NCBI GenBank assembly: GCA_963738405.1
Contig: CAVTWJ010000023.1
Coordinates: 1 to 64,000 of the forward strand
DNA length: 64,000 bases
DNA from: a candidate division FCPU426 bacterium
GTDB lineage: Bacteria; Oederibacteriota; Muellerivitia; Muellerivitales; Muellerivitaceae
Reading direction: 5' to 3'
Shown here: in pieces, positions 1-64,000 of the stretch
Layout: every line of letters begins with the position of its first letter
Numbering within the stretch: position 1 is the stretch's first letter
Notes under the pieces: generated by a model
What the model was told of the DNA's origin: nothing
Seen by the model: the letters and a program-made list of their open reading frames with translations, nothing else
Databases searched by the model: none
Made by a program: the position numbers and the translations under genes

Positions 1-1017
1 GCGAATGGTAATCTTTCGACTGACCAGATGTATTCTTATTCCTGGGATGGCGCTAACCGCCTTGTGGGAATTACCTCATTGAGCCCCACTCCTCCGACTG
101 TTGCAGACCACATCACTTTTACTTATGACGGAAGAGGTCGCCGTGTTGGAATTACAGAAAAACATGGCTCGACCATCCTGAGTGACAAGCGGTTCGTTTG
201 GTGTGAGGACAAGTTGTGCGAGGAGAGGAATGCCACCGGAAATACGGTGACCAAGCGGTTTTTCGATAATGGGGAACAGATCGGGGGGAGTAACTATTTC
301 TTCACGAATGACCATCTAAGCAGTATAAGGGAAATGGTGGACAGCACGGGGGCAGTTAGGGCACGCTACGATTACGACGCCTATGGGCGTTCCAAAAAAC
401 TTTCCGGCGACCTCGACGCAGATTTCGGATACGGGCATTACTACATCAACCGTTCAACAGGTTTATATCTCACTTGGTTCCGGGCCTACGATCCGGAAAA
501 GGGACGGTGGCTTTCCAGGGACCCGTTGGGAGAACTCATCAGCCCCAATATTTATTCCTATGTAGGGAATGGGCCGACTAATTGGGTTGATCCATATGGC
601 CTGGTGACGGTTTCGGTTGGTGGCGGATATACAGTAGTGCCTGGTGGGGGCGGGACAACAAATAACTCCGGGGGTTATTGGAGCCCCGGCAATGGCTCTG
701 GAACGTTTAATACTTCTGGTTGTAACAATAGCGGTCTTGATGTGGGAGCGGGAGTTAATTTGGGTATTTACGCAGGTGGCCCGGATCAGTTTATGGGTCC
801 ATTCATTAATTGGAATTTAAATACCCCGTGGGTGAGCTTGAATATTTTTTGGGGTCCAAATGGGAATTTTAGGGGAGTTGGAATCGGATTTGGGCCTGGA
901 ATCGGCGCTTCGCGTACGCAAACAAATACAACTCCGGGGGCGCAAGCGCCTAGCCCTGGTTGGCAGAATGGTTATGTACCGCAACCGAATAATAGTGGAA
1001 ATGGCTGTAAAAAATAA
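1..1017 (+). CDS. Rhs/YD-repeat protein, 3' part (core plus Gly/Asn-rich C-terminal putative toxin domain); begins before the window
   Basis: YD repeats, RAYDPEKGRWLSRDP core, PTNWVDPYGL cleavage motif followed by a divergent tail. Confidence 0.92.
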   Translation, partial: ANGNLSTDQMYSYSWDGANRLVGITSLSPTPPTVADHITFTYDGRGRRVGITEKHGSTILSDKRFVWCEDKLCEERNATGNTVTKRFFDNGEQIGGSNYFFTNDHLSSIREMVDSTGAVRARYDYDAYGRSKKLSGDLDADFGYGHYYINRSTGLYLTWFRAYDPEKGRWLSRDPLGELISPNIYSYVGNGPTNWVDPYGLVTVSVGGGYTVVPGGGGTTNNSGGYWSPGNGSGTFNTSGCNNSGLDVGAGVNLGIYAGGPDQFMGPFINWNLNTPWVSLNIFWGPNGNFRGVGIGFGPGIGASRTQTNTTPGAQAPSPGWQNGYVPQPNNSGNGCKK

Positions 1018-1023
1018 ATACTG

Positions 1024-1314
1024 TTGGAAAGGTTGGGATATTTGAAACGCTTAAAGACAACATGTAGGGCTTTACTTTTGCTCGTTGCTGGGATAGCCGT
1101 GACAATTTTTACTCCCAAAAAGGTTGACCCTATCTGGCTTGCTTTGTTATGGGCCGCGCTTATTGGGGTAGTCTACTTTCCGTTGGCTCGTATCAGGTGT
1201 CCGGAGTGCAAAAAATTCCCTTTCAAGAGCGTCATCAATATCGGCGGTATGCCCTTATTGTGTTTTTGGCCTAATCAGAAATGCGATCATTGCGGCAAAA
1301 AAATAGTTATTTAG
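1024..1314 (+). CDS. Small 2-TM protein with CxxC...CxxC, candidate Rhs immunity protein
   Basis: Immediately downstream of the Rhs stop; two hydrophobic segments; CPECKK and CDHCGK. Confidence 0.6.
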   Translation: MERLGYLKRLKTTCRALLLLVAGIAVTIFTPKKVDPIWLALLWAALIGVVYFPLARIRCPECKKFPFKSVINIGGMPLLCFWPNQKCDHCGKKIVI

Positions 1315-1409
1315 AGCCGTTTCTCATTTATTCCCCTTCTTCTGTCCCCGTGTTTCAATGAAAGACCTCTTGAGGATTTCGCGTTGAACACGCCGTAGGG
1401 TTCACTTAT

Positions 1410-2072
1410 TCACGCCGCCTCCCGGAAGTAGAAGTTAAGGATTCCGCCGAGCCTTTGACGACAGACGATCTTGCCCTTTGGGCTTCCTCTGGTTAGTTCT
1501 CGGGCAGGAAAGGGAATACGGCCAAGTCCTTGGTGGGGACGCTCCCCATGGAAATGAGCGAGATATTCCTTCAAAGAGTTTCGTAACATCGGTTCTCCCA
1601 AAATAATCATCTTGGATAAGCATTCTTCCTTTACGGACCTTACCCAACGTTCCGCATAGGCATTGAGATTTGGGCTTTGGAAGGGAAGCATCAGGGTTTG
1701 GATTCCCTCGTTTTGCAAGATTCGCCGGAAAGTCGGGCAGAATTGACCGCCCCGATCGTGCAATAAAATCATCCCTTGTTTGAGGAAACCCCAGTCCGGC
1801 ATGGTTAGGTTTTTGGCTATTTGCTTCATCCAATCCCCATCAGGGTTGGTCGTGATACCGGCTATGTGGACTTTTCGGCTCGCTTGGTGGATAAGGAAAA
1901 GTACGTAATAAGTGGTCAAGCCCCAAGGTTCCCAGACCTCCCAAGTGAAAAAATCGGTTCCAACCAGGGCCTCCCAATGGGATTGGGTGAACTTGGCCCA
2001 GGTGGGTCCATTCCTGATTCTATCCGAGGCAGGTGTAAGGCCATGTCGTTTCAAAATATTGCGGATAGTGGT
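1410..2072 (-). pseudogene. DDE/rve integrase-core transposase, 5'-truncated
   Basis: DFF...LHDRGGQF...SPNLNAYAERWVRSVKEECL...RPHQGL motifs; the N-terminus is missing at the 37-bp element. Confidence 0.85.
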
Positions 2073-2109
2073 GTTGCACACCATCCTTTTTGGGAGGGCC
2101 ATGTGCAGG
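2073..2109. repeat. 37-bp imperfect hairpin junction element, copy 1
   Basis: GTTGCACACCATCCTTTTTGGGAGGGCCATGTGCAGG, identical to 3917-3953. Confidence 0.9.
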
Positions 2110-2375
2110 CTATCCGCTACCAATTCTAGGGCTTCACGGACCGAGAGTCCGGCGCGAAAAAGGGTGATCATTTCCTGGTTGGCTTGGAGAAAATCCTCGG
2201 AATTCGCCTTCTGACTTCCCCATTTGAAGAGGGAGCCCCTTTTCAGGCGCACGCCCTTCAGGAAAAGACCCTTTCCTCTCAAGGTTTCCCGAAGGTCCTC
2301 CAGGCTTGGGGCGGCGGCTTCGCCCTCCACTTCCACTCCCTGCGAGTCCAAGACTTTATAGGTGTAGATCGGCAT
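2110..2375 (-). pseudogene. PilC/GspF (type II secretion F family) N-terminal fragment
   Basis: MPIYTYKVLD..G..VEGE...LRETLRGKGL...QEMITLFRAGLSVREAL; truncated at the 37-bp element. Confidence 0.8.
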
Positions 2376-2779
2376 GCGTGCTTCCCCGCCCTTGTCCCCT
2401 TACCCTGCACTTAACCCCTAGGGTTCCACAGCTTTTCACGAAAGAAAAAAATAACCTTTCCCGACCTCAAAGCCAACCAAATTCCTTCCTGTCCGTAAGG
2501 GTGGAGGTAAAAACCATTAAAACCACATTATTTTCATATGAAAAACCATGGGAGAAATAGAAGTAACTGGACGGGCCAGGGGTCAAAGTTTTATACCCAA
2601 ATGGACTTGGCACAAACAACAGGATCGTCACGAAAGGCGGTCAAAGCTTCGAGAAAGATTTTTAAACACATGAAGCACGTGAAAATGGTCAAGGGAATAA
2701 ATGTGCCAAATCCTTTGCAACTACAAATTCTCAAAGTAAAACTAAAATATCATTCATCGATATTTTCAAAAGGTAGACT

Positions 2780-3535
2780 TTAGTTTTTACTGTTTAACCC
2801 TTTTGGATACTCCAAGAAGATATTTTCTATTCCGCCAGAATCATTCACATATTTCACATTTACTTTGTCAGATAGAAAAATTGAGCTTTTAATATTATCT
2901 TTTAGGAAATCAGCATCTTTGATATTGATTTTTTTCTTTTGGGCTATCTCTTCGGAGAAAAGTTTCCCCACTTTGAGATAGACTGAAAAATCATTAGAAT
3001 CCTGATCTAGTGAAAGATATAAATGATCTGTTAAATCAACCGCTATAAGTTGAAGATAATTGTAAAATTTATTTATTTGATTGATAGAACTAATAACAGT
3101 GTCATCACCAGCCTCATCCTGAGTATAAAAATAATACATTTCATTATTTAGCCATCCAACGTAGACATTTTTTGGAAGGTCTTCGGTTAATTCAGTTTTT
3201 TGTTTTTTGTCAGGAATATAAAGCCATAAATCCCAAATATTCAATCCATCATCGTTTCCCGGTCCATTAACCATAATTAATATACTTTTCTTATCAGGGG
3301 ATGGATATTCGTAACCGTGTAAATCTTCGTCTTTTTGTCCTTTGTTCTTTATTAGTTGAAATTTCTGACTCTGAAAATATAAGTACCCCTCTTTTACAAC
3401 GCATGAATTAAATACCTCTTTGTTATTTGCATTGGGTCCGGGATATATAATATTTTTAGAATATGCAAAAACTGGAGTAAAAATGACAATCATTAGAAAA
3501 AATAATGCTCTTTGTTTCCATGAAATGGAACTCAT
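2780..3535 (-). CDS. AT-rich exported hypothetical protein, candidate immunity protein
   Basis: Signal-peptide-like N-terminus, low GC, downstream of a hydrolase-like fragment. Confidence 0.65.
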   Translation of the reverse strand: MSSISWKQRALFFLMIVIFTPVFAYSKNIIYPGPNANNKEVFNSCVVKEGYLYFQSQKFQLIKNKGQKDEDLHGYEYPSPDKKSILIMVNGPGNDDGLNIWDLWLYIPDKKQKTELTEDLPKNVYVGWLNNEMYYFYTQDEAGDDTVISSINQINKFYNYLQLIAVDLTDHLYLSLDQDSNDFSVYLKVGKLFSEEIAQKKKINIKDADFLKDNIKSSIFLSDKVNVKYVNDSGGIENIFLEYPKGLNSKN

Positions 3536-3613
3536 TATTCAATCCACCTTTAGAAGCTAGGATTTAAAAGTTCCCTCAATTAAATGATCTGAAGAATTAA
3601 ATGTATAAAATAT

Positions 3614-3916
3614 TTAATGAGGGTCTAAATCTTTCCCGCGTTGTATCTCCGCGCCTGTAGCCTCTAAATCCTTTTTACCGTTGGCTGGGTCTTTGGCATG
3701 ATCATTAAAAAATACCGTATTTCCCAAACGTTCAGGATTAATGTATTTCCCCTGAAGAATTGACTTAATGTAACTACTTTTGTTCTTCAAAGGCCCTAAG
3801 AAGGCAACTCCTTCGAATGAGGTTCTCCCTTTTGTCGGATCCTGCCCACCCAACATGACATCGAAGACTGCTCCACGAGCTGATTTTCCTTTAGAGCCCT
3901 TATCTGAAGAATAATC
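3614..3916 (-). pseudogene. C-terminal fragment, possibly SleB/cell-wall-hydrolase-like toxin domain
   Basis: DPTKGRTSFEG...LGNTVFF resembles the Hydrolase_2 C-terminus; the ORF's ATG comes only from the 37-bp element. Confidence 0.45.
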
Positions 3917-3953
3917 GTTGCACACCATCCTTTTTGGGAGGGCCATGTGCAGG
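3917..3953. repeat. 37-bp imperfect hairpin junction element, copy 2
   Basis: Identical to 2073-2109. Confidence 0.9.
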
Positions 3954-3992
3954 AGCCTGTAATTATTGGGTTTTTCAACATTCCGCTTTTCC

Positions 3993-4020
3993 TGTCCACG
4001 ACGGGTCCCCGTCGTGGACA
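3993..4020. repeat. 28-bp palindromic site 1
   Basis: TGTCCACGACG-GGTCCC-CGTCGTGGACA. Confidence 0.95.
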
Positions 4021-4026
4021 GGACAA

Positions 4027-4857
4027 CTATACGGTATTTAATGCTTCCGTCTTATCCATTGGCAATAGCCAACGCCCTAACGGGAAAGTGATTATTACGC
4101 ATAAAGCAATCCCTGTGCCCTGATACAGAGCCGGCAAACCCGTTGGTAAGGAAAACAACCCTTTGTGGTCTATGTTTGCCAGTCCCATGGAATCAAACAA
4201 TACATGGGTCAACGACCAGCCCCATATGACATATCCACCCCTCTCAAAAACATAAACTGCGGCAAGACCAAGAAAAAAAGCTACTAAGGCTGTAGCCAAA
4301 TCGGTCAGAAGAACTTCCTGGTTAAATCCGCCCAAAAGATCGACCAAGTGGGAAATACCCCATAAGGAACTGGAGAAAACCGCCGCAATGAGAAAGGAAC
4401 TTTTTTTGCGTAACGTTTGAAAAATGAACCCGCGAAAAAATACCTCCTCGAAAAAACCAGAAGTAATAAAGATTACCAGCCACAAGGAAAACCAATTTTT
4501 AAAAGGTTCCACAGAAATGCCATGCTGAAAATAATACAGGTAAGAGAAGCCATTACCCACTGCCACTGGAATGAGTGAGATGCAACCCACCGCTAATTGC
4601 CGGGAATTCAATTTTTTAAAACCCAGGTACCAAAAGCTTTCTCGCCACGAGGTTGAATTCCACTTCATGACAAAAAAGGCCGTTACAACGACGCAAAGGA
4701 ATGGCGGGACGGCCAACAGAGCCACCACTACCCCTCCTCCAACTCCCAAGAGACCGCCCATCCATTGCAACAATAATTGACCCAGGTTTTGAATCCCGAG
4801 AACGATAACTGTCAAGAAGACCATCCAAACGTAGGCCCATTTTCCAGATAAATTCAC
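4027..4857 (-). CDS. CPBP/CAAX (Abi) family intramembrane metalloprotease
   Basis: FEEVFFRG, LWGISH and THVLFD motifs; multi-TM; GTG start after GGAGG. Confidence 0.9.
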   Translation of the reverse strand: MNLSGKWAYVWMVFLTVIVLGIQNLGQLLLQWMGGLLGVGGGVVVALLAVPPFLCVVVTAFFVMKWNSTSWRESFWYLGFKKLNSRQLAVGCISLIPVAVGNGFSYLYYFQHGISVEPFKNWFSLWLVIFITSGFFEEVFFRGFIFQTLRKKSSFLIAAVFSSSLWGISHLVDLLGGFNQEVLLTDLATALVAFFLGLAAVYVFERGGYVIWGWSLTHVLFDSMGLANIDHKGLFSLPTGLPALYQGTGIALCVIITFPLGRWLLPMDKTEALNTV

Positions 4858-4879
4858 TGACTTATTACCTCCCATTACC

Positions 4880-4907
4880 TGTCCACGACGGCTCCCCGTC
4901 GTGGACA
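4880..4907. repeat. 28-bp palindromic site 2
   Basis: TGTCCACGACG-GCTCCC-CGTCGTGGACA. Confidence 0.95.
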
Positions 4908-4929
4908 ACGCTTATTTAGAAAATCAAGA

Positions 4930-5745
4930 TTAAGGCTTAACCTTGAAATTGCTCAAAGTAAATGAATAACCGCTATCTCTTTTCCCTTCGCCAGGACTAT
5001 AAAGTGTCATTTCGATAGATTTAGGGAGAAAGTATTTCCCAGCCTTGGCTAAATTGTATTTAAAATCCGTTGGGTAATTCCCTGTTAACAAATTACTTTC
5101 GATCAGCAAGAATCCCTGCATAGTAGGTTTGAAATCTAATTTAAAAGTAACTATTTGCCCATCTGGCCCCGTTTGAGTTTGATTAATCATCTTCATATTT
5201 TCGTCAAACTCATTAGTCATGTAATTTGCCTCATCAAAATACTCAGTGATCTTTAATCCGCTTTTCAACCGAACGATTTTATAGGTGTCTTGGGTCAAAC
5301 TTTGTTTAGGGTTGAGAGGACCCCACATGTCCGCAAGCCAAAGGCTGATTCCTGATTTTAAAAATTCATTTATTTGTTTGCATATTTCTCCCACCTTTTG
5401 ACCCCATTCAGTGGAGTCTGGCGAAGGATCACCGATGGTATCCACTTTAACTTCCATTTTCGAATTGGAGTCCCATGAAATGTGGAACTTTACGCGACTT
5501 AAGGAACTGCGAAGCTTTTGGATGGGTTCATTCTCTGGAAGAACATTTGCCATCCATTTTGCTGGCTCGGCGCTTCCATCGCAGGAAAAGTTATTCAGTC
5601 CTTGATCTGCTAAACAATAATAGGCCTTGTTTACCCGTAGCAACAAAGGAAGGGCCTTGGGATTCGCCGCCCCAAAAGCAGGTATACACTGAAGTCCTTG
5701 AACAAAGAAAATCAGAAAAAAACATATTTCATTCAATTTTTTCAC
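4930..5745 (-). CDS. Exported hypothetical protein
   Basis: 271 aa ORF with signal peptide. Confidence 0.75.
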   Translation of the reverse strand: MKKLNEICFFLIFFVQGLQCIPAFGAANPKALPLLLRVNKAYYCLADQGLNNFSCDGSAEPAKWMANVLPENEPIQKLRSSLSRVKFHISWDSNSKMEVKVDTIGDPSPDSTEWGQKVGEICKQINEFLKSGISLWLADMWGPLNPKQSLTQDTYKIVRLKSGLKITEYFDEANYMTNEFDENMKMINQTQTGPDGQIVTFKLDFKPTMQGFLLIESNLLTGNYPTDFKYNLAKAGKYFLPKSIEMTLYSPGEGKRDSGYSFTLSNFKVKP

Positions 5746-5774
5746 CTTATATTCCTTCCCTCGATACGTTTACC

Positions 5775-5802
5775 TGTCCATAACGGGTCCCCATCGTGGA
5801 CA
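5775..5802. repeat. 28-bp palindromic site 3
   Basis: TGTCCATAACG-GGTCCC-CATCGTGGACA. Confidence 0.95.
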
Positions 5803-5812
5803 ACTCGCAGTC

Positions 5813-6238
5813 CTATTTACTCAAGTCTTTTTTGATTGCCTCAATCGTGGTTAATTTTTCCCAAGTAACAAGCACACCCAGCAATTTCTTTTGCCCGTTT
5901 AGGAGTTTATAAAACCTTAATTGGCAACTATAACCGCGGCCCCCTTGTTCGTAATAAATGAAAAAGTAATTTTTGGAGAATCCCGCGAAAATCAACCTAG
6001 CGAATGGCCAGGAAGGGTTTGTGACTACATCCGTTTTTTCAAAAGGTTCATTGGGGTTGGCAAATTTCTGGGTCGGCCAACAGGAAGATGGTATTTTTTC
6101 TTTCTGGCTAACGATCCGAAATGATTGGTCTAAAAAGATTTTCTTCGTTTTGCCATCAAACCCAATGTTACCGATATCTGCCGACACGCGGTCAGCCACT
6201 ATCAACAAGAGAAAAATACCAAGAGTTCTATATCTCAT
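5813..6238 (-). CDS. Exported hypothetical protein
   Basis: 141 aa, signal peptide, GAGGAGG upstream. Confidence 0.75.
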   Translation of the reverse strand: MRYRTLGIFLLLIVADRVSADIGNIGFDGKTKKIFLDQSFRIVSQKEKIPSSCWPTQKFANPNEPFEKTDVVTNPSWPFARLIFAGFSKNYFFIYYEQGGRGYSCQLRFYKLLNGQKKLLGVLVTWEKLTTIEAIKKDLSK

Positions 6239-6264
6239 ATAAATCTAAACCCCCTCCTCGAAGC

Positions 6265-6292
6265 TGTCCACGACGGGTCCCCATCGTGGACA
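6265..6292. repeat. 28-bp palindromic site 4
   Basis: TGTCCACGACG-GGTCCC-CATCGTGGACA. Confidence 0.95.
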
Positions 6293-6307
6293 AATCGTAG
6301 TTCGTTT

Positions 6308-7246
6308 TCATTGGCGCAATCTTCCCGGCGGCAACATGATAACGCGGATGGGCATTTCAGTTCTTTTTAGAAGAAATCGAGAAAGAGTAGGGGGATCGCT
6401 GGTGTAGGGGTTGTGTATGCCGGAAAAATATATTTTTATTCCTGATTTCGTGACAGAAACCTTCGTAGGGAACATTCCGTCTCCTTTTGAGGAATAATTC
6501 AAAAGAGTCATTGGATCCTTGAAGGGACATGCGACCGTTGGAAGCTTCCAATGTGGAATGGGCTGAGTTTTCCCCGTTGGAGCCTTGGGGGCGAACTCTT
6601 CCTTTTTCGCCCAAAAGGCCTCCCAGGCCCCCTGGTTTTCGAGGAAGGTACTGGCTGTGGCCGGGGCATGGCGAACGGTGTAATAAGCAACTGGATTAGG
6701 CGTGATATAGTCCTCGATACTTTCGGTTACGAGGGGCCGATCGGATTTTTTCAACAAGAAGCATGTGACCGGTGGAAATTTCGGGAAGGGACGGGGTGCT
6801 GCCCCACCGTTTCGCCCTAAAAAGGGAGATAAAACAATATGGATCCCCGCCTTCGTCCAATAAATTTCCGTTACCATTTCTTTGTGGTTTTTGACAGGGC
6901 TATACAACAAAACCATCTCTTCCTTGAAACTCACGGGCGTCCCCGGAAACCCCAACGAGTTGATGACTTTACCGGTTCCAGGTTCGCTTTCCTTTAGAAG
7001 CATCGCCCCGCCCAACTTTCTCCAAAATACCTTCCAATCCTTTTCACTTTTGATGAGGGTGATGTCCTTGGACGGGTTTTGTTGGACGACATAGGTGGCC
7101 ACCGGTTTTGGGTCCAAATCAAAACCCCCGATCCCATCCGCCGCGTGGGCAAGACCGGAACAACCCAAGGCCAAAAGGGCGCTTCCAAGAATCATTCGAC
7201 AGATAAAATCGGATGTTCTAACCAAAACGAACCCTCTATTCGACAT
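6308..7246 (-). CDS. Exported hypothetical protein with an internal domain duplication; start uncertain
   Basis: Two related halves (PKPVATYVV..WKVFWRK..FLLKKSDRP and PNPVAYYTV..WEAFWAK..FLLKRTEMP). Confidence 0.75.
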   Translation of the reverse strand: MSNRGFVLVRTSDFICRMILGSALLALGCSGLAHAADGIGGFDLDPKPVATYVVQQNPSKDITLIKSEKDWKVFWRKLGGAMLLKESEPGTGKVINSLGFPGTPVSFKEEMVLLYSPVKNHKEMVTEIYWTKAGIHIVLSPFLGRNGGAAPRPFPKFPPVTCFLLKKSDRPLVTESIEDYITPNPVAYYTVRHAPATASTFLENQGAWEAFWAKKEEFAPKAPTGKTQPIPHWKLPTVACPFKDPMTLLNYSSKGDGMFPTKVSVTKSGIKIYFSGIHNPYTSDPPTLSRFLLKRTEMPIRVIMLPPGRLRQ

Positions 7247-7254
7247 GGTACCCT

Positions 7255-7282
7255 TGTCCATTACGGCTCCCCGTCGTGGATA
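7255..7282. repeat. 28-bp palindromic site 5
   Basis: TGTCCATTACG-GCTCCC-CGTCGTGGATA. Confidence 0.93.
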
Positions 7283-7303
7283 ACCTACCGTTCACCCCAA
7301 ACC

Positions 7304-7693
7304 CTAAATCAAGTCTTTCATCGGATAAAGAGACAGCCCTGGATATTGGTAATGGCGAGTGTTGAAGGTAACTAAGGTTAAATCATTCAAAAGGGCCGTG
7401 GCGGCGATAACAGCGTCAGCCCACTCACCCCGTTGAAGTTTGCGGGATGACGAACGAAGGATTTCCGCGGCTTTTCGGGCCGTCAAAGGGAGTACCGGAA
7501 ACACCTCATAGCTCCCTAAATGTTGGCGGACCGCTTTCATTTCGGAAGGTTTAGCCCCGACTTCCACCTCCAGAACATTGAGGGCCGAGCAGGCTATGGA
7601 TTCTTCCTCAGAAAGATTTAGCAATAGTTCCACTATCTCCGTCCGCCCGCGAAGGGCCCAAATAATGACGTCGGAATCGATCAGGTAGGGCAT
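7304..7693 (-). CDS. vapC: VapC-family PIN toxin
   Basis: YLIDSDVII...EVEVG...ADAVIAATA...LVTFNTRHY. Confidence 0.92.
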   Translation of the reverse strand: MPYLIDSDVIIWALRGRTEIVELLLNLSEEESIACSALNVLEVEVGAKPSEMKAVRQHLGSYEVFPVLPLTARKAAEILRSSSRKLQRGEWADAVIAATALLNDLTLVTFNTRHYQYPGLSLYPMKDLI

Positions 7694-7702
7694 AGGATCG
7701 GG

Positions 7703-7936
7703 CTATTTCCATCCCCGGATTCGGCCCAAGTGGCGATTAATACCGGCTTGGGTTGCCATATCGGGATGGTTTTTGTTCGTCCATGTGCCGGCGGTTTGCT
7801 TAAGAACTTTTTTAAATTTCATCGACCGAAGTTGTTTCTCGACCGCCTCCGCGACAAACCGGCTTCTTTGGCGGGCGGGAATGGATCGCTTCAGCTCGGC
7901 CCCCAACGCGTCAGGAAGAACAATTAAAGTTTTCAT
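7703..7936 (-). CDS. Antitoxin (ribbon-helix-helix-like)
   Basis: Small ORF directly upstream of vapC; RSRFVAEAV motif. Confidence 0.8.
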   Translation of the reverse strand: MKTLIVLPDALGAELKRSIPARQRSRFVAEAVEKQLRSMKFKKVLKQTAGTWTNKNHPDMATQAGINRHLGRIRGWK

Positions 7937-8187
7937 AGGAACCCCCCCCTTTTCTGTATATACGAGTGTATATCCATCAGCCCTTTTTCGCAATTCCCCT
8001 AGAAGCGCTCCCCACCTTTCATTCACCCCAATGCTATTTATGGCCTTTGGGTCATTACAGCGCAGATACGCAAATGCCTATAAGCATTTGCACCGCCAAG
8101 ACTTACACCCTAACTGGAAGTTAGGGAACAGTGCCCCAATGTTTTGTACGACATTGGGGTCAACAAGGCTTGTTCCGTAACTTGTAG

Positions 8188-10269
8188 TTACGGAACAGTT
8201 ACCTTTTCCACCCGGGTCACCTGCGGGCCCTGCACACCCTCGTGCACCCAAACCTTGATGGAGATCGGCTGGGTTGAAACCACTTCCCCCGGATAATTCA
8301 GGTCGCTTTTAGTGGTCACAACACCCTCTATCAAAAACTGGTCCGAAGCGCCGTCGGTGCCTACCCATTGGGGCGGCTGGGTGGGTTTGAAGTAAGCCAC
8401 CCATTTCTTGTCTTGGATTTCCTGAATCTTTGCTGGCGGGTAATTTTCGTAGAAGAACTGAACCTGGTAACCATCGGCGATTTCGGCTTTCAGGTTCCCC
8501 AGCCAGGTCGGGATATCGTGGTAGCTGGGGCCGTAAACATCGTTGGCGAAGTTCTTCACGAATAATTGTTTCCGCTGTAATCCGGCTTGATCCCGGGGAG
8601 AAAGGGTGGAAGCCGCAGGAGCCTCGATAGGCGTAGGTTTCTCAGTGGCCATGGCCTGGGCAGTATGCTTCGAGATTTTCCTGACAGGCCGTTTAGGCTC
8701 TACTTTTTTGATAACTTCCGAAAGGATTGGCACCGCCGTAGTTTGCGGAGCCTGTTCGACCTTTGGCGCTACTTGGGCGGTTTTATTCCAAGTAGGGATA
8801 TAACCCTTGAGTCGGGCAATCAGTGCGCCCGGGTGGAAAAGGTAAGTCCAAATAAGCCAAAGCACTAATAAGAACGCGGCCACTCGAAGGAACCAGATCA
8901 CCACCGGCCTAAAGACCTTGGCCAAAAGCCTGCCAATGGTATTGAACTCGGATTTAATAACTTTCTTCCCTTCCTCGTAAACCCATTTCAAGATGTGGCA
9001 AAAGACCTTCCATAGGGTAACAATGCACTTCCAAAAGATTTGCCCCAAGGCCTGCCAGGGATTCTTGGCCAATTTGCCAAAAATAGCCTTAACCCCTGCG
9101 CCCTCAAAACCTTCCCAGACCAGTTTGAGGTCCGCTTTAAGTCCCTGCCCACCTTTGACCGCCACGACGGGTGCCGGTTTAAGCGCAACCAGCCCAGGGA
9201 CTATCCCCGCTAGGGCAGTAGCGTACCTGGGGTCATGGGGCTGGCCTTGAAGCCGCTTGGCCTCCTCCACCGTGCCCAGGGCGCCAAAAAGGGCCAGGGC
9301 CGCCTCGTCTTTGCCCAGGGTCAGTACCGCCTTATAACCCTTGGGGGTTTGGCGCACCTGGATCGTGCGGGGCAGGTCTTGCCATAACTTGGCCAGGGGG
9401 TCGTTAGGGTCGAATCTCTGGTTTTTGACCCCCTTCTTGACCTCCGTTTTACCGTCTTGGGGAAAGCTCTCAGGGCTGTTCCCTTTCTTGATCCATTCCA
9501 CCAGCTTCTTCACAAGGTTCAAGGTTAGTTGGCGGTCATACACCACCCGCAAAGCCGCTTCGATTTTTCCTTGATCATCCGCCGAACCAGTCGCTAGATC
9601 CGCTAAAACCAGGACCATCCCCTGGGTTATCTCATAATCGTCGGATTTTATGAATTGATCATAAATGAGGCCTTGACTCGTTTTATTCAATAATTTCAAT
9701 AGTTTTAGAGCCTTACTGATGGTTGTTTGGTCTTTCGCAAGTGCATCGGCGGCCTGTTGCTGATTCATTCCGCTCTTAATCAGGCTATCGGCGGCTTTGG
9801 CCCAAGCCAGCCAATTCATGTCTTTGCGTACATTATCCAAGATGGCGGCTTGCTGGGCCTCTTGGGGGGTCATATGCCGGGCTATGGCTTCCAGGGCGGT
9901 TAGGGGCACCAGTGGGGCGGCGGCGGTACGGAGAAAGCCCCCTACCAGCCGGTAGGGCTTATCCGTGTGGGCCTGGGCCCTTTCTTCAGGTGTGCGGTAA
10001 CGAAGGAGGATGGGGGTCTCTTGCCCGGATTGTTTGAGGGACCGGACCATATCGTCGATGTCTTTTTGGGGGTAGGGCCCCCGGGGGTTGTCTTCGGGAA
10101 CCACCAGGATCTGGCCCAGGGGAACAATTAGGATTTCCCCCTTCTTGTTCGATTCCTTCGGTGAATCGGCCGCCGGGGCCGAAGCCTCATGCTGCGGCCC
10201 GCGACTTGGCTGTGCCGATTCCATAGAGGAATCGGCGTTACTAGTTGATTCAGGCATAGGGCCCTCCAA
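8188..10269 (-). CDS. ParB-like protein (ParB N-terminal domain + HTH) fused to a TM segment and an extracytoplasmic domain
   Basis: NPR, SLKQSGQETPILL, LVGGFLRTAA (GxxRxxA), DNVRKDM; HTH QQQAADALAKDQTTISKAL; TM VAAFLLVLWLIWTYLF. Confidence 0.8.
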   Translation of the reverse strand: MEGPMPESTSNADSSMESAQPSRGPQHEASAPAADSPKESNKKGEILIVPLGQILVVPEDNPRGPYPQKDIDDMVRSLKQSGQETPILLRYRTPEERAQAHTDKPYRLVGGFLRTAAAPLVPLTALEAIARHMTPQEAQQAAILDNVRKDMNWLAWAKAADSLIKSGMNQQQAADALAKDQTTISKALKLLKLLNKTSQGLIYDQFIKSDDYEITQGMVLVLADLATGSADDQGKIEAALRVVYDRQLTLNLVKKLVEWIKKGNSPESFPQDGKTEVKKGVKNQRFDPNDPLAKLWQDLPRTIQVRQTPKGYKAVLTLGKDEAALALFGALGTVEEAKRLQGQPHDPRYATALAGIVPGLVALKPAPVVAVKGGQGLKADLKLVWEGFEGAGVKAIFGKLAKNPWQALGQIFWKCIVTLWKVFCHILKWVYEEGKKVIKSEFNTIGRLLAKVFRPVVIWFLRVAAFLLVLWLIWTYLFHPGALIARLKGYIPTWNKTAQVAPKVEQAPQTTAVPILSEVIKKVEPKRPVRKISKHTAQAMATEKPTPIEAPAASTLSPRDQAGLQRKQLFVKNFANDVYGPSYHDIPTWLGNLKAEIADGYQVQFFYENYPPAKIQEIQDKKWVAYFKPTQPPQWVGTDGASDQFLIEGVVTTKSDLNYPGEVVSTQPISIKVWVHEGVQGPQVTRVEKVTVP

Positions 10270-10524
10270 ATAGGTTCTGAATTCACTGCATTAGGGAAAA
10301 AATAAATCAGGCCTTTTTGGGAGGCAATTGGAAAAGTAACCGGCAAAGTATTTTTTTGGGCCAAGACCGGCGCAGAACCCCGTTTTACGCCAATATTTAG
10401 GCAATTTTCCCAATCGAAGGCTCAACAGCTATGATTGGAAAGTCGAGGGACAACGGATTTCTTGAAGGGCGTGAAGGAGATTTGAGGTGTATGCGGGGTC
10501 AGGCCTGAAAAAAGAAAATTCCAG

Positions 10525-10694
10525 CCATCCCGCCCAACCCATCAACCAATTCCCCAAAAAGCCTTTTCGCATCCCGGTAATCTTCTCATCCCTGAGCCCT
10601 ATTTCCTTCTGGTTTAAAAGCTCCAAGTCGTTCCCGCCTCGACATAGCGCCCAGGCATGGGCAGGCCATAGAGGGTGGCGTAAGACTGGTTGAA
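10525..10694. repeat. Direct repeat copy A: last ~26 codons of the TonB receptor gene plus the ~60-bp core
   Basis: Near-identical to 11621-11791; encodes FNQSYATLYGLPMPGRYVEAGTTWSF. Confidence 0.92.
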
Positions 10695-10862
10695 ATTTGC
10701 AAAGGCAAAGATGAAAGCGAAGTCAAACAGCGGAAAAAGCTGTTGAGCATCCTGGAAGCCGCACCCATCCAAACCCCTACAGGTTTCAACCTCGCGCCCC
10801 ATTGATGGATGAAACAAGTAAAAGGGCCAGGCTGGAAGTTCTTTTCGTTTGAAAAAGCGAAC

Positions 10863-11216
10863 CTAAATCTTTGTCAAATCCGCTTCTTGAAACATCCTGC
10901 GGAAAGGAACCCCCAAGGCACGGGCGATCTTTTGAACGATCTTTACGGAAGTATTGTACTTATCCGAAAAAGATTCAATGTAAGTGATGACTCTTTTGGC
11001 CACTCCGGAGCGGGAAGCAAGTTCCGCTTGGCTCCAACCTTTCTCGCCCCGCAGTTCAATGATGTTATAAGCCAAACAAGCCAAAGGTTCCGGCTCTTTG
11101 AGGGCCTTATAGGCTTCCGGTTTTCTTTTTTTAAGTTCCTTCAGGTAATCTTCGTGGCTGGTGCCTGAAGTTTCGGTTTTCTGCCGGTGCTGTGTTTTCA
11201 TAATCCCCCCATTCAC
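10863..11216 (-). CDS. XRE-family HTH antitoxin (HigA-like)
   Basis: IIELRGEKGWSQAELASRSGV...KIARALGV. Confidence 0.85.
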   Translation of the reverse strand: MNGGIMKTQHRQKTETSGTSHEDYLKELKKRKPEAYKALKEPEPLACLAYNIIELRGEKGWSQAELASRSGVAKRVITYIESFSDKYNTSVKIVQKIARALGVPFRRMFQEADLTKI

Positions 11217-11226
11217 GGCCTTGTTT

Positions 11227-11538
11227 TTACCCGTTCTCTATTTCTTTGATGTATTTCTCAACCGCCTTATTCTCGGCCGGTCCCGGTTCTCCTTTGCGGT
11301 CCAAATGAGCCGCAAGGACATAAAGGGTGTCTTTACCGTCGTAATAGTAATAAACGATTACGGCCTCGCCATCCTGGGTTTCCAGCGTTCGCTCAAACTT
11401 ACCCGCCTTTTTGGCCTCCGCTTCTATCTGCTTGTATTGAAGGGCCTGTTTAACTATTTCCCTTGGACCGTAATGCTTCCAGGTAAATTCTTTGAAGAAG
11501 GGTTTCAGCTCGATCTTCATTTCGGGCTTACCATCCAA
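11227..11538 (-). CDS. Divergent RelE/HigB-like toxin candidate
   Basis: Size, position upstream of the HTH gene, VIVYYYYDGKDTLYVL resembling the HigB C-terminus; palindrome TAGCATTATAATGCTA upstream. Confidence 0.55.
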   Translation of the reverse strand: MDGKPEMKIELKPFFKEFTWKHYGPREIVKQALQYKQIEAEAKKAGKFERTLETQDGEAVIVYYYYDGKDTLYVLAAHLDRKGEPGPAENKAVEKYIKEIENG

Positions 11539-11620
11539 ATATTCAAAATGACGATAACTAATGTTATAGCATTATAATGCTACTATCAAGACCTTACCCC
11601 AAAACAGCAAATCTGATTGC

Positions 11621-11791
11621 CCATCCCCCCCCACCCATCAGCAAATTCCCCAAAAAGCCTTTTCGCATCCCGGTTAACTTCTCATCCCTGAGCCTTATTT
11701 CCTTTTGGATTTAAAAGCTCCAAGTGGTTCCCGCCTCGACATAGCGCCCGGGCATGGGCAAGCCATAGAGGGTGGCGTAAGACTGGTTGAA
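11621..11791. repeat. Direct repeat copy B
   Basis: Matches 10525-10694. Confidence 0.92.
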
Positions 11792-13609
11792 GAGGTTGGT
11801 GCCGTTGAGGAAGAGCCTCAGGCTTGAATCGACGTGGACTCGAATTTCCGTGTTCCAAACCCAATAGGAAAGAGTGGTCAAAAGGGGCGGCACATCGTCA
11901 AATTCGCCCTGGTAGAGGGTGGGGTTGTGCTCAACGTACTGGGTGTAGAGGTTCCAATCGACCCCCGGCCCCAATTCAGACCGGAATCCGGCCGTGAATT
12001 TATCCTTCAAGCGGTCGGGGATGGGCTGTTGGGTGGCTTGGTCGCGGGAATCGACATAAAGAAAGTTTCCGTAGGGGGAAAACCAGGGGGTGAGGTTCCA
12101 CCGCAGGTCGGCTTCGGCCCCCAGCAGAAGCGCCTGGGGAATGTTAGCGAAGGTCCAAAAGCCGTTGGCGTCCTGCGCGGGGGTGATGAGGTTGGAATAG
12201 TTGTCGGCGAACCCATCCGCCTGGAAGAACAGGTTTTTCCAAGCCAGGTTCATCCCCAACTCCCAATTGACCGAGCTTTCCGCAAGCAGGTTGGGGTTGC
12301 CCGTTTCCCCGGCCCCGAATTCCTGGGGACCGCCGGGGGCGAAGGGGATGTTGGGGTGGTAAAGCTCGTCGAAATCCGCCCGGCGGTATCCCGTACCCGC
12401 CTCGGCGTAGAAAGTTAGGCCCGGCTCCCACTCGTAACGGATCGTACCTTCGGGATTGAAAACCGCCGTGTTGTAGTCGGTGTAGGAATCCACCCGGCCG
12501 CTCCAATCGAGCGTCAGGGAGGGGGCGATCAAAAGGCTTCCCCGCGCGTTCAGGGAAAACAGGTTGTTCTCCCGGGTGCCCCCGCCGTCCAGGCCTTCGG
12601 TGCCCCGCACCTGATCGGATCGGAATTCCAACCCCAGGCTCAGGCCGCTGAACCAGCCTTCCTGTTTCAGGGAAGCCGAGGCGGCCCCATCGAAGGTATC
12701 GTAATCATTCAAGTCCGTGGGAGGGACTCCCGCCGCGTTATCCGCCTGCAGGGGGCTTAAGCGGTAGATATAGGCGTAGTTGTAGGAAAAGGAACTGTCC
12801 AGAACCCAGTCGCCGATCGGGTGTTCATCCTGAAGGGCCGTGACGAAGGTTTGTTTTTGGCCCCGGTCGTCGGTATCGAATTCGCCGATATCCTGGGCCG
12901 CCAGGCTGTCGCCGTTGGGAGCGCCCCCGTCGCGGTAGGTGTACTGGGCCGTCAGGGTCAGTTGGCCCGCCCCCAGGTGGAAGAGCGAGGTATGGTCCAG
13001 TTCACCGGAGACCTGGTCGGTGTTGAGGGTGTAGCCGTTGGTTTGATCCCAATTGCCCCCGAAGGAAGCTTCCCAGGGGCCGGTTTTCCAGGTGCCGGTG
13101 GAGGCCCGTAATTGGTAGGTGCCAAAGTCGCCGGTGGAGGCGCCCCAAAGCCCCTTCGTTTCCCCCTTTTGGGTGAGAATGTTCAAGACCCCGCCGGTGG
13201 CGTCGGGAGCGTAAGAGAGCGCGCCCGGCCCCTTGATCAATTCAATGCTTTGAATGTCATCGGTGGGCAGGGTGCCCAGGTCAAAACCCTGGTTCATCCT
13301 TTGGCCGTTGAGGAGGATCACGGTCTGGTTCGCGCCCCCTCCCCGGATTGAGGGTTTGCTGAAACTTTTGGCCCCGCCCAGGCCCTGGGATTCAAGGGAG
13401 GGCAGTTCCCCCAGCCGGTCCCCCAAGCGGCCGTCAGATTCCAGGGCTTCCAGATCCGGCCCCTCTAAAATTTTATTTCCCAATTTTTGCCCGTAAACGA
13501 CCACTTCGTTCATCTGGTAAAAGCCCGGGGTAGGGCTGGGGGCGGGGATTTCCTGGGAAGAAACGGATCGGCTGAATAGGATGAAAAGCACGCAGAGCCC
13601 ATAACGCAT
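11711..13609 (-). CDS. TonB-dependent outer-membrane receptor (BtuB-like)
   Basis: EVVVYG TonB box, SIRGG...ILLNG plug, IELIKGP, C-terminal Phe. Confidence 0.92.
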   Translation of the reverse strand: MRYGLCVLFILFSRSVSSQEIPAPSPTPGFYQMNEVVVYGQKLGNKILEGPDLEALESDGRLGDRLGELPSLESQGLGGAKSFSKPSIRGGGANQTVILLNGQRMNQGFDLGTLPTDDIQSIELIKGPGALSYAPDATGGVLNILTQKGETKGLWGASTGDFGTYQLRASTGTWKTGPWEASFGGNWDQTNGYTLNTDQVSGELDHTSLFHLGAGQLTLTAQYTYRDGGAPNGDSLAAQDIGEFDTDDRGQKQTFVTALQDEHPIGDWVLDSSFSYNYAYIYRLSPLQADNAAGVPPTDLNDYDTFDGAASASLKQEGWFSGLSLGLEFRSDQVRGTEGLDGGGTRENNLFSLNARGSLLIAPSLTLDWSGRVDSYTDYNTAVFNPEGTIRYEWEPGLTFYAEAGTGYRRADFDELYHPNIPFAPGGPQEFGAGETGNPNLLAESSVNWELGMNLAWKNLFFQADGFADNYSNLITPAQDANGFWTFANIPQALLLGAEADLRWNLTPWFSPYGNFLYVDSRDQATQQPIPDRLKDKFTAGFRSELGPGVDWNLYTQYVEHNPTLYQGEFDDVPPLLTTLSYWVWNTEIRVHVDSSLRLFLNGTNLFNQSYATLYGLPMPGRYVEAGTTWSF

Positions 13610-13740
13610 TTCGATAACCTTGAATGGATTAAATAAGGCGAGATTATAAACACGGGCGAGAAAGCAAGGTTGAGAGCGTGTTAAATGTTTTGCCAAAGCG
13701 GGGCAAAAGGGGCAGACCAAAATAGTGGACAAGGTTTCTA

Positions 13741-13900
13741 CCCCGCCCAACCCATCAGCCAATTCCCCAAAAAGCCTTTTCGTATGCCGGTAAATTTCTC
13801 ACTTTTAGCACATCCTTTTTGGGCATGCGGAGAAAAACTCCAGGGCCTTTTTTGAAGCTGACCAAAACCCTGGTGTAAAAGAAGCTTCGAGATTGCCGGG
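13741..13900 (-). repeat. Direct repeat copy C: diverged 3' end of gene 14837-15268
   Basis: Translates to FYTRVLVSFKKGPGVFLRMPKKDVLKVRNLPAYEKAFWGIG versus FYPRVLVSFKKYPGVFLRMTKKDALRVRSLPGCEKAFWGIG. Confidence 0.9.
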
Positions 13901-13901
13901 C

Positions 13902-14102
13902 TTACCGCGCCTTGTATGCTTTTTTAGATTCACGGATGGAGGGTGTTTTTTTATTCACGCTGACATAGACGGCCTTACCGTCTTTCATCACCGCGATGGG
14001 CAAACCTAAACGCCTGTGTTCTTCGATAACCCCTGCCACTGCTGTTTGGAGAGCTTTCTCGGCCAAAAGGCCGTGTTTGGTCGGTTTTTGCGAAGCCTTC
14101 AT
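13902..14102 (-). CDS. Small partner (antitoxin-like) of the zeta-like ATPase
   Basis: Overlapping start/stop; AVAGVIEEHRRLGLPIAVMKDGK. Confidence 0.7.
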   Translation of the reverse strand: MKASQKPTKHGLLAEKALQTAVAGVIEEHRRLGLPIAVMKDGKAVYVSVNKKTPSIRESKKAYKAR

Positions 14103-14686
14103 TTTCCCTCCTCTAACATTTTTACAATTCTATCGTAAACCTCAGGAAGAATGACGCGGTCTTTACCCGCGGACCGCTCAAATACCATCCTAGGCGCGGA
14201 GGATGAATTATCAAATATCACGCAATAGTCCACTAAGCCCATATAGATATTAAAAAGGTTATTCAAACCTTTCTTGAAGCGCCGTCGCACAATTTCCGCG
14301 GGAATGTCATGCCCGCCCAGGCGCACCCGGTCCGCGATTCTTTTAAGCGACAAAGACACCTCGGGCACCCATAGATAGTAGAGATTCAAAACATAACCCT
14401 TTCTTCTCAATTCTTTGAAAAGTTTCACATACCCTTTGCCGGAGAGGGTGGTTTCAAAACCGAAATCGGCCCCGCGCCGGGCTTGCTCGTGAATGCCTGA
14501 AAGGAAAAGCCTCCCGGCCTGCATGGTGGCCGCGTCCACGTTGAAGGGCGACAGCCCCTTGGCGATCAAATCGGCGTTGATAAAGTTGCGGCAGTCCGCG
14601 ATCTTGGGCAGGAACTGGGTGGCGAAGGTGGTTTTGCCCGTGCCGTTGGGGCCGGCGATGACATAAACAACTGGTCTTTTTAGCAT
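14099..14686 (-). CDS. Zeta-toxin-like P-loop ATPase
   Basis: IAGPNGTGKTT, FINADLIA, FETTLSG, RVRLGGHDIP. Confidence 0.9.
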   Translation of the reverse strand: MLKRPVVYVIAGPNGTGKTTFATQFLPKIADCRNFINADLIAKGLSPFNVDAATMQAGRLFLSGIHEQARRGADFGFETTLSGKGYVKLFKELRRKGYVLNLYYLWVPEVSLSLKRIADRVRLGGHDIPAEIVRRRFKKGLNNLFNIYMGLVDYCVIFDNSSSAPRMVFERSAGKDRVILPEVYDRIVKMLEEGK

Positions 14687-14836
14687 CCTAATTCCCATCG
14701 TTGGATAAGGGTGTCTCCCCAACCGTCATTGACGGTTGGGATAACCCAATCTCGACCCTCGCCTTGAAGGCTCACGGCAGGTGTGGAATCCATGGGCCTT
14801 ATTCTACCTTCTCATTCCCCGTCCCCGCCCAACAAA

Positions 14837-15268
14837 TCAGCCAATACCCCAAAAGGCCTTTTCGCATCCCGGCAAACTTCTCACTCTTAGTGCATCCTTT
14901 TTTGTCATGCGAAGAAAAACCCCGGGGTATTTCTTAAAACTAACCAAAACCCTGGGATAAAACAAACTTTGAAATTCCTCGGCCGTGATATCTTCCCAAG
15001 GTATAAACAGGGGCGTATGACCTAATCTAAGCCAAGGCGTAACATTAAGCGAAAAACCTGTGGCATTCCCGCCTAGGTCAAGGCTGAACCCATAATTTGC
15101 AATTCCCATTCCGCCGGAACATATAACCGTTTCGCCTTCATAGGGCGTCAGGGCCGCGTAAACCTTGGCGAGTTTGGACCATCCACCCACACGGGAAGCC
15201 AAAACCCCCGCGCTGGGAAGGGTGATCAGAACGATTAAAAGCAGAATGGGGACAAAAAATGGAGGCAT
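14837..15268 (-). CDS. Hypothetical membrane-anchored protein (its 3' end is repeat copy D)
   Basis: N-terminal TM, GGWSKLA, LFIPWEDI. Confidence 0.75.
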   Translation of the reverse strand: MPPFFVPILLLIVLITLPSAGVLASRVGGWSKLAKVYAALTPYEGETVICSGGMGIANYGFSLDLGGNATGFSLNVTPWLRLGHTPLFIPWEDITAEEFQSLFYPRVLVSFKKYPGVFLRMTKKDALRVRSLPGCEKAFWGIG

Positions 15269-15279
15269 AGTCGAATCCT

Positions 15280-15576
15280 TTACTTAAATAAGTCGTTCCA
15301 TTTACTTTCCATGTCGCCTTTGGGGTTGGGGGGGCCGGATGCCTTTCCCTTGCCCCGATCCGAAAACTGAAACTCATCGCAGAAATTGCGTTTGACCTTA
15401 TCTGCCACGGGCTCGCTGGTGCGGCTGAGGCATTGGTTGTAGGAATTAGGGTCGTAGTGGCGGCAGTTGAGACAGCAATGCAGGTCCGCCCCGCAGGAAT
15501 AGCAGGTCTGATCCTTCCCGGGCTGGGTGCCCGGCAGGGGTTCAAAAGGGTTTTGGCACGCTTGGCAAACTTTCAT
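15280..15576 (-). CDS. Cys-rich small hypothetical protein
   Basis: CxxC clusters; CGADLHCCLNCRHYD; RNFCDEF. Confidence 0.8.
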   Translation of the reverse strand: MKVCQACQNPFEPLPGTQPGKDQTCYSCGADLHCCLNCRHYDPNSYNQCLSRTSEPVADKVKRNFCDEFQFSDRGKGKASGPPNPKGDMESKWNDLFK

Positions 15577-15589
15577 GATGATCCCTCAC

Positions 15590-17077
15590 TTACCGGGTGA
15601 GAACCTGGCCCACAGCCCATTTCCACCCGGCCCAAAGTTTTTGACGCTCGTCTTCTTTCATCTTGGGGGCAAAAACCCGATCCACCTTGCGAAGCCGGTG
15701 GATTTGCGAGGCGGATTTCCAAAACCCGGCCTGAAGCCCCGCCAAAAAGGCCGCGCCCAAGGCCGTGGTTTCCACCACTTGGGGCCGGTTAATTTTAATC
15801 TTGAGCAAATCGGCTTGGAACTGCATGAGCAGATTATTTTTGCAGGCCCCGCCATCCACCCTTAGTTCCCTCAGCTTCAAATGGGAATCCTTGAGCATGG
15901 CTTCCACCAAATCCCGGCTTTGGAAAGCCAGTGATTCAAGCGTCGCCCGAACCACATGGGCCCTGTTGGTGCCCCGGGTGATGCCAAGAAGAGCCCCACG
16001 GGCCTTGGAATCCCAATAGGGGGCGCCGAGCCCCACGAAAGCGGGAACCAGGTAAACCCCTCCGGTATCTTTAACCGAAGCCGCTACCTTTTCCGATTCG
16101 GGGGAGGTTTTAATCAGTTGAAGCCCGTCCCTGATCCATTGGATAGCCGCCCCCCCAATAAAAACCGACCCTTCTAACGCGTAAACCGGCCAGCCTTTGG
16201 CGTCGCAAGCCAAAGTGGTTAATAGCTTGTTTTTAGAAATAAGTTTTTTCTTTCCCACGTTCAGAAGAAGAAAGCACCCGGTGCCATAGGTGTTTTTTAG
16301 GGTTCCCGGTTCATGGCAGCCCTGGCCAAAAAGGGCGGCTTGCTGGTCGCCCGCGATGCCTGTGATGGGAACCCCGGCTCCCAAATAACTTTTGGGGGAA
16401 GTTTTCCCAAAGAAGCTGGCGGAAGGCTGAACCTTAGGAAGGAGGGAGGATGGCACACCTAGAATGCGCAAAAGGTCCTGGTCCCATTTTTTGGTGAAGA
16501 TGTTGAACAAGAGGGTGCGGGAAGCGTTGGAAAAATCGGTGGCGTGGGTCTGCCCGCCGGTCAGTTTCCACAAGAGCCAGGTATCGATGGTGCCAAAGGC
16601 CAACTGGCCCTTCTTGGCCTTCTGAAGGGCGCCTGGTACGTTCTTGAGAAGCCATTCCACCTTGGTGCCTGAAAAATAAGCGTCCAGCACCAGGCCCGTT
16701 TTGGACCTGAATTTATTTTCTAATCCACGTTTCTTGAGTTCTTCACAGCGGGGGGAAGTACGCCTGCATTGCCAAACGATGGCCCGGTGGATGGGTTTGG
16801 CCGTCTTGCGGTCCCATATCACCGTAGTTTCCCGCTGGTTGGTAATGCCGATGGCGGTGATATCGCCAGGCTTAGCCCCGGCGGATTTCAGGGCCTTTCT
16901 GCCGGTGGCTTCCACCGATTCCCAAATCTCTTGGGCGTCATGTTCCACCCAGCCGGGTTTGGGGAAATACTGTGTGAATTCCTGGTAGGCGTTCCCCACC
17001 ACCTTGCCGGCCTGGTTAAAAAGATAGGTGCGGGTTCCGGTAGTGCCTTGATCGATGGCGAGGATTAATCGTCCCAT
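15590..17077 (-). CDS. glpK: Glycerol kinase
   Basis: IDQGTTG, GITNQRET, GDQQAALFGQ, KNTYGTG. Confidence 0.97.
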   Translation of the reverse strand: MGRLILAIDQGTTGTRTYLFNQAGKVVGNAYQEFTQYFPKPGWVEHDAQEIWESVEATGRKALKSAGAKPGDITAIGITNQRETTVIWDRKTAKPIHRAIVWQCRRTSPRCEELKKRGLENKFRSKTGLVLDAYFSGTKVEWLLKNVPGALQKAKKGQLAFGTIDTWLLWKLTGGQTHATDFSNASRTLLFNIFTKKWDQDLLRILGVPSSLLPKVQPSASFFGKTSPKSYLGAGVPITGIAGDQQAALFGQGCHEPGTLKNTYGTGCFLLLNVGKKKLISKNKLLTTLACDAKGWPVYALEGSVFIGGAAIQWIRDGLQLIKTSPESEKVAASVKDTGGVYLVPAFVGLGAPYWDSKARGALLGITRGTNRAHVVRATLESLAFQSRDLVEAMLKDSHLKLRELRVDGGACKNNLLMQFQADLLKIKINRPQVVETTALGAAFLAGLQAGFWKSASQIHRLRKVDRVFAPKMKEDERQKLWAGWKWAVGQVLTR

Positions 17078-18537
17078 GGGCCCCCCCAGGTTTTAACGGT
17101 GGCGGTATTCACCGATTGGTTGGCGATAAGAATCAGGTCTTCCCCCAATTTCACCGGGTACCAATCGATTCCCTTCAACCCGATTTCACCCAAATCCCCC
17201 TTGTGGGCCAGGCAAAGAACCAGATCCTTTCCCCCAAAAAGAGGTTTTAACTCCGCCGGATCGGTAAAGACGGGCCCCGCGGCGTGGTCCGAAAAGAAAA
17301 GCAGGGCGTTATTGAGCGACCAATAATCTTCCCTCAGGGCCACAACCTGCGCCCCCTTTTCGGCGAAATGCTTCACATAGGGGGCGAGAATTCGGGTGTC
17401 TTTTTCACGGTCCCGATCCAACTGAATGGGAAGCAGATTGACGAGAAGAATCACGCCCACACAAAGCCCAAGCGCCGTATTCATCACCACCGTCCGGGGC
17501 CCCTGCCTTTGAAAGAGCTTGCCCATCCCCAGGGCTCCCGCCAGGGCCCAGGCGGGAAAGGCCTGGATCATGTAGAAAGGAAACTGAGTTTGCATCAGAG
17601 TCAGAAGAATCGGAAGGGTCAGGCCCCAGACCAATAAAAGCAGGCTGGTTTCTTTATCCTTAAATTCCCTTTTAATCAGCAGGAAAAAGCCGAACAAATA
17701 AAAGGGGAGCCAGGGCCAAAGGTAAGTGAAAAGGTCTTTCAAGAGGCTTAGATGATCCACCAGGGGAAGGTCGCTCCCCCCTATTTTTCCCATAATGATG
17801 AACTTGAGGTGCACATTCACAAAGTCTTGCCCCCCGGCCTGCCATTGGGTCCATACCCAGGCCCCGGCCATGGAGAGGAAGATCAGGACCCCGCCCCAAA
17901 GATAAGGATTGGTGAAGGTATTTTTCTTGCGCAAAATCACCAGAACCAAACCGGCCACCAGCGCCGGGTAGAGCCCAAAGGCGCTTTTGGTTAATACCGC
18001 CAGACCCACCCCCAAACCCCACAGCAGGTAATACCGGCTTTCGCCCTTGAGGGCCTTCAGAAACGCGTAAAGGGCAAGGGCGGTAAAAAAAGCCACCGTC
18101 ACATCCAACATGCAATGGCGGGAATATTTAAGAAAGAGGTAGTTGGCCGCAAGCAATAGGCCCGAAATTAAGCCCAGCCAGGACCCTGAAATTTCACGGC
18201 CCAGGCGGTAAACCAAAAGAACCGCCAGCAAGCCCATGAGGGCGGAGGGAAATTTAGAGGCAAAAACCCCCACGCCGAAAAGTTTGTCGGAAAGGGCCAC
18301 CAGCCACATGAAGAGGGGCGCGTTGTGAAACGAGGCCACATGGTTATAGTTTAAAACCTGCCATTGGCCCGTTTGCAGGATTTCCTTGCCTTCTTCGGCG
18401 TAAAAACAGTCGTCGTAGGTGGCCATGCCGTTTTGGCCTAAGCGGGTGAAGAAAAGAGTGACCGAGAAAAAAGTTAAAACCCAAAAGACCACCCTTTCAC
18501 GAAGGGCCATCCAAACGGGGATATCTTTTCGGCTCAA
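17065..18537 (-). CDS. ArnT/PMT-family (GT39/GT83-like) membrane glycosyltransferase
   Basis: Multi-TM; DD..Y, PLFMWL, LAVLTKS. Confidence 0.85.
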   Translation of the reverse strand: MSRKDIPVWMALRERVVFWVLTFFSVTLFFTRLGQNGMATYDDCFYAEEGKEILQTGQWQVLNYNHVASFHNAPLFMWLVALSDKLFGVGVFASKFPSALMGLLAVLLVYRLGREISGSWLGLISGLLLAANYLFLKYSRHCMLDVTVAFFTALALYAFLKALKGESRYYLLWGLGVGLAVLTKSAFGLYPALVAGLVLVILRKKNTFTNPYLWGGVLIFLSMAGAWVWTQWQAGGQDFVNVHLKFIIMGKIGGSDLPLVDHLSLLKDLFTYLWPWLPFYLFGFFLLIKREFKDKETSLLLLVWGLTLPILLTLMQTQFPFYMIQAFPAWALAGALGMGKLFQRQGPRTVVMNTALGLCVGVILLVNLLPIQLDRDREKDTRILAPYVKHFAEKGAQVVALREDYWSLNNALLFFSDHAAGPVFTDPAELKPLFGGKDLVLCLAHKGDLGEIGLKGIDWYPVKLGEDLILIANQSVNTATVKTWGGPWDD

Positions 18538-19280
18538 GGCTTTAGCCCTTTGAAGGGGCCGCCGGGGAAACCCATTTTTGCCAGGCGGAACTGCAGGGCC
18601 GTTTGGAGGCAGCCCAAGCCGTAAATGGAACTGCGCAGGAAGTTGATGGAGGAAGCTTCGGCGAAATATTTGGCCGGGCAGGTGACTTCGGCGATCTGGA
18701 AGCCCAAATAATGGATCTGCGAAAGCATTTGGTTGTCGAAGATGAAATCATCCGAATTCACGGCCATGGGCACCTTTTGAAGCACCTTTTTCGTGAAGCC
18801 CCGGTAGCCCGTGTGGTATTCGGAAAGCTTGGCCCCCATGAGCATATTTTGGGAAAGGGTCAAAAACCGGTTGCTGATGTATTTGTATAGGGGCATGCCC
18901 CCCTGGAGGGCCTGGCCGCCCAGGATGCGCGAACCCAAAACCACGTCGTAAAGCCCCGAGGCTAAAAGATAGGCCATGGGGGCGATAAGCTTGGGGGTGT
19001 ATTGGTAATCGGGGTGGAGCATGATGACAATATCGGCGCCATGCTTGAGGGCCGCCTCGTAGCAGGTTTTCTGGTTGCCCCCATAGCCCCGGTTCTTGGG
19101 GTGGACCAGCGTCTTAATTTTCAGCTTCTTGGCCAGCTTGGCGGTCTCATCACGGCTGGCATCGTCGACCAGGATGACTTCATCCACGATGTCCTTGGGG
19201 ATTTCATCGTAGGTTTGCTTCAAGGTCTTGGCGGCGTTATAGGCCGGCATGACCACGATGATTTTTTTCTTATGGATCAT
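18534..19280 (-). CDS. Glycosyltransferase family 2
   Basis: VVMPAYN, LVDDAS, NRGYGGNQK. Confidence 0.93.
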   Translation of the reverse strand: MIHKKKIIVVMPAYNAAKTLKQTYDEIPKDIVDEVILVDDASRDETAKLAKKLKIKTLVHPKNRGYGGNQKTCYEAALKHGADIVIMLHPDYQYTPKLIAPMAYLLASGLYDVVLGSRILGGQALQGGMPLYKYISNRFLTLSQNMLMGAKLSEYHTGYRGFTKKVLQKVPMAVNSDDFIFDNQMLSQIHYLGFQIAEVTCPAKYFAEASSINFLRSSIYGLGCLQTALQFRLAKMGFPGGPFKGLKP

Positions 19281-19894
19281 TTAAGTTCTTCCCTCATTAA
19301 TTTAGCGATTTCCGCCGAACCACTTCCTTCTTGTTCCAGGGCTTGAATGACCCTTTCCCGCTTTTCAACCGAATGGTTTTGGCTCAGTTTCCACTTCCCT
19401 TCGAGGCGGCTGATCTCGATCCGGAAACCCACGATCATTTTTACGAGTTTGTTGAAAAAATCCTCAGGTAGGGTCGCCATATCCCAGGGCTGGGGTTTGG
19501 AACCCTCGTAAAACCCGACCATCTTCCTCAAAATTTCGGAGTTTTCCCTTTCATCCGTCACGGGAACAAACTTGCCGTAAACATGCACCGAAACATAATT
19601 CCAGGTCGGAACCGATTCCAAAGCACCGTACCAGGAGGGTGATATATAGGCATGGGGGCCCTGGAAGATCATCAGCACTTCCTGGCCAACGAGGTCATTC
19701 CACTGGGGGTTGGCTTTGGCCATGTGGCTGAGCAGGGTTCCCTTTTCGCCCAGGTCCCGATCCACCAGGGCCGGCAGATGGCTGGCGGCCATATTCCCTT
19801 CTTTTTGGGAAACCAGGGTTCCAAAACTGTTCTTTTCAATGAAATCAAAAAGCTTGGAAGACTCCTCTTTCTTAAAGGACGCCGGGTTATACAT
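19277..19894 (-). CDS. PaiB-family FMN-binding negative transcriptional regulator
   Basis: HMAKANPQW, GPHAYISPSWY, VPTWNY, KLSQN. Confidence 0.92.
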   Translation of the reverse strand: MYNPASFKKEESSKLFDFIEKNSFGTLVSQKEGNMAASHLPALVDRDLGEKGTLLSHMAKANPQWNDLVGQEVLMIFQGPHAYISPSWYGALESVPTWNYVSVHVYGKFVPVTDERENSEILRKMVGFYEGSKPQPWDMATLPEDFFNKLVKMIVGFRIEISRLEGKWKLSQNHSVEKRERVIQALEQEGSGSAEIAKLMREELK

Positions 19895-19915
19895 TAAGAA
19901 TTTCTTTCGACTGAA

Positions 19916-20182
19916 TTAATTGGAAGATTTCAACAACCGGATACCCACTAACAAAACCACCGCCCCCAGCACGTACATGCCGAAGGTTCCCAGCCAGCCC
20001 TGCACGGAGATATGAAAAAAGTCCGCGAGAAACCCGCTTAACAGGGCGCCCAGGATGCCCACCACCATGTCCGGAATAAGACCCATGCCCTTGCCCTGCA
20101 CGAGCTTGCTGGCGATCCAGCCGGTAATAATACCCACCACTACGATGCCGATCAGGCTGTGCATATCGTGCCAGTTTCCCAT
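19916..20182 (-). CDS. GlsB/YeaQ/YmgE-family membrane protein
   Basis: GIITGWIASKLV..G.G...VVGILGA. Confidence 0.88.
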   Translation of the reverse strand: MGNWHDMHSLIGIVVVGIITGWIASKLVQGKGMGLIPDMVVGILGALLSGFLADFFHISVQGWLGTFGMYVLGAVVLLVGIRLLKSSN

Positions 20183-20247
20183 GTGCCCCTCCTTGGACCG
20201 TCTTAAGTTGATTTTAGCCTTTTTGGGTGTCAGGAACCCAGACGGAG

Positions 20248-21030
20248 CTAGCGAACAGCCCTTAAAACCTGTGAATGGACCAACCCATTGCTGGATAAAG
20301 CGTTTCCCCCATGAAGGGTCTTTTGGCCTGAAAGATCGGTGAACTTTCCCCCCGCCTCTTCCACGCAAATCTGGATGGCCGCCACGTCGTAGGGTTTTAC
20401 CACCGGGTCCAGCATGGCTTCCACCTGGCCCTGGATGACTAAGCTATGGCCGAAACAATCCCCAAAGCCCCGGTCGTCGTAACAGGCGGCGATCAGATCG
20501 GTTAACCTTTTGCGGTAGCTTTTGGGGGTCAGGCGTAAACCCCCGTAAGTCAGGGTTCCCCCCTTGAGATGGGGAATTTTGGAAACTCGAACCCGTTCGC
20601 CGTTGGCGTAACAGCCCTGCCCCTTAGACGCCCAGAGGGTGAGCTTGAGGGCTGGGTGGTGAATCACCCCGGCCACCACTTCCCCCTTATATTCCAGGGC
20701 GATCAGGGTGCCCCAAAAGGGAAGGCCCCGGATAAATAGGCGGGTTCCATCCACGGGATCGATCCACCAGCGAAAATCGCTTTGGACCTTCTCATCCCAG
20801 CCAAATTCCTCGCCGCAAAGCTGGTGGGCGGGGTAAGCCTTGCCCAGGATTCCCCGGATCACCTTTTCCGCCTCCCGGTCGGCCCGGGTGACCGGCGAAC
20901 GGTCGATTTTTTGGATAACGGGCACATTGGTTTTGAAATATTTCAAGGCATGGCTGCCTCCCGCAAAAGCCGCCTTGCGGGCGGTGAGGAGGAACCCTTG
21001 TAACTGCCGGGGGGAAAGAATGGATTTCAC
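20248..21030 (-). CDS. Inositol monophosphatase family (HisN-like)
   Basis: PVTRADREAE, GEEFG, WIDPVDGT, RGFGD. Confidence 0.9.
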   Translation of the reverse strand: MKSILSPRQLQGFLLTARKAAFAGGSHALKYFKTNVPVIQKIDRSPVTRADREAEKVIRGILGKAYPAHQLCGEEFGWDEKVQSDFRWWIDPVDGTRLFIRGLPFWGTLIALEYKGEVVAGVIHHPALKLTLWASKGQGCYANGERVRVSKIPHLKGGTLTYGGLRLTPKSYRKRLTDLIAACYDDRGFGDCFGHSLVIQGQVEAMLDPVVKPYDVAAIQICVEEAGGKFTDLSGQKTLHGGNALSSNGLVHSQVLRAVR

Positions 21031-21065
21031 CTGTGCATTGTAGTGTGGCGGGAAAGGCCCGAAAA

Positions 21066-21105
21066 CAAAAAAGGCGCCCCTTGATGGAATCTTGGGCGCC
21101 TTTTT
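21066..21105. terminator. Intrinsic terminator
   Basis: AAAAAGGCGCCC...GGGCGCCTTTTT. Confidence 0.7.
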
Positions 21106-21146
21106 AAGTCTTTAAATGTTCAACGTTGGAGGGGTTTAAAACCCCT

Positions 21147-21566
21147 TTACATCATCACCTTGCCCTTGAGATTGATGCTCTTTTTGTCGCTGCCCGTTCC
21201 CACCGAGGCCTTGCCGGGGAACAACAAGTTTCCGTTATAAACCGTCCCCTTCACTTCGACCGTTTTTCCCACGTAATCCATGAAGGTGTCCGAGGGAAAG
21301 ATCAAAAGATAAAGCTTGTCGCCCACCAAAAGCCCGGCGGGCAGGCCCTGCCTCAGGCAAGTCTTTCCGCATCCTTTCATGTCATCATGGTCGTCGTTCG
21401 TGTCCCCTTCCTTCAGGTAGCAATTGACGTCAACCAAGGTGCCCTTCAAGGTCGTTTCCATGCCTTTGGGAGCGGCGGCGGCGGTGGTATCGGCCGCCGA
21501 AACTTTTTGCCCCAAAAGAAGGGCGCCCAAAACCGCCAAAGCCAAAATCCATTTTTTCATTACCAT
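21147..21566 (-). CDS. Exported hypothetical protein
   Basis: Signal peptide; GTLVDVNCY...C..C...G.PAGL. Confidence 0.8.
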   Translation of the reverse strand: MVMKKWILALAVLGALLLGQKVSAADTTAAAAPKGMETTLKGTLVDVNCYLKEGDTNDDHDDMKGCGKTCLRQGLPAGLLVGDKLYLLIFPSDTFMDYVGKTVEVKGTVYNGNLLFPGKASVGTGSDKKSINLKGKVMM

Positions 21567-21626
21567 GTCTCCTTAAATAAAATTCCGATTCACACACATG
21601 ATTACAACCTGGAAGGCTAAAAGGTT

Positions 21627-22103
21627 TCAAGTGAGGGCAAGTATTTCTTCCTGCGCGCCGGGATAAGACCTTAGGAGTTCCTGGCGGTCGGCGAATTGCA
21701 GGTCCGAAAACTCGAACCCCGGGGCCACCGTGGTGCCCATCAGGCAATATTTGCCCTCCGGGGCCAAGCGGCCCGCGAACCAGGTGCCCGCCGGAACCAC
21801 CATTTGAAGCACCTCGCCCTTTTTGAGGTCCTTCCCCAAAACCACTTTTTTCATCCGCTTCTCGGGGGTCAGCCAAACCCATTGGGAGGCATCGCCCTGG
21901 TAAAAATGAAAAATCTCATCTGAATTAAGCCGGTGAAATTTGGAAACCGACCCGGGAATAAGCATGTAATAGATGGCGGTGGAATAGACCTTGGGGGGAT
22001 TAAAACCCGGAATCGCCGAAGGCCCCCGGTAGGTTTCCCGGTAGTAGCCGCCCTCCGGATGGGGCTGTAAATCCAGCAGGCGGATCAGTTCCTCGGCGGT
22101 CAA
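21627..22103 (-). CDS. Cupin_5 (DUF985) protein; start approximate
   Basis: LQPHPEGGYYRETY, TVAPGFEFSD. Confidence 0.9.
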   Translation of the reverse strand: MTAEELIRLLDLQPHPEGGYYRETYRGPSAIPGFNPPKVYSTAIYYMLIPGSVSKFHRLNSDEIFHFYQGDASQWVWLTPEKRMKKVVLGKDLKKGEVLQMVVPAGTWFAGRLAPEGKYCLMGTTVAPGFEFSDLQFADRQELLRSYPGAQEEILALT

Positions 22104-22107
22104 GGTT

Positions 22108-23204
22108 TCATATCCCGAAAGAAATTCCGATTTTTTTGGCGGCGAGGACCAGTTCATGATTCACGGGAACGGTGCGGATTTTTCCGCCCACCTGGGAAAG
22201 GGGCACGGAGGTCAATTCCCCTTTTTGCAATGCCACCATGCGCCCAAACCGGCCCTGAAGCGCCATTTCCATGGCCTTCACCCCGAAACGGGTGGCCAGC
22301 ACCCGGTCAAACGATGTGGGGGTTCCCCCCGCACCACATGGCCGAGGACCACCGAGCGGGTTTCGATGCCGGTCAGGTTTTCCAGGTGGTCGGCCAGCTG
22401 TTTGCCGATTCCCCCCAGGCGGATTTTCTCAGGGGAGTTTTCAACCCTGCGGTCCACCACGAGGCGCCCCTTGCGGGGATGGGCCCCTTCGGCCACCACG
22501 ATGATGCTGCTGTTTTTCCCCAGATGGTGGCGGTTGCGGACGACTTCGGCCACTTTTTTTTCGTCATAGCCGATTTCGGGAATTAGGATGACGTCCGCTC
22601 CCCCCGCCAAACCGGAACGCAGGGCCAGCCAGCCGGCGTACCGCCCCATGACCTCCACGACGCAGGCCCGGTGGTGGGAGGCCGCGGTGGTATGGAGCCG
22701 GTCGATGGCCTCGGTCGCCACCGACACCGCCGTGTCATGCCCGAAAGTTTGTTCCGTGCCCACCAAATCATTGTCGATGGTTTTGGGCACGCCTACGATT
22801 TTCACGCCTATTTTGGAGAAATGATGGGAGATGGTCATGGAGCCGTCGCCGCCCAGAACCACTAGGGCGTCCAGGCCCCAATTTTTGATGTTCCGGAGGG
22901 CCTCGCCGCTTTTGTTAACCGTGCGGATCTTGCCAGCGGGGCCCTTCTCGAACATGCCGAAGGGATTGTCCTTGTTGGAGGAACCCAGAATGGTCCCTCC
23001 CAAGGTCAAAATGTTGGACACGCTTCCGGCATCCAGGGGCTCGGCGGAACCTTCCACCGTCCCCAAAAAACCATCCCGAATGCCCAGGACCTCGACCCCT
23101 TCCCGAAGGGCGGATTTGACCACCGCCCGGATGACCGCGTTTAAACCCGGGCAGTCCCCTCCGGCCGTGATGATGCCGATGCGTTTAATAGAGGTCGAGG
23201 CCAT
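22108..23204 (-). pseudogene. pfkA: 6-phosphofructokinase with a single frameshift near 22325-22330
   Basis: GGDCPGLN, PKTIDND, EVMGR; C-terminus (RVLATRFG) is in another frame. Confidence 0.88.
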
Positions 23205-23216
23205 GTGGTTTGGGGG

Positions 23217-23726
23217 TTATTGCACGCCCAGTAATTCGACATCGAAGATCAGGGTCGCGCCGGGAGGAATCACCCCGCCCGCGCCGCGTTCGCCGTAGCC
23301 CAGATCGGGGGGAATGGTCAGCTTGCGCTTCTCGCCGATTTTCATGCCCGCCACGCCCTCGTCCCATCCCTTGATGACATTGCCCGCACCCAAGGTGAAT
23401 TCAAAAGGCTGTTTCCGGTCCACCGAGCTGTCAAACTTGGTGCCGTCGGTCAACCAGCCGGTGTAATGCACCGAGACCTGTTCCCCAGCCTTGGCCGTTT
23501 TGCCCTTGCCCTCTTTCAAAATCTCGTATTTGAGTCCGGATGGTGTTGTGACCATTTTGTGCGCCGCCTTTGCTTTTTTGGGGGCCGGCGTGGAAACAGG
23601 CGTGGAAGCCTGACCCACGGCAGGGGTCTGCGCGACCGAAGTCTGGCCTTGAGCCCTTGATAATGAAACGACCCCAAACATCACAGCGACAGCCATGATT
23701 TCCTTCAATCCTAAACGAAAACGCAT
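23217..23726 (-). CDS. FKBP-type peptidyl-prolyl isomerase, exported
   Basis: [27 protein letters not shown]. Confidence 0.96.
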
Positions 23727-23824
23727 TTCTTCCTCCTCATCGAACGGTTCATTGAAACGGACAAGATTATAGCCGATGGAAGGAAATGTTAAAGCGCCGG
23801 TTAGGAGTCGGCGGGGCTGAAATT

Positions 23825-24049
23825 TTAGGGGGCGACCTTAATATTGTTGGTGACCTCGCGGACACCCGGCATTCCCTTGACGGAACTTACAATTTCCCGC
23901 TTGATGGAATATTCATCCGCCGTCCCCGAAAGGGTCACGTGGCCCCCCTTCGCGGAAACACGCAGGTTATTGCCCATGCTCCTGATGGAGCGGAGGATTT
24001 CCGCCTCCATTTCAACATCCTTAGGATTTGACGGCATTTGGTAGGACAT
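23825..24049 (-). CDS. BON-domain protein
   Basis: GHVTLSG...[10 protein letters not shown]. Confidence 0.85.
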
Positions 24050-24139
24050 GTCGAACCTCCCCTTGGGATGGGCTTCATCCCTCATTTAATTTTACCCCTC
24101 CGCATCCGCGTTCACGCCCTAGGAGGAGGGGTTAAAGGG

Positions 24140-24952
24140 TTAGTCCTTTTCCGGGTAGGTTTTCGCGATTTCTTCCACTTGGGCCTCGGTCAGGCCCTGG
24201 GGGTTTACCCCCGTATTCTTGCAAAGCAGGTAGAGGGTGGCGGCCTTGTTCATGGCATCCACCAGGTCAAAGGCCTTGTAGGGGTCTTCCCCCACGGCCA
24301 GGGCCCCGTGTTTTTCCCACATCACCACCTTGAAGCCCTGTTCCAATACCTTGATGGTTTGATCGGCCAATTGGGTGGAACCCGTCAGGGCATAGGGCAC
24401 CAGCCCCACCCCTTGGGGCACGAATAATTTGGCCTCGGGGATCATGCTCCAAAGGGCACGGCAGAGGTTCTTCTGGTTGTTGGTTTCGGGCAGATGGGTC
24501 AAGGCGATCAATTCATTGGGATGGGTATGGACCACGACCTTGAGCTTGCCGCCACGCCCTAAGAGCGCCTTTTGCATTTGAAGATGGGAGGCCAATTCGG
24601 AAGTCGGTTTGAACCCTTCCCCTTTACCGCCCCAAAGCACCTGGTAGCCCTTTAAATCTTCCGAGGGGCGCAGGAGGCAAAGGCAAATTTCCGGTTCCCT
24701 TTCGATGTCGCGGTAGCGGACCCCCGTGCCGGTGATAAGGAAAGATCGACCACCCACGCCCTCGGGGATGACATCGGATTGGAAGTAGGAAGATTTGGAA
24801 CCCTTTTCTTTTTTCCCGGAGAGAAGGCCGGTCACGTCGTAGGAAAGGTTGCCCGCGTTTTTTTCGGCCCATCCTTTTTGCCAGAGAAACTGGCCGACTT
24901 CCGCGATTTGGCGGACGGCTTTTTTAAGGGGCGGATTTAATGAAGGGGACAT
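24140..24952 (-). CDS. rhaD: Rhamnulose-1-phosphate aldolase-like class II aldolase
   Basis: GWAEKNAGNLS, PTSELASH, HTHP, WEKHG. Confidence 0.85.
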   Translation of the reverse strand: MSPSLNPPLKKAVRQIAEVGQFLWQKGWAEKNAGNLSYDVTGLLSGKKEKGSKSSYFQSDVIPEGVGGRSFLITGTGVRYRDIEREPEICLCLLRPSEDLKGYQVLWGGKGEGFKPTSELASHLQMQKALLGRGGKLKVVVHTHPNELIALTHLPETNNQKNLCRALWSMIPEAKLFVPQGVGLVPYALTGSTQLADQTIKVLEQGFKVVMWEKHGALAVGEDPYKAFDLVDAMNKAATLYLLCKNTGVNPQGLTEAQVEEIAKTYPEKD

Positions 24953-25084
24953 GGGGTTCTCCAGAATGAAAAGGCTTTCGAAAGGGATTATAGCAATATC
25001 CGTTCTTGTCACGCGCGTTGGTTCCGGGGTTTAAGGCGCTCAAGTTGACACACTTATAGGGCCTCCCTAAGATGCAACGCCTAT

Positions 25085-26104
25085 ATGGAACAAGCCCTCC
25101 AAGTTGAAAATTTATCCAAAACCTACCGCCGCCGCAAACGACAGGCAGGACTTTTAGGCGCGGTCAAGGCCCTTTTCGGGGGAGAAGAGGAAGAACTGCG
25201 CGCGGTTCAATCCCTTAACTTTTCCATCCGCAGGGGAGAGCGGGTTGGGTTGATCGGCGAAAACGGGGCTGGCAAATCCACCACCCTCAAGATGCTCACC
25301 GGCATCCTGGTCCCCACCGAGGGCAAACTGGAAGTCTTGGGGCGGGTTCCCTGGAAGGAAAGACGCCAGTTGGCGCTGAATATCGGGGTGGTCTTCGGCC
25401 AGCGGCCCCAACTGCTGTGGGATATACCGGTTCAGGAAACCTTTGAGCTTCTGCGCACCATGTACCGCATCCCCAAGGACACCTACGAGGCCATCTACGG
25501 CGAGGCGGTCAAACGCCTAAGCTTGGGCCCCCTCTTGAGCACCCCGGTCCGCCAGCTTTCACTGGGCCAGCGCATGCGCTGCGACCTGGCCGCCGCACTT
25601 TTGCACGCCCCGGCGGTGGTCTTTTTGGATGAACCCACCATTGGTTTGGATTTATCAGTGAAGGAACAGGTTCGGGAATTTATCACCGACATCCAGGAAA
25701 AATTCGGCATCACCCTGCTGATGACCACCCACGACTTGAAGGATATCACCGAAACCTGCGACCGGTTATTGCTGTTGGACAAGGGCAAGCTGCTTTTTGA
25801 CGGCTCTATTAGCGACTTCGAGAAGGAATATGCCAGCGACCGGCGTATCGTGGCGGAACTGCACAAGCCCATCACGCCCGAGGAAAAAAAGACCTTGGGC
25901 GAGGAAACCGCCCGTCTGGGAGGCACCCTCAAGGAGGCCGAAGGCTGTCGATTGGTGATTGAGCACAAAGACGAATCCTCTGCCCCGCCCCTGATCCAGA
26001 TGCTGTTGAGCCGGCTTCAAGTAGTGGATTTGAACCTGGAAAAGACCGATATTGAAACCATCGTGACCCGCATCTACCGCAGACCGGGCGAGGGCCTTCA
26101 ATGA
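25085..26104 (+). CDS. ABC transporter ATP-binding protein
   Basis: GENGAGKST, LSLGQR, LDEPT. Confidence 0.95.
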   Translation: MEQALQVENLSKTYRRRKRQAGLLGAVKALFGGEEEELRAVQSLNFSIRRGERVGLIGENGAGKSTTLKMLTGILVPTEGKLEVLGRVPWKERRQLALNIGVVFGQRPQLLWDIPVQETFELLRTMYRIPKDTYEAIYGEAVKRLSLGPLLSTPVRQLSLGQRMRCDLAAALLHAPAVVFLDEPTIGLDLSVKEQVREFITDIQEKFGITLLMTTHDLKDITETCDRLLLLDKGKLLFDGSISDFEKEYASDRRIVAELHKPITPEEKKTLGEETARLGGTLKEAEGCRLVIEHKDESSAPPLIQMLLSRLQVVDLNLEKTDIETIVTRIYRRPGEGLQ

Positions 26105-26937
26105 CCCACCGGCCCCTCGCGGCACCCCTATCCTTCAGCGAAAACCTGAACAGCTACCTTTCTTATTTAAACCGGGCACTGAAAGCCAACTTCGCCTACA
26201 AAAGTTCAACTCTCTTGGGTCTTTTTACGGGCGCCCTGACCTACGGCATTACCGTTTTGGTCTGGCGCCACGTTTATTCCCAGAACGGCACCGCCCGGAC
26301 CCTTTCCGCCAACGAAATGTTTTCTTATCTGGCCCTGGCCTTTTGCTTTAACTTCGCCATGAACATCAATATCGACCAGCGGGTGGGCCAAAGGATTCGC
26401 CTGGGGTTGATCGCGACGGATCTTTTAAAGCCTTTGGATTTTCAGCTGACCCAGGCCGTCCAGGCCTTGAGCGACAGCCTTTTCAACGGATTTGTGGGGC
26501 TGGGTGTTTTGGCGGTGATTTATACGGTTCTGGGCCCCGCCATATTGCCAAAAAACTTTGCCTGCCTCGCGCTTTTTCTGGTCAGCGGATTTCTGGCCTT
26601 TGTGGTGCAATATTCCATCGTGTTTCTTTTTATCCAGGGCGCCTTCTTTACCTACAGCGGTTACGGATTGTTCGCTTCCCGCATCGCCCTGCACCAAACC
26701 TTTTCCGGCCTGCAGGCCCCCTTGATGCTTTACCCGCCCATTCTTCTTTCAATCGGCCGGTGGCTTCCCTTTCAGCACATCATCTACACCCCCCTCTCCA
26801 TATATACCGGAAGGGTGGAAGGCCCCCAGGCCCTGCAGCTACTGGGCGAACAGGCCCTCTGGGCGCTGGGCCTCTATATCGTGGGTCATTACACCCTGCG
26901 CAAAGCACTGGGACAGTTGGAAATCCAAGGCGGCTAG
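26101..26937 (+). CDS. ABC-2 family permease
   Basis: Multi-TM, IATDLLKP, ends in IQGG. Confidence 0.88.
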   Translation: MTHRPLAAPLSFSENLNSYLSYLNRALKANFAYKSSTLLGLFTGALTYGITVLVWRHVYSQNGTARTLSANEMFSYLALAFCFNFAMNINIDQRVGQRIRLGLIATDLLKPLDFQLTQAVQALSDSLFNGFVGLGVLAVIYTVLGPAILPKNFACLALFLVSGFLAFVVQYSIVFLFIQGAFFTYSGYGLFASRIALHQTFSGLQAPLMLYPPILLSIGRWLPFQHIIYTPLSIYTGRVEGPQALQLLGEQALWALGLYIVGHYTLRKALGQLEIQGG

Positions 26938-26992
26938 CGGTCTTTCGACCGTTTATGTTTTGCCGCTTCTCATCCTTACGAAAGGAGAACCA

Positions 26993-27778
26993 ATGACTGA
27001 AGAACTTAAAATCTACTGGGCCACCTTCAAGGCTTCCCTCCAGGCCAAGCTTGAATACAAACTCGACTTATTTTTAGGGATCCTGACTTCCACCATGCTT
27101 CAACTGGCGGCCCTAGGTTTCTTGTGGGTGGTCTTTCACCAGACCCAAAATCTTCAAGGCTGGACCCAGCCCCAGGTGGTCTTTCTATTCGGACTGACCG
27201 CCATGGGCTTGGGCGGCTCGGAACTTTTCTTCAACCACATTTGGATGGTGCCCTATTACATCGTGATGGGCGATCTGGATCGGTTGATGGTCTATCCGGT
27301 CCGGTCCCTTCCCTTTCTTCTGATTTCGCGCCCCGAATTGCATTCTTTTGGAAACCTCACCACCGGCGTCCTATTGACCGGTTGGTCCTTGTGGAAACTT
27401 CAGCTGCCTTGGACCGATTGGTTGATGGTTCCCATTTGGGCCCTGAGCGGCTCCATTATTTACACCTCGGCGCTGGTGGCCTTTACCAGCCTCTCGTTCA
27501 AATTTATGGGGCCTTACAGCTATACCCTGATGATTCCCCACACCCTGCTTCAGGCCAGCCGCTACCCCTTGAGCATTTACCCGGGGTGGGTGCATTTTAT
27601 TCTTTTGTTTCTGGTGCCCTTTGGGGCTTTTAATTATTTACCCGGAAGCTGGGTGATGGGAAAGATGACTTCCCCCCTTTTAGCCCTGGCCGCTCCCCTG
27701 GCGGCCATCCTTTTCGCGTGGATCGCCCAAACCGCCTGGGAATGGGGTTTGCGCCAGTACCAAAGCACCGGGTCCTAA
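26993..27778 (+). CDS. ABC-2 family permease
   Basis: GDLDRLMVYP, YPLSIY, ends in YQSTGS. Confidence 0.88.
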   Translation: MTEELKIYWATFKASLQAKLEYKLDLFLGILTSTMLQLAALGFLWVVFHQTQNLQGWTQPQVVFLFGLTAMGLGGSELFFNHIWMVPYYIVMGDLDRLMVYPVRSLPFLLISRPELHSFGNLTTGVLLTGWSLWKLQLPWTDWLMVPIWALSGSIIYTSALVAFTSLSFKFMGPYSYTLMIPHTLLQASRYPLSIYPGWVHFILLFLVPFGAFNYLPGSWVMGKMTSPLLALAAPLAAILFAWIAQTAWEWGLRQYQSTGS

Positions 27779-27973
27779 CTCCCTTTCACCTATCCGCAAA
27801 CAAAAAAACGCCCGGGAAATAAACCCCGGGCGTTGTTCGTCATATAACTTGTCCATAACCTACGCTTCAAATACCTGAAGGGGGGTCGAACCCTTTTCCC
27901 TTCTACCTTCTAGATGGAAATGGGGAGTTTTTATTCCAAACTATTTTTATTTTTTATCGTTTAGGAACGAGGA

Positions 27974-29980
27974 TTAGCCGCCCAGACCCAGGTTGTCCAA
28001 TATTTGCAAGTTACTGTCGACCGCTGAAACCATCCGCGCGTTACTTTCAAACCCCTTTTGTGCCACGATCATGTTGGTGAGTTCAGCCGATAAATCGACA
28101 TTGGAATTTTCCAGCGCCCCGCCCCGCACCAGACCTAGGCCGTTTTGCCCGGCAATACCTGTCTGCATGGCGCCCGTATTGGGCGAGGCGGCGAAATAAT
28201 TGTCCCCCACTTTCGAAAGTCCTTCCTGGTTCTGGGGCTGATTGAGCGCCACCTGGGCGAGGGCTGCATTCTGGCCGTTGGAAAAAGAACCCAGCAGGGT
28301 GCCGTCTTCCTGAAAATTCATTGTCTGTAAAATCCCATCCGGATAGCCGTTTTGGGACACCGCTTGAACATTCGAATTCGGGACGTAGGTGTTGACCCCA
28401 TTCACGACCTGGTAGCTTCCCTCCGCGTCCCCGATCAAGCCGTCCCTTTTTCCAGTTCCCAAAAAGCCGGCCGTTCCAAAATTCAAATCCACCGGCATGA
28501 TTTCCGCCCCCAAGGTAGGAATGGGCGAATTCAGGTTGTATTCGGGGGGATTGAAGGGATTGTAAAGATTCACCAGAGGGAGATAGACCCGTGGCATGGT
28601 TTCAAAATTGGTCGCCAACCCGGCCGGAGTTGGAAAAATTCCCCCAATACCCCCAGTGGAACCCAGGGAACCATCCGTATTGAACCAAATAAAATCACCC
28701 CCATAGAGGGTGTTCCCGGCGTTGCGGTTATAAGAACCCAAGTCGAAAACATTTCCAAAAGGATCCGTATATTGCCAATCCCCTTCTTCAATTCCCGTCC
28801 CCCCCAATAGGTTGACGGTCTTAATCGGCTGGCCTCCGGTGGTATCAAAAGCGTACCAGGCATAACAGGTTTGGCTCGGCCCGGGGGATGGGTTGATAGG
28901 CGGGTTGGCGGTCCCCAAGTCGTTCACCTGGTAAAAAAGAACACTGATGATATGGGCGTTGCCCGTGGAATCGTATACCGTTTCATTGCATTGGTTGGCG
29001 GGGGGCAAGGGCGGGTTTTGTTCCCAGGCGTAATTCCCTTTGCCCGCAATGGCCGTACCAAGGGCGATCATTCCATTCATGATGGGTTCAACCCCAATAA
29101 AACCAGGTTGGGGGCTTGAAAGATTGTTCACTTGTTGAAAAGACCAGTCGGTACCGAAGTAATTTCCAAACGGAACCGGCGTGGTTTGTAATCGTCGGGT
29201 ATCGATGGAATTATTGAGAACTGGAGGAAATCCGGCATTAAGAGCGACAGAAAATGCTATCGGCAAGGTGGGACCCTGGGGAGGAAACATATCCAGGATG
29301 CCGCCTGGCTGGTTGGCCTGCTGATATGAATCGAGATTGCCCCGGAAGGTGATTTGGGTGGTGGCCTTTGGAAGCAGGGTCATCCGGGTATCCAATCGTA
29401 TATCCTGAATGCTCGACGGATCGGCATTGTTAATTTTTAGGGAGTCGGTGGTTACATAAAGGTTGGGCGAAGGCCACCCTATGATGTTTCCCGTAACTGG
29501 GTCAATGATGAAGCCCGATGCGGTGTTGATTTTTTCCTGAGTCATGCTGTTGAAGGCGTTAAAACCCTGGACCCGGCCGCCGTTTTGGTCCACCAGATAA
29601 CCCTGGCTGTCGACCGTAAGATTCCCCGCCCGGGTGTAAAGAGTCTGATTGTTCTGTTTAACGGATAAAAACCCCGATCCATCGATGGCCACATCCAGGG
29701 AATTTCCCGTGTTTTGGATCACCCCTTGGTTAAACAGCGTTTGGATGGATTGAAGGCGGGTCCCGGTGCCGATTTCAATGGGGTTCGTTCCTCCCTGTCC
29801 GGTACCGGGGTTATCGGAAGTGCCGCTGGTCAAAGCCTGGGATAATTGGTCGGAAAATTCCGCGCGGCTGGCTTTATAGGCCACCGTGTTAACGTTGGCG
29901 ATATTGTTTCCGATGACATCCAACCAGGTGCTCTCGGATTGGAGGCCGGAAATGGCGCTAAAGAGGGATTCCAGGCTCAT
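27974..29980 (-). CDS. flgE: Flagellar hook protein FlgE-like, long variable middle
   Basis: VIGNNIANVNT, YTRAGN, LENSNVDLSAELTNMIVAQ. Confidence 0.9.
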   Translation of the reverse strand: MSLESLFSAISGLQSESTWLDVIGNNIANVNTVAYKASRAEFSDQLSQALTSGTSDNPGTGQGGTNPIEIGTGTRLQSIQTLFNQGVIQNTGNSLDVAIDGSGFLSVKQNNQTLYTRAGNLTVDSQGYLVDQNGGRVQGFNAFNSMTQEKINTASGFIIDPVTGNIIGWPSPNLYVTTDSLKINNADPSSIQDIRLDTRMTLLPKATTQITFRGNLDSYQQANQPGGILDMFPPQGPTLPIAFSVALNAGFPPVLNNSIDTRRLQTTPVPFGNYFGTDWSFQQVNNLSSPQPGFIGVEPIMNGMIALGTAIAGKGNYAWEQNPPLPPANQCNETVYDSTGNAHIISVLFYQVNDLGTANPPINPSPGPSQTCYAWYAFDTTGGQPIKTVNLLGGTGIEEGDWQYTDPFGNVFDLGSYNRNAGNTLYGGDFIWFNTDGSLGSTGGIGGIFPTPAGLATNFETMPRVYLPLVNLYNPFNPPEYNLNSPIPTLGAEIMPVDLNFGTAGFLGTGKRDGLIGDAEGSYQVVNGVNTYVPNSNVQAVSQNGYPDGILQTMNFQEDGTLLGSFSNGQNAALAQVALNQPQNQEGLSKVGDNYFAASPNTGAMQTGIAGQNGLGLVRGGALENSNVDLSAELTNMIVAQKGFESNARMVSAVDSNLQILDNLGLGG

Positions 29981-30180
29981 GAAACCCTATCAAAACCGGA
30001 ATGGGGGGATGTTGAAAGGAATGGACATCTATTCTACCGGGATTTCGGATCGGAATGGCACCCGCCTTCGGTTTTTCTTTTTAAGCTTCATTTTCAAGGA
30101 ATAAAAACCACTTGAAAACACCCGAAAATAAAAAGGCCCGGCTTTAGGGCCAGGCCTTCAAGAGTGACCGGCTTAAAATT

Positions 30181-30705
30181 TCACCCAACGGCCAATTGGA
30201 CGTTATTACGGTACTTGGGTCCAATTTGAACCATTCCGGCGCAATTGGCTGATCCGCATTGGCACTTAAACTCATAGGTCCAGTCGCCCACATTGTCCGT
30301 AATTCGGTAATCCCAGCTGATTTCGGCCCCCGAGGGAATATCCCGGCTGGCCACCAAAACGATGCCGTTAATGACCTTGGCGCTGGGGTCGCAGGAATGG
30401 TTCACGAAGCAAAGGGGATCACAGCCGTTAATATAGTCATGAAGCATGATAAAGCCGGGATAGATATACATGGCATGGTCGACATTTAGCTTTTCAGCGG
30501 GAACGGTTTTTTGAAGGGCTTCCAATTCCGTCTCGGGAAGCACAATGCCCCCAAAGACTCCAATGACGTCGCCTTCTTTTATATTTCTTACCGAGTAAAC
30601 CCCATGACCTTCCATACCGCTCTTTCGAACCTCAACTGCGTCACTCACCCAAGGCGTAATTTTCATTGGTTTTTGTAAAACCATCCTTTTACCAGATTCA
30701 AACAA
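30181..30705 (-). CDS. SET-domain protein with post-SET motif
   Basis: GHGVY, NHSCDP, EISWDY, CQCGSANC. Confidence 0.9.
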   Translation of the reverse strand: MFESGKRMVLQKPMKITPWVSDAVEVRKSGMEGHGVYSVRNIKEGDVIGVFGGIVLPETELEALQKTVPAEKLNVDHAMYIYPGFIMLHDYINGCDPLCFVNHSCDPSAKVINGIVLVASRDIPSGAEISWDYRITDNVGDWTYEFKCQCGSANCAGMVQIGPKYRNNVQLAVG

Positions 30706-30819
30706 CCCTCCCTTAAGGAAGATTGGGGGTGATTGTAACGCAAAGCCCCTTTGGGTTCACGGGGAGTTTGCCTGTGTTTTTGGGGGATTTTAAAGGTTTT
30801 TGGAATAAAACCCACCCAC

Positions 30820-31287
30820 TCAAAGGTGGCAGTTGCTCAACCCCCTCTTGGCAAGGTACTGCTGGTGATAATCCTCGGCGATCCAAAAGGGTTCGGCAGG
30901 GACAATTTGAGTCACGATGGGGCTTTTATAACTGGTTTTTTGGAGCTTATCTTTGGATGCCTGCGCGGCCTTTTGCTGCTCGGGGCTGTGATAAAAAATC
31001 ACCGACCGGTATTGGCTTCCGATATCCGGTCCCTGACGGTTCAATGAGGTGGGATTGTGGTTATGCCAGAAGGTTTCCAGCAGTTTCTCATAAGAAACAA
31101 GTTTCGGATCATAGCTGACCTCCACCACTTCCGCATGTCCCGTCTCGTCGGTGCAGACATCCCGGTAGGTGGGCTGATCCATGGCCCCGCCTTCATAACC
31201 CACGGCGGTTGAAACCACGCCCTTTAACTGGCGAAAGGTTTCCTCCACTCCCCAAAAACATCCTGCTCCAAATGTTGCCTTTTCCAT
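30820..31287 (-). CDS. msrA: Peptide methionine sulfoxide reductase A
   Basis: [18 protein letters not shown]. Confidence 0.97.
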
Positions 31288-31400
31288 GTTCTCCCCCTTT
31301 TCAAACCTTTATACCCCAGGATAGAGCAAGAGGTTACAGGCTTTCAGGGTTCAAACTTAAAACTTCCCATCTAAAATCTCAAGGTACCTGTCCGAATCCG

Positions 31401-32675
31401 TTACAGGCGCGCGGCAACCTTCTTTTGCGCTTCTTGCCCCGTCTTCAACCTTTCCTTGGGCACGGCGGTAACGAAGGTGCCGAATTTCTTGATTTCCTCC
31501 AGGCGGCAGCTCCAATAGAGCTTGCCTTCGTGCACGGTGATATCCGGGCAACCGTCGCACATGCTCATGCGCCCGTCCGCCAAAAGATCCACCGGTTGGA
31601 TGATGGCGAAATTCTGCATGCTCACCTTCGAAAACCAGGCCGAAGGGGTGGAGAGGAAACGCCATAGGGCTTTGCGCATTTGCTTGTCGCCCCAACCCAA
31701 AAACAGCAGGGTGGATTTGCCAGCATGTAACAACGACAGGGGAGCGTAAGAAATCCACGTTCCGAACCACCGATGGTGGAAATTTTGGATGAATTCCATG
31801 AATCCCGGGCTGGTATACCCGAAGGTCTTTTTGTGGTTGGCGAAACGGGTGGCCAAGGTCCATTTCATGTCATCCGCCTCGATGGTGCCGCACAAATAGG
31901 CGGCCGGCTCATAGAGGGGATCGGCCTCTCGGATTTTGGCGACAATCTCATGGGTCTTCAGGTTCTTTTCTCCGCCCCAAGAAGTCTTGATATAAGTTTG
32001 ATACAGATCCACTTTTTTTCCGAAGGTGTAAAAGTCGAAGTTGGCGCTCATGCCGGGGGTGCGGAAAAGGATAAACACCATGGTGTTGATGATGTCGGGA
32101 TATTGTTCGGCCCACCGCACGATATCCGGTATTTCCTCCAGCGTCTGCTCGGAGACCGTCTGGTTGAAGCCGCAAACCATGCCCCCTTCTTTGGCCACCA
32201 TTCGGGCCAGTTTTTCGCGCAATTCAATGTGGCCCACCTCGGTGGAGGCTTGGGAATCTTTGCGCTTTTGGGTGGTGTCGATATGGAACGTAAAACCAAA
32301 TACTCCGGCCTTTTTCAGGTCTTTCAGCAATTCGGGCGAATGGCTTAGGGCCAATCCATTGGTATTCATGATGGGCTTCCATCCGTAACGGCGAACCATC
32401 CGCACAATGTCGAGGATCTGCGGATGCAACAGCGGGTCTCCCCCCGCGATGGAAACGCTGTCGGTCTTGCGCAGGCGCTTGATGGTCTTGAATTCCTCTT
32501 CAATTTCCTCCAGCGTCTTGTGGGCTCCCTTGATGTTCTCGTGGTAACAGCCCTCGCAGGTCAGGTTGCACTGGGAAGTGACTTCCAGCCAGAAAATCCC
32601 ATTGTCGGAAAGGGACCAGGGCAGCCGGTAGTAATCCTGCGGGTTAAGAGGCTTAGGTTCGGTGATTTGCATCAT
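31401..32675 (-). CDS. Radical SAM protein
   Basis: CNLTCEGC motif, GGDPLLH. Confidence 0.9.
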   Translation of the reverse strand: MMQITEPKPLNPQDYYRLPWSLSDNGIFWLEVTSQCNLTCEGCYHENIKGAHKTLEEIEEEFKTIKRLRKTDSVSIAGGDPLLHPQILDIVRMVRRYGWKPIMNTNGLALSHSPELLKDLKKAGVFGFTFHIDTTQKRKDSQASTEVGHIELREKLARMVAKEGGMVCGFNQTVSEQTLEEIPDIVRWAEQYPDIINTMVFILFRTPGMSANFDFYTFGKKVDLYQTYIKTSWGGEKNLKTHEIVAKIREADPLYEPAAYLCGTIEADDMKWTLATRFANHKKTFGYTSPGFMEFIQNFHHRWFGTWISYAPLSLLHAGKSTLLFLGWGDKQMRKALWRFLSTPSAWFSKVSMQNFAIIQPVDLLADGRMSMCDGCPDITVHEGKLYWSCRLEEIKKFGTFVTAVPKERLKTGQEAQKKVAARL

Positions 32676-32763
32676 GTTCCTCCGGGGTGAATTAGCCTAT
32701 TAATGGCGGAGTTTATTGTCGAAGGTCGTCAGCCCCCTTCGCAATCAACCTCCCGGGTGGAAA

Positions 32764-33264
32764 ATGGAAAACCGTTATGAGGGTCTATTCGAAGAAAGCT
32801 GTTCCAGCATATGCGTCTTAAAATCGGGTCAAAAAGTTCTTTACCAAAATCAAACTTGTAAGAAACTTTGCGGTAACCACGGGTCGAACCCCTGCCCTCA
32901 AAGCTGTGTAAGTTCTTGCGAAAAGGTCCTGGGCCGTAAAATCCCCATGGAAGGCCTGCATTACTTCTCAAACACCAAGGTAGGAAACGAGTTTTTCGAT
33001 CTGTTTTTTTACCACGAATCCAACTACCGGATTGTGATCCTTCAGTCCCTCAGTCCCAAATACGATTCCTGGCTCAAGCGATTCACCGGCCGGGGGTTAA
33101 GCCGCAGGGAATTGGAAGTGGTGCGTCTGGGGATGCGCGGAATGACCAACACCCAGATCACTCAAAAACTGGGCATCTCCCGCCCCACCCTCAAGACCCA
33201 CCTGAACAACATCTATAAAAAAGCCCCGGAAATCCGAAAAGAAAATTGGCGGTTCTTAAAATAA
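32764..33264 (+). CDS. LuxR-family HTH regulator with Cys-rich N-terminal domain
   Basis: LSRRELEV...TNTQI...TLKTHLNNIYKK. Confidence 0.85.
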   Translation: MENRYEGLFEESCSSICVLKSGQKVLYQNQTCKKLCGNHGSNPCPQSCVSSCEKVLGRKIPMEGLHYFSNTKVGNEFFDLFFYHESNYRIVILQSLSPKYDSWLKRFTGRGLSRRELEVVRLGMRGMTNTQITQKLGISRPTLKTHLNNIYKKAPEIRKENWRFLK

Positions 33265-33300
33265 AAAAGCCCGGTCCCTTTGGGGGACCGGGCTTTTTTT
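33264..33300. terminator. Bidirectional intrinsic terminator
   Basis: AAAAAGCCCGGTCCC-ttt-GGGGGACCGGGCTTTTTT between convergent genes. Confidence 0.85.
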
Positions 33301-33310
33301 GTTCTGGAAT

Positions 33311-35788
33311 TTAATCGTTTGTGATGCGCATCTTGTAAAAGGTCCTCCACACGAATACCAAGGCAATCGCAAAGAAAATCACTGCCAGGGTCAAGGTCAT
33401 TCCCGCCAAAACCGGGGAGATGGCCAGTTCCACCGCCAAGAGACCGAAGAGGGTGGTGAACTTGATGATGGGGTTCATGGCCACCGAGGAAGTGTCTTTA
33501 AACGGGTCCCCAACGGTGTCGCCCACCACGCAAGCCGCGTGCAAGGGCGTTCCCTTTTCCTTCATGATGGCTTCGACGACCTTCTTTGCGTTGTCCCAGG
33601 CCCCGCCCGCGTTCGCCATGAAGATGGCCTGGTAAAGGCCGAACAAGGCGATCGAAATCAGGTACCCGATGAAAAAGTAGGGGTCAAAGCAGGCGAAAGC
33701 CAGGGTAAAGCAAAAGACCGCGATGAAGATGTTAAACATGCCGTTCTGCGCGTACTTGGTGCAGATGGCCACCACCTTCTTCGAATCCTCCACATTGGCT
33801 TTTTTAATCTTGGAATCCAGTTTGATGTTGGCCTTGATAAATTCCACCGCCCGGTAAGCGCCCGTCGTGACCGCCTGGGTGGCCGCTCCCGTAAACCAAT
33901 AGATCACCGCGCCGCCCATGACGAGACCTAATAGGAAGAGCGGGTTCAAAAGGGAGAAATTAATGGCCAAGGCATTCAATTGGTCCTGAGAAATCATACC
34001 CGAGGTGATGTGGGCCGCGTTCTTGGCCAAAAGCACCAGGATCGAGAACAAGAGGGTCGTGGCACCGACCACAGCGGTGCCGATCAAGACCGGCTTGGCC
34101 GTAGCTTTAAAGGTGTTGCCCGCCCCGTCATTTTCCTCAAGATAATCCTTAGCCTTATGGAAGTCGGGAGTAAAGCCGAATTCCTTTTTGATGTTTTCCT
34201 TGATGCCCTTGATCGTCTCAATCGTGGAAAGTTCATAAACCGATTGAGCGTTATCCGTGACGGGCCCGTAAGAATCCACCGCGATGGTCACCGGTCCCAT
34301 CCCCAAGAAGCCGAAAGCCACCAGGCCGAAGGCAAAAACCGCAGGGGCGATCATCAGGGAGCTCATGCTGATTCCTGTGGTCGCTATCCAGGCTCCCGTT
34401 CCCATGAGCACCAGAATCGACAAGCCCAGCCAGAAGGCTGAAAAATTACCTGCCACGAAACCTGAAAGGATATTCAGGGATGCCCCTCCCTGCTTGGAGG
34501 CTGTGACCACTTCCTTGACATGCTTAGAATTCATGGAGGTGAATACCTTCACCAGTTCAGGAATGACGGCTCCCGCCAAGGTACCGCAAGTAATGATGCT
34601 GGCCAATTTCCACCAAACCGACCCGTCCCCGATGTCCGAGATCAGCAGATTGGAGGCGATATAGGTCACAACAATGGAAATAACCGAGGTCAGCCAAACC
34701 AAGAAGGTCAGAGGGTCCTCAAAGTTCATCTTGTCCGCGTTCTCATAACGGGCCTTCGCCAAGGCCGCGTTGATCATGTAGGAAACGCCGGAAGTGACAA
34801 TCATCATTACCCGCATGACGAAGATCCAGACTAAAAGTTTGATCTGGTCGGTGGGGTTATGGACCGCCAATAGGATGAAGGTGATCAGGGCGACGCCTGT
34901 GACGCCGTAGGTCTCAAAACCGTCCGCTGTGGGTCCCACCGAGTCGCCCGCGTTGTCGCCCGTGCAATCTGCAATGACGCCGGGGTTCCGGGCATCATCC
35001 TCTTTGATATTAAAGACGATCTTCATCAGGTCCGAACCGATATCGGCGATCTTGGTGAAGATACCGCCCGCGATACGAAGGGCAGCCGCGCCCAGGGATT
35101 CCCCGATGGCAAAACCGATGAAGCAATAGCCCGCCAAGTCCGCGGGAATGAAAAGGATGATGGCCAGCATGATCAAAAGCTCGATAGAAATCAGCAGCAT
35201 GCCGATGGAAATTCCGGACCGGATGGGGATGGCGTAGGTCGGGAAAGGCTTGCCTTTCAAGGCGGCAAAGGCCGAGCGGGAATTGGCGAAGGTATTGATT
35301 CGAATTCCGAACCAGGCCACCGTCACGGACCCGGCGATACCTACCAAGCTGAAGAAAAGGATGATCATCACGTTCCCGAAACCCACGGGTTTCAGCCAGC
35401 CGAAGTAAATAAAGATGATGGCCCCAATAAACACCCAGAGGATGCCCAGGAATTTCATTTGGTTTTGCACGTAAGTTTTGCAGGTTTCGTAGATGAGTTC
35501 TGAAATGTCCCTCATCGACTTGTGAACGGGAAGATTCTTGAGGTTGTTGAACAAAACCGCCCCAAAAAGGATTCCCAGAACGCAAAACAGGAGGCCCCAG
35601 CAGAGCAGATCCCACCCGGTGATGGAGTTACCCAGGAAACTGACGGATTTCAGGTCCGGCAGCAGTAAATCCGCCTCACTCGCGAAAGCGTTGGAAGCCA
35701 CGGTCAAAACGGCGAAAACCGCGAAACATTTCATGGCCAATCCGCGAGTTTTGTCCAGCCCTAGGCTCAAACCGTCTCTTAAACCCAT
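33311..35788 (-). CDS. hppA: Membrane-bound proton-translocating pyrophosphatase, probably K+-independent
   Basis: GGIFTKIADIGSDL, EDDARNP, GDTVGDPFKD; GNTFK has the Lys of the K+-independent signature. Confidence 0.93.
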   Translation of the reverse strand: MGLRDGLSLGLDKTRGLAMKCFAVFAVLTVASNAFASEADLLLPDLKSVSFLGNSITGWDLLCWGLLFCVLGILFGAVLFNNLKNLPVHKSMRDISELIYETCKTYVQNQMKFLGILWVFIGAIIFIYFGWLKPVGFGNVMIILFFSLVGIAGSVTVAWFGIRINTFANSRSAFAALKGKPFPTYAIPIRSGISIGMLLISIELLIMLAIILFIPADLAGYCFIGFAIGESLGAAALRIAGGIFTKIADIGSDLMKIVFNIKEDDARNPGVIADCTGDNAGDSVGPTADGFETYGVTGVALITFILLAVHNPTDQIKLLVWIFVMRVMMIVTSGVSYMINAALAKARYENADKMNFEDPLTFLVWLTSVISIVVTYIASNLLISDIGDGSVWWKLASIITCGTLAGAVIPELVKVFTSMNSKHVKEVVTASKQGGASLNILSGFVAGNFSAFWLGLSILVLMGTGAWIATTGISMSSLMIAPAVFAFGLVAFGFLGMGPVTIAVDSYGPVTDNAQSVYELSTIETIKGIKENIKKEFGFTPDFHKAKDYLEENDGAGNTFKATAKPVLIGTAVVGATTLLFSILVLLAKNAAHITSGMISQDQLNALAINFSLLNPLFLLGLVMGGAVIYWFTGAATQAVTTGAYRAVEFIKANIKLDSKIKKANVEDSKKVVAICTKYAQNGMFNIFIAVFCFTLAFACFDPYFFIGYLISIALFGLYQAIFMANAGGAWDNAKKVVEAIMKEKGTPLHAACVVGDTVGDPFKDTSSVAMNPIIKFTTLFGLLAVELAISPVLAGMTLTLAVIFFAIALVFVWRTFYKMRITND

Positions 35789-36079
35789 TTGATTCCTCCG
35801 AAGGATTTAATGCCAACCAACCTTTCAGCCATTTCCCAGCGGAACTTTCCCATCGTGCTCAACTGACAAAGCATTAAAAGGCAGGAAGAAAGAAACTCAC
35901 CGGTTGAGAGGACCCAGCCGGTTTTGGAACGCAACGGGAATGATGGTATGAAATAAAAGCACCTATTCAAAATGATGACAATCATATTACAAAGGTGAAT
36001 GGGTCTTGTCGATTTTTTCTTGTTAGGTTCATTGGCCTGTTAAAGGGCTTTTTGTTACAGCCTGGTGAACAAAAGGGAC

Positions 36080-37561
36080 CTAAACGGGTTTTCCGTTGAT
36101 CTTCGCAAAATCAATCCAGCCCTTCTCAACATTGACCCCGATCAGTTTAACGCGGACGCGGTCCCCCACATCGAGTCCTTTTCCTCCCTGGGCCAAATAG
36201 CCTTCCACCGGAGGTTTCAATAACCTCACCCAGGTTCCCTTGGAAGACGCGCCGGTCACCAACGCGTCAAATGCCTCCCCAATTCTTTTCGAGAGGAATA
36301 GGGCGCTGGCGCTTTTTCTGATTTGCCGTTCCACCTTATCCGCTGCGTTTTCTTGCTCCGTACAATGCCCAGCGAGGGCGTTGAGATCGGGCAAGGAATA
36401 GGGGGATGCTGAACCGGCAAGAGCCGCCTTCAGGAGACGTTGAGTGATCAGGTCGGGATAACGGCGGTTCGGGGCTGTCGAATGGTTATAGTCTTTCACA
36501 GCTAATCCAAAATGGCCTTGGGCGGCTTCTCCCGGTTTATCCAATACATATTCCCCACGACCCATCAATTTCACTACGGCCAGGGAAAGGTCGGGAAAGC
36601 GAAGAGGGTCCTTGGCCTTTTGATCCTGAAGAAAAACATTCAAAGCCTTCGAATCGGGAGTTGAAGGAAGTTTGGCCCCCCTTTCAGCCGCGAGTGAAGC
36701 GATCCGGTCCCATCGCTCGGGCGTCTTTACCACGCGCCGAAGCGTGGGAAACCCCTTTTGGGTCAGGAAGCGGGCGGTAATCCCGTTGGCTGCCACCATT
36801 AAATCTTCTATCAATTCGCCGGCCCGGGTTTGTTCCTCGTGCTTAAGATCCACTACCTGCCCGTTTTCGGTGACAGGCCTGGGTTGAAGGGTCGATAGTT
36901 CCAAAGCCCCTCCCTCATGGCGCTTAGCCCTCAAGCGCTGGGCGGCGGCGTCCTGCAGGCGCAGTTGGAAATCCATTTCTTTCACCTTTGCGGCGGCTTC
37001 CGGCAGGGGGCCCTTTCCTTCCAGCCAGGCTGACACGCTGTTGTAGGCTAATTTCGATTGGTTGGTCACCCGGGCCCGGTAAACATCCGACCTAGAAACC
37101 GAGCCATCGGTCTCGACATCCATCTCCACCACTAAAGCCAATCGGTCCCCGTTTTGGTTGAGAGAAGTCAGGTCGGTTGAAAGTTTCTCCGGAAGCATGG
37201 GAAAGGTTTTGACCCCGGTGTAAACCGAGGTGGTGTTCTTGCGGGCGTGTAAATCCAGGGCTGATTCTACCGAAACCAAGGCATCCACGTCGGCCACCGC
37301 CACCCAAATGCGGGTCTTCCCGCCCCCCAAGTCCTGCCCAACTGAGATTTGATCCAAATCCCTGGAATCATCGTTGTCGATGGAACACCAAAGCAGGGCT
37401 CGCATGTCACGCAGTTTCCCGGACGGGTCCTGCGCGGGACTGGTCAAGCTTTTCAGCTGTTCCAGAGCTTCGGGAGAAAAAGAGGGTTCAAGTCCAAAAG
37501 TGACCATGGCCTGATCCGCGATTTGAGCCAAATATCCTTCTTTAGATGGGGTACTTTCCAT
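36080..37561 (-). CDS. RNB-domain (RNase II/R family) ribonuclease
   Basis: SIDNDDSRDLDQ, HSTAPNRRYPDL. Confidence 0.92.
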   Translation of the reverse strand: MESTPSKEGYLAQIADQAMVTFGLEPSFSPEALEQLKSLTSPAQDPSGKLRDMRALLWCSIDNDDSRDLDQISVGQDLGGGKTRIWVAVADVDALVSVESALDLHARKNTTSVYTGVKTFPMLPEKLSTDLTSLNQNGDRLALVVEMDVETDGSVSRSDVYRARVTNQSKLAYNSVSAWLEGKGPLPEAAAKVKEMDFQLRLQDAAAQRLRAKRHEGGALELSTLQPRPVTENGQVVDLKHEEQTRAGELIEDLMVAANGITARFLTQKGFPTLRRVVKTPERWDRIASLAAERGAKLPSTPDSKALNVFLQDQKAKDPLRFPDLSLAVVKLMGRGEYVLDKPGEAAQGHFGLAVKDYNHSTAPNRRYPDLITQRLLKAALAGSASPYSLPDLNALAGHCTEQENAADKVERQIRKSASALFLSKRIGEAFDALVTGASSKGTWVRLLKPPVEGYLAQGGKGLDVGDRVRVKLIGVNVEKGWIDFAKINGKPV

Positions 37562-37630
37562 GGAAGAACTCCTTTGGGTGTGGGAAACCTGAACCCTAGG
37601 TTTAGGGTCTTTGGTTCAAACCGTGAAACA

Positions 37631-39106
37631 TTATTTCAGATCCTGGGAACGGTCGGAGGGAATCTTGAATTCGGCCATGATATCTGCAGTGGCCTGTTGG
37701 GCCTTGGCCGCGTCAAAGACGATCTTAGTGCCAAACCAGGCATGGTCATCCACATCGATCACCTGGTGGCCCCCCACAGGATTCTTAAAGGCTTCGATTA
37801 AGTCCTTCATTTCAGAAATGGGATGGCCATTAACCTTATCCACGATGAGGTTGTTTTCCCGGTCATATCCCACGTTGATATCGTGTGGCAGCACGTGGCT
37901 GATCAAAACCACCTGTTTGCGGTCGGCCGAGGGAAATCCATGCATGAAGAGGTCCTTCAACTCGGGCTTGAAGTTATCCCAGCTCCCCATTTGGAAATAA
38001 TTGGCGGTCAGTGGCACGAACACAAACCCGGCGTAGAGGTAGTAGGTGGGGTGGATATTGTCCGCCCGGTAGGGGACCAGTTTTGAGATAGGCTTCAAGG
38101 GAACCTTGATCTTTTTCGATTGACCGTTTCTGAGAACATCCAAATTCACCTGTTCGCCCATCAAATAAAAGGTAATCAGATAGGTCCAATCAATGCGTTG
38201 GGATTTGGCCAGTGTGATATCTCCCTCGTCGTCGATCGGGTGGCCGTCAATCGCGGTCAGGATATCCCCTTCTTGTAGAATCCCATCGGACGATCCGCCA
38301 TAAACAACTTTGGTGACCACCACCCCGGTCTTATCCGCCGGTAATTGGTAATAGCTTTGAAGGGCGGGGTTTTCAAGATTCTGAACGTAAGCCCCCATGT
38401 CGGGAAAACCGTTATAGGGCTTTCCGCCCTTGATGTTTTTCAGGAACATCTGGACCACGTTAACGGGGATGAGGGAGCCCGTTTTATCCGGTTCGTGAAG
38501 GGAGTCAAAGGTAAGTCCCACAAATTTTCCATTGTCGAATACCGGGCAGCCCAATTTTTTAGCGTCGATAGCGTCATAGGTGATCAACCCCGGCAGGTAG
38601 CGCTCCCCTTCGGTCGACCAAACCATATCCAAACCCGACAGGGTATCTTCTTTGACGGACAGCTCATCCCCCCCGTGGATCATCACCTTGTCGCCGGGAG
38701 AGGGAAGGTCGCCGTATTCGACGGGTTCGGCGTCTTTGAAAAAATCCGGATCTTCAAGGGATAAAAGAGCCAGATCCATGTCGAATCCCACCTGCTCCAC
38801 CTTGGCCACATAGCGCTTGGTCTCGCCAAACTTCTGAACCTCGATATAGTTGCCTTTGTCGACAAAATGGGCCGTCGTGAGGATGCGGTTTCCGGGAATC
38901 ACCACGCCGCAGCCTTCCAGCTTGGCCTCGGCGCCTGGTTTCCAGGGCTCATAAAAATCTACGTTTTGAACGGTGGTATAGATTTTGACCACGGATTTTT
39001 TTAACTCCTTTTCGCTTCGTCCCCGGCAAGCCGGAAGCAGTAGGAAACCCATCATCAAAAAAAGGAAAACCGGTCTTAATAGGGTGTTTTTCATTGGGTT
39101 TGTCAT
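37631..39106 (-). CDS. HtrA/Deg-like protease-PDZ lipoprotein lacking the catalytic Ser
   Basis: Paralogous to the neighbour; LTTAHF and DLAL retained, GNSGG replaced by KKLGC; LLPAC lipobox. Confidence 0.82.
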   Translation of the reverse strand: MTNPMKNTLLRPVFLFLMMGFLLLPACRGRSEKELKKSVVKIYTTVQNVDFYEPWKPGAEAKLEGCGVVIPGNRILTTAHFVDKGNYIEVQKFGETKRYVAKVEQVGFDMDLALLSLEDPDFFKDAEPVEYGDLPSPGDKVMIHGGDELSVKEDTLSGLDMVWSTEGERYLPGLITYDAIDAKKLGCPVFDNGKFVGLTFDSLHEPDKTGSLIPVNVVQMFLKNIKGGKPYNGFPDMGAYVQNLENPALQSYYQLPADKTGVVVTKVVYGGSSDGILQEGDILTAIDGHPIDDEGDITLAKSQRIDWTYLITFYLMGEQVNLDVLRNGQSKKIKVPLKPISKLVPYRADNIHPTYYLYAGFVFVPLTANYFQMGSWDNFKPELKDLFMHGFPSADRKQVVLISHVLPHDINVGYDRENNLIVDKVNGHPISEMKDLIEAFKNPVGGHQVIDVDDHAWFGTKIVFDAAKAQQATADIMAEFKIPSDRSQDLK

Positions 39107-40632
39107 TTCAGGTCCTGCGACCGGTCGCTAGGTATGTTGTTCTTGGCCAGGATATCCGCCGTGGCTTGTTTCGCCTTGGAAGCGTCCAGCACGATTTTGG
39201 TCCCCACTTCCACCGGAGCGTCTATTTCAATAACGTGGCGGCCGCCCTGGGGTTTCTCAAAGGCCTGGATCAAATCTTTCATTTCCGTGATGGGAACACC
39301 GTTGACCTTTTGAACGACCAGGTTCGTGTAATGCTCGTCATAGCCCTTGTTGATCTCATGGGAAAGGATATGGCTGATGATGACGACCTGTTTTTGGTTT
39401 TCGGAGGGAAGGCCCTCGAAATAGAGGGGCATGAAGCCTGAAGGCGCGGACTTGGCGATTTGCAGATAATTCATGGTGAGCGGGGTGAATACCAGCCCTC
39501 CAAAAATGAAATAGGTCGGATCGGTGTCGTATTTCACCAGGGGAACCAGGCGGGCGTCATCCTTCAAAGTGACCGTGATGGTCATTGTTTTCTTATCACG
39601 CAGAATCTTAAGGGGCAGCTTATCCCCAATCCGGTGGAGGCAGAGTGGATATTGAAAATTGAGTCGTTCTCCCTTGCGGAAATAAAGGGTGCCGTCATTG
39701 GCGATGGGGAATTTGTCGATTGAAAGAAGAATGTCATTTTCATGAATCAGTCCCCAAGCGGAAGACCCATATACAACTTTAGACGCCAATACTCCTGTTT
39801 GGCTCGCCTTCATTCCGAAATAATCCCGAAGAGAGTCGTTCTCCATGGATTCGGTGTAGAGTCCCAAAGTGGGGACGGGACTATAGCTTCCTTTTTTGAT
39901 TTGTCCCAGGAACCTTTGGATCAGTTGCACGGGCACGATATAGCCGGTATTTTGCGCCACTACCGCGTTGTAGCCTTGAAAGGCGACACCGACTAGTTTC
40001 TTATGGCTGAAAACCGGTCCCCCGCTGTTGCCGGGGTTGATTGCCGCGTTGGTTTGAATGCCCAAGAGATTGCGCATGGAATGGGAATAGGGGATGACCT
40101 CGATGCGGGAGACTTCCCCTTCGGTGATGGAGAGTTCTTCCCCGCCCACCGGATATCCGTAAACCGACACATTGTCTTTTAAAGAAGGCAAGGTCCCGAA
40201 TTTGACGGGTTTGGTTCCCTTGAAAAATTTCGGGTCATCTACTTTAAGAATGGCCAAGTCGCAATCGTGGGCCACGAATTCTTTTTTGGCCGTATATTTT
40301 TTGGCGTCCCCATCCTTAAGCACCTGGATGAAGATTTCATTGGAAACCACATGGGCGTTCGTCAGGATCAGGTTGCCGGATATGACACAACCGCTTCCGC
40401 TGATTTCTTCCTCGGGCCCCACTCTCCAGGGTTCGTAGTAGTTGGGGTTCTGGATGGTCGTGAAAATCTTGACCACGGACTTCCGCAAGGGGTCGTCGGT
40501 AGCTTTGGCAATGGACGGAAGCCAAAAACAAATTGCAAAGATGGCAGCCCAATATCGCAAATGCTTTTCAAGAGTTTGCGGATAGGCCAAGGGATTTACG
40601 ATTGCCTTCAAAAACATCTCCAGGAAAAACAA
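39103..40632 (-). CDS. HtrA/Deg family serine protease with PDZ domains
   Basis: LTNAHVV, DLAIL, AINPGNSGGP. Confidence 0.93.
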   Translation of the reverse strand: MFFLEMFLKAIVNPLAYPQTLEKHLRYWAAIFAICFWLPSIAKATDDPLRKSVVKIFTTIQNPNYYEPWRVGPEEEISGSGCVISGNLILTNAHVVSNEIFIQVLKDGDAKKYTAKKEFVAHDCDLAILKVDDPKFFKGTKPVKFGTLPSLKDNVSVYGYPVGGEELSITEGEVSRIEVIPYSHSMRNLLGIQTNAAINPGNSGGPVFSHKKLVGVAFQGYNAVVAQNTGYIVPVQLIQRFLGQIKKGSYSPVPTLGLYTESMENDSLRDYFGMKASQTGVLASKVVYGSSAWGLIHENDILLSIDKFPIANDGTLYFRKGERLNFQYPLCLHRIGDKLPLKILRDKKTMTITVTLKDDARLVPLVKYDTDPTYFIFGGLVFTPLTMNYLQIAKSAPSGFMPLYFEGLPSENQKQVVIISHILSHEINKGYDEHYTNLVVQKVNGVPITEMKDLIQAFEKPQGGRHVIEIDAPVEVGTKIVLDASKAKQATADILAKNNIPSDRSQDLK

Positions 40633-40874
40633 ATGTTTGATAGATCAACGATTTGGATTGCGAAGGATGTTTAGTGTAGCATGCGCCTTGTTAAACGATG
40701 GTCCAAATTCAATCAAACAAATACCGAAAGATTAGGCACTTTTGAAGTATTGGGATAGGTTTGTTCAGTAATTTTAAAAGCGGGGGAATGATTTTAATCC
40801 TGCGCTCACATCCAATGGATCTATCCCAGTGGATGTGAGCGTTCTAGAAGACGAACAATCAAACAATACTAATG

Positions 40875-41333
40875 CTACTCAAACCCATAGAAGGAATAGG
40901 GAATATTTTTTGAGTCGTGCACGGTGCTGTTGACATACACACTGCCATTCGTGCTGTCATACAGCCAGCCGGTGCTAGAAGCAGTTGGCGCTCTGCCCTG
41001 TGTTGTCATGGTCACCAAGTTTCCAACTGGAGAAGTACAGCCGGGAACGAAAGCCCCGGTTACCTTCACAGCCGAAATGTTGTCCATGTATTTGCTGAAA
41101 GAATAGGTGGACAAGGCGTTCAGCGTGCTCGGCCAAATTCCCTGTTGATCCCCGTAATAAATAGAAGCAGCTGATTTGAGAGAACCCAAGGTGCCCTTGG
41201 TGGCGCCTTCCCTGGACTTCTCAAGCATCTGTGCGAATTTGGGGATGGCAATCGCAGCCAAAATTCCGATGATAGCCACAACGATCATCAGTTCAATGAG
41301 AGTAAACCCTTTTGCTTTTAAACGAATCATCAA
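40875..41333 (-). CDS. Type IV pilin / prepilin
   Basis: KGFTLIELMIVVAIIGILAAIAIP. Confidence 0.93.
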   Translation of the reverse strand: MMIRLKAKGFTLIELMIVVAIIGILAAIAIPKFAQMLEKSREGATKGTLGSLKSAASIYYGDQQGIWPSTLNALSTYSFSKYMDNISAVKVTGAFVPGCTSPVGNLVTMTTQGRAPTASSTGWLYDSTNGSVYVNSTVHDSKNIPYSFYGFE

Positions 41334-41518
41334 CCCCTCCTAGAAACTTTTATGCCCAGTCGTTCTTTGACCCAGAAAAGGACAATATTTGGTATTGTAT
41401 AAGTCTTAATAAAACATTTATACATAATTGATACAGCAATTATCTTGTTTTCAAACAATTGAGATTCAAAAAAGTCACGATGCTCTTGAAAGAGAATATT
41501 CGATCTTTTTGGAAAAAA

Positions 41519-41536
41519 TGGCGGGGTTGACGGGGC
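41519..41536 (-). repeat. Second, 18-bp copy of the tRNA-Asp 3' end
   Basis: TGGCGGGGTTGACGGGGC identical to 41701-41718. Confidence 0.85.
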
Positions 41537-41700
41537 AATCGAACCGCTCCACTCGTAGGGGAAATTCCCCCTACGTTACCCCATTAAACAGCCGGGAAAC
41601 TCCCGTTTCCCGCACCCTTCCCATGGGTTCGAGCCCCAAGAACTCAACCAAAAACAAAAATGCCCACAAACAAATTTATGTTTATGGGCATTTATTTATA

Positions 41701-41745
41701 TGGCGGGGTTGACGGGGCTCGAACCCGCGACCTCCTGCGTGACAG
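41701..41745 (-). other. tRNA-Asp(GTC) 3' half; probable att boundary of an island extending rightwards
   Basis: Minus strand CTGTCACGCAGGAGGTCGCGGGTTCGAGCCCCGTCAACCCCGCCA; D-arm and 5' acceptor strand absent. Confidence 0.85.
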
Positions 41746-41874
41746 CGGGATGATCGCGATTCGTCACCACTCTAAACCCTTTTAATTACAGCAAAAAATT
41801 GACCTGCCCCCCAAAAACTGGTCCATTTGAAAAGTCACACTTTTCTATAATGGGCCCAGCCAAAGGGGGCATTT

Positions 41875-42153
41875 ATGCCAAGGAAGAAACACAGCGCCGA
41901 ACAGATTATATCCCTGTTGCGCCAAGCCGATGTCGAGCAGTCTAAGGGTCGTTCTGTAGAAGAAATCTGCCGTGAGCTTCAAATCACCCCGCACACCTAT
42001 TACCGCTGGAGAAAAGAATACGGCGGCCTCAAGTTGGACCAGGCCAAACGCCTCAAAGAACTGGAGAAAGAGAATTCCCAGTTAAAGCGCGTGGTGGCTG
42101 ATCTTTCCCTGGATAACCGCATCCTGAAAGACCTGGCCCGGGGAAACTCCTAA
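41875..42153 (+). CDS. IS3 transposase OrfA
   Basis: HTH and RLKELEKEN leucine zipper; GGGGAAAC slippery site before the stop. Confidence 0.92.
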   Translation: MPRKKHSAEQIISLLRQADVEQSKGRSVEEICRELQITPHTYYRWRKEYGGLKLDQAKRLKELEKENSQLKRVVADLSLDNRILKDLARGNS

Positions 42154-42176
42154 GCCCGGCGAAACGCCGAAAAGCC

Positions 42177-43019
42177 GTGAGGGAAGCCTGTGAAAACCAC
42201 AGGGTTTCCCAAAGGCGAGTCTGTCGGGCCCTCAACCATTCCAGAAGTACCCAACGCTATGTACCACGAATTAGGCCGGATGAACCGCCCTTAGTGGGAC
42301 GAACCATTGAGATGGCTTGCCAGTATGGGCGATATGGCTATCGGCGTGTTTGGGGGCTCTTGAGGAACGAAGGGTGGCGGGTAAACCACAAACGGGTGGA
42401 AAGAATCTGGAGGGAAGCAGGGCTGAAAGTGCCGAAAAAACAGCCGAAACGAAGGAGGCTGTGGTTCAACGACGGGTCATGTATTCGCCTGAGAGCTGAG
42501 CGGCCAAACCATGTTTGGAGTTACGACTTCGTGTCGGACGTGACGAGCGACAAAAGGCCGATGAGGTTTTTGACGGTGATCGACGAGTTCACCCACGAAA
42601 GCCTGGCTCTGCCGGTTCAAAGAAAGTTTACGGCGGACGATGTTCAGGCTGTTCTGGCGGATCTGTTTATCGAGCGAGGAGTACCAGAGTACATTCGTTC
42701 GGACAACGGCCCGGAGTTCACGGCCGAGAGGGTGAAGGATTGGCTGCCGAAAGTGGGCGTGAAAACTTTGTTTATTGAACCTGGAAGCCCATGGGAGAAT
42801 GGCTACAACGAAAGCTTCAATGGGAAATTCAGGGATGAACTACTGGACGGCGAGATATTCGACACGGTTTGGGAAGCACGCGTGATCGCCGAGAAGTGGA
42901 GGAAGGAGTACAATACGAAACGTCCGCACAGTTCACTGGGGTATCGGCCACCCGCCCCAGAGGCGTACAGCATGGAATCAACCAGTCAATTCAGGCCCAT
43001 GCCGACGTCAAGAAACTGA
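42177..43019 (+). CDS. IS3 transposase OrfB (DDE)
   Basis: WSYDF, SDNGPEF, ESFNGKFRDE. Confidence 0.95.
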   Translation: MREACENHRVSQRRVCRALNHSRSTQRYVPRIRPDEPPLVGRTIEMACQYGRYGYRRVWGLLRNEGWRVNHKRVERIWREAGLKVPKKQPKRRRLWFNDGSCIRLRAERPNHVWSYDFVSDVTSDKRPMRFLTVIDEFTHESLALPVQRKFTADDVQAVLADLFIERGVPEYIRSDNGPEFTAERVKDWLPKVGVKTLFIEPGSPWENGYNESFNGKFRDELLDGEIFDTVWEARVIAEKWRKEYNTKRPHSSLGYRPPAPEAYSMESTSQFRPMPTSRN

Positions 43020-43066
43020 GTCTATAGTGTGAGATATGGTGTGGCACTAAAACCGGGGGCAGGTCA

Positions 43067-43848
43067 GAACGATGGTGCCGATTTCTCTCCTCTAAAACAG
43101 CGATTAAAACATTTGTATCTAAATAGAATTCGCTATCTTTAAAAACTTCTTCGCTGAGAATGTAACCTTCAGGATCTATACCAACTGCTTTAGTAAGATA
43201 AAAATTTTGTACCGTGTTCCACTTTATCAAATCGAAATCTGGATCTGGCGAGGTCTTTAAAAATTCAATAAATCCTGTTTTTAATACCTCCGGATTAATT
43301 GATTTGCTTTTATATTTTATAACTAGTGCTGTTATGACTTGTAATACAAAATGACTTGATACAAATGCATCAATAGATTTTTCTTTTTTAAGTGCCAAAA
43401 CATATTCATCTGCAATTTTCGAAAATAAATTTGCTAAAAATTCTAAAAACGGTTCGAAGTAAGCATCAATTGCTTTGGCTTCCGTTAATCTAAATATTCT
43501 TTTAATTACTTTTTTATACCTATCATCAGACTCTTTGCGATTAAATTCGATTTGCTCATATGTCTCTTTAAATAAACTATATTTCCCATCCTCAATATGC
43601 AAATCATTCAACTCAACAAGCTTTGTCAAAACCTCCTCTAATAAAGCAACAGATAAAACAACACCACATTCTTTATGAATTTTTCCAACAATACGATGTA
43701 CATCCAATAATCTCGGATATTCTAAATACAGTGATTGTTTAATTAGCCTCTCAAGAGTTTTTTGCCGTAATAAGCCAATTGTTGGGACGAAACGTATAAC
43801 AGTAGAAAGTAATATCATTCGTTTTCGATATATGTCTATTTCATTCAT
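43067..43848 (-). pseudogene. AT-rich gene truncated by the IS at the start of a PIN-like domain
   Basis: FYLDTNVLI motif just before the IS end; AAGGAG RBS. Confidence 0.7.
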
Positions 43849-44131
43849 TCGTTTCTCCTTCAAATTCCTGAAAAATAGAAATTTCAGTATCAACAATCGC
43901 TTTAGGATATTCCATTCCTTACTTATTGACACATTTCTTTTCGATTTTTTATTCAACCCGGAGGGTTGTAGGAGGAAGAAAGTTAACTAGCTATAAAGGA
44001 ATGACACACTCATATACTTAATAAAATAAAAGATCGAAGCCCTCGTAGCTAACCACTCAAAAGATAGTTCAGGGTAAAAACCATAAAGAACACAAACCTC
44101 TTTTCCAACAATACCGTTCCCTTGCTTCCCC

Positions 44132-44339
44132 TCATCGCACCTGGGCCTTCGAGTCCGCAAAGACCTCCGCTTCCTCCGGGCTCATACCGGCTTCCATGGC
44201 CTTTTGCAGAATGGCCTGTCGGCGGGCTTCCTTCTTGGGTAAGGAACCCACGAAAGTCAGTGCCGAATTGTTCCTGTAATGAACCTTGGTCACCATCCGC
44301 TGGTGGAATCCACGGACATAGATGGATTCATAAAGACCC
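44132..44339 (-). pseudogene. 5'-truncated paralogue of 51300-51539
   Basis: LYESIYVRGFHQRMVTKVHYRNNSALTFVGSLPKKEARRQAILQKAMEAGMSPEEAEVFADSKAQVR. Confidence 0.85.
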
Positions 44340-44509
44340 TGCCTCCCCCCCTACTCCTCTAGTCCATAACCTACGGTCTGCCTTGCCTGCTCCCTCCCAT
44401 TACCCCCACCTCCCACTTAACTTTCAGCTTAAAGCTGTATTATCGTAACGAAAGGTATCTCCTCAACGTCTAACCATTCATCCCCTTCTATAAAAGGAAT
44501 TGGTATTTC

Positions 44510-45109
44510 ATGGAACGTGTATGTGTTTTCATTGATGGAAGCAATTTCTACTTCGCCTTAAAGCGCAACAACCGTGCAACCAGGGTGGATTATTACCAGT
44601 TAAGCCTTGCCCTGGCCGGACCCGACCGGCAACTGATCCGCACCTATTACTACAATGTCGCCTACGACAAAACCCAATTTCCCGACAAAGCCAAAACGCA
44701 AATGTCCTTCCTGGACTCCCTGGATCGGACCCCCTATTTGGAACTGCGTTTAGGCCGCTTGGTTTCCACATTCGATGGTAACGTTCAGGAAAGGGGCATG
44801 GACGTTTTAATTGCTTCCGATATGGTCTATTACGCCGCCCGCAAGGCCTGTGATACGGCTATTGTGGTAACAGAGGACGCTGTTTATTCCTCGGTCTTGG
44901 AGGAGGTAAAGGAATTGGGCCTGCACGTTGAAATCGCCACCTTCCAGGACAACCAAAGCCGGGAGCTTATTCGAGCATCTGACCTCCGAATTCCCCTGGA
45001 TACAGTCTTGGATCGATTCTCAACCAAAATATTCCCATCCGACGTTGATGACAATCGCGGTGGCACGGCAGATCGGGTTGGAAAGGTTCTAAAATCGTTC
45101 ATAAAGTAA
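44510..45109 (+). CDS. NYN-domain (LabA/DUF88) protein
   Basis: VFIDGSNF, QERGMDVLIASDM. Confidence 0.9.
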   Translation: MERVCVFIDGSNFYFALKRNNRATRVDYYQLSLALAGPDRQLIRTYYYNVAYDKTQFPDKAKTQMSFLDSLDRTPYLELRLGRLVSTFDGNVQERGMDVLIASDMVYYAARKACDTAIVVTEDAVYSSVLEEVKELGLHVEIATFQDNQSRELIRASDLRIPLDTVLDRFSTKIFPSDVDDNRGGTADRVGKVLKSFIK

Positions 45110-45125
45110 ATTGGGATGTGTGTTT

Positions 45126-45359
45126 ATGACAAAGGAATCTCTTCCCCCAGGTAGCCATGTAATCCATACCAAGACGCAGGTTATCGGTACGGTCATCAAA
45201 GAAATCGACGACTTTGTTTGCGTCAGGATCGCCAAGGACAAACCTCCGGTGGTTTGGAAAAGGGATGAACTGACTATCTGGAACGGAATGGAAGAAATTC
45301 AAAAGAGGCTCAAGCAAGGCGGGTGTATTAGGGATATCTTTCTGAAAATGACGGATTAA
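45126..45359 (+). CDS. Small hypothetical protein
   Basis: ORF directly after the NYN gene. Confidence 0.45.
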   Translation: MTKESLPPGSHVIHTKTQVIGTVIKEIDDFVCVRIAKDKPPVVWKRDELTIWNGMEEIQKRLKQGGCIRDIFLKMTD

Positions 45360-45396
45360 GTTTCACTTACAACTTGCTTATTTTTAACCTTTACCG

Positions 45397-47757
45397 TCAA
45401 TTGAGTTTACTGTTCACCATCTCTTCGATCTCCCTGATAAAGGTCTTCTGCTTTTCGTTCCCCGGACGAATAAAGAATAGTTGTTTCCGTGCCCTAGTGA
45501 TCGCCACGTACATCAAGCGCCTTTCCTCGGCATTCTGAAAGTTTTCCCTCGGGGCAGCAACCAAATCTAAAACAGGGTCGTCTTCAATAACGCTCGGGAA
45601 GCTATTCTTCTTGGGCGGTATGATAAAAACATAATCCGCTTCCAACCCTTTTGATTTATGGATGGTCATATATTCAATTTTCAGGCTTTTGAAGGTTTTT
45701 TGTAATTCGGTTAAATATACTGGGACATCTTCGTTGTAACGCCCCAAAAAGTAGACGCTGGCCCCTTTTCCTCTTTCAAACTTATCGATTGTTTCAATAA
45801 ACTTTTTCACGATGCTTAGATTATGAACCCAAATGACTAGATTTTTTTTGGGGGTTTGATGAAAGCTCCTGACCGTCTTTGATCGTTGATGAGGATTCTT
45901 TTCTATAAACTTTTTCCCTAAATCGACCACATTCGGGTATGACCGGTAGTTGACCCCTATTTCCACCACCTTATTGTTTGGAAACCTTTTTTCAAAATTT
46001 TGGATCATTCCTACGTCGCTACCATTAAACCGGTAGATGGATTGCCAGTCATCACCGACGAAAAATAGATGGCAATTATCGTTTTTATCCCCAATAGCCC
46101 GGATTAACTTAATAGCTCCCTGGGCCGTATCCTGGAACTCATCGACAATGATGTAACGAAACCTCAAACCCAATACCGGGAAAGCCTGAGTAACGTATTG
46201 TAGGGATTTATTCAGCATATCGCCAAAATCAATTTGTCCCTCCGACTCAATGGATGATTGGTAGGAATCGTAAAAGATCCTGAAAATTTTGAGGAAAGCT
46301 AGGTTACGCAACCTGTAGATGCTCGGCCCGTCCTGTGCCCTTACCGTTAAATCCTCAAAATTCAGGCCGCTGGTCTTAAAAAGGTCCGCAAACTTCCTAA
46401 GGATTTTATTCAGGAATTGGCTGACATCGCTTTTCCGGATTAGCTTATCCAGGTCAACCGGCTGTTCACTGAATTTGACCCCCTCCCCTCGAAGCATCTT
46501 TTCTAATTCTGTCTCAAGGATGCCATCGGCTTGTTGATGGCTGTATGTGCAAATTAATTTCGTATTATTGGTCTTGTGGAGCAATTCCTTCCATTTCATT
46601 CCCTCAACGTACTTTTTCTTTTCTTCATTCGTGAACCAAGGCGGAGGATTCCCTTTTTTATCCACTCCAAAATGTTCAAGATAAATCCCATAGTCCGTCA
46701 AATAAAAATCAGGCTGGTACTGCCTTTTCTCCAGAGTTTCGGTTGGAATTTCGTATGGCTTTTCGTATTCAAAACTCACTCCTTTTCTGAAAAGAAAATT
46801 TGCAATGACTTTTTCCTCAAGGCTTTTGACTTTATGGTTCGAAAGAGTGTAAAGGTCCCCAAGGTCCGCCACATACTCATCCCATTCTTTTTTCGTCTCA
46901 AAATCATATTTGGGAATATACGGCTTTAGGTAACCCGAGAAATAATTGAGAACCCCTTCATAGAATTCCTTATTCTTTAGGTAAAGGTCTTTAAAAATTT
47001 GAAAATCCAGGAAACCTTGGCTGTTTCGAGTAAGAGCGTCGTCCTTTTCCAACATCCGGGGTTTCTTTTTCGAACCCCTGGTGATGATTTGGTAACCCAG
47101 ACTATGGATTGTACGGCATTCAACATCCCCTATCCCGTACCAGTCTTTTACCCGACGTTTCATTTCCTCTGCGGCCTTCTTTCCGAAAGTCAAAAGCAGG
47201 ATATCCCCCGGATCAACCTTCTTACATTTCACTAGGTAACCCACTTTAGCCGCGATCACAGCCGTTTTACCGCTTCCGGCACCCGCCAAGACAAGGGTGT
47301 TGTCCTCGTCGCATATAACCGCCCGGCGTTGGTCATCATCCAAGGGGTTTGAACCGGACTTATCAAAAAAGTTCTTAAAGTTGGTTAATTCATGGCTAAC
47401 GAAGGTTTGGTTGTAGGAGTCTCTTGGTTGTAGTTCATCATTGCAAAGGGAACCGAATTGTTTCCACTTCTTCATCAGTTCAGGTTCAAAATTGAAATCA
47501 GCCAACAAATCAAAACCTTTTTCAATAACAACCACCGTTTTGCTTAACCAAACCTGGGCTTTCTTTTGATTAAAATATCCAGCGCCAAATTCCTGGTAAC
47601 CATTAAATTCATTAATCAGGGATTCCATTTCGGCTTGAAAAGCTTTGCCTTTTCCAGGCTCCAATTTTCTTTTGAGAAAATTCGGTTTGAATTTACGGAA
47701 CAATCTTGCGAAGAAATCCCACAAATGGCCTTCATTTTTTTTGGACCTATCCATCAA
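45397..47757 (-). CDS. UvrD/helicase IV-like SF1 helicase with an inserted PD-(D/E)xK-like domain
   Basis: AGAGSGKT, DEFQD, GDDWQSIY, TIHKSKGLE, YVAITRA; insert PDFYL..YLEHFG. Confidence 0.9.
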   Translation of the reverse strand: MMDRSKKNEGHLWDFFARLFRKFKPNFLKRKLEPGKGKAFQAEMESLINEFNGYQEFGAGYFNQKKAQVWLSKTVVVIEKGFDLLADFNFEPELMKKWKQFGSLCNDELQPRDSYNQTFVSHELTNFKNFFDKSGSNPLDDDQRRAVICDEDNTLVLAGAGSGKTAVIAAKVGYLVKCKKVDPGDILLLTFGKKAAEEMKRRVKDWYGIGDVECRTIHSLGYQIITRGSKKKPRMLEKDDALTRNSQGFLDFQIFKDLYLKNKEFYEGVLNYFSGYLKPYIPKYDFETKKEWDEYVADLGDLYTLSNHKVKSLEEKVIANFLFRKGVSFEYEKPYEIPTETLEKRQYQPDFYLTDYGIYLEHFGVDKKGNPPPWFTNEEKKKYVEGMKWKELLHKTNNTKLICTYSHQQADGILETELEKMLRGEGVKFSEQPVDLDKLIRKSDVSQFLNKILRKFADLFKTSGLNFEDLTVRAQDGPSIYRLRNLAFLKIFRIFYDSYQSSIESEGQIDFGDMLNKSLQYVTQAFPVLGLRFRYIIVDEFQDTAQGAIKLIRAIGDKNDNCHLFFVGDDWQSIYRFNGSDVGMIQNFEKRFPNNKVVEIGVNYRSYPNVVDLGKKFIEKNPHQRSKTVRSFHQTPKKNLVIWVHNLSIVKKFIETIDKFERGKGASVYFLGRYNEDVPVYLTELQKTFKSLKIEYMTIHKSKGLEADYVFIIPPKKNSFPSVIEDDPVLDLVAAPRENFQNAEERRLMYVAITRARKQLFFIRPGNEKQKTFIREIEEMVNSKLN

Positions 47758-47918
47758 TAACCAATCTTATGAATTTTGGCGCACGGTTTTTTCAACTTTT
47801 AATCTCACTCACGGTTTCCATTCTCCTTTTTACTTTTTGGAGTTTTGATGGCTTGAAGCCAACAAAGTCAGAAGAACGAATTTCGTTTTAATATCCTTTT
47901 TCTTATTCATTTCATTCA

Positions 47919-48398
47919 TCACCTTGGCTCAAATAGCTTTCTCAATTTTTCAATGTAATCCACCGGCAGATGATGTTCCACCGCTCCTGTTAAAATGACG
48001 TTTAGATAGTCTCTGCTGGGCCTATAGATTCCCTTTTTTATAACCTCGTAGGTAATAACATCGGATACCGATTTCTCACCCACCAGAATTTCAACCCGAA
48101 ATTGCCTATAAACACCCGAGGGGACCCCCTCTTTCATGTCAATGTTATCTAAAGACCTTTTGTCCGTTTCAAATAAAACTCCCCAGACCGTCTCATTTAT
48201 TCTTCTCACAATATCGGCGACCCCTCCGTTGCGGCGGTTTGATTTGTGAGTAAACGCCAATTGAAAATCTTTCAAGATGGCAACTTTAGGGTTGTTGAGG
48301 CTGATTTTGGAATGGTTTTCAACACACCATTTTCCCAGGTCTTCCGAATTCATATTTGAGCCATACGCGAAATAAAGGAAGGAATTGGATTGGTTCAT
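47919..48398 (-). CDS. Gamma-glutamylcyclotransferase family
   Basis: YFAYGSNM, VWGVLF, DMKEG. Confidence 0.88.
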   Translation of the reverse strand: MNQSNSFLYFAYGSNMNSEDLGKWCVENHSKISLNNPKVAILKDFQLAFTHKSNRRNGGVADIVRRINETVWGVLFETDKRSLDNIDMKEGVPSGVYRQFRVEILVGEKSVSDVITYEVIKKGIYRPSRDYLNVILTGAVEHHLPVDYIEKLRKLFEPR

Positions 48399-48531
48399 TT
48401 TGTTTATTCCGGGATTAATTTTTACGGATTTTACCCCTTCTCCAGAATGGTGTGGACGGAAGAAAATCCTCCGGCTTTTGAAGAATGAATGATCCACTCA
48501 TAAAAGGGGAGGTTGAAGCCCACGGACCGGG

Positions 48532-49551
48532 CTAACTATTTTTTCCGTTAATCTCAATTTGAATTTTCTCACAACCTGCCATGATCTTCCCAAAACTTGG
48601 CGGGCTTTGGATCAAACCCGCTTCCGTCATTTTTCCATAATCCGCTTCTAAATCACTGTAAGCCTTGCCCTCGGGAACCAATTGGATCTTCCCCTTTATG
48701 GCATCAAGGTAACTGATGGGTTTCCCTTTTGAATCCTTTTCCTTGAAAAACATTCCCTTGTGACGGGCAACGCTCAGGGCCAAGTCCCTGTCCCCCAGGG
48801 CGTCCGCGAAATAAACCGTTTGTGATATTTCAACCAGGTCGTACCAATGGCGAGAAAATCGCACGCTGGGAGCTTCCTTTTGGCGGCAATAGACATGAAC
48901 CGCAGTGGCTTTCTCCCAAAAGGTTCTTTCAATGCGCATGACATTGGGTGAAGCTTCGGGAAATACCAATTCCGGCATCTTGGCTGCCATATCACAAGTG
49001 ATGAGTTTCTTTTCATTCGGCTCACCGGTTGACCGCGCGCCAAACTCAAGTTGTACCGAGGGGCTAACATAATCGGAGCTTTCGGTTAAGGGCGGGTAAT
49101 AGATCAGGAGTTTTTCCCCTTCCTTCCCACTGGTAGCGAGCCTGGCATCCAGCTTGTTTTGTTTGAGGGCTTCCGAAAGGATCGGCCTGACTTTCCCGGT
49201 AATCCAACCCGGTAGGCTTTTCCTGATTATGTCGGACCATTTTTTCGCCTTGCTGGCGGTGGCGGGAATACCGTTTTCACCGGCCTTAATTTCAGGGATG
49301 AATTCGCGGATGTCGCAGGTCAGGTCGATATCCTCTGAGAAGCGGTTGATGGCGTTATAGGCTTTGGAAAGCGACGTTCCGCCCTTGAAAGTAAGTGCCG
49401 GGGCGATTGCGGATTGGAAAAGCGCCGATAGGGTCCAGACAACCCAAACGTCCTTTTCCAGCAGGTAGGCCGGGCTTCCTATCCTTGCCGAGGCGGCTTG
49501 CAGGGCTTCCTTGCGATCCGACCTTGAAAGGGAAAAGTAGGACTCAGCCAA
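48532..49551 (-). CDS. AbiEii/AbiGii nucleotidyltransferase toxin
   Basis: EKDVWV, FKGGTSLSK, RFSEDID, RTFWEK, RHWYD. Confidence 0.93.
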   Translation of the reverse strand: MAESYFSLSRSDRKEALQAASARIGSPAYLLEKDVWVVWTLSALFQSAIAPALTFKGGTSLSKAYNAINRFSEDIDLTCDIREFIPEIKAGENGIPATASKAKKWSDIIRKSLPGWITGKVRPILSEALKQNKLDARLATSGKEGEKLLIYYPPLTESSDYVSPSVQLEFGARSTGEPNEKKLITCDMAAKMPELVFPEASPNVMRIERTFWEKATAVHVYCRQKEAPSVRFSRHWYDLVEISQTVYFADALGDRDLALSVARHKGMFFKEKDSKGKPISYLDAIKGKIQLVPEGKAYSDLEADYGKMTEAGLIQSPPSFGKIMAGCEKIQIEINGKNS

Positions 49552-50140
49552 GTTGGCCGGCTTCGCCCAGCAATCGGGCGATCCATTCCGGGAATGAGGC
49601 CCTCGAAGCGACCATCACTTTCCACTCTTCCTTTGAGATTTTTTGCCGGATTTTGACAAGGGCCTCCTGCCCATGCGCCTGTCCAATCCAGGCCAAGGCC
49701 CGGACGGCCATTCCGGCAGGCCGGTTGCCCAGGGACAACTGCCACCGGGGCGCGTGCCTGAAACGAATGGTTCGTTTCCCGAGTTTCATGGTGCGGTTCC
49801 TGCCGGATGTGAAGAACACTTCCTCGACGGGAACCTGGGTGGTCAGGCCAAGTGCGTTGGCCGCGACCGCGCCATTCGGGGACACTTCCTCCCCTTTTTT
49901 GACCGCGATGGACTGGATGACGGCTTCCGGCGAGGGGGGGCGGCTGCCAAAACGACCTACCACGGGGGCCACATATGCGCCTCTCTCAACCCGGATCAAT
50001 TTCCCGGCTTTCGTCAGGCGGGTAAAAGCCTGATCCACGGCGGCGCGGGTGTTTTTTCCCAAAAACTCCTTGGGGGACAATACGCTTCCCTCCGGCTTTG
50101 CCTTGGACGAGCTAAGAATGGATTCAATGAGGGGGCTCAT
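49544..50140 (-). CDS. AbiEi-like (DUF6088) antitoxin
   Basis: RAAVDQA...RGAY...ANALGLTTQVP; overlaps the toxin start. Confidence 0.88.
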   Translation of the reverse strand: MSPLIESILSSSKAKPEGSVLSPKEFLGKNTRAAVDQAFTRLTKAGKLIRVERGAYVAPVVGRFGSRPPSPEAVIQSIAVKKGEEVSPNGAVAANALGLTTQVPVEEVFFTSGRNRTMKLGKRTIRFRHAPRWQLSLGNRPAGMAVRALAWIGQAHGQEALVKIRQKISKEEWKVMVASRASFPEWIARLLGEAGQLG

Positions 50141-50316
50141 GGGAAATAACTCCTTATGTCAGAATTATATGTCCTTTTCTGACATCTATCAAGGAGCCAT
50201 CTTTTGGGTTCCCGGAGGAAGTAATGGGTATGGGAGGGGGGGAAATCCGGTTTCCACGGATTAAATATTCGGTTCTCATTTATTTCTTCCGCCGTCAAAC
50301 CAGCCGGTACCCGTTT

Positions 50317-50844
50317 TTATCCTTCTTCCGTGGCCGATGGTTTGATTTCTACCGTATCCATGCACACTTCTTGGAATACCTTGAGTGCCAATAGCTCCAC
50401 TTCCCTAAAACCAAAAAGCGCTCCATCCCGGACCCATTCCTTCGGTGAGACCGGGGAATCTCCGGAAAGTTTGATGGTTCCCGGGTCCATAACCCAGTAC
50501 TTCACCATGCTTTTGGCGGCTTCCTGAATCCGGTTAAGCTTTTCTGAAAGCCAGGGCCGGAAATCCCAATCCTCAGGACGTTCGGTATGACGGATGGTGA
50601 ACTTTTCATTCTCTTGCATTGATTCATGGGGAATACCGTGGAATTCCCCGGCTTCTTTTGCGGGAACAATAAGCTCATAGGCGGCAAGGGCATTGCTCAA
50701 AATGCGGAGCATTTCAAAATGAATATCAGGACGTTTATCCGTATCCTTCAGATAGCTTTCCAAAGGTTTTTTGATTCGTTTGCAATCTTCGAGTATCGCT
50801 GATAATCGCCGGGTTAATTCCGAAGCTGGATCACTAGACGCCAT
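50317..50844 (-). CDS. Hypothetical protein
   Basis: ORF with GGAGG RBS. Confidence 0.6.
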   Translation of the reverse strand: MASSDPASELTRRLSAILEDCKRIKKPLESYLKDTDKRPDIHFEMLRILSNALAAYELIVPAKEAGEFHGIPHESMQENEKFTIRHTERPEDWDFRPWLSEKLNRIQEAAKSMVKYWVMDPGTIKLSGDSPVSPKEWVRDGALFGFREVELLALKVFQEVCMDTVEIKPSATEEG

Positions 50845-51299
50845 TATTTGCCTCCCGCAAAAGGTAAGGATAAGAGAATAATAATTATAGTTCAAACCCG
50901 CTGGAATTTTATGTTTAACACGGTTCGAAGCGATAACCGAGGATAAATTCCATGGCCCGATTTTCCTCAAACAAAAATCGGCCGCTTACCAATTTTTCCC
51001 GGTACTTGCCAATCCTAGACTTCTTTTGACTGTTCGTCATCCTGCATTTTCCCCGGAATTCCGCGAATGATTCACCCTGCCCGGAAGGGGCTTTAGCTGA
51101 TATAAGCCTTCCGGCTTCAGAGGAAGGACTGATTAAATATCAACAAGATGGAATTGAAGCCCTCGGAGCTGAATATTTCATCGATAGGGCTGGTTAGAGG
51201 CCATAAAGAACCCAACCTTCTTTTCAAAAACACGCGCCACCACCGGGGTCACGAAGGCAACACCGGCCCGGTGGCGGTTGGTTCCTCTGATTCTCCTCA

Positions 51300-51539
51300 T
51301 CAAACCTGAGCCTTTGAGTCCGCGAAAACCTCCGCTTCCTCGGGTGTCATTCCAGCTTCCATCGCTTTCTGGATGACGGCTTGTCGGCGGGCTTCCTTCT
51401 TTGGTAAAGAACCGCTAAAAGTTAATGTGCTCTTGTTCCTAAAATAGACCTTGGTAACTAACCGCTGTTGGTATCCACGAACAAAAACCGATTCATAAAG
51501 GACCTTTTTGATTCCTGGAATTTCTATGTTTAACTCCAT
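51300..51539 (-). CDS. Small hypothetical protein
   Basis: RBS; conserved paralogue at 44132-44339. Confidence 0.8.
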   Translation of the reverse strand: MELNIEIPGIKKVLYESVFVRGYQQRLVTKVYFRNKSTLTFSGSLPKKEARRQAVIQKAMEAGMTPEEAEVFADSKAQV

Positions 51540-51542
51540 GGC

Positions 51543-51791
51543 CTAATCTCCTTTCCGAATTTCATCCCCTTGATCCGGATCGCAATCCGGGCAAATCTTC
51601 CCCAAGTCCTGAACCCGGACGTACATCCGTGTCCCACAAACCCGGCAATAGGAATAAAAGTAATAGGGCGTCTCAAACCCCATCTTCTCCGGCCTTTCGC
51701 CCTGCTTGATTCCCTGGTTCATTCTGTCCCCCTTCCCGTTTCCCTTGGTTTGGCGTTCCATGGATTCCCCCTCCTGGCCGTTAAGGACCAT
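51543..51791 (-). CDS. Small Zn-ribbon-like protein
   Basis: CRVC...CPDC. Confidence 0.6.
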   Translation of the reverse strand: MVLNGQEGESMERQTKGNGKGDRMNQGIKQGERPEKMGFETPYYFYSYCRVCGTRMYVRVQDLGKICPDCDPDQGDEIRKGD

Positions 51792-51987
51792 CCGAAAATT
51801 CCTTTACGACTCTCAGGTAATTGCCCATCACGGCCTGGAAGTAAGGGGAGCAGGAAATTTTCCCGCAAGCGGCCAAAGGTTCTTCCCCTGGATTCTCCTT
51901 TTTGAATTCCTGGATTTTCTCCTCAGGAACCTCCAATTCCGTCCCGCACACCCAACAATTCATTTTCATTACAAATTCTCCTTTCAA
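51781..51987 (-). CDS. Small Cys-containing protein
   Basis: CWVC...C..C; AGGAG RBS. Confidence 0.6.
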   Translation of the reverse strand: MKGEFVMKMNCWVCGTELEVPEEKIQEFKKENPGEEPLAACGKISCSPYFQAVMGNYLRVVKEFSDGP

Positions 51988-52460
51988 AGAAGTCCCGCAT
52001 GGCGGAACGAAAAATGGCCCTCGTGGGCGACGATCAAATGGTCATGGACAGTCACCCCCAAAGCCTTGGCGGCGGTCGAAACCTGCCGGGTTAGGGCCCG
52101 GTCCCCCTCGGAGGGTTCCAGGCTTCCCCCAGGATGGTTATGCGCCAAAATAACGCCGGATGCTTTTAGCTCCAGGGCGCGGCGGCATATCTCCCTTGGA
52201 TAAACCGCCGTATGGTCCACGGTTCCCTCCCCTTCCAGCACCACGTCCAAAATGTGGTTGCGGTGGTCCAGGTACATGCAAAGGAAAGCCTCGTTGGATT
52301 TCCCCCCGATGAACCTTTTGAAGTAACCCGCCGCATCCTCCGGGACGACCACGACCGGCCCCCGCTTATAAGTTTCACGCGCCTCCATCCACGACGTGGG
52401 CGGAACGGTCGGCGCGGGGAAAGCATCCAGGTTGAATCTCATGACAAGTTGTCTTTTCAT
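51984..52460 (-). CDS. radC: RadC-like JAB domain protein
   Basis: VYPREI, HNHPGG..PS..D, DHLIV. Confidence 0.93.
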   Translation of the reverse strand: MKRQLVMRFNLDAFPAPTVPPTSWMEARETYKRGPVVVVPEDAAGYFKRFIGGKSNEAFLCMYLDHRNHILDVVLEGEGTVDHTAVYPREICRRALELKASGVILAHNHPGGSLEPSEGDRALTRQVSTAAKALGVTVHDHLIVAHEGHFSFRHAGLL

Positions 52461-52472
52461 GGCGGCCCCCTT

Positions 52473-53381
52473 TCAGGCTACCGACTTGTCGGGCGTAGCC
52501 TCGACCAAGCCGGATTCAACGAATTCCGTTTTCAAGATGAAGTCCATCGCGGCCTGGGCCTTGGCGGCGGCTGTGAAGATGGCCCGCTTGTGGTCCTTCA
52601 AAACCTGAATCCAGTCCCCGATATAGTTGGAATGCCGGGTGGCGTAGGGGATTCCCACGGAGGCGCAAAGGAAGGCGGCTCCCATTTCGGCAACCAGTTC
52701 CTCGAAAGCGTAGGCCTGGTCCCCGTAGCGCTTCCCGAATTCCCGGTTGAGGCGGTGGCTCGCGCCGGTCCAATGGCAAACCTCGTGGTAAGCGACGCCA
52801 AAAAAAGCGTCGCGGCTCTCGAAGCTCTCTTTCAAGGGAAGGGTGATGAAGTCCGTCTTGCGGTCATAAAAGGCCTGGTCAACGGGTGCGAGAATTATTT
52901 CCGCTCCCGAATCCGTCAATATTCCTTCGGCCTCCTCCAGGGTCTGGAATGGCTCGACGGTTTCCGCCTTCGGTTTCAGGTGGTCCAATCCCTCCACTTG
53001 GTCCAGGTTGAAAACCGTATAGGTCCGGAGAACCCAAAAGGATTGTTCCTCAAGCAAGACCTCATCTTCCAGGTTGAGGCTCTTGGTCTTGGAAAGCTTC
53101 TTGTAGAAAACCACGTCGGTCCCCTTCTCGCCCTTCCTGACGTTTCCCTTCAAGGCCTTGGCCTGGTTGAAGGTGATCCAGGCTGGGGATGAAAACCCCT
53201 TTTCTATTTGTTGGTGCCACAAACAAAATGTGTTTATACCCCTGTACCGCTTCTGGGTGCTGGCGTTCACCGGGAGGGGTAAGCCCTTCCCGTGTTTCCA
53301 GGGTTTCTCCCAGGGTGTGACGCCCTTTTCCAGGTCTTCCAAAATCCGGTTTGTGATTTCCTCGGCGATATTCCTCTTCAT
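52473..53381 (-). CDS. ardC: ArdC-family antirestriction ssDNA-binding protein
   Basis: PWEKPW, YRGIN, VRKGEKG, VFNLDQ, HEVCHWTG, YAFEELVAE. Confidence 0.93.
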   Translation of the reverse strand: MKRNIAEEITNRILEDLEKGVTPWEKPWKHGKGLPLPVNASTQKRYRGINTFCLWHQQIEKGFSSPAWITFNQAKALKGNVRKGEKGTDVVFYKKLSKTKSLNLEDEVLLEEQSFWVLRTYTVFNLDQVEGLDHLKPKAETVEPFQTLEEAEGILTDSGAEIILAPVDQAFYDRKTDFITLPLKESFESRDAFFGVAYHEVCHWTGASHRLNREFGKRYGDQAYAFEELVAEMGAAFLCASVGIPYATRHSNYIGDWIQVLKDHKRAIFTAAAKAQAAMDFILKTEFVESGLVEATPDKSVA

Positions 53382-53400
53382 GGTTCTGCCTCCTTAGTTT

Positions 53401-53634
53401 TTAGGTGAGTGAATGAATTAGTTTTTGAACCTCCAAAAGCTGTAAAGGGTCCAGGGCGCATCCAATCGCCCCTAAAAATTCGCCCTCGGTTAGGCCGTCT
53501 TTCACGTCCACCATGGAAAGGGTTTCCTGGTCTTCGATCTCGTAGAAAAAGAGCCCTTCCGAATCCTTCCCAAAGTGGATTTCGTACCTCTCCAAGGCCT
53601 TGAACTTCATGACTTCAAAAGCTGGATGCGCCAT
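53401..53634 (-). CDS. Small acidic hypothetical protein
   Basis: AAGGAGG RBS, in operon with ardC. Confidence 0.65.
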   Translation of the reverse strand: MAHPAFEVMKFKALERYEIHFGKDSEGLFFYEIEDQETLSMVDVKDGLTEGEFLGAIGCALDPLQLLEVQKLIHSLT

Positions 53635-53643
53635 AACCCCTCC

Positions 53644-53784
53644 TTAAAACCCCCAACCTTCCTCAAGCTTCCGGATGACCCGGTCGATCTCTTCATCCGG
53701 CACGGGCCAGCTTTGGGCCTTCGGCTCCTCGGCCTGACTCCCCTCCGGTTTTCTTTCCTGTTTCGTGTCCTGTTCCATTTCCAT
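53644..53784 (-). CDS. 46-aa acidic peptide, first gene of the ardC operon
   Basis: MEMEQDTKQERKPEGSQAEEPKAQSWPVPDEEIDRVIRKLEEGWGF with AGGGAG RBS; below the ORF-track cutoff. Confidence 0.55.
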   Translation of the reverse strand: MEMEQDTKQERKPEGSQAEEPKAQSWPVPDEEIDRVIRKLEEGWGF

Positions 53785-54929
53785 CACTCCCTTTCTTTTC
53801 TTAGTTTTTTTTGATGGCTATTCGCCTTTCAAAAAACCGCCTTCCACCTCCCCCCCTCAAAAACAGAGGGGGGGAGGGGAAGGCCATAGCGGGAGTTTTG
53901 GGAGTTCGTGCGGGAAAGCGTCCTGAGACTTCGGGAGGGAAAAACAAAGCAAGGCCACCCTTTACTTTTGTGACAGCCGCGCCTTTCGGCTGGCGCAAAA
54001 GTTGCCGTGCAAGGGGGGCCGTGTGCGAAGGAATACCGTCATTGGGCCTCGGGACGAACTCCCGAAACCATCCATCGCCCAATCACCTGGACCTATTGAC
54101 CCTCTATGTCTGCTTTATGGGTTTACTGCTGAACTTCAGGAAGGAATAACCACTCAGATCCATCATGAGACCAAAAACCGCTTAACTCTCTACCACCACC
54201 GAATCCAGGCACGGTTCTTTTGGGAATCCCCGATACCCGAAGTGCCGGGAGCCTTCGGATTTTTCGAAGGCGGGGACGAAGTCCTTTCAAAAATGGGAAA
54301 CCGAGGGGGTATCACTTTTCTTACCCCGAAATTTTCCATTTTTGAAACGGCCCTGAGGACTCGCTCCCTCCCATCCATTTATCGGCGGCGTGCCAGGGCG
54401 GCATTTTTAGTTCGCCCAGGCGTGCCGCCGCCTTTGTGGGAGTGCCAATCCGAAAGCCCCCTCCCCGGCATGTAGCCTCCAAAATTCCATTCCCCGAAGG
54501 GCTCCAATACTTTGGCGGGATAGCATGACGGGGAGGGGGCTTTTGGCTTGGTGGGGTCCCCAAAGGAAAATGGATGGGAAATGACAGCTACCACTCCAAT
54601 CCCCCACCTCCGGTTTTAAGGGGCAATCCAAAAGGGGGGTACTTCCCCGTTTTGGTTAGGGGCTAGGGGGCGAAAGCCACCGGGGATAGGGGTGGATTGA
54701 AATCATCCTGCGGGTTTTGCAGGATATTTCAATCCAGGGGGAAGGCCCACGAAAAAGGGACGCCGTTCCCCTTTTTCGTTCCCCCTTTAAACAATCTTCT
54801 AAGTCTTGAGTGATGTTCTTCCGGCTGTCTTTTGTGATGTCTTCCAGGCTGTCTTTATCCGCTATGTACCCTACTCCGTCTTTGGTTACCCCGGCCTTTA
54901 AACGGCTCCCTATCCTGTTCCCCACCGGA

Positions 54930-54976
54930 TCAAAAAAAAATGGGGCTTCCTGGTGGTTTCCCAGGAAGCCCCATTA
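54930..54976 (-). terminator. Strong hairpin with a T-run on the minus strand
   Basis: A-run, then ATGGGGCTTCCTGG-tggtttc-CCAGGAAGCCCCAT. Confidence 0.7.
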
Positions 54977-55770
54977 CCATGTTTCTTCGCCTTGTTTTTA
55001 CCCCGTCCAATTCAAAATTACCACCACTTCCACCTGCAACGGTCTGCTTTACCTGCTCTCCCTTTGGCTCCTGCTACCACCTCCTCCTGACCACACCCCC
55101 AAGCCGTTACCACCTCAGACACCCACCTACCAACCACTTCATCAGCTACGTTTTGCTTTACCTAATCCCCCCCGCCACCTACTTCAATCACAAGCTTTTC
55201 CAGCACCCCATCAATTACCACCACCACTTCAATCTCAACCTCCCACTTCTATTCTCACTGTTGTCTTTCTTTCTTGTTATCTCTTCATCTACTCATCAAG
55301 TAAGTTTTTATGGTTTATTAAGGTTTTCTCATGCGGAGAGGGCGAACCCCCCTATCGTTTCTAGCATCATCACTTGATGCGTAGATAGGGGGGTTCGCCA
55401 TCGGAGCATGAGGAAACAGGCCCAAACAAACCAAAAACTTCAAATTTCCATTTCCATGGCGCGGAAATGCCATTTCCATGGGCTGGCCTTTTTATCATTA
55501 CCCACAAACAACCAGCGCCCTACGCTGGCCGGTTGGCGCTTTCAATTCCCTTTTGTTTTCGCCACTGATTTTTTCCAGCCTCTTTCCATCGGTTCTCTTT
55601 TGGTTTGGTTTTTCCAATTAAAAAGCCTGAAGCAAAGTTCCCATGGAAATAAAATCCCACCTGAAAATGCCCCCAAGCAGGCAGGTTCAAAATATAAAAT
55701 GGCCCCAATAAAGCCGGAATCTTAAAATTTCCATTTCCATGGCGTGGAAATGGTATCCCACTGGCTCGGG

Positions 55771-56232
55771 TCATTTATCCGAGGCTACCCTGGCAATCGG
55801 CAGGTCCCTAAGCCGGGTCGTGTAGTGCGGGGACTGCCTCCCGAATCTCGTCAACCACCTCTGGTTGATCCCCACCGAGGCAATGCGGATGGTTCCCGCC
55901 CCCTTGACCTCGTTCAACTGGTCGATGGTTCTCATCAAGACCGGCCTTCGGGCGTCCTCCGGGTGGATGAACAAATGCCCCTGGACGGCGTCTTCGGGTT
56001 CCAGTTTGTCGGCGTTCAACCCTATCCTCTTGTACCGGTAGCCCTTCCGGTAAAGGCTTTCCACCACGGCCACTACGTAACGGATCAGGGTCGAAGTGTC
56101 GTTGGTGGCCACCGGGAAAACCACCGTCCGGGCATCCCCGTACTGGGGGTCATGGCCGAAAGGGTTGGTCTGAATCCGGACAGTCAGTTCCTTACCGATC
56201 GTCAATTTCATTGGGTGGCGTACTGTAACCAT
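55771..56232 (-). pseudogene. umuC: UmuC (Pol V) C-terminal fragment
   Basis: GYRYKRIG, LMRTIDQLN, WLTRFGRQSPHYTT; catalytic N-terminus absent. Confidence 0.82.
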
Positions 56233-57532
56233 ACCGTTCGTTTATTTCTATTTCTTCTCTAATTGATTTTCGAGCTTCGTCCTTTCTACCCAATTCGATC
56301 AAAGAGCCCACACGACAACTCAAACTCTGGGCGAGTAACGGCTTATAGCCCTTGACTAGGCTTGCGAGGTGACGACTCACTTGAGTCGCTTCCTCAGCCG
56401 CATCTAACGCTTCCACTTTCCGGCCTAAGTTGATAAGAAGCTTGGATAGAAGATTCAATCCTACCGGCAGAGCGGGTTGATAAAGATCGGGGTCTTGATC
56501 GGCCAAACGCCTTCTAATTTCAACCGATTCAAAAGCAATGGGCAATGCTTCCTCAAATTTTTCCAATCCACGCAAACAATTCCCCAAGTAATTTAGGCTT
56601 TTGGCTAAAGGGGCCGAATAGGTAGTGGGCTCCCATTTGGCTAAAAGACGGTAACAGGCCAAGGATTCTCGAAGAGATTTTAGTTCTTCATCCTTACGTT
56701 CCATGCATTCGTAAACCTGGGATTGATAGAACAGAGCATAGGCTAGATCCGCGCGGTGATCCCAAGGAGCCGCCAGGGTCAGGTGTCGCAAAAGCCCAAC
56801 CGCTTCCAGGATCGACCGATGAGCCTCCTCGAGCCGGCTTAAATTCCCCAGTACATGACTTTTCCAGAGTAAGCTTAAAGCCAGCTTAGAAACGTCTTTT
56901 GATTCCGAGGGTTGGGCCGCGCGGAGAAACCGCTCCCCTTCCTCAAACGCCTCAAGAGCTTGAGTATAACGGTTAGAGTGAAACTGTAATTTGCCTAAGG
57001 TATATAAAGACCTTCCCAGAAGCATTCGTGTTTTTTCAGGTTTCTTGGGCATGAGGACTCGAAAGATCTCCACCGCTTCCCTACTGGCGGAAGCCGACTC
57101 ATCCCACCGACCTACATCTGAGTAATTTTGAGTGATTTCCATTAAAGCAATCCCCAACGCTGAAGCATATTGATCTGGGTTTCGTTGGGCCAACTGGCGA
57201 AACAAATAAACGGTCTCTTCCATGGCCTCTAAAGCGTCGGCTTCTCTCCCCCCCAGATCCTCCAAACCGACAGCAAGGTTATTGAGGCTTTTGGCGAGAT
57301 CCGCCAAGCGATCTTCCGATCCGGATTTGGCCAAATGTCTCAAAAGTCCCACCGATTCTTCGGTCGCCTGGATGGCTAGTTCGGTATGGTTCAACTCACC
57401 CAAACATCGACCTAAACTTCTTAGGCTCAAAGCGAGTTCAAGAACATTTTCAGAAGTATGAGACTCTACCAAGGCCCGATATTTCTCAACCTGGGCCTGG
57501 GCTTCCAAAAGATCAACTTTTTTCTTAGCCAT
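56192..57532 (-). CDS. Tetratricopeptide-repeat protein
   Basis: Repeated LAKSLNNL...EA....EAV...R.LA units. Confidence 0.88.
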   Translation of the reverse strand: MAKKKVDLLEAQAQVEKYRALVESHTSENVLELALSLRSLGRCLGELNHTELAIQATEESVGLLRHLAKSGSEDRLADLAKSLNNLAVGLEDLGGREADALEAMEETVYLFRQLAQRNPDQYASALGIALMEITQNYSDVGRWDESASASREAVEIFRVLMPKKPEKTRMLLGRSLYTLGKLQFHSNRYTQALEAFEEGERFLRAAQPSESKDVSKLALSLLWKSHVLGNLSRLEEAHRSILEAVGLLRHLTLAAPWDHRADLAYALFYQSQVYECMERKDEELKSLRESLACYRLLAKWEPTTYSAPLAKSLNYLGNCLRGLEKFEEALPIAFESVEIRRRLADQDPDLYQPALPVGLNLLSKLLINLGRKVEALDAAEEATQVSRHLASLVKGYKPLLAQSLSCRVGSLIELGRKDEARKSIREEIEINERYGYSTPPNEIDDR

Positions 57533-57649
57533 ACCAATCACATCCTGAATAAGACTTACGCACCAACATCTATTCAGAGAGGGCCAGTCGATTTTCAACA
57601 TCCCCAGAACAAACGCAATCCGACTTCAACTCTTGCCCTTCTTCTCGGT

Positions 57650-58330
57650 TCAAGCATCTTCCCCACCTAGCTTCTCTTGCCACTTCCCGAAAAATTTCTC
57701 CGCCTTTGAGAAATCACCGTTTGGCCAAACACCCAAACCATCGTAAACTTCCATGCCGTCGCTGTGCCGATTCAATATTTTAAAAGCCTCCAAAGCGTTT
57801 AAGGCTTGGTTCCTATTCCACGGACAATGGATGTGGACCTCATTTTCGCAAAACAAACCTGTCATCAATGTCGGCGGGCATTGAATAAACTCGTCAAAAG
57901 AATCCAATAACTCTTGTGGGGACCGTTTCCTATCTTCTTTAAACCAAACACGCTCATTTTGGTCTGGAATTTCTTTGTATTCGGACGTGTATTTCGCCAA
58001 CAATCCACCGCGAGTAACGTTCCAGGTTAAGATCCATTCTTCATAGGGATGGCAAATGGCAAGACCCTGCATATGTTCGCGTTCGATCTCAAAAAGCCCT
58101 TTCCCGGTCATTCTTCGTACGACATGCAGATCATCAGGTGTGACAGGGGCTTCACCAAAGATCTTCCGCAATTGGCCTTCAGCCTCATCGGAAATGGATC
58201 CAGTCGCCATCCAGTCGATCGGGATCACATCCAAATCCAAGGCCACCGCGAAACGCAATAAATCCCGCATCAAATTCGGGATCTCCTCCACCCTCACGCG
58301 GCCTTTTTTGATGGAGATATCGAATCCCAT
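57650..58330 (-). CDS. Hypothetical protein
   Basis: Long ORF, RBS-like AAGGGG. Confidence 0.65.
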   Translation of the reverse strand: MGFDISIKKGRVRVEEIPNLMRDLLRFAVALDLDVIPIDWMATGSISDEAEGQLRKIFGEAPVTPDDLHVVRRMTGKGLFEIEREHMQGLAICHPYEEWILTWNVTRGGLLAKYTSEYKEIPDQNERVWFKEDRKRSPQELLDSFDEFIQCPPTLMTGLFCENEVHIHCPWNRNQALNALEAFKILNRHSDGMEVYDGLGVWPNGDFSKAEKFFGKWQEKLGGEDA

Positions 58331-58448
58331 CAGAAACCCCTTTCTCGTCACAAACCTGGTTCGCAACCACCCAATTCAATTAGCTCATGAAGTCCTCAGG
58401 TATCCAACAACGAAAAAAGCCATTAGATACCTATCTTAGTTTCACGTG

Positions 58449-58631
58449 TCAGTTCCCGCTTTCCTTTTTCGCGTCTTCGACCGCTTTCTTGAGGGTCTTG
58501 TATTCCCCACTATGGTGTTTGCCGTTTTTATGAATGTAGTAACTCGCGCCCCAAATAGAGCTGATCCTTTCGATAACCTCGTACTTACTTGTATCGCTAT
58601 AAAAATTTTCGATCACTTTAAAGTCCGACAT
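58449..58631 (-). CDS. Small hypothetical protein
   Basis: 60 aa, RBS-like upstream. Confidence 0.55.
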   Translation of the reverse strand: MSDFKVIENFYSDTSKYEVIERISSIWGASYYIHKNGKHHSGEYKTLKKAVEDAKKESGN

Positions 58632-58787
58632 GATATGGACCCCTTTCTTTGGCGTGATGCAATTTCCCCATCCGCAAGATGAATAATAAGTTCGTTGGGT
58701 CGCATTTTGTCTAACCGCAAAATTGCAAATAAGTACGGGAGTAACCGCCGGGGTAGCATCCGGAAAAGAAGAAAGAGAGGAAGCATA

Positions 58788-59429
58788 GTGATCACCGAAA
58801 TGACCAATCTTTGGAAAATACTAAGTCTGGTGCTCACTCTATTATGCATTGGGATGGGGGCGATCAATCTGTTTTGCGGTTATCGATACTACATTTTGTT
58901 GATACTCATTCCCGGTTTTGTGATAGGTGCGTTATCCGGGGGCCTCTTAGGCTATGCGATAGGAGGTCCTTTAGCGGCTCTATTGACCGGAATCATTTTC
59001 ACGCTCGTTGGAGCTTGGATCTCATATCAATCCCACAGTTTCGGAGTTTTTCTGACTGGCGCCACCGGGGGAGGCGTGGTCGGATTGATGCTCGGTTTAT
59101 TGTTCGCGACCCATTTCACCGCCATTTGGATCATACCGTTCATCGCGTTCTTAGGAGTGATCGGCGGCATATTGGCCGTCAGCCTCAACAAGAACATCAT
59201 CATTATCAGCACAGCCCTTCAAGGTGCATTCGCCATGGTTTTCGGTTTGGCCGGTTTGTTGAAATGGTGGGGTATCAGATGGATACTCAATCTGATCCGG
59301 GGCTTCCATTACGCTGAAATGCTCCACATCCTAATATTGCTAACCATACTAAGCATCCTGTTGGCTATTTATGGCGCTTATGTCCAATTCAAATCAGAGA
59401 ATAATTATCAACCCTTGGTTCAATATTGA
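58788..59429 (+). CDS. DUF4203/TMEM198-like Gly-rich membrane protein
   Basis: LFCGYR, FLTGATGG, IIISTALQGA. Confidence 0.75.
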   Translation: MITEMTNLWKILSLVLTLLCIGMGAINLFCGYRYYILLILIPGFVIGALSGGLLGYAIGGPLAALLTGIIFTLVGAWISYQSHSFGVFLTGATGGGVVGLMLGLLFATHFTAIWIIPFIAFLGVIGGILAVSLNKNIIIISTALQGAFAMVFGLAGLLKWWGIRWILNLIRGFHYAEMLHILILLTILSILLAIYGAYVQFKSENNYQPLVQY

Positions 59430-59546
59430 GATTGAGATTTCCCGATTTTTAAACTTACAAACTAACTTAGTGTGTTGGGCAATGATGAGGCTTGATCATT
59501 GCCCTAGCATTGATTCAATTATCCATATTGTGTTGTCGCGGGCCTT

Positions 59547-59981
59547 TTAACCCTTTCGCAGACTCAGGAACATTCTCACAGCACGATACCAATCCTTGGA
59601 TACCCAATCCAGGTCGGGAGGATAAGGGGTCACCACCCGGCAATTCCACTTGGCTTTTTCCAAGGCCGTCTTCATGCCAACCACAGCCTCTCGATTCGCC
59701 GAGTGGAGAATGACTGGGAAGGTGGGTGGTTGGGTCACCAGGTATTCCACAACATCCCATCCCGTGCCTGGCTTCACCAGCACACCCTCCAAGGGTTTGA
59801 CCCGCCCTAAATCATGGTCCAGGGAAATCAACGTGCATTCGGGCAAATGCGCTTTCAGCCACTCGATCAGCTGCGACGCATTGTCGAAGAATAACGGTTT
59901 AAAACCCTCTAAGTCCGATAGGGCGTTGGCCATGGCCCTTTCCCGCTCCGATTCATCTTCCAATATGATCAGGTTTTTCAT
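59547..59981 (-). CDS. Cyclic-phosphate-processing receiver-like domain protein
   Basis: ILED, ISLDHDLG, GTGWDV, ILHSAN. Confidence 0.75.
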   Translation of the reverse strand: MKNLIILEDESERERAMANALSDLEGFKPLFFDNASQLIEWLKAHLPECTLISLDHDLGRVKPLEGVLVKPGTGWDVVEYLVTQPPTFPVILHSANREAVVGMKTALEKAKWNCRVVTPYPPDLDWVSKDWYRAVRMFLSLRKG

Positions 59982-60493
59982 TAAAAAACATCCCTTTTGA
60001 GACGGGCTGTTCACCCTATAGAAACAGGTAGTTTGCCTAATTAACCCGTCGATTGGTTAATGAATCATTATATCCATCCACTGTTTTAATCGAGTTTCTT
60101 CCCAACCCAACCCCTATTGACCCATCTACGATCGTTCAAATATTGCAAAGACTGGGTCGAAAAATAATTCTGATATGGTTCTTACCGCCGCTAGTTAATT
60201 TTCGAATGGAAGAAAGGGACACAGCTTGATAACCAAAGATTCCAAAACATCGGTACTGAAAATATTCATTCCCGACTTAGAGCGGACTGGAATAGGCATC
60301 GATCAACCAACGGTTCATAAGCTTACAAGAACGGCATGGTTTATTGCAATTTTACAAATCGGTTCCACTTTGTTTTCGTTGGTAACATCCCTTCGTCGAG
60401 CCGGAGACCCACTCATACAATTTTGCAAAAACTCCGAATCGAAAATAAGCGGATAAGATTGTGAATGACGGAAAACAAAAAGGAGACCTCAAG

Positions 60494-61333
60494 ATGAATA
60501 CAAAAACCACCCCCCGGCCAACCCCGTTCATCCGCAATCACGTTTTACGTACCACTCAATCTCATCTAATCACCTTCTTTCATCTTCCTAAACTTTGGCT
60601 CTTCTTCCTGTTCCTATCTTACCTTACCAATGGACAAGCCTTAGCCGTCGAAGGCTCCCAAGCGGTCTATGTCCTTGTGGATTTTACGGCCAGCACAACC
60701 CTTGCCGCGCCGGGTGGGCCCAACAATTACGAAGAGCTTCTTAACTCGGAGATCGACCGCTTGAAACCAGGCGATACGATCCTGATCGGCGAGATCACGG
60801 ATAATTCGTTTGGCCGTTTTTCCGAGATAGCGGACGCGCGCATCCCGACCGAAAACATCTTCACGGACACAACCCGCAAATTCAACTCGAGAGTCAAGCA
60901 GGAAAAAGATGATTTGAGAGCGAAAGTACAGGTCGCTTTCCAAAAACGCCGCCAAGGCATCGGTGTCGCCCAAAGCACTGATCTGTTCGGCTCGCTTGTT
61001 CTGGCCGGGACTTATCTTTCCGCCAAGGACCAGGCGGACAAGAACCGGGAATTGATCGTGTTATCCGACATGTGCGAGGAAAGCGATCTATACAACTTCA
61101 AACGCAAGGCTCTAACGGACCGGTATATCCAGGAGATCCTTCAAAGCGAAAGCCACAGCGGCCTGGCAAGCCTAAACGGTGTCGATGTTTTCGTCAGCGG
61201 GATCTCGGCCGATTGCAGGACAACTCAGGAACGTTTGACCAAGTTCTGGATCGAATACTTCAACAAATGCGGTGCCAGAATCCAACCTTCCCATGTGGTG
61301 CCCTTGCTCAGGAAAGAGGATTTGCCAAGTTAA
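60494..61333 (+). CDS. Exported vWA-like protein
   Basis: Signal/TM; VLVDFTAS, TDLFGSL, LIVLSDM. Confidence 0.7.
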   Translation: MNTKTTPRPTPFIRNHVLRTTQSHLITFFHLPKLWLFFLFLSYLTNGQALAVEGSQAVYVLVDFTASTTLAAPGGPNNYEELLNSEIDRLKPGDTILIGEITDNSFGRFSEIADARIPTENIFTDTTRKFNSRVKQEKDDLRAKVQVAFQKRRQGIGVAQSTDLFGSLVLAGTYLSAKDQADKNRELIVLSDMCEESDLYNFKRKALTDRYIQEILQSESHSGLASLNGVDVFVSGISADCRTTQERLTKFWIEYFNKCGARIQPSHVVPLLRKEDLPS

Positions 61334-61400
61334 GAAGGCTAATAAAAGTAGGAACAAAGGCCTTGGGGCCGGGATCAAAATCTAAAATGGAGGTAGGAAA

Positions 61401-62423
61401 ATGAATCTCATCGTACCGGGTTTCTGGCAAGGCTTAAAAGCATGGTGGGCGGGCCGCCGCGACGGGAAGCTCGGGATACCCTCGCTCAATGACACCACTA
61501 TCTCTCATTCCGAAAAACAGATCAGGCACGGCTTCGTCGCGGGGGCCGAAAACATCAAGAAAGACTTCTTAAAAACGGAAACAAACCTATCCTCTCAAAC
61601 CAAACGGCTTCTCGATCAGGTCAGCCAACGCGAGAAACAAGCCGGGGAGGCAAAAAACATCATTTTAAATATAGGGCGGGAGAACACGGACGCCACTATC
61701 CATCCCCTGACCTATTACGGCCTTACCTTCCTGCTCCTAATACTCGACACTTTCATCAACCAAAAGATGTTCGATTTTTACGACACGGTCATTTTTTCTT
61801 ACGCCTGCGGACTTCTCCTAAGCCTCTACCTTATCGTCATGGCCCATGGCCTGGGTCTGATGATCCGCCGCAAGAAAGATCCCCTGTTGCAGCGCATCTT
61901 TATTGGCATCTTCATTTTCTCCTTGTTCGTCATCTCGATCGTAAGGGCGCACGTCTCTACTCTATCCTCTGCCGACCAGGGCGGCCCTTCCCTGGGGCTT
62001 GGATTTACTATCCCCCTCTTTTTGGTCGTGAACCTCATGAGTTTCGCCGCGACCGTCTTTCTTTCCAAGGAATCCCATGATTCGGAGCCCCTTTTCAACA
62101 AAACATCCGATCGGCTCAAATTGCTCAGCAAGGAAATAGAAGAAGAGAAGAATGCCTTGGCGGAAATCCACGCCCAAAGAAAGTTGAACAAGGAAACAGC
62201 CACCGGGAATCTGAAGATCTGGAACAGCGTTTATCAAAACACCGTGGCCATCTACAGGAACGCCAACATCCGAAAACGCACTGCCCAGAACCGTTCCATT
62301 TCCATTTTCAATACTGAACCCACTTTGCCCGAGATCGATATCCAATATTTGCCGCCATACCCTGAGGAAGAAAACGTGGAAGAAAACACCGGAAGTGTTT
62401 ATTTACTGCGGAAATCCAGTTAA
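61401..62423 (+). CDS. 4-TM membrane protein flanked by coiled coils
   Basis: Hydrophobic core, charged heptad-like flanks, GGAGG RBS. Confidence 0.75.
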   Translation: MNLIVPGFWQGLKAWWAGRRDGKLGIPSLNDTTISHSEKQIRHGFVAGAENIKKDFLKTETNLSSQTKRLLDQVSQREKQAGEAKNIILNIGRENTDATIHPLTYYGLTFLLLILDTFINQKMFDFYDTVIFSYACGLLLSLYLIVMAHGLGLMIRRKKDPLLQRIFIGIFIFSLFVISIVRAHVSTLSSADQGGPSLGLGFTIPLFLVVNLMSFAATVFLSKESHDSEPLFNKTSDRLKLLSKEIEEEKNALAEIHAQRKLNKETATGNLKIWNSVYQNTVAIYRNANIRKRTAQNRSISIFNTEPTLPEIDIQYLPPYPEEENVEENTGSVYLLRKSS

Positions 62424-62434
62424 AGGGGAAAAAA

Positions 62435-62683
62435 ATGGGTTCAATTGCCATCTGTCTGATTGGTCTTTTTCTTATTTATCATATTTGCGGGAGGATTCTG
62501 GAGTATTTGAAAAAGAAGTTGGTATGGATCCTCGGCGTGGCCTGCTTGATCATCCTTTTCATGGCGATTAGTTCAGGGCCGAAAACCCACGGCAAGCGTA
62601 CCCACCTATATCAAAATTCCAAATTGAAAACCGGCATAAGAACCGACATAAAAAAGCCAAACTTTCGAGCGATGCTCAGTTGA
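62435..62683 (+). CDS. Small 2-TM protein
   Basis: Directly downstream; hydrophobic. Confidence 0.55.
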   Translation: MGSIAICLIGLFLIYHICGRILEYLKKKLVWILGVACLIILFMAISSGPKTHGKRTHLYQNSKLKTGIRTDIKKPNFRAMLS

Positions 62684-63055
62684 AACAACCATCCACCCAA
62701 TAAAAAATAAATTAACCCACGCCTCAGTTCTTCTCTAAACACCCCACCAAAAAAAATCCGGTTCTGCCCAGGCACCTACTGCAACGTTATTTCTTTAAAC
62801 GCACATTTTTCCTGCACGTCTTTATCGCTCGTGCGAAAGATTTTGCATATAAATTTTTAATTCCTAAATTGTAACGTGTGGGTCAAACTCCCGAAAAGCA
62901 GGACTGGCGAGCAGAAGCATGAGTATCATTTCCAGCTTTTCGTTTTTGAGAGATCTCATACCCTCAAAAAAAATTCTATCCGCGAATACAGAGATTAAAT
63001 ATCCCTTTCTCTTTTTAATTTTAAAAGTTTTTCTTTGTCATTCATCAAAATCACC

Positions 63056-64000
63056 GATTTTATTCCGTCTAAGTCCGGGCACTACAAGCAACTGAGCCAA
63101 GGAGGTGCCCCTATGACCTAGTTTGTTTGTTTCAATCCCGTCTAAGTCCGGGCACTACAAGCAACAGAAGCTACTGCTGTTGTCTCTGTTTGTCGGATTG
63201 ATGTTTCAATCCCGTCTAAGTCCGGGCACTACATGCAACTAAGAATAAAGGATTTAAAGCTCTGAAACAAAAGGGTTTCAATCCCGTCTAAGTCCGGGCA
63301 CTACATGCAACTTCTGGTTTCTCAAACCAGCGTTAAAGCTTGAGACGGTTTCAATCCCGTCTAAGTCCGGGTACTACAAGCAACCTTGACATTGCAATGG
63401 AATACCTTTTGGCCGAAAAAGTTTCAATCCCGTCTAAGTCCGGGCACTACAAGCAACAAAGACATTCCTGATCGACACAGCGCCGGTCCAGAAGTTTCAA
63501 TCCCGTCTAAGTCCGGGCACTACAAGCAACAAAGCCATGAGTAACCAACCAGAAACCGCAGGGCCAAGTTTCAATCCCGTCTAAGTCCGGGCACTACAAG
63601 CAACTTTGGATCTGACGCAGATTGGTCAGTTAAAATTTGGTTTCAATCCCGTCTAAGTCCGGGCACTACAAGCAACTGATATTTGTCATGTTTTTGCTCT
63701 GGTGAGCTTCTGTTTCAATCCCGTCTAAGTCCGGGCACTACAAGCAACTCTTAGAGGAGATTCAAATATCCTTGTTGTTCAAGAGTTTCAATCCCGTCTA
63801 AGTCCGGGCACTACAAGCAACAGGGAATTCCAGCGAGAGTCGCTTTTGGAGATGCCGAGTTTCAATCCCGTCTAAGTCCGGGCACTACAAGCAACCCAAC
63901 AACTGATTCGTATAGGGATCGGCATTACTGGTTTCAATCCCGTCTAAGTCCGGGCACTACAAGCAACCTGGTATAGCGAGAGTGGTCAAGTCAAATGGTA
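63056..64000 (-). CRISPR. CRISPR array, 13 visible 37-bp repeats, 35-37 bp spacers, probably continuing past the edge
   Basis: Plus-strand repeat GTTTCAATCCCGTCTAAGTCCGGGCACTACAAGCAAC; minus strand ends ATTGAAAC; degenerate and variant repeats cluster at the left (trailer) end. Confidence 0.98.

Follow-up and report, generated by a model that had tools for sequence, protein, structure and literature searches.

Gene units bounded by a 28-bp palindrome, found in the window (the whole stretch of 64,000 nucleotides that was analysed) and in related genomes, point to an integron-like gene-cassette system that was not previously described. The palindrome would be a recombination site that bounds mobile cassettes and is served by an enzyme acting in trans, a reading to which we give an even chance. 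As judged by comparison of the available sequences, modular units, borders carried by the sites, co-orientation and low GC content are shown as features of these arrays.

The palindromes of the window and their genes

The five palindromes start at positions 3993, 4880, 5775, 6265 and 7255 and share one orientation, in agreement with an earlier note on this DNA, and their chance expectation is zero (none in 100 dinucleotide-preserving shuffles). All of them lie within 3.3 kb and the remaining 60 kb hold none; a looser search of both strands, allowing up to 8 mismatches over the whole site and up to 3 over its first 18 nt, did not detect a sixth copy in the 64 kb. On the gene strand the site is TGTCCACGACGGG-GA-CCCGTCGTGGACA. 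The arms pair over 12-13 bp and the asymmetry is confined to the two central bases (GA on the gene strand), i.e. the symmetry is 13-2-13. The 11-6-11 layout with an asymmetric 6-bp core given in the earlier note has to be replaced, and the tyrosine-recombinase geometry it had invoked is unsupported. Counted against the arm pattern, the sites at 3993, 4880, 5775, 6265 and 7255 carry 0, 0, 3, 1 and 3 mismatches, respectively, and position 16 is G rather than C in two of the five copies.

Every gene of the array is on the minus strand, so ‘after the stop’ and ‘before the start’ hold only when the array is read on that strand. Read in this way, it is headed by a vapBC toxin-antitoxin unit (7304..7936; vapB at 7703-7936, vapC at 7304-7693, with a PIN domain of the VapC families), which is the first unit and in this window bears a site at its 3' side only. 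Site 5 (7255..7282, minus strand like the other four) is degenerate, with 4 mismatches to the gene-strand consensus, and stands 21 nt past the vapC stop, with the next ATG 8 nt further on. There follow a 312-aa cassette gene with a lipoprotein-like N-terminus (6308..7246; lipobox by inspection, no family match) and site 4 (6265..6292; 1 mismatch), 15 nt past the stop of this ORF, with the following start 26 nt away. The next two cassette genes, of 141 aa (5813..6238) and 271 aa (4930..5745), both have signal-peptide-like N-termini and no family match; site 3 (5775..5802; degenerate, 3 mismatches) lies between them and site 2 (4880..4907; 1 mismatch, G at position 16) 22 nt past the stop of the second. 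The last cassette gene encodes an Rce1-like (CAAX/CPBP) intramembrane protease (4027..4875; PF02517, E = 8.8e-14), and 6 nt past its stop is the final site of the array, site 1 (3993..4020), a perfect consensus copy. The gene content is as it had been described. In gene order, from 7255 to 3993, the stop-to-site gaps are 21, 15, 10, 22 and 6 nt, which bears out the claimed distance of 6-22 bp. The corresponding gaps from site to next start are 8, 26, 29, about 4 (ATG at 4875) and 46 nt.

Beyond the last site, a 110-aa ORF (3614..3946, minus strand) has no site behind it and may be the distal flank or a terminal unit. An IS3-type (rve) transposase (1410..2375, minus strand) marks the distal flank of the low-GC island, the GC content of the window being 40-42% over 2000-6000 and about 52% elsewhere. 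Directly upstream of the array, a ParB-like gene of 693 aa (8188..10269, minus strand) was treated as flank. Apart from the IS3-type rve transposases no recombinase was found in the window, as had been noticed before.

Distribution and exchange of the units

One genome pattern scan returned at least 60 loci from at least 9 metagenome-assembled genomes, which merge into at least 40 regions (350,627 bp) with at least 125 site copies, solitary or in co-oriented arrays. One assembly alone has sites in at least 19 regions on 14 contigs. Among the matches listed together with the window's five sites, 129 of 130 copies share the orientation of their region. The site-bearing DNA consists of chromosomal contigs of uncultured bacteria, and the 28-mer had no match among 72,556 plasmids; an identical 28-mer occurs in assemblies whose common units share only about 80% identity. 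A single full site is present in 11 of 40 regions among the matches listed, and some of these sites adjoin ordinary genes (hflX, ackA-xfp, mutL-miaA). The site-to-site intervals (n = 77, among the matches listed) have a median of 812 bp and a range of 262-2427 bp. Their mean GC content is 44.3%, compared to 52.6% for 45 stretches outside the arrays (Mann-Whitney p = 1e-12). CRISPR arrays have short repeats and spacers of about 30-40 bp; this candidate was rejected on the spacing observed here and on the genes that the intervals carry.

All 125 copies among the matches listed lie outside long ORFs, with a smallest gap of 2 nt to the upstream stop. Of the 130 copies, 112 come after a co-directional ORF with a minimum length of 100 aa, whereas the opposite-orientation control gave 29 of 130 and random positions gave 509 of 2000; with a threshold of 60 aa, the site is 2-148 nt behind such an ORF in 119 of 130 copies. 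This tight placement would also suit an element tied to the 3' ends of genes. Together with the many intergenic copies across many loci, it favours a REP-like extragenic element, spread behind genes by its own transposase encoded elsewhere (e.g. a RAYT) and perhaps stabilising transcript 3' ends, where general or illegitimate recombination among near-identical copies would produce the shuffling as a by-product. The earlier note had kept this possibility, which is the main rival of the cassette reading; it is weakened by clustering, by orientation, by the lack of a RAYT in the scanned ORFs and by borders at sites, and we now regard it as rather unlikely. The copies cluster unevenly in low-GC islands, as the window exemplifies, and the units common to several assemblies have both borders at sites.

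Homologous or identical intervals sit in different contexts, and their similarity ends at the sites. In the case of CAVYRH01, an 863-bp interval is 100% identical at four places, where it has three types of left and two types of right neighbour. A unit termed F12 precedes the 863-bp unit on one contig and a 766-bp unit on a second one, and a 766+963-bp pair is flanked by differing neighbours on both sides. A 633-bp unit (121-aa ORF) is common to four assemblies, with a similarity that begins and ends at sites, and its 691-type neighbour precedes it in CAWJKT010000009 but follows it in CAZGKT010000055. The vapBC unit of the window shows 88-92% protein identity to units in CAVYRH010000012 and CAVYRH010000005, both bounded by sites on each side, and the alignment to the two CAVYRH copies is limited to the stretch between the sites. 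Overall, the order of neighbouring units varies among contigs and among genomes, this evidence coming largely from short contigs of one metagenome bin with possibly mixed strains. Scattered sites with no turnover, or homologous units whose borders miss the sites, had been named as observations that would speak against cassettes. The sites are indeed scattered over many loci, yet cassettes turn over there, and homologous units elsewhere end exactly at sites. As a separate remark, general machinery recombining 28-bp repeats could yield identical maps.

The variants of the site follow a pattern as well. Position 19 is A before all four 863-bp units, regardless of the upstream neighbour, and G where F12 precedes the 766-bp unit; behind the 963-bp unit, the right arm varies with the downstream unit. 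Comparison shows the site polymorphism to move together with the downstream unit, as far as these sequences allow it to be judged, and the exchange point would lie at the centre of the site or in its left half.

Conservation of the site and the elements around it

The consensus site is a perfect palindrome that ends in TGGACA, and positions 29-35 are purine- and A-rich. Among 124 copies, the central GA is kept in 121, and the loop positions G13, G14 and A15 are conserved; there are 27 variants of the left arm and 48 of the right. A half-site search added 22 left-arm matches in gene orientation that lack a full site; some are intron-split sites or carry small indels, and about 10, by reading, have no recognisable right arm. 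The same search gave 4 right-arm matches, about 2 of them not otherwise explained. Conservation is far higher in the left arm plus loop than in the right arm. Neither the unequal arms nor the extra left-arm matches are predicted by a simple symmetric core or dimer site. Compensatory changes of the stem were not in excess among 77 distinct variants (3 pairs changed on both sides, shuffled mean 3.7): what is conserved is the sequence, not the pairing. Of the copies, 93% have a pyrimidine at position -1 and 85% a purine at position 29, without covariation (Fisher p = 0.66).

Symmetric half-sites that include the flanking pyrimidine and purine and lack covariation agree with binding sites of a DNA-binding protein (e.g. 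a dimer of ParB type or operator type) without a role in recombination. A ParB-like gene lies upstream of the window array, and another, 30% identical to it, precedes a site in CAVYRH010000010 and CAVYRH010000022. However, only 3 of 41 regions (matches listed plus window) have such a gene nearby, two of these being copies of one locus, and the strict gene orientation, the better left arm and the coincidence with rearrangement borders are all left unexplained. We consider this alternative very improbable.

An RNA-level element, i.e. an intercistronic hairpin at which transcripts end, are processed or are protected, or whose loop GGA binds a regulator (perhaps CsrA-like), would travel with the genes as a component of their expression signals. 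The sense orientation to the genes, the tight spacing from the upstream stop and the conserved loop agree with this explanation, and the final hexamer resembles a -35 box and is used as such by one promoter-like match. However, the gene strand has no U-tract, minus-strand scoring called no intrinsic terminator at any of the five window sites, and no Rfam family matched even at E = 5. Covariation is absent, some copies have no recognisable right arm, and the unit borders and rearrangement points at the site are not accounted for, which makes this explanation improbable. The intrinsic terminator as such was a rejected candidate, the site at 4880 being the one call, on the non-coding plus strand only.

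Candidate enzymes were searched for by Pfam scanning of 513 ORFs (439 from site neighbourhoods, 74 from the window), which cover about 10 kb of DNA at each site plus the 64-kb window. No integron integrase was found among these ORFs, nor a Y1/RAYT transposase, the DNA scanned being a small part of each genome. The lone tyrosine recombinase near the sites, L024 (among the 439 ORFs), reaches 43.1 bits on the integron integrase family TIGR02249, for which the cut-off is 265. A Ccr-like large serine recombinase fragment abuts the site in two assemblies and is truncated after the recombinase domain both times, and among the scanned ORFs no array has an intact serine recombinase linked to it. Other mobility proteins near sites, within the 513 ORFs, are IS and intron proteins only. 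From the earlier cassette reading, the site-bounded, co-oriented single-gene units with turnover stand; the 11-6-11 tyrosine geometry is not supported, and no recombinase was identified in the scanned ORFs.

Two group II intron families and one IS110 element home to the site. Intron A inserts directly behind it and encodes reverse transcriptases of 392-455 aa with Pfam hits to RVT_1 and GIIM alone; the site-homing introns are in sense orientation. The IS110-family element is inserted at the edge of the site. Group II introns are reported to home to attC sites (PMC4424553), insertion sequences to target dif/pdif sites (PMC13141974, PMC10132070) and IS110-family elements to target REP sequences (PMC12288879). 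Because site-specific parasites thus gather at the palindrome as they do at attC, dif and REP, we counted them in favour of a recombination site. A REP-like element would also be in line with the IS110 insertion at the edge, and the position of intron A resembles that of class C introns, which PMC4424553 places at terminator-like hairpins. Perfect copies also fold strongly (-19.3 kcal/mol). However, two of the five window copies, the degenerate ones at 5775 and 7255, hardly fold (-4.3 and -6.2 kcal/mol, respectively, as DNA), and 66 of 200 shuffled sequences fold as well as the 5775 hairpin. REPs have a GTAG-type head, often occur in inverted pairs and keep their stem by compensatory change, whereas the copies here are single and co-oriented, have no such head and show no compensatory changes.

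Relation to known systems and a possible mechanism

An attC site spans 57-141 bp as an imperfect inverted repeat and has R''/L''/L'/R' boxes, extrahelical bases and a GTTRRRY core, whereas the site described here has 28 bp, nearly perfect symmetry and no such GTTRRRY ends. As in integron arrays and CALINs (attC clusters without integrase), the units are co-oriented, about 0.3-2.4 kb long and mostly of a single gene, and each ends in a site just past the stop codon. The same cassette occurs in varying order, toxin-antitoxin pairs and genes of unknown function are many, the GC content is below that of the genome, and each cassette has, at its 5' end, the distal part of the site before it. Homing of group II introns is a further likeness (for attC, PMC4424553). 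Integrons have an intI tyrosine recombinase beside the array, together with attI and a cassette promoter; here there is no integrase among the 513 ORFs, no attI and no single platform, and the introns are in sense orientation.

Like the palindrome, dif and pdif sites show unequal conservation of their two arms. A recombinase acting in trans from elsewhere in the genome, here a proposal, would be another likeness to the pdif (XerC/XerD) modules of Acinetobacter plasmids. These have 28-bp sites and small shuffled modules including toxin-antitoxin pairs (PMC13141974), and their sites are targeted by insertion sequences (PMC13141974, PMC10132070). The pdif sites have distinct XerC and XerD arms and a 6-bp spacer, with inversely oriented flanking sites and alternating C/D modules (PMC13141974), whereas both arms here have the same 13-bp sequence around a 2-bp asymmetric centre, the sites are in direct orientation, and they were found on chromosomal contigs and not among the plasmids. 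The earlier view that the site is neither attC nor dif agrees with its 28-bp palindrome, identical arms and 2-bp centre.

REP/RAYT systems are likewise made of short, high-copy extragenic palindromes behind genes, and they are IS110-family targets (PMC12288879). Unlike REPs, the copies here are arrayed in gene orientation and bound moving units, their stem has no compensatory upkeep, and the scanned ORFs hold no RAYT. Serine-recombinase crossover sites (hix/gix, res site I) have arms of about 12-13 bp and a 2-bp asymmetric centre that sets their polarity, and SCC elements (Ccr recombinases) form tandem stacks behind a gene with direct repeats between. The 13-2-13 site with its asymmetric centre and the Ccr-like fragment in two assemblies resemble these systems; the truncation of that gene in both assemblies and the lack of an intact, array-linked one in the scanned ORFs set them apart. 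Tyrosine-recombinase geometry accounts for the 13-2-13 symmetry no better than a serine-recombinase crossover site or a loop nick would.

Under the recombination-site reading, the functional site would comprise about 30 bp, with GA between two stretches of 13 bp, a pyrimidine in front and a purine behind. A cassette would consist of the right arm of one site, a short leader, one gene or toxin-antitoxin pair, and the left arm and centre of the next site. Whole cassettes would be deleted, inserted or exchanged when two co-oriented sites recombine, which would explain why the same cassette is found at many sites per genome and in differing orders among genomes. The enzyme is not encoded beside the arrays, as far as the scanned ORFs show, and would have to act in trans. 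Capture and excision by a dedicated site-specific enzyme, rather than by general recombination, are inferred, as are circular intermediates and the class of the enzyme.

Altogether, these bacteria may represent an uncultured clade with genome-wide, integron-independent cassette exchange, a wider picture to which we give slightly less than an even chance. Each genome would hold dozens of mini-arrays built on one site of about 30 bp (13-2-13, with a GA centre), and a single trans-acting enzyme, a serine recombinase or a loop-nicking one, would move one-gene cassettes between any two sites. Two intron families and an IS110 element would by now have adopted the site as their homing target.

Sequence and spread of the site

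The five 28-bp palindromes described in the earlier note (sites 1 to 5, at 3993, 4880, 5775, 6265 and 7255) were all recovered in the window, with 0, 0, 3, 1 and 3 mismatches to the arm pattern and 0 occurrences in 100 shuffles. The 11-nt arm alone occurs 8 times in the window against 0.49 expected. No further copy was found on either strand of the 64 kb when up to eight mismatches over the whole site and up to three in the first 18 nt were allowed. All genes of the array region are coded on the minus strand. In transcription order, vapB (7703-7936) comes first, followed by vapC (7304-7693, PIN domain) and a site; between the sites then lie ORFs of 312 aa (lipoprotein-like), 141 aa and 271 aa and a Rce1/CAAX-type protease, and a 110-aa ORF is placed behind the last site. 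Taken from the coordinates, the gaps on this strand are 21, 15, 10, 22 and 6 nt from stop to site and 8, 26, 29, about 4 and 46 nt from site to start. The GC content of the island is 40-42% over 2000-6000 versus about 52% elsewhere in the window. The array is flanked by a ParB-like gene upstream and by an IS3-type transposase and the end of an RHS gene downstream.

Several other features of the window were recorded. A search for a degenerate copy in front of vapB gave nothing convincing. The 250-nt gap that precedes this gene lacks the site one would expect there and contains two inverted repeats, in addition to a hairpin with a 13-bp stem (8170-8198) overlapping the ParB-like gene at its stop. 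On the plus strand, positions 1-1314 carry the 3' end of the RHS-repeat gene and then a 96-aa ORF, as would be usual for a polymorphic toxin tip and its immunity gene. IS3-family elements lie at 1410-2375 and 41875-43019, and CAVYRH010000002 and CAVYRH010000003 contain copies with about 80% identity to the one at 41800-42965. A second low-GC stretch (40000-50200, 42-47%, 0 site copies) encodes an NYN-domain protein, a UvrD-like helicase, an AbiEii toxin with a DUF6088 partner ORF and an AIG2-like protein, and looks like a defence island.

To follow the site in other genomes, a genome collection was scanned with a degenerate 28-mer in which 20 bases were fixed. This yielded at least 60 loci from at least 9 metagenome-assembled genomes. 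The matches listed merge into 40 regions (350,627 bp in total), and CAVYRH01 alone holds at least 19 regions on at least 14 contigs. The window itself is absent from the matches listed, and reaches 80-84% identity in its best DNA matches. With up to 5 mismatches, 125 copies were counted in the 40 regions; together with the five of the window, 129 of 130 copies are co-oriented within their region. A single full site is present in 11 of the 40 regions and the remainder have 2 to 10 sites at gene-like spacing. The 28-mer had no match in plasmid and phage collections. In the searchable literature, the 26-nt core of the site had no match on either strand, 12-mers of the core matched only papers with unrelated titles, and a search for palindromic cassette systems other than integrons brought up integron papers alone.

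On the gene strand the consensus reads TGTCCACGACGGG-GA-CCCGTCGTGGACA. The 11-6-11 geometry initially proposed was not borne out, as the site consists of two arms of 13 nt with two asymmetric bases between them. In the 124 copies with distinct contexts, positions 1-18 and 23-28 are nearly fixed and the central GA is kept in 121. Positions 19-22 vary, with GTCG as the commonest form and ATCG, TTCG, GGAT, GGAG and GGAA recurring. The left arm has 27 variants, with the consensus in 67/124, and the right arm 48, with the consensus in 45/124. Symmetry extends one base further out (T or C at position -1 in 93%, A or G at position 29 in 85%), and these two positions do not covary (Fisher p = 0.66). 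Over the 12 stem pairs no excess of covariation was detected either: both sides had changed in 3 pairs, with 3.7 on average in shuffled columns, and the score for covariation was 0.085 compared to 0.086. The idea that the variants are compensatory changes was dropped, since their count is no higher than in shuffled columns. Folded as single strands, perfect copies reach -19.3 kcal/mol, while two of the five window copies fold weakly (-4.3 and -6.2 kcal/mol). A half-site search in gene orientation gave 22 extra left-arm matches against 4 right-arm matches. Some of the 22 are intron-split sites or copies with small indels and about 10 have no recognisable right arm; on the right-arm side, about 2 of the 4 go beyond introns and small indels. 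Because compensatory changes are not in excess, some copies fold weakly and left arms prevail in the half-site search, the conserved property of the site is its sequence and not its pairing, and its core is the left arm plus the centre.

As to position relative to genes, 119 of 130 copies lie 2-148 nt behind the end of a co-directional ORF of at least 60 aa, without overlap. With a threshold of 100 aa the count is 112/130, against 29/130 in the opposite-orientation control and 509/2000 at random positions. Downstream, a forward ORF starts within 200 nt at 117/130. By a terminator scan, the sites were ruled out as intrinsic terminators on the gene strand. At gathering thresholds, Rfam matched only group II introns in the window and eight loci (fetched site-bearing regions of related metagenome-assembled genomes), all of them in the loci, and window 2500-8400 had no match up to an E value of 5. 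A role of the site at the RNA level is unlikely, as it explains less than a recombination site or a REP-like element would. As a side remark, the site ends in the hexamer TGGACA, which differs from the -35 consensus at one base and which at site 4 (6242-6270, minus strand) is followed by a -10-like TAGATT at a spacing of 17 nt.

Units exchanged between sites

Site-to-site intervals, hereafter units, were compared all against all together with their flanks. An 863-bp unit is 100% identical at four places in CAVYRH01 and ends at sites; its left neighbour differs at three of the four places and its right neighbour comes in two forms. In the same assembly, the unit F12 precedes the 863-bp unit on one contig and a 766-bp unit on another, and a pair of 766-bp and 963-bp units lies on two contigs with both neighbours different. 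Also in CAVYRH01, the locus before the riboflavin genes holds one unit on one contig and four on another; the DNA to the right is identical and that to the left diverged or different. The contigs of these within-assembly cases are short and belong to a single bin; the cases may reflect strain variants of one locus, which would still be turnover at sites. In our judgement, an assembler is not misled by a repeat of only 28 bp.

Similar patterns were detected between assemblies. A 633-bp unit (121-aa ORF, no family) is shared by four assemblies at 80-83% identity; its alignment starts just behind one site and stops at the next, and the DNA beyond is unrelated. Its neighbour, the 691-type unit, lies before it in CAWJKT010000009 and after it in CAZGKT010000055. 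In the case of vapBC, the proteins of the window are 88-92% identical to two CAVYRH copies, and the three units align solely from about 45 nt before the vapB start through the downstream site. The copy in CAVYRH010000012 has a site on either side. That in CAVYRH010000005 has an intron behind the left site and 64 bp inserted in the right one, after its 8th base (L049, about 6560-6680). For the other cassette proteins of the window no relatives were found in the fetched loci. Cassette turnover with homologue borders at the sites, which the earlier note had named as its test, is seen in these comparisons. Altogether they show that exchange of DNA at the sites takes place in whole units.

The variable positions of the site allow to narrow down the point of exchange. 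The site before all four 863-bp units has A at position 19, irrespective of the upstream unit, and between F12 and the 766-bp unit it has G. Likewise, the right arm behind the 963-bp unit is either the consensus or CCCTAAGTGAACA, depending on the downstream unit. Because these variants follow the downstream unit, the right arm is part of it and exchange takes place 5' of position 19. No informative polymorphism was found for the other limit.

Leaving out introns and insertion sequences, 77 intervals have a median length of 812 bp and a mean GC of 44.3%, compared to 52.6% in 45 stretches outside arrays (p = 1e-12). Toxin-antitoxin pairs (PIN/VapB, RelE/MqsA, ParE/Phd, BrnT/BrnA, Gp49/HI1420, TacA/GNAT) are found among them, and the intervals are also rich in acetyltransferases and family-less proteins. 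Genes of the kind that integrative elements carry (ArdC, RadC or ParB-like) adjoin several arrays. In two assemblies the array ends directly before hflX (L028:6417-7876 and L004:5382-6811), with a homologous downstream flank and different upstream cassettes. A cas1 gene (TIGR00287, 251 bits) with an overlapping 111-aa ORF sits cassette-like behind a site at L032:5678-7050 and L025:8786-9409. Contig ends lie within 45 nt of a site in L040 (end) and in L022, L038, L005 and L054 (starts), as expected if strains differ in the adjacent unit and the assembly graph branches, the loci having been chosen for their sites and so giving no clean statistic.

Introns, insertion sequences and candidate enzymes

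The site is also a landing place for other mobile elements. In a group II intron family (intron A), copies begin 2 nt behind the site and in sense orientation; there are 11 or more such places, eight of them with Rfam matches in the loci searched. The family was noted in L017 (e.g. 5029-5830), L018, L045, L048, L049, L031, L053 and L026. Its copies are either ORF-less (about 800 bp), an 801-bp form being 100% identical at four or more places, or carry reverse transcriptases of 392-436 aa with Pfam matches to RVT_1 and GIIM only. A second group II family encodes a reverse transcriptase of 455 aa and scores 121 bits with Rfam RF02003 in L048. It interrupts the site between positions 11 and 12 at four places (L013; L028, 7927 to about 9895; L048, from 8254; L012, from 4839), with the conserved left arm serving for homing. 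An IS110-family element of about 1.38 kb, an 'RNA-guided transposase' in NCBIfam, adjoins the outer site edge in either orientation (L033:5029-6407; the same element in L025; inverted in L028 upstream of 5001). The pdif and dif sites are reportedly targeted by one IS family (PMC10132070). Class C introns have terminator hairpins and, more rarely, attC sites as insertion points (PMC4424553), and REP sequences are insertion targets of IS110 elements (PMC12288879). Guests of this kind show the site to be abundant and conserved as a target; they do not discriminate between the rival readings.

Regarding the enzyme, Pfam detected no RAYT (the transposase of REP palindromes) and no integron integrase among 439 locus ORFs and 74 window ORFs; apart from IS3-type transposases, the window has no recombinase, in agreement with the earlier note. 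NCBIfam on 17 proteins added no linked recombinase. Clustering of all ORFs gave no array-recurrent family except intron reverse transcriptases, IS110, toxin-antitoxin genes and spurious antisense intron ORFs. One tyrosine recombinase is encoded in L024, about 700 nt behind a site at a contig end, and its score falls far short of the integron-integrase cut-off. A Ccr-like large serine recombinase (L056:3498-4325) ends 15 nt from a site, and a counterpart with a decayed N-terminus (L006, 4470-5034) reads into one. In both assemblies the protein stops right after the recombinase domain, and the 15-bp palindrome GTCAGTAnTACTGAC and then the site follow. As this protein is truncated, and decayed in L006, it was rejected as the active enzyme and we take it to be a relic.

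Site-bounded gene cassettes among known systems

The 28-mer is identical across assemblies whose common units are only about 80% identical. Taken together with the exchange of units, the symmetric, non-covarying half-sites and the near-invariant asymmetric centre, this speaks for a protein that recognises the site as DNA. For this reason we favour a recombination site of mobile cassettes with an enzyme acting in trans, a reading to which we give an even chance. A serine recombinase might be involved, the 13-2-13 layout recalling the crossover sites of such enzymes; so might a rolling-circle-type enzyme nicking in the loop or, if one arm is weak as at dif, a tyrosine recombinase.

It is possible, though clearly less probable, that the site is a REP-like element tied to gene ends and that shuffling occurs by general recombination between repeats. 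Copy number and position are shared with REPs, and E. coli RecA recombines efficiently from about 25 bp; however, the REP pairing pattern is missing and no RAYT was seen in the small part of each genome examined. A plain binding site explains less than either of these readings and is very improbable. A CRISPR-like process, with Cas1 inserting gene-sized DNA at a repeat, and abutted IS ends were both discarded, as they leave unexplained why the right arm travels with the downstream unit and why solo full sites exist.

In its working the system is similar to integron arrays and dif modules, but the defining features of both are absent. Unlike in integrons, there is no IntI, no attC and no single platform; unlike the pdif modules described in PMC13141974, the arms are identical, the centre has 2 bp and the orientation is direct. 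The non-attC, non-dif character proposed earlier therefore holds, and we file the system as site-bounded gene cassettes.

To our knowledge, integrons are the sole well-understood system that stores and reshuffles single genes as cassettes. The plasmid-bound dif modules are a second case. If the recombination-site reading is true, this would be a third, and cassette-style genome plasticity would have evolved more than once. In the present case the site is minimal (28 bp), a chromosome has many arrays and an integrase is not linked to them. A recombination site of such small size and its enzyme would also be a possible tool, and the site sequence gives a direct handle on this enzyme by comparing genomes with and without it. 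For the organisms themselves, it would mean that a pool of small accessory genes, including toxin-antitoxin pairs, exported proteins and defence-type genes, is under exchange in uncultured soil bacteria.
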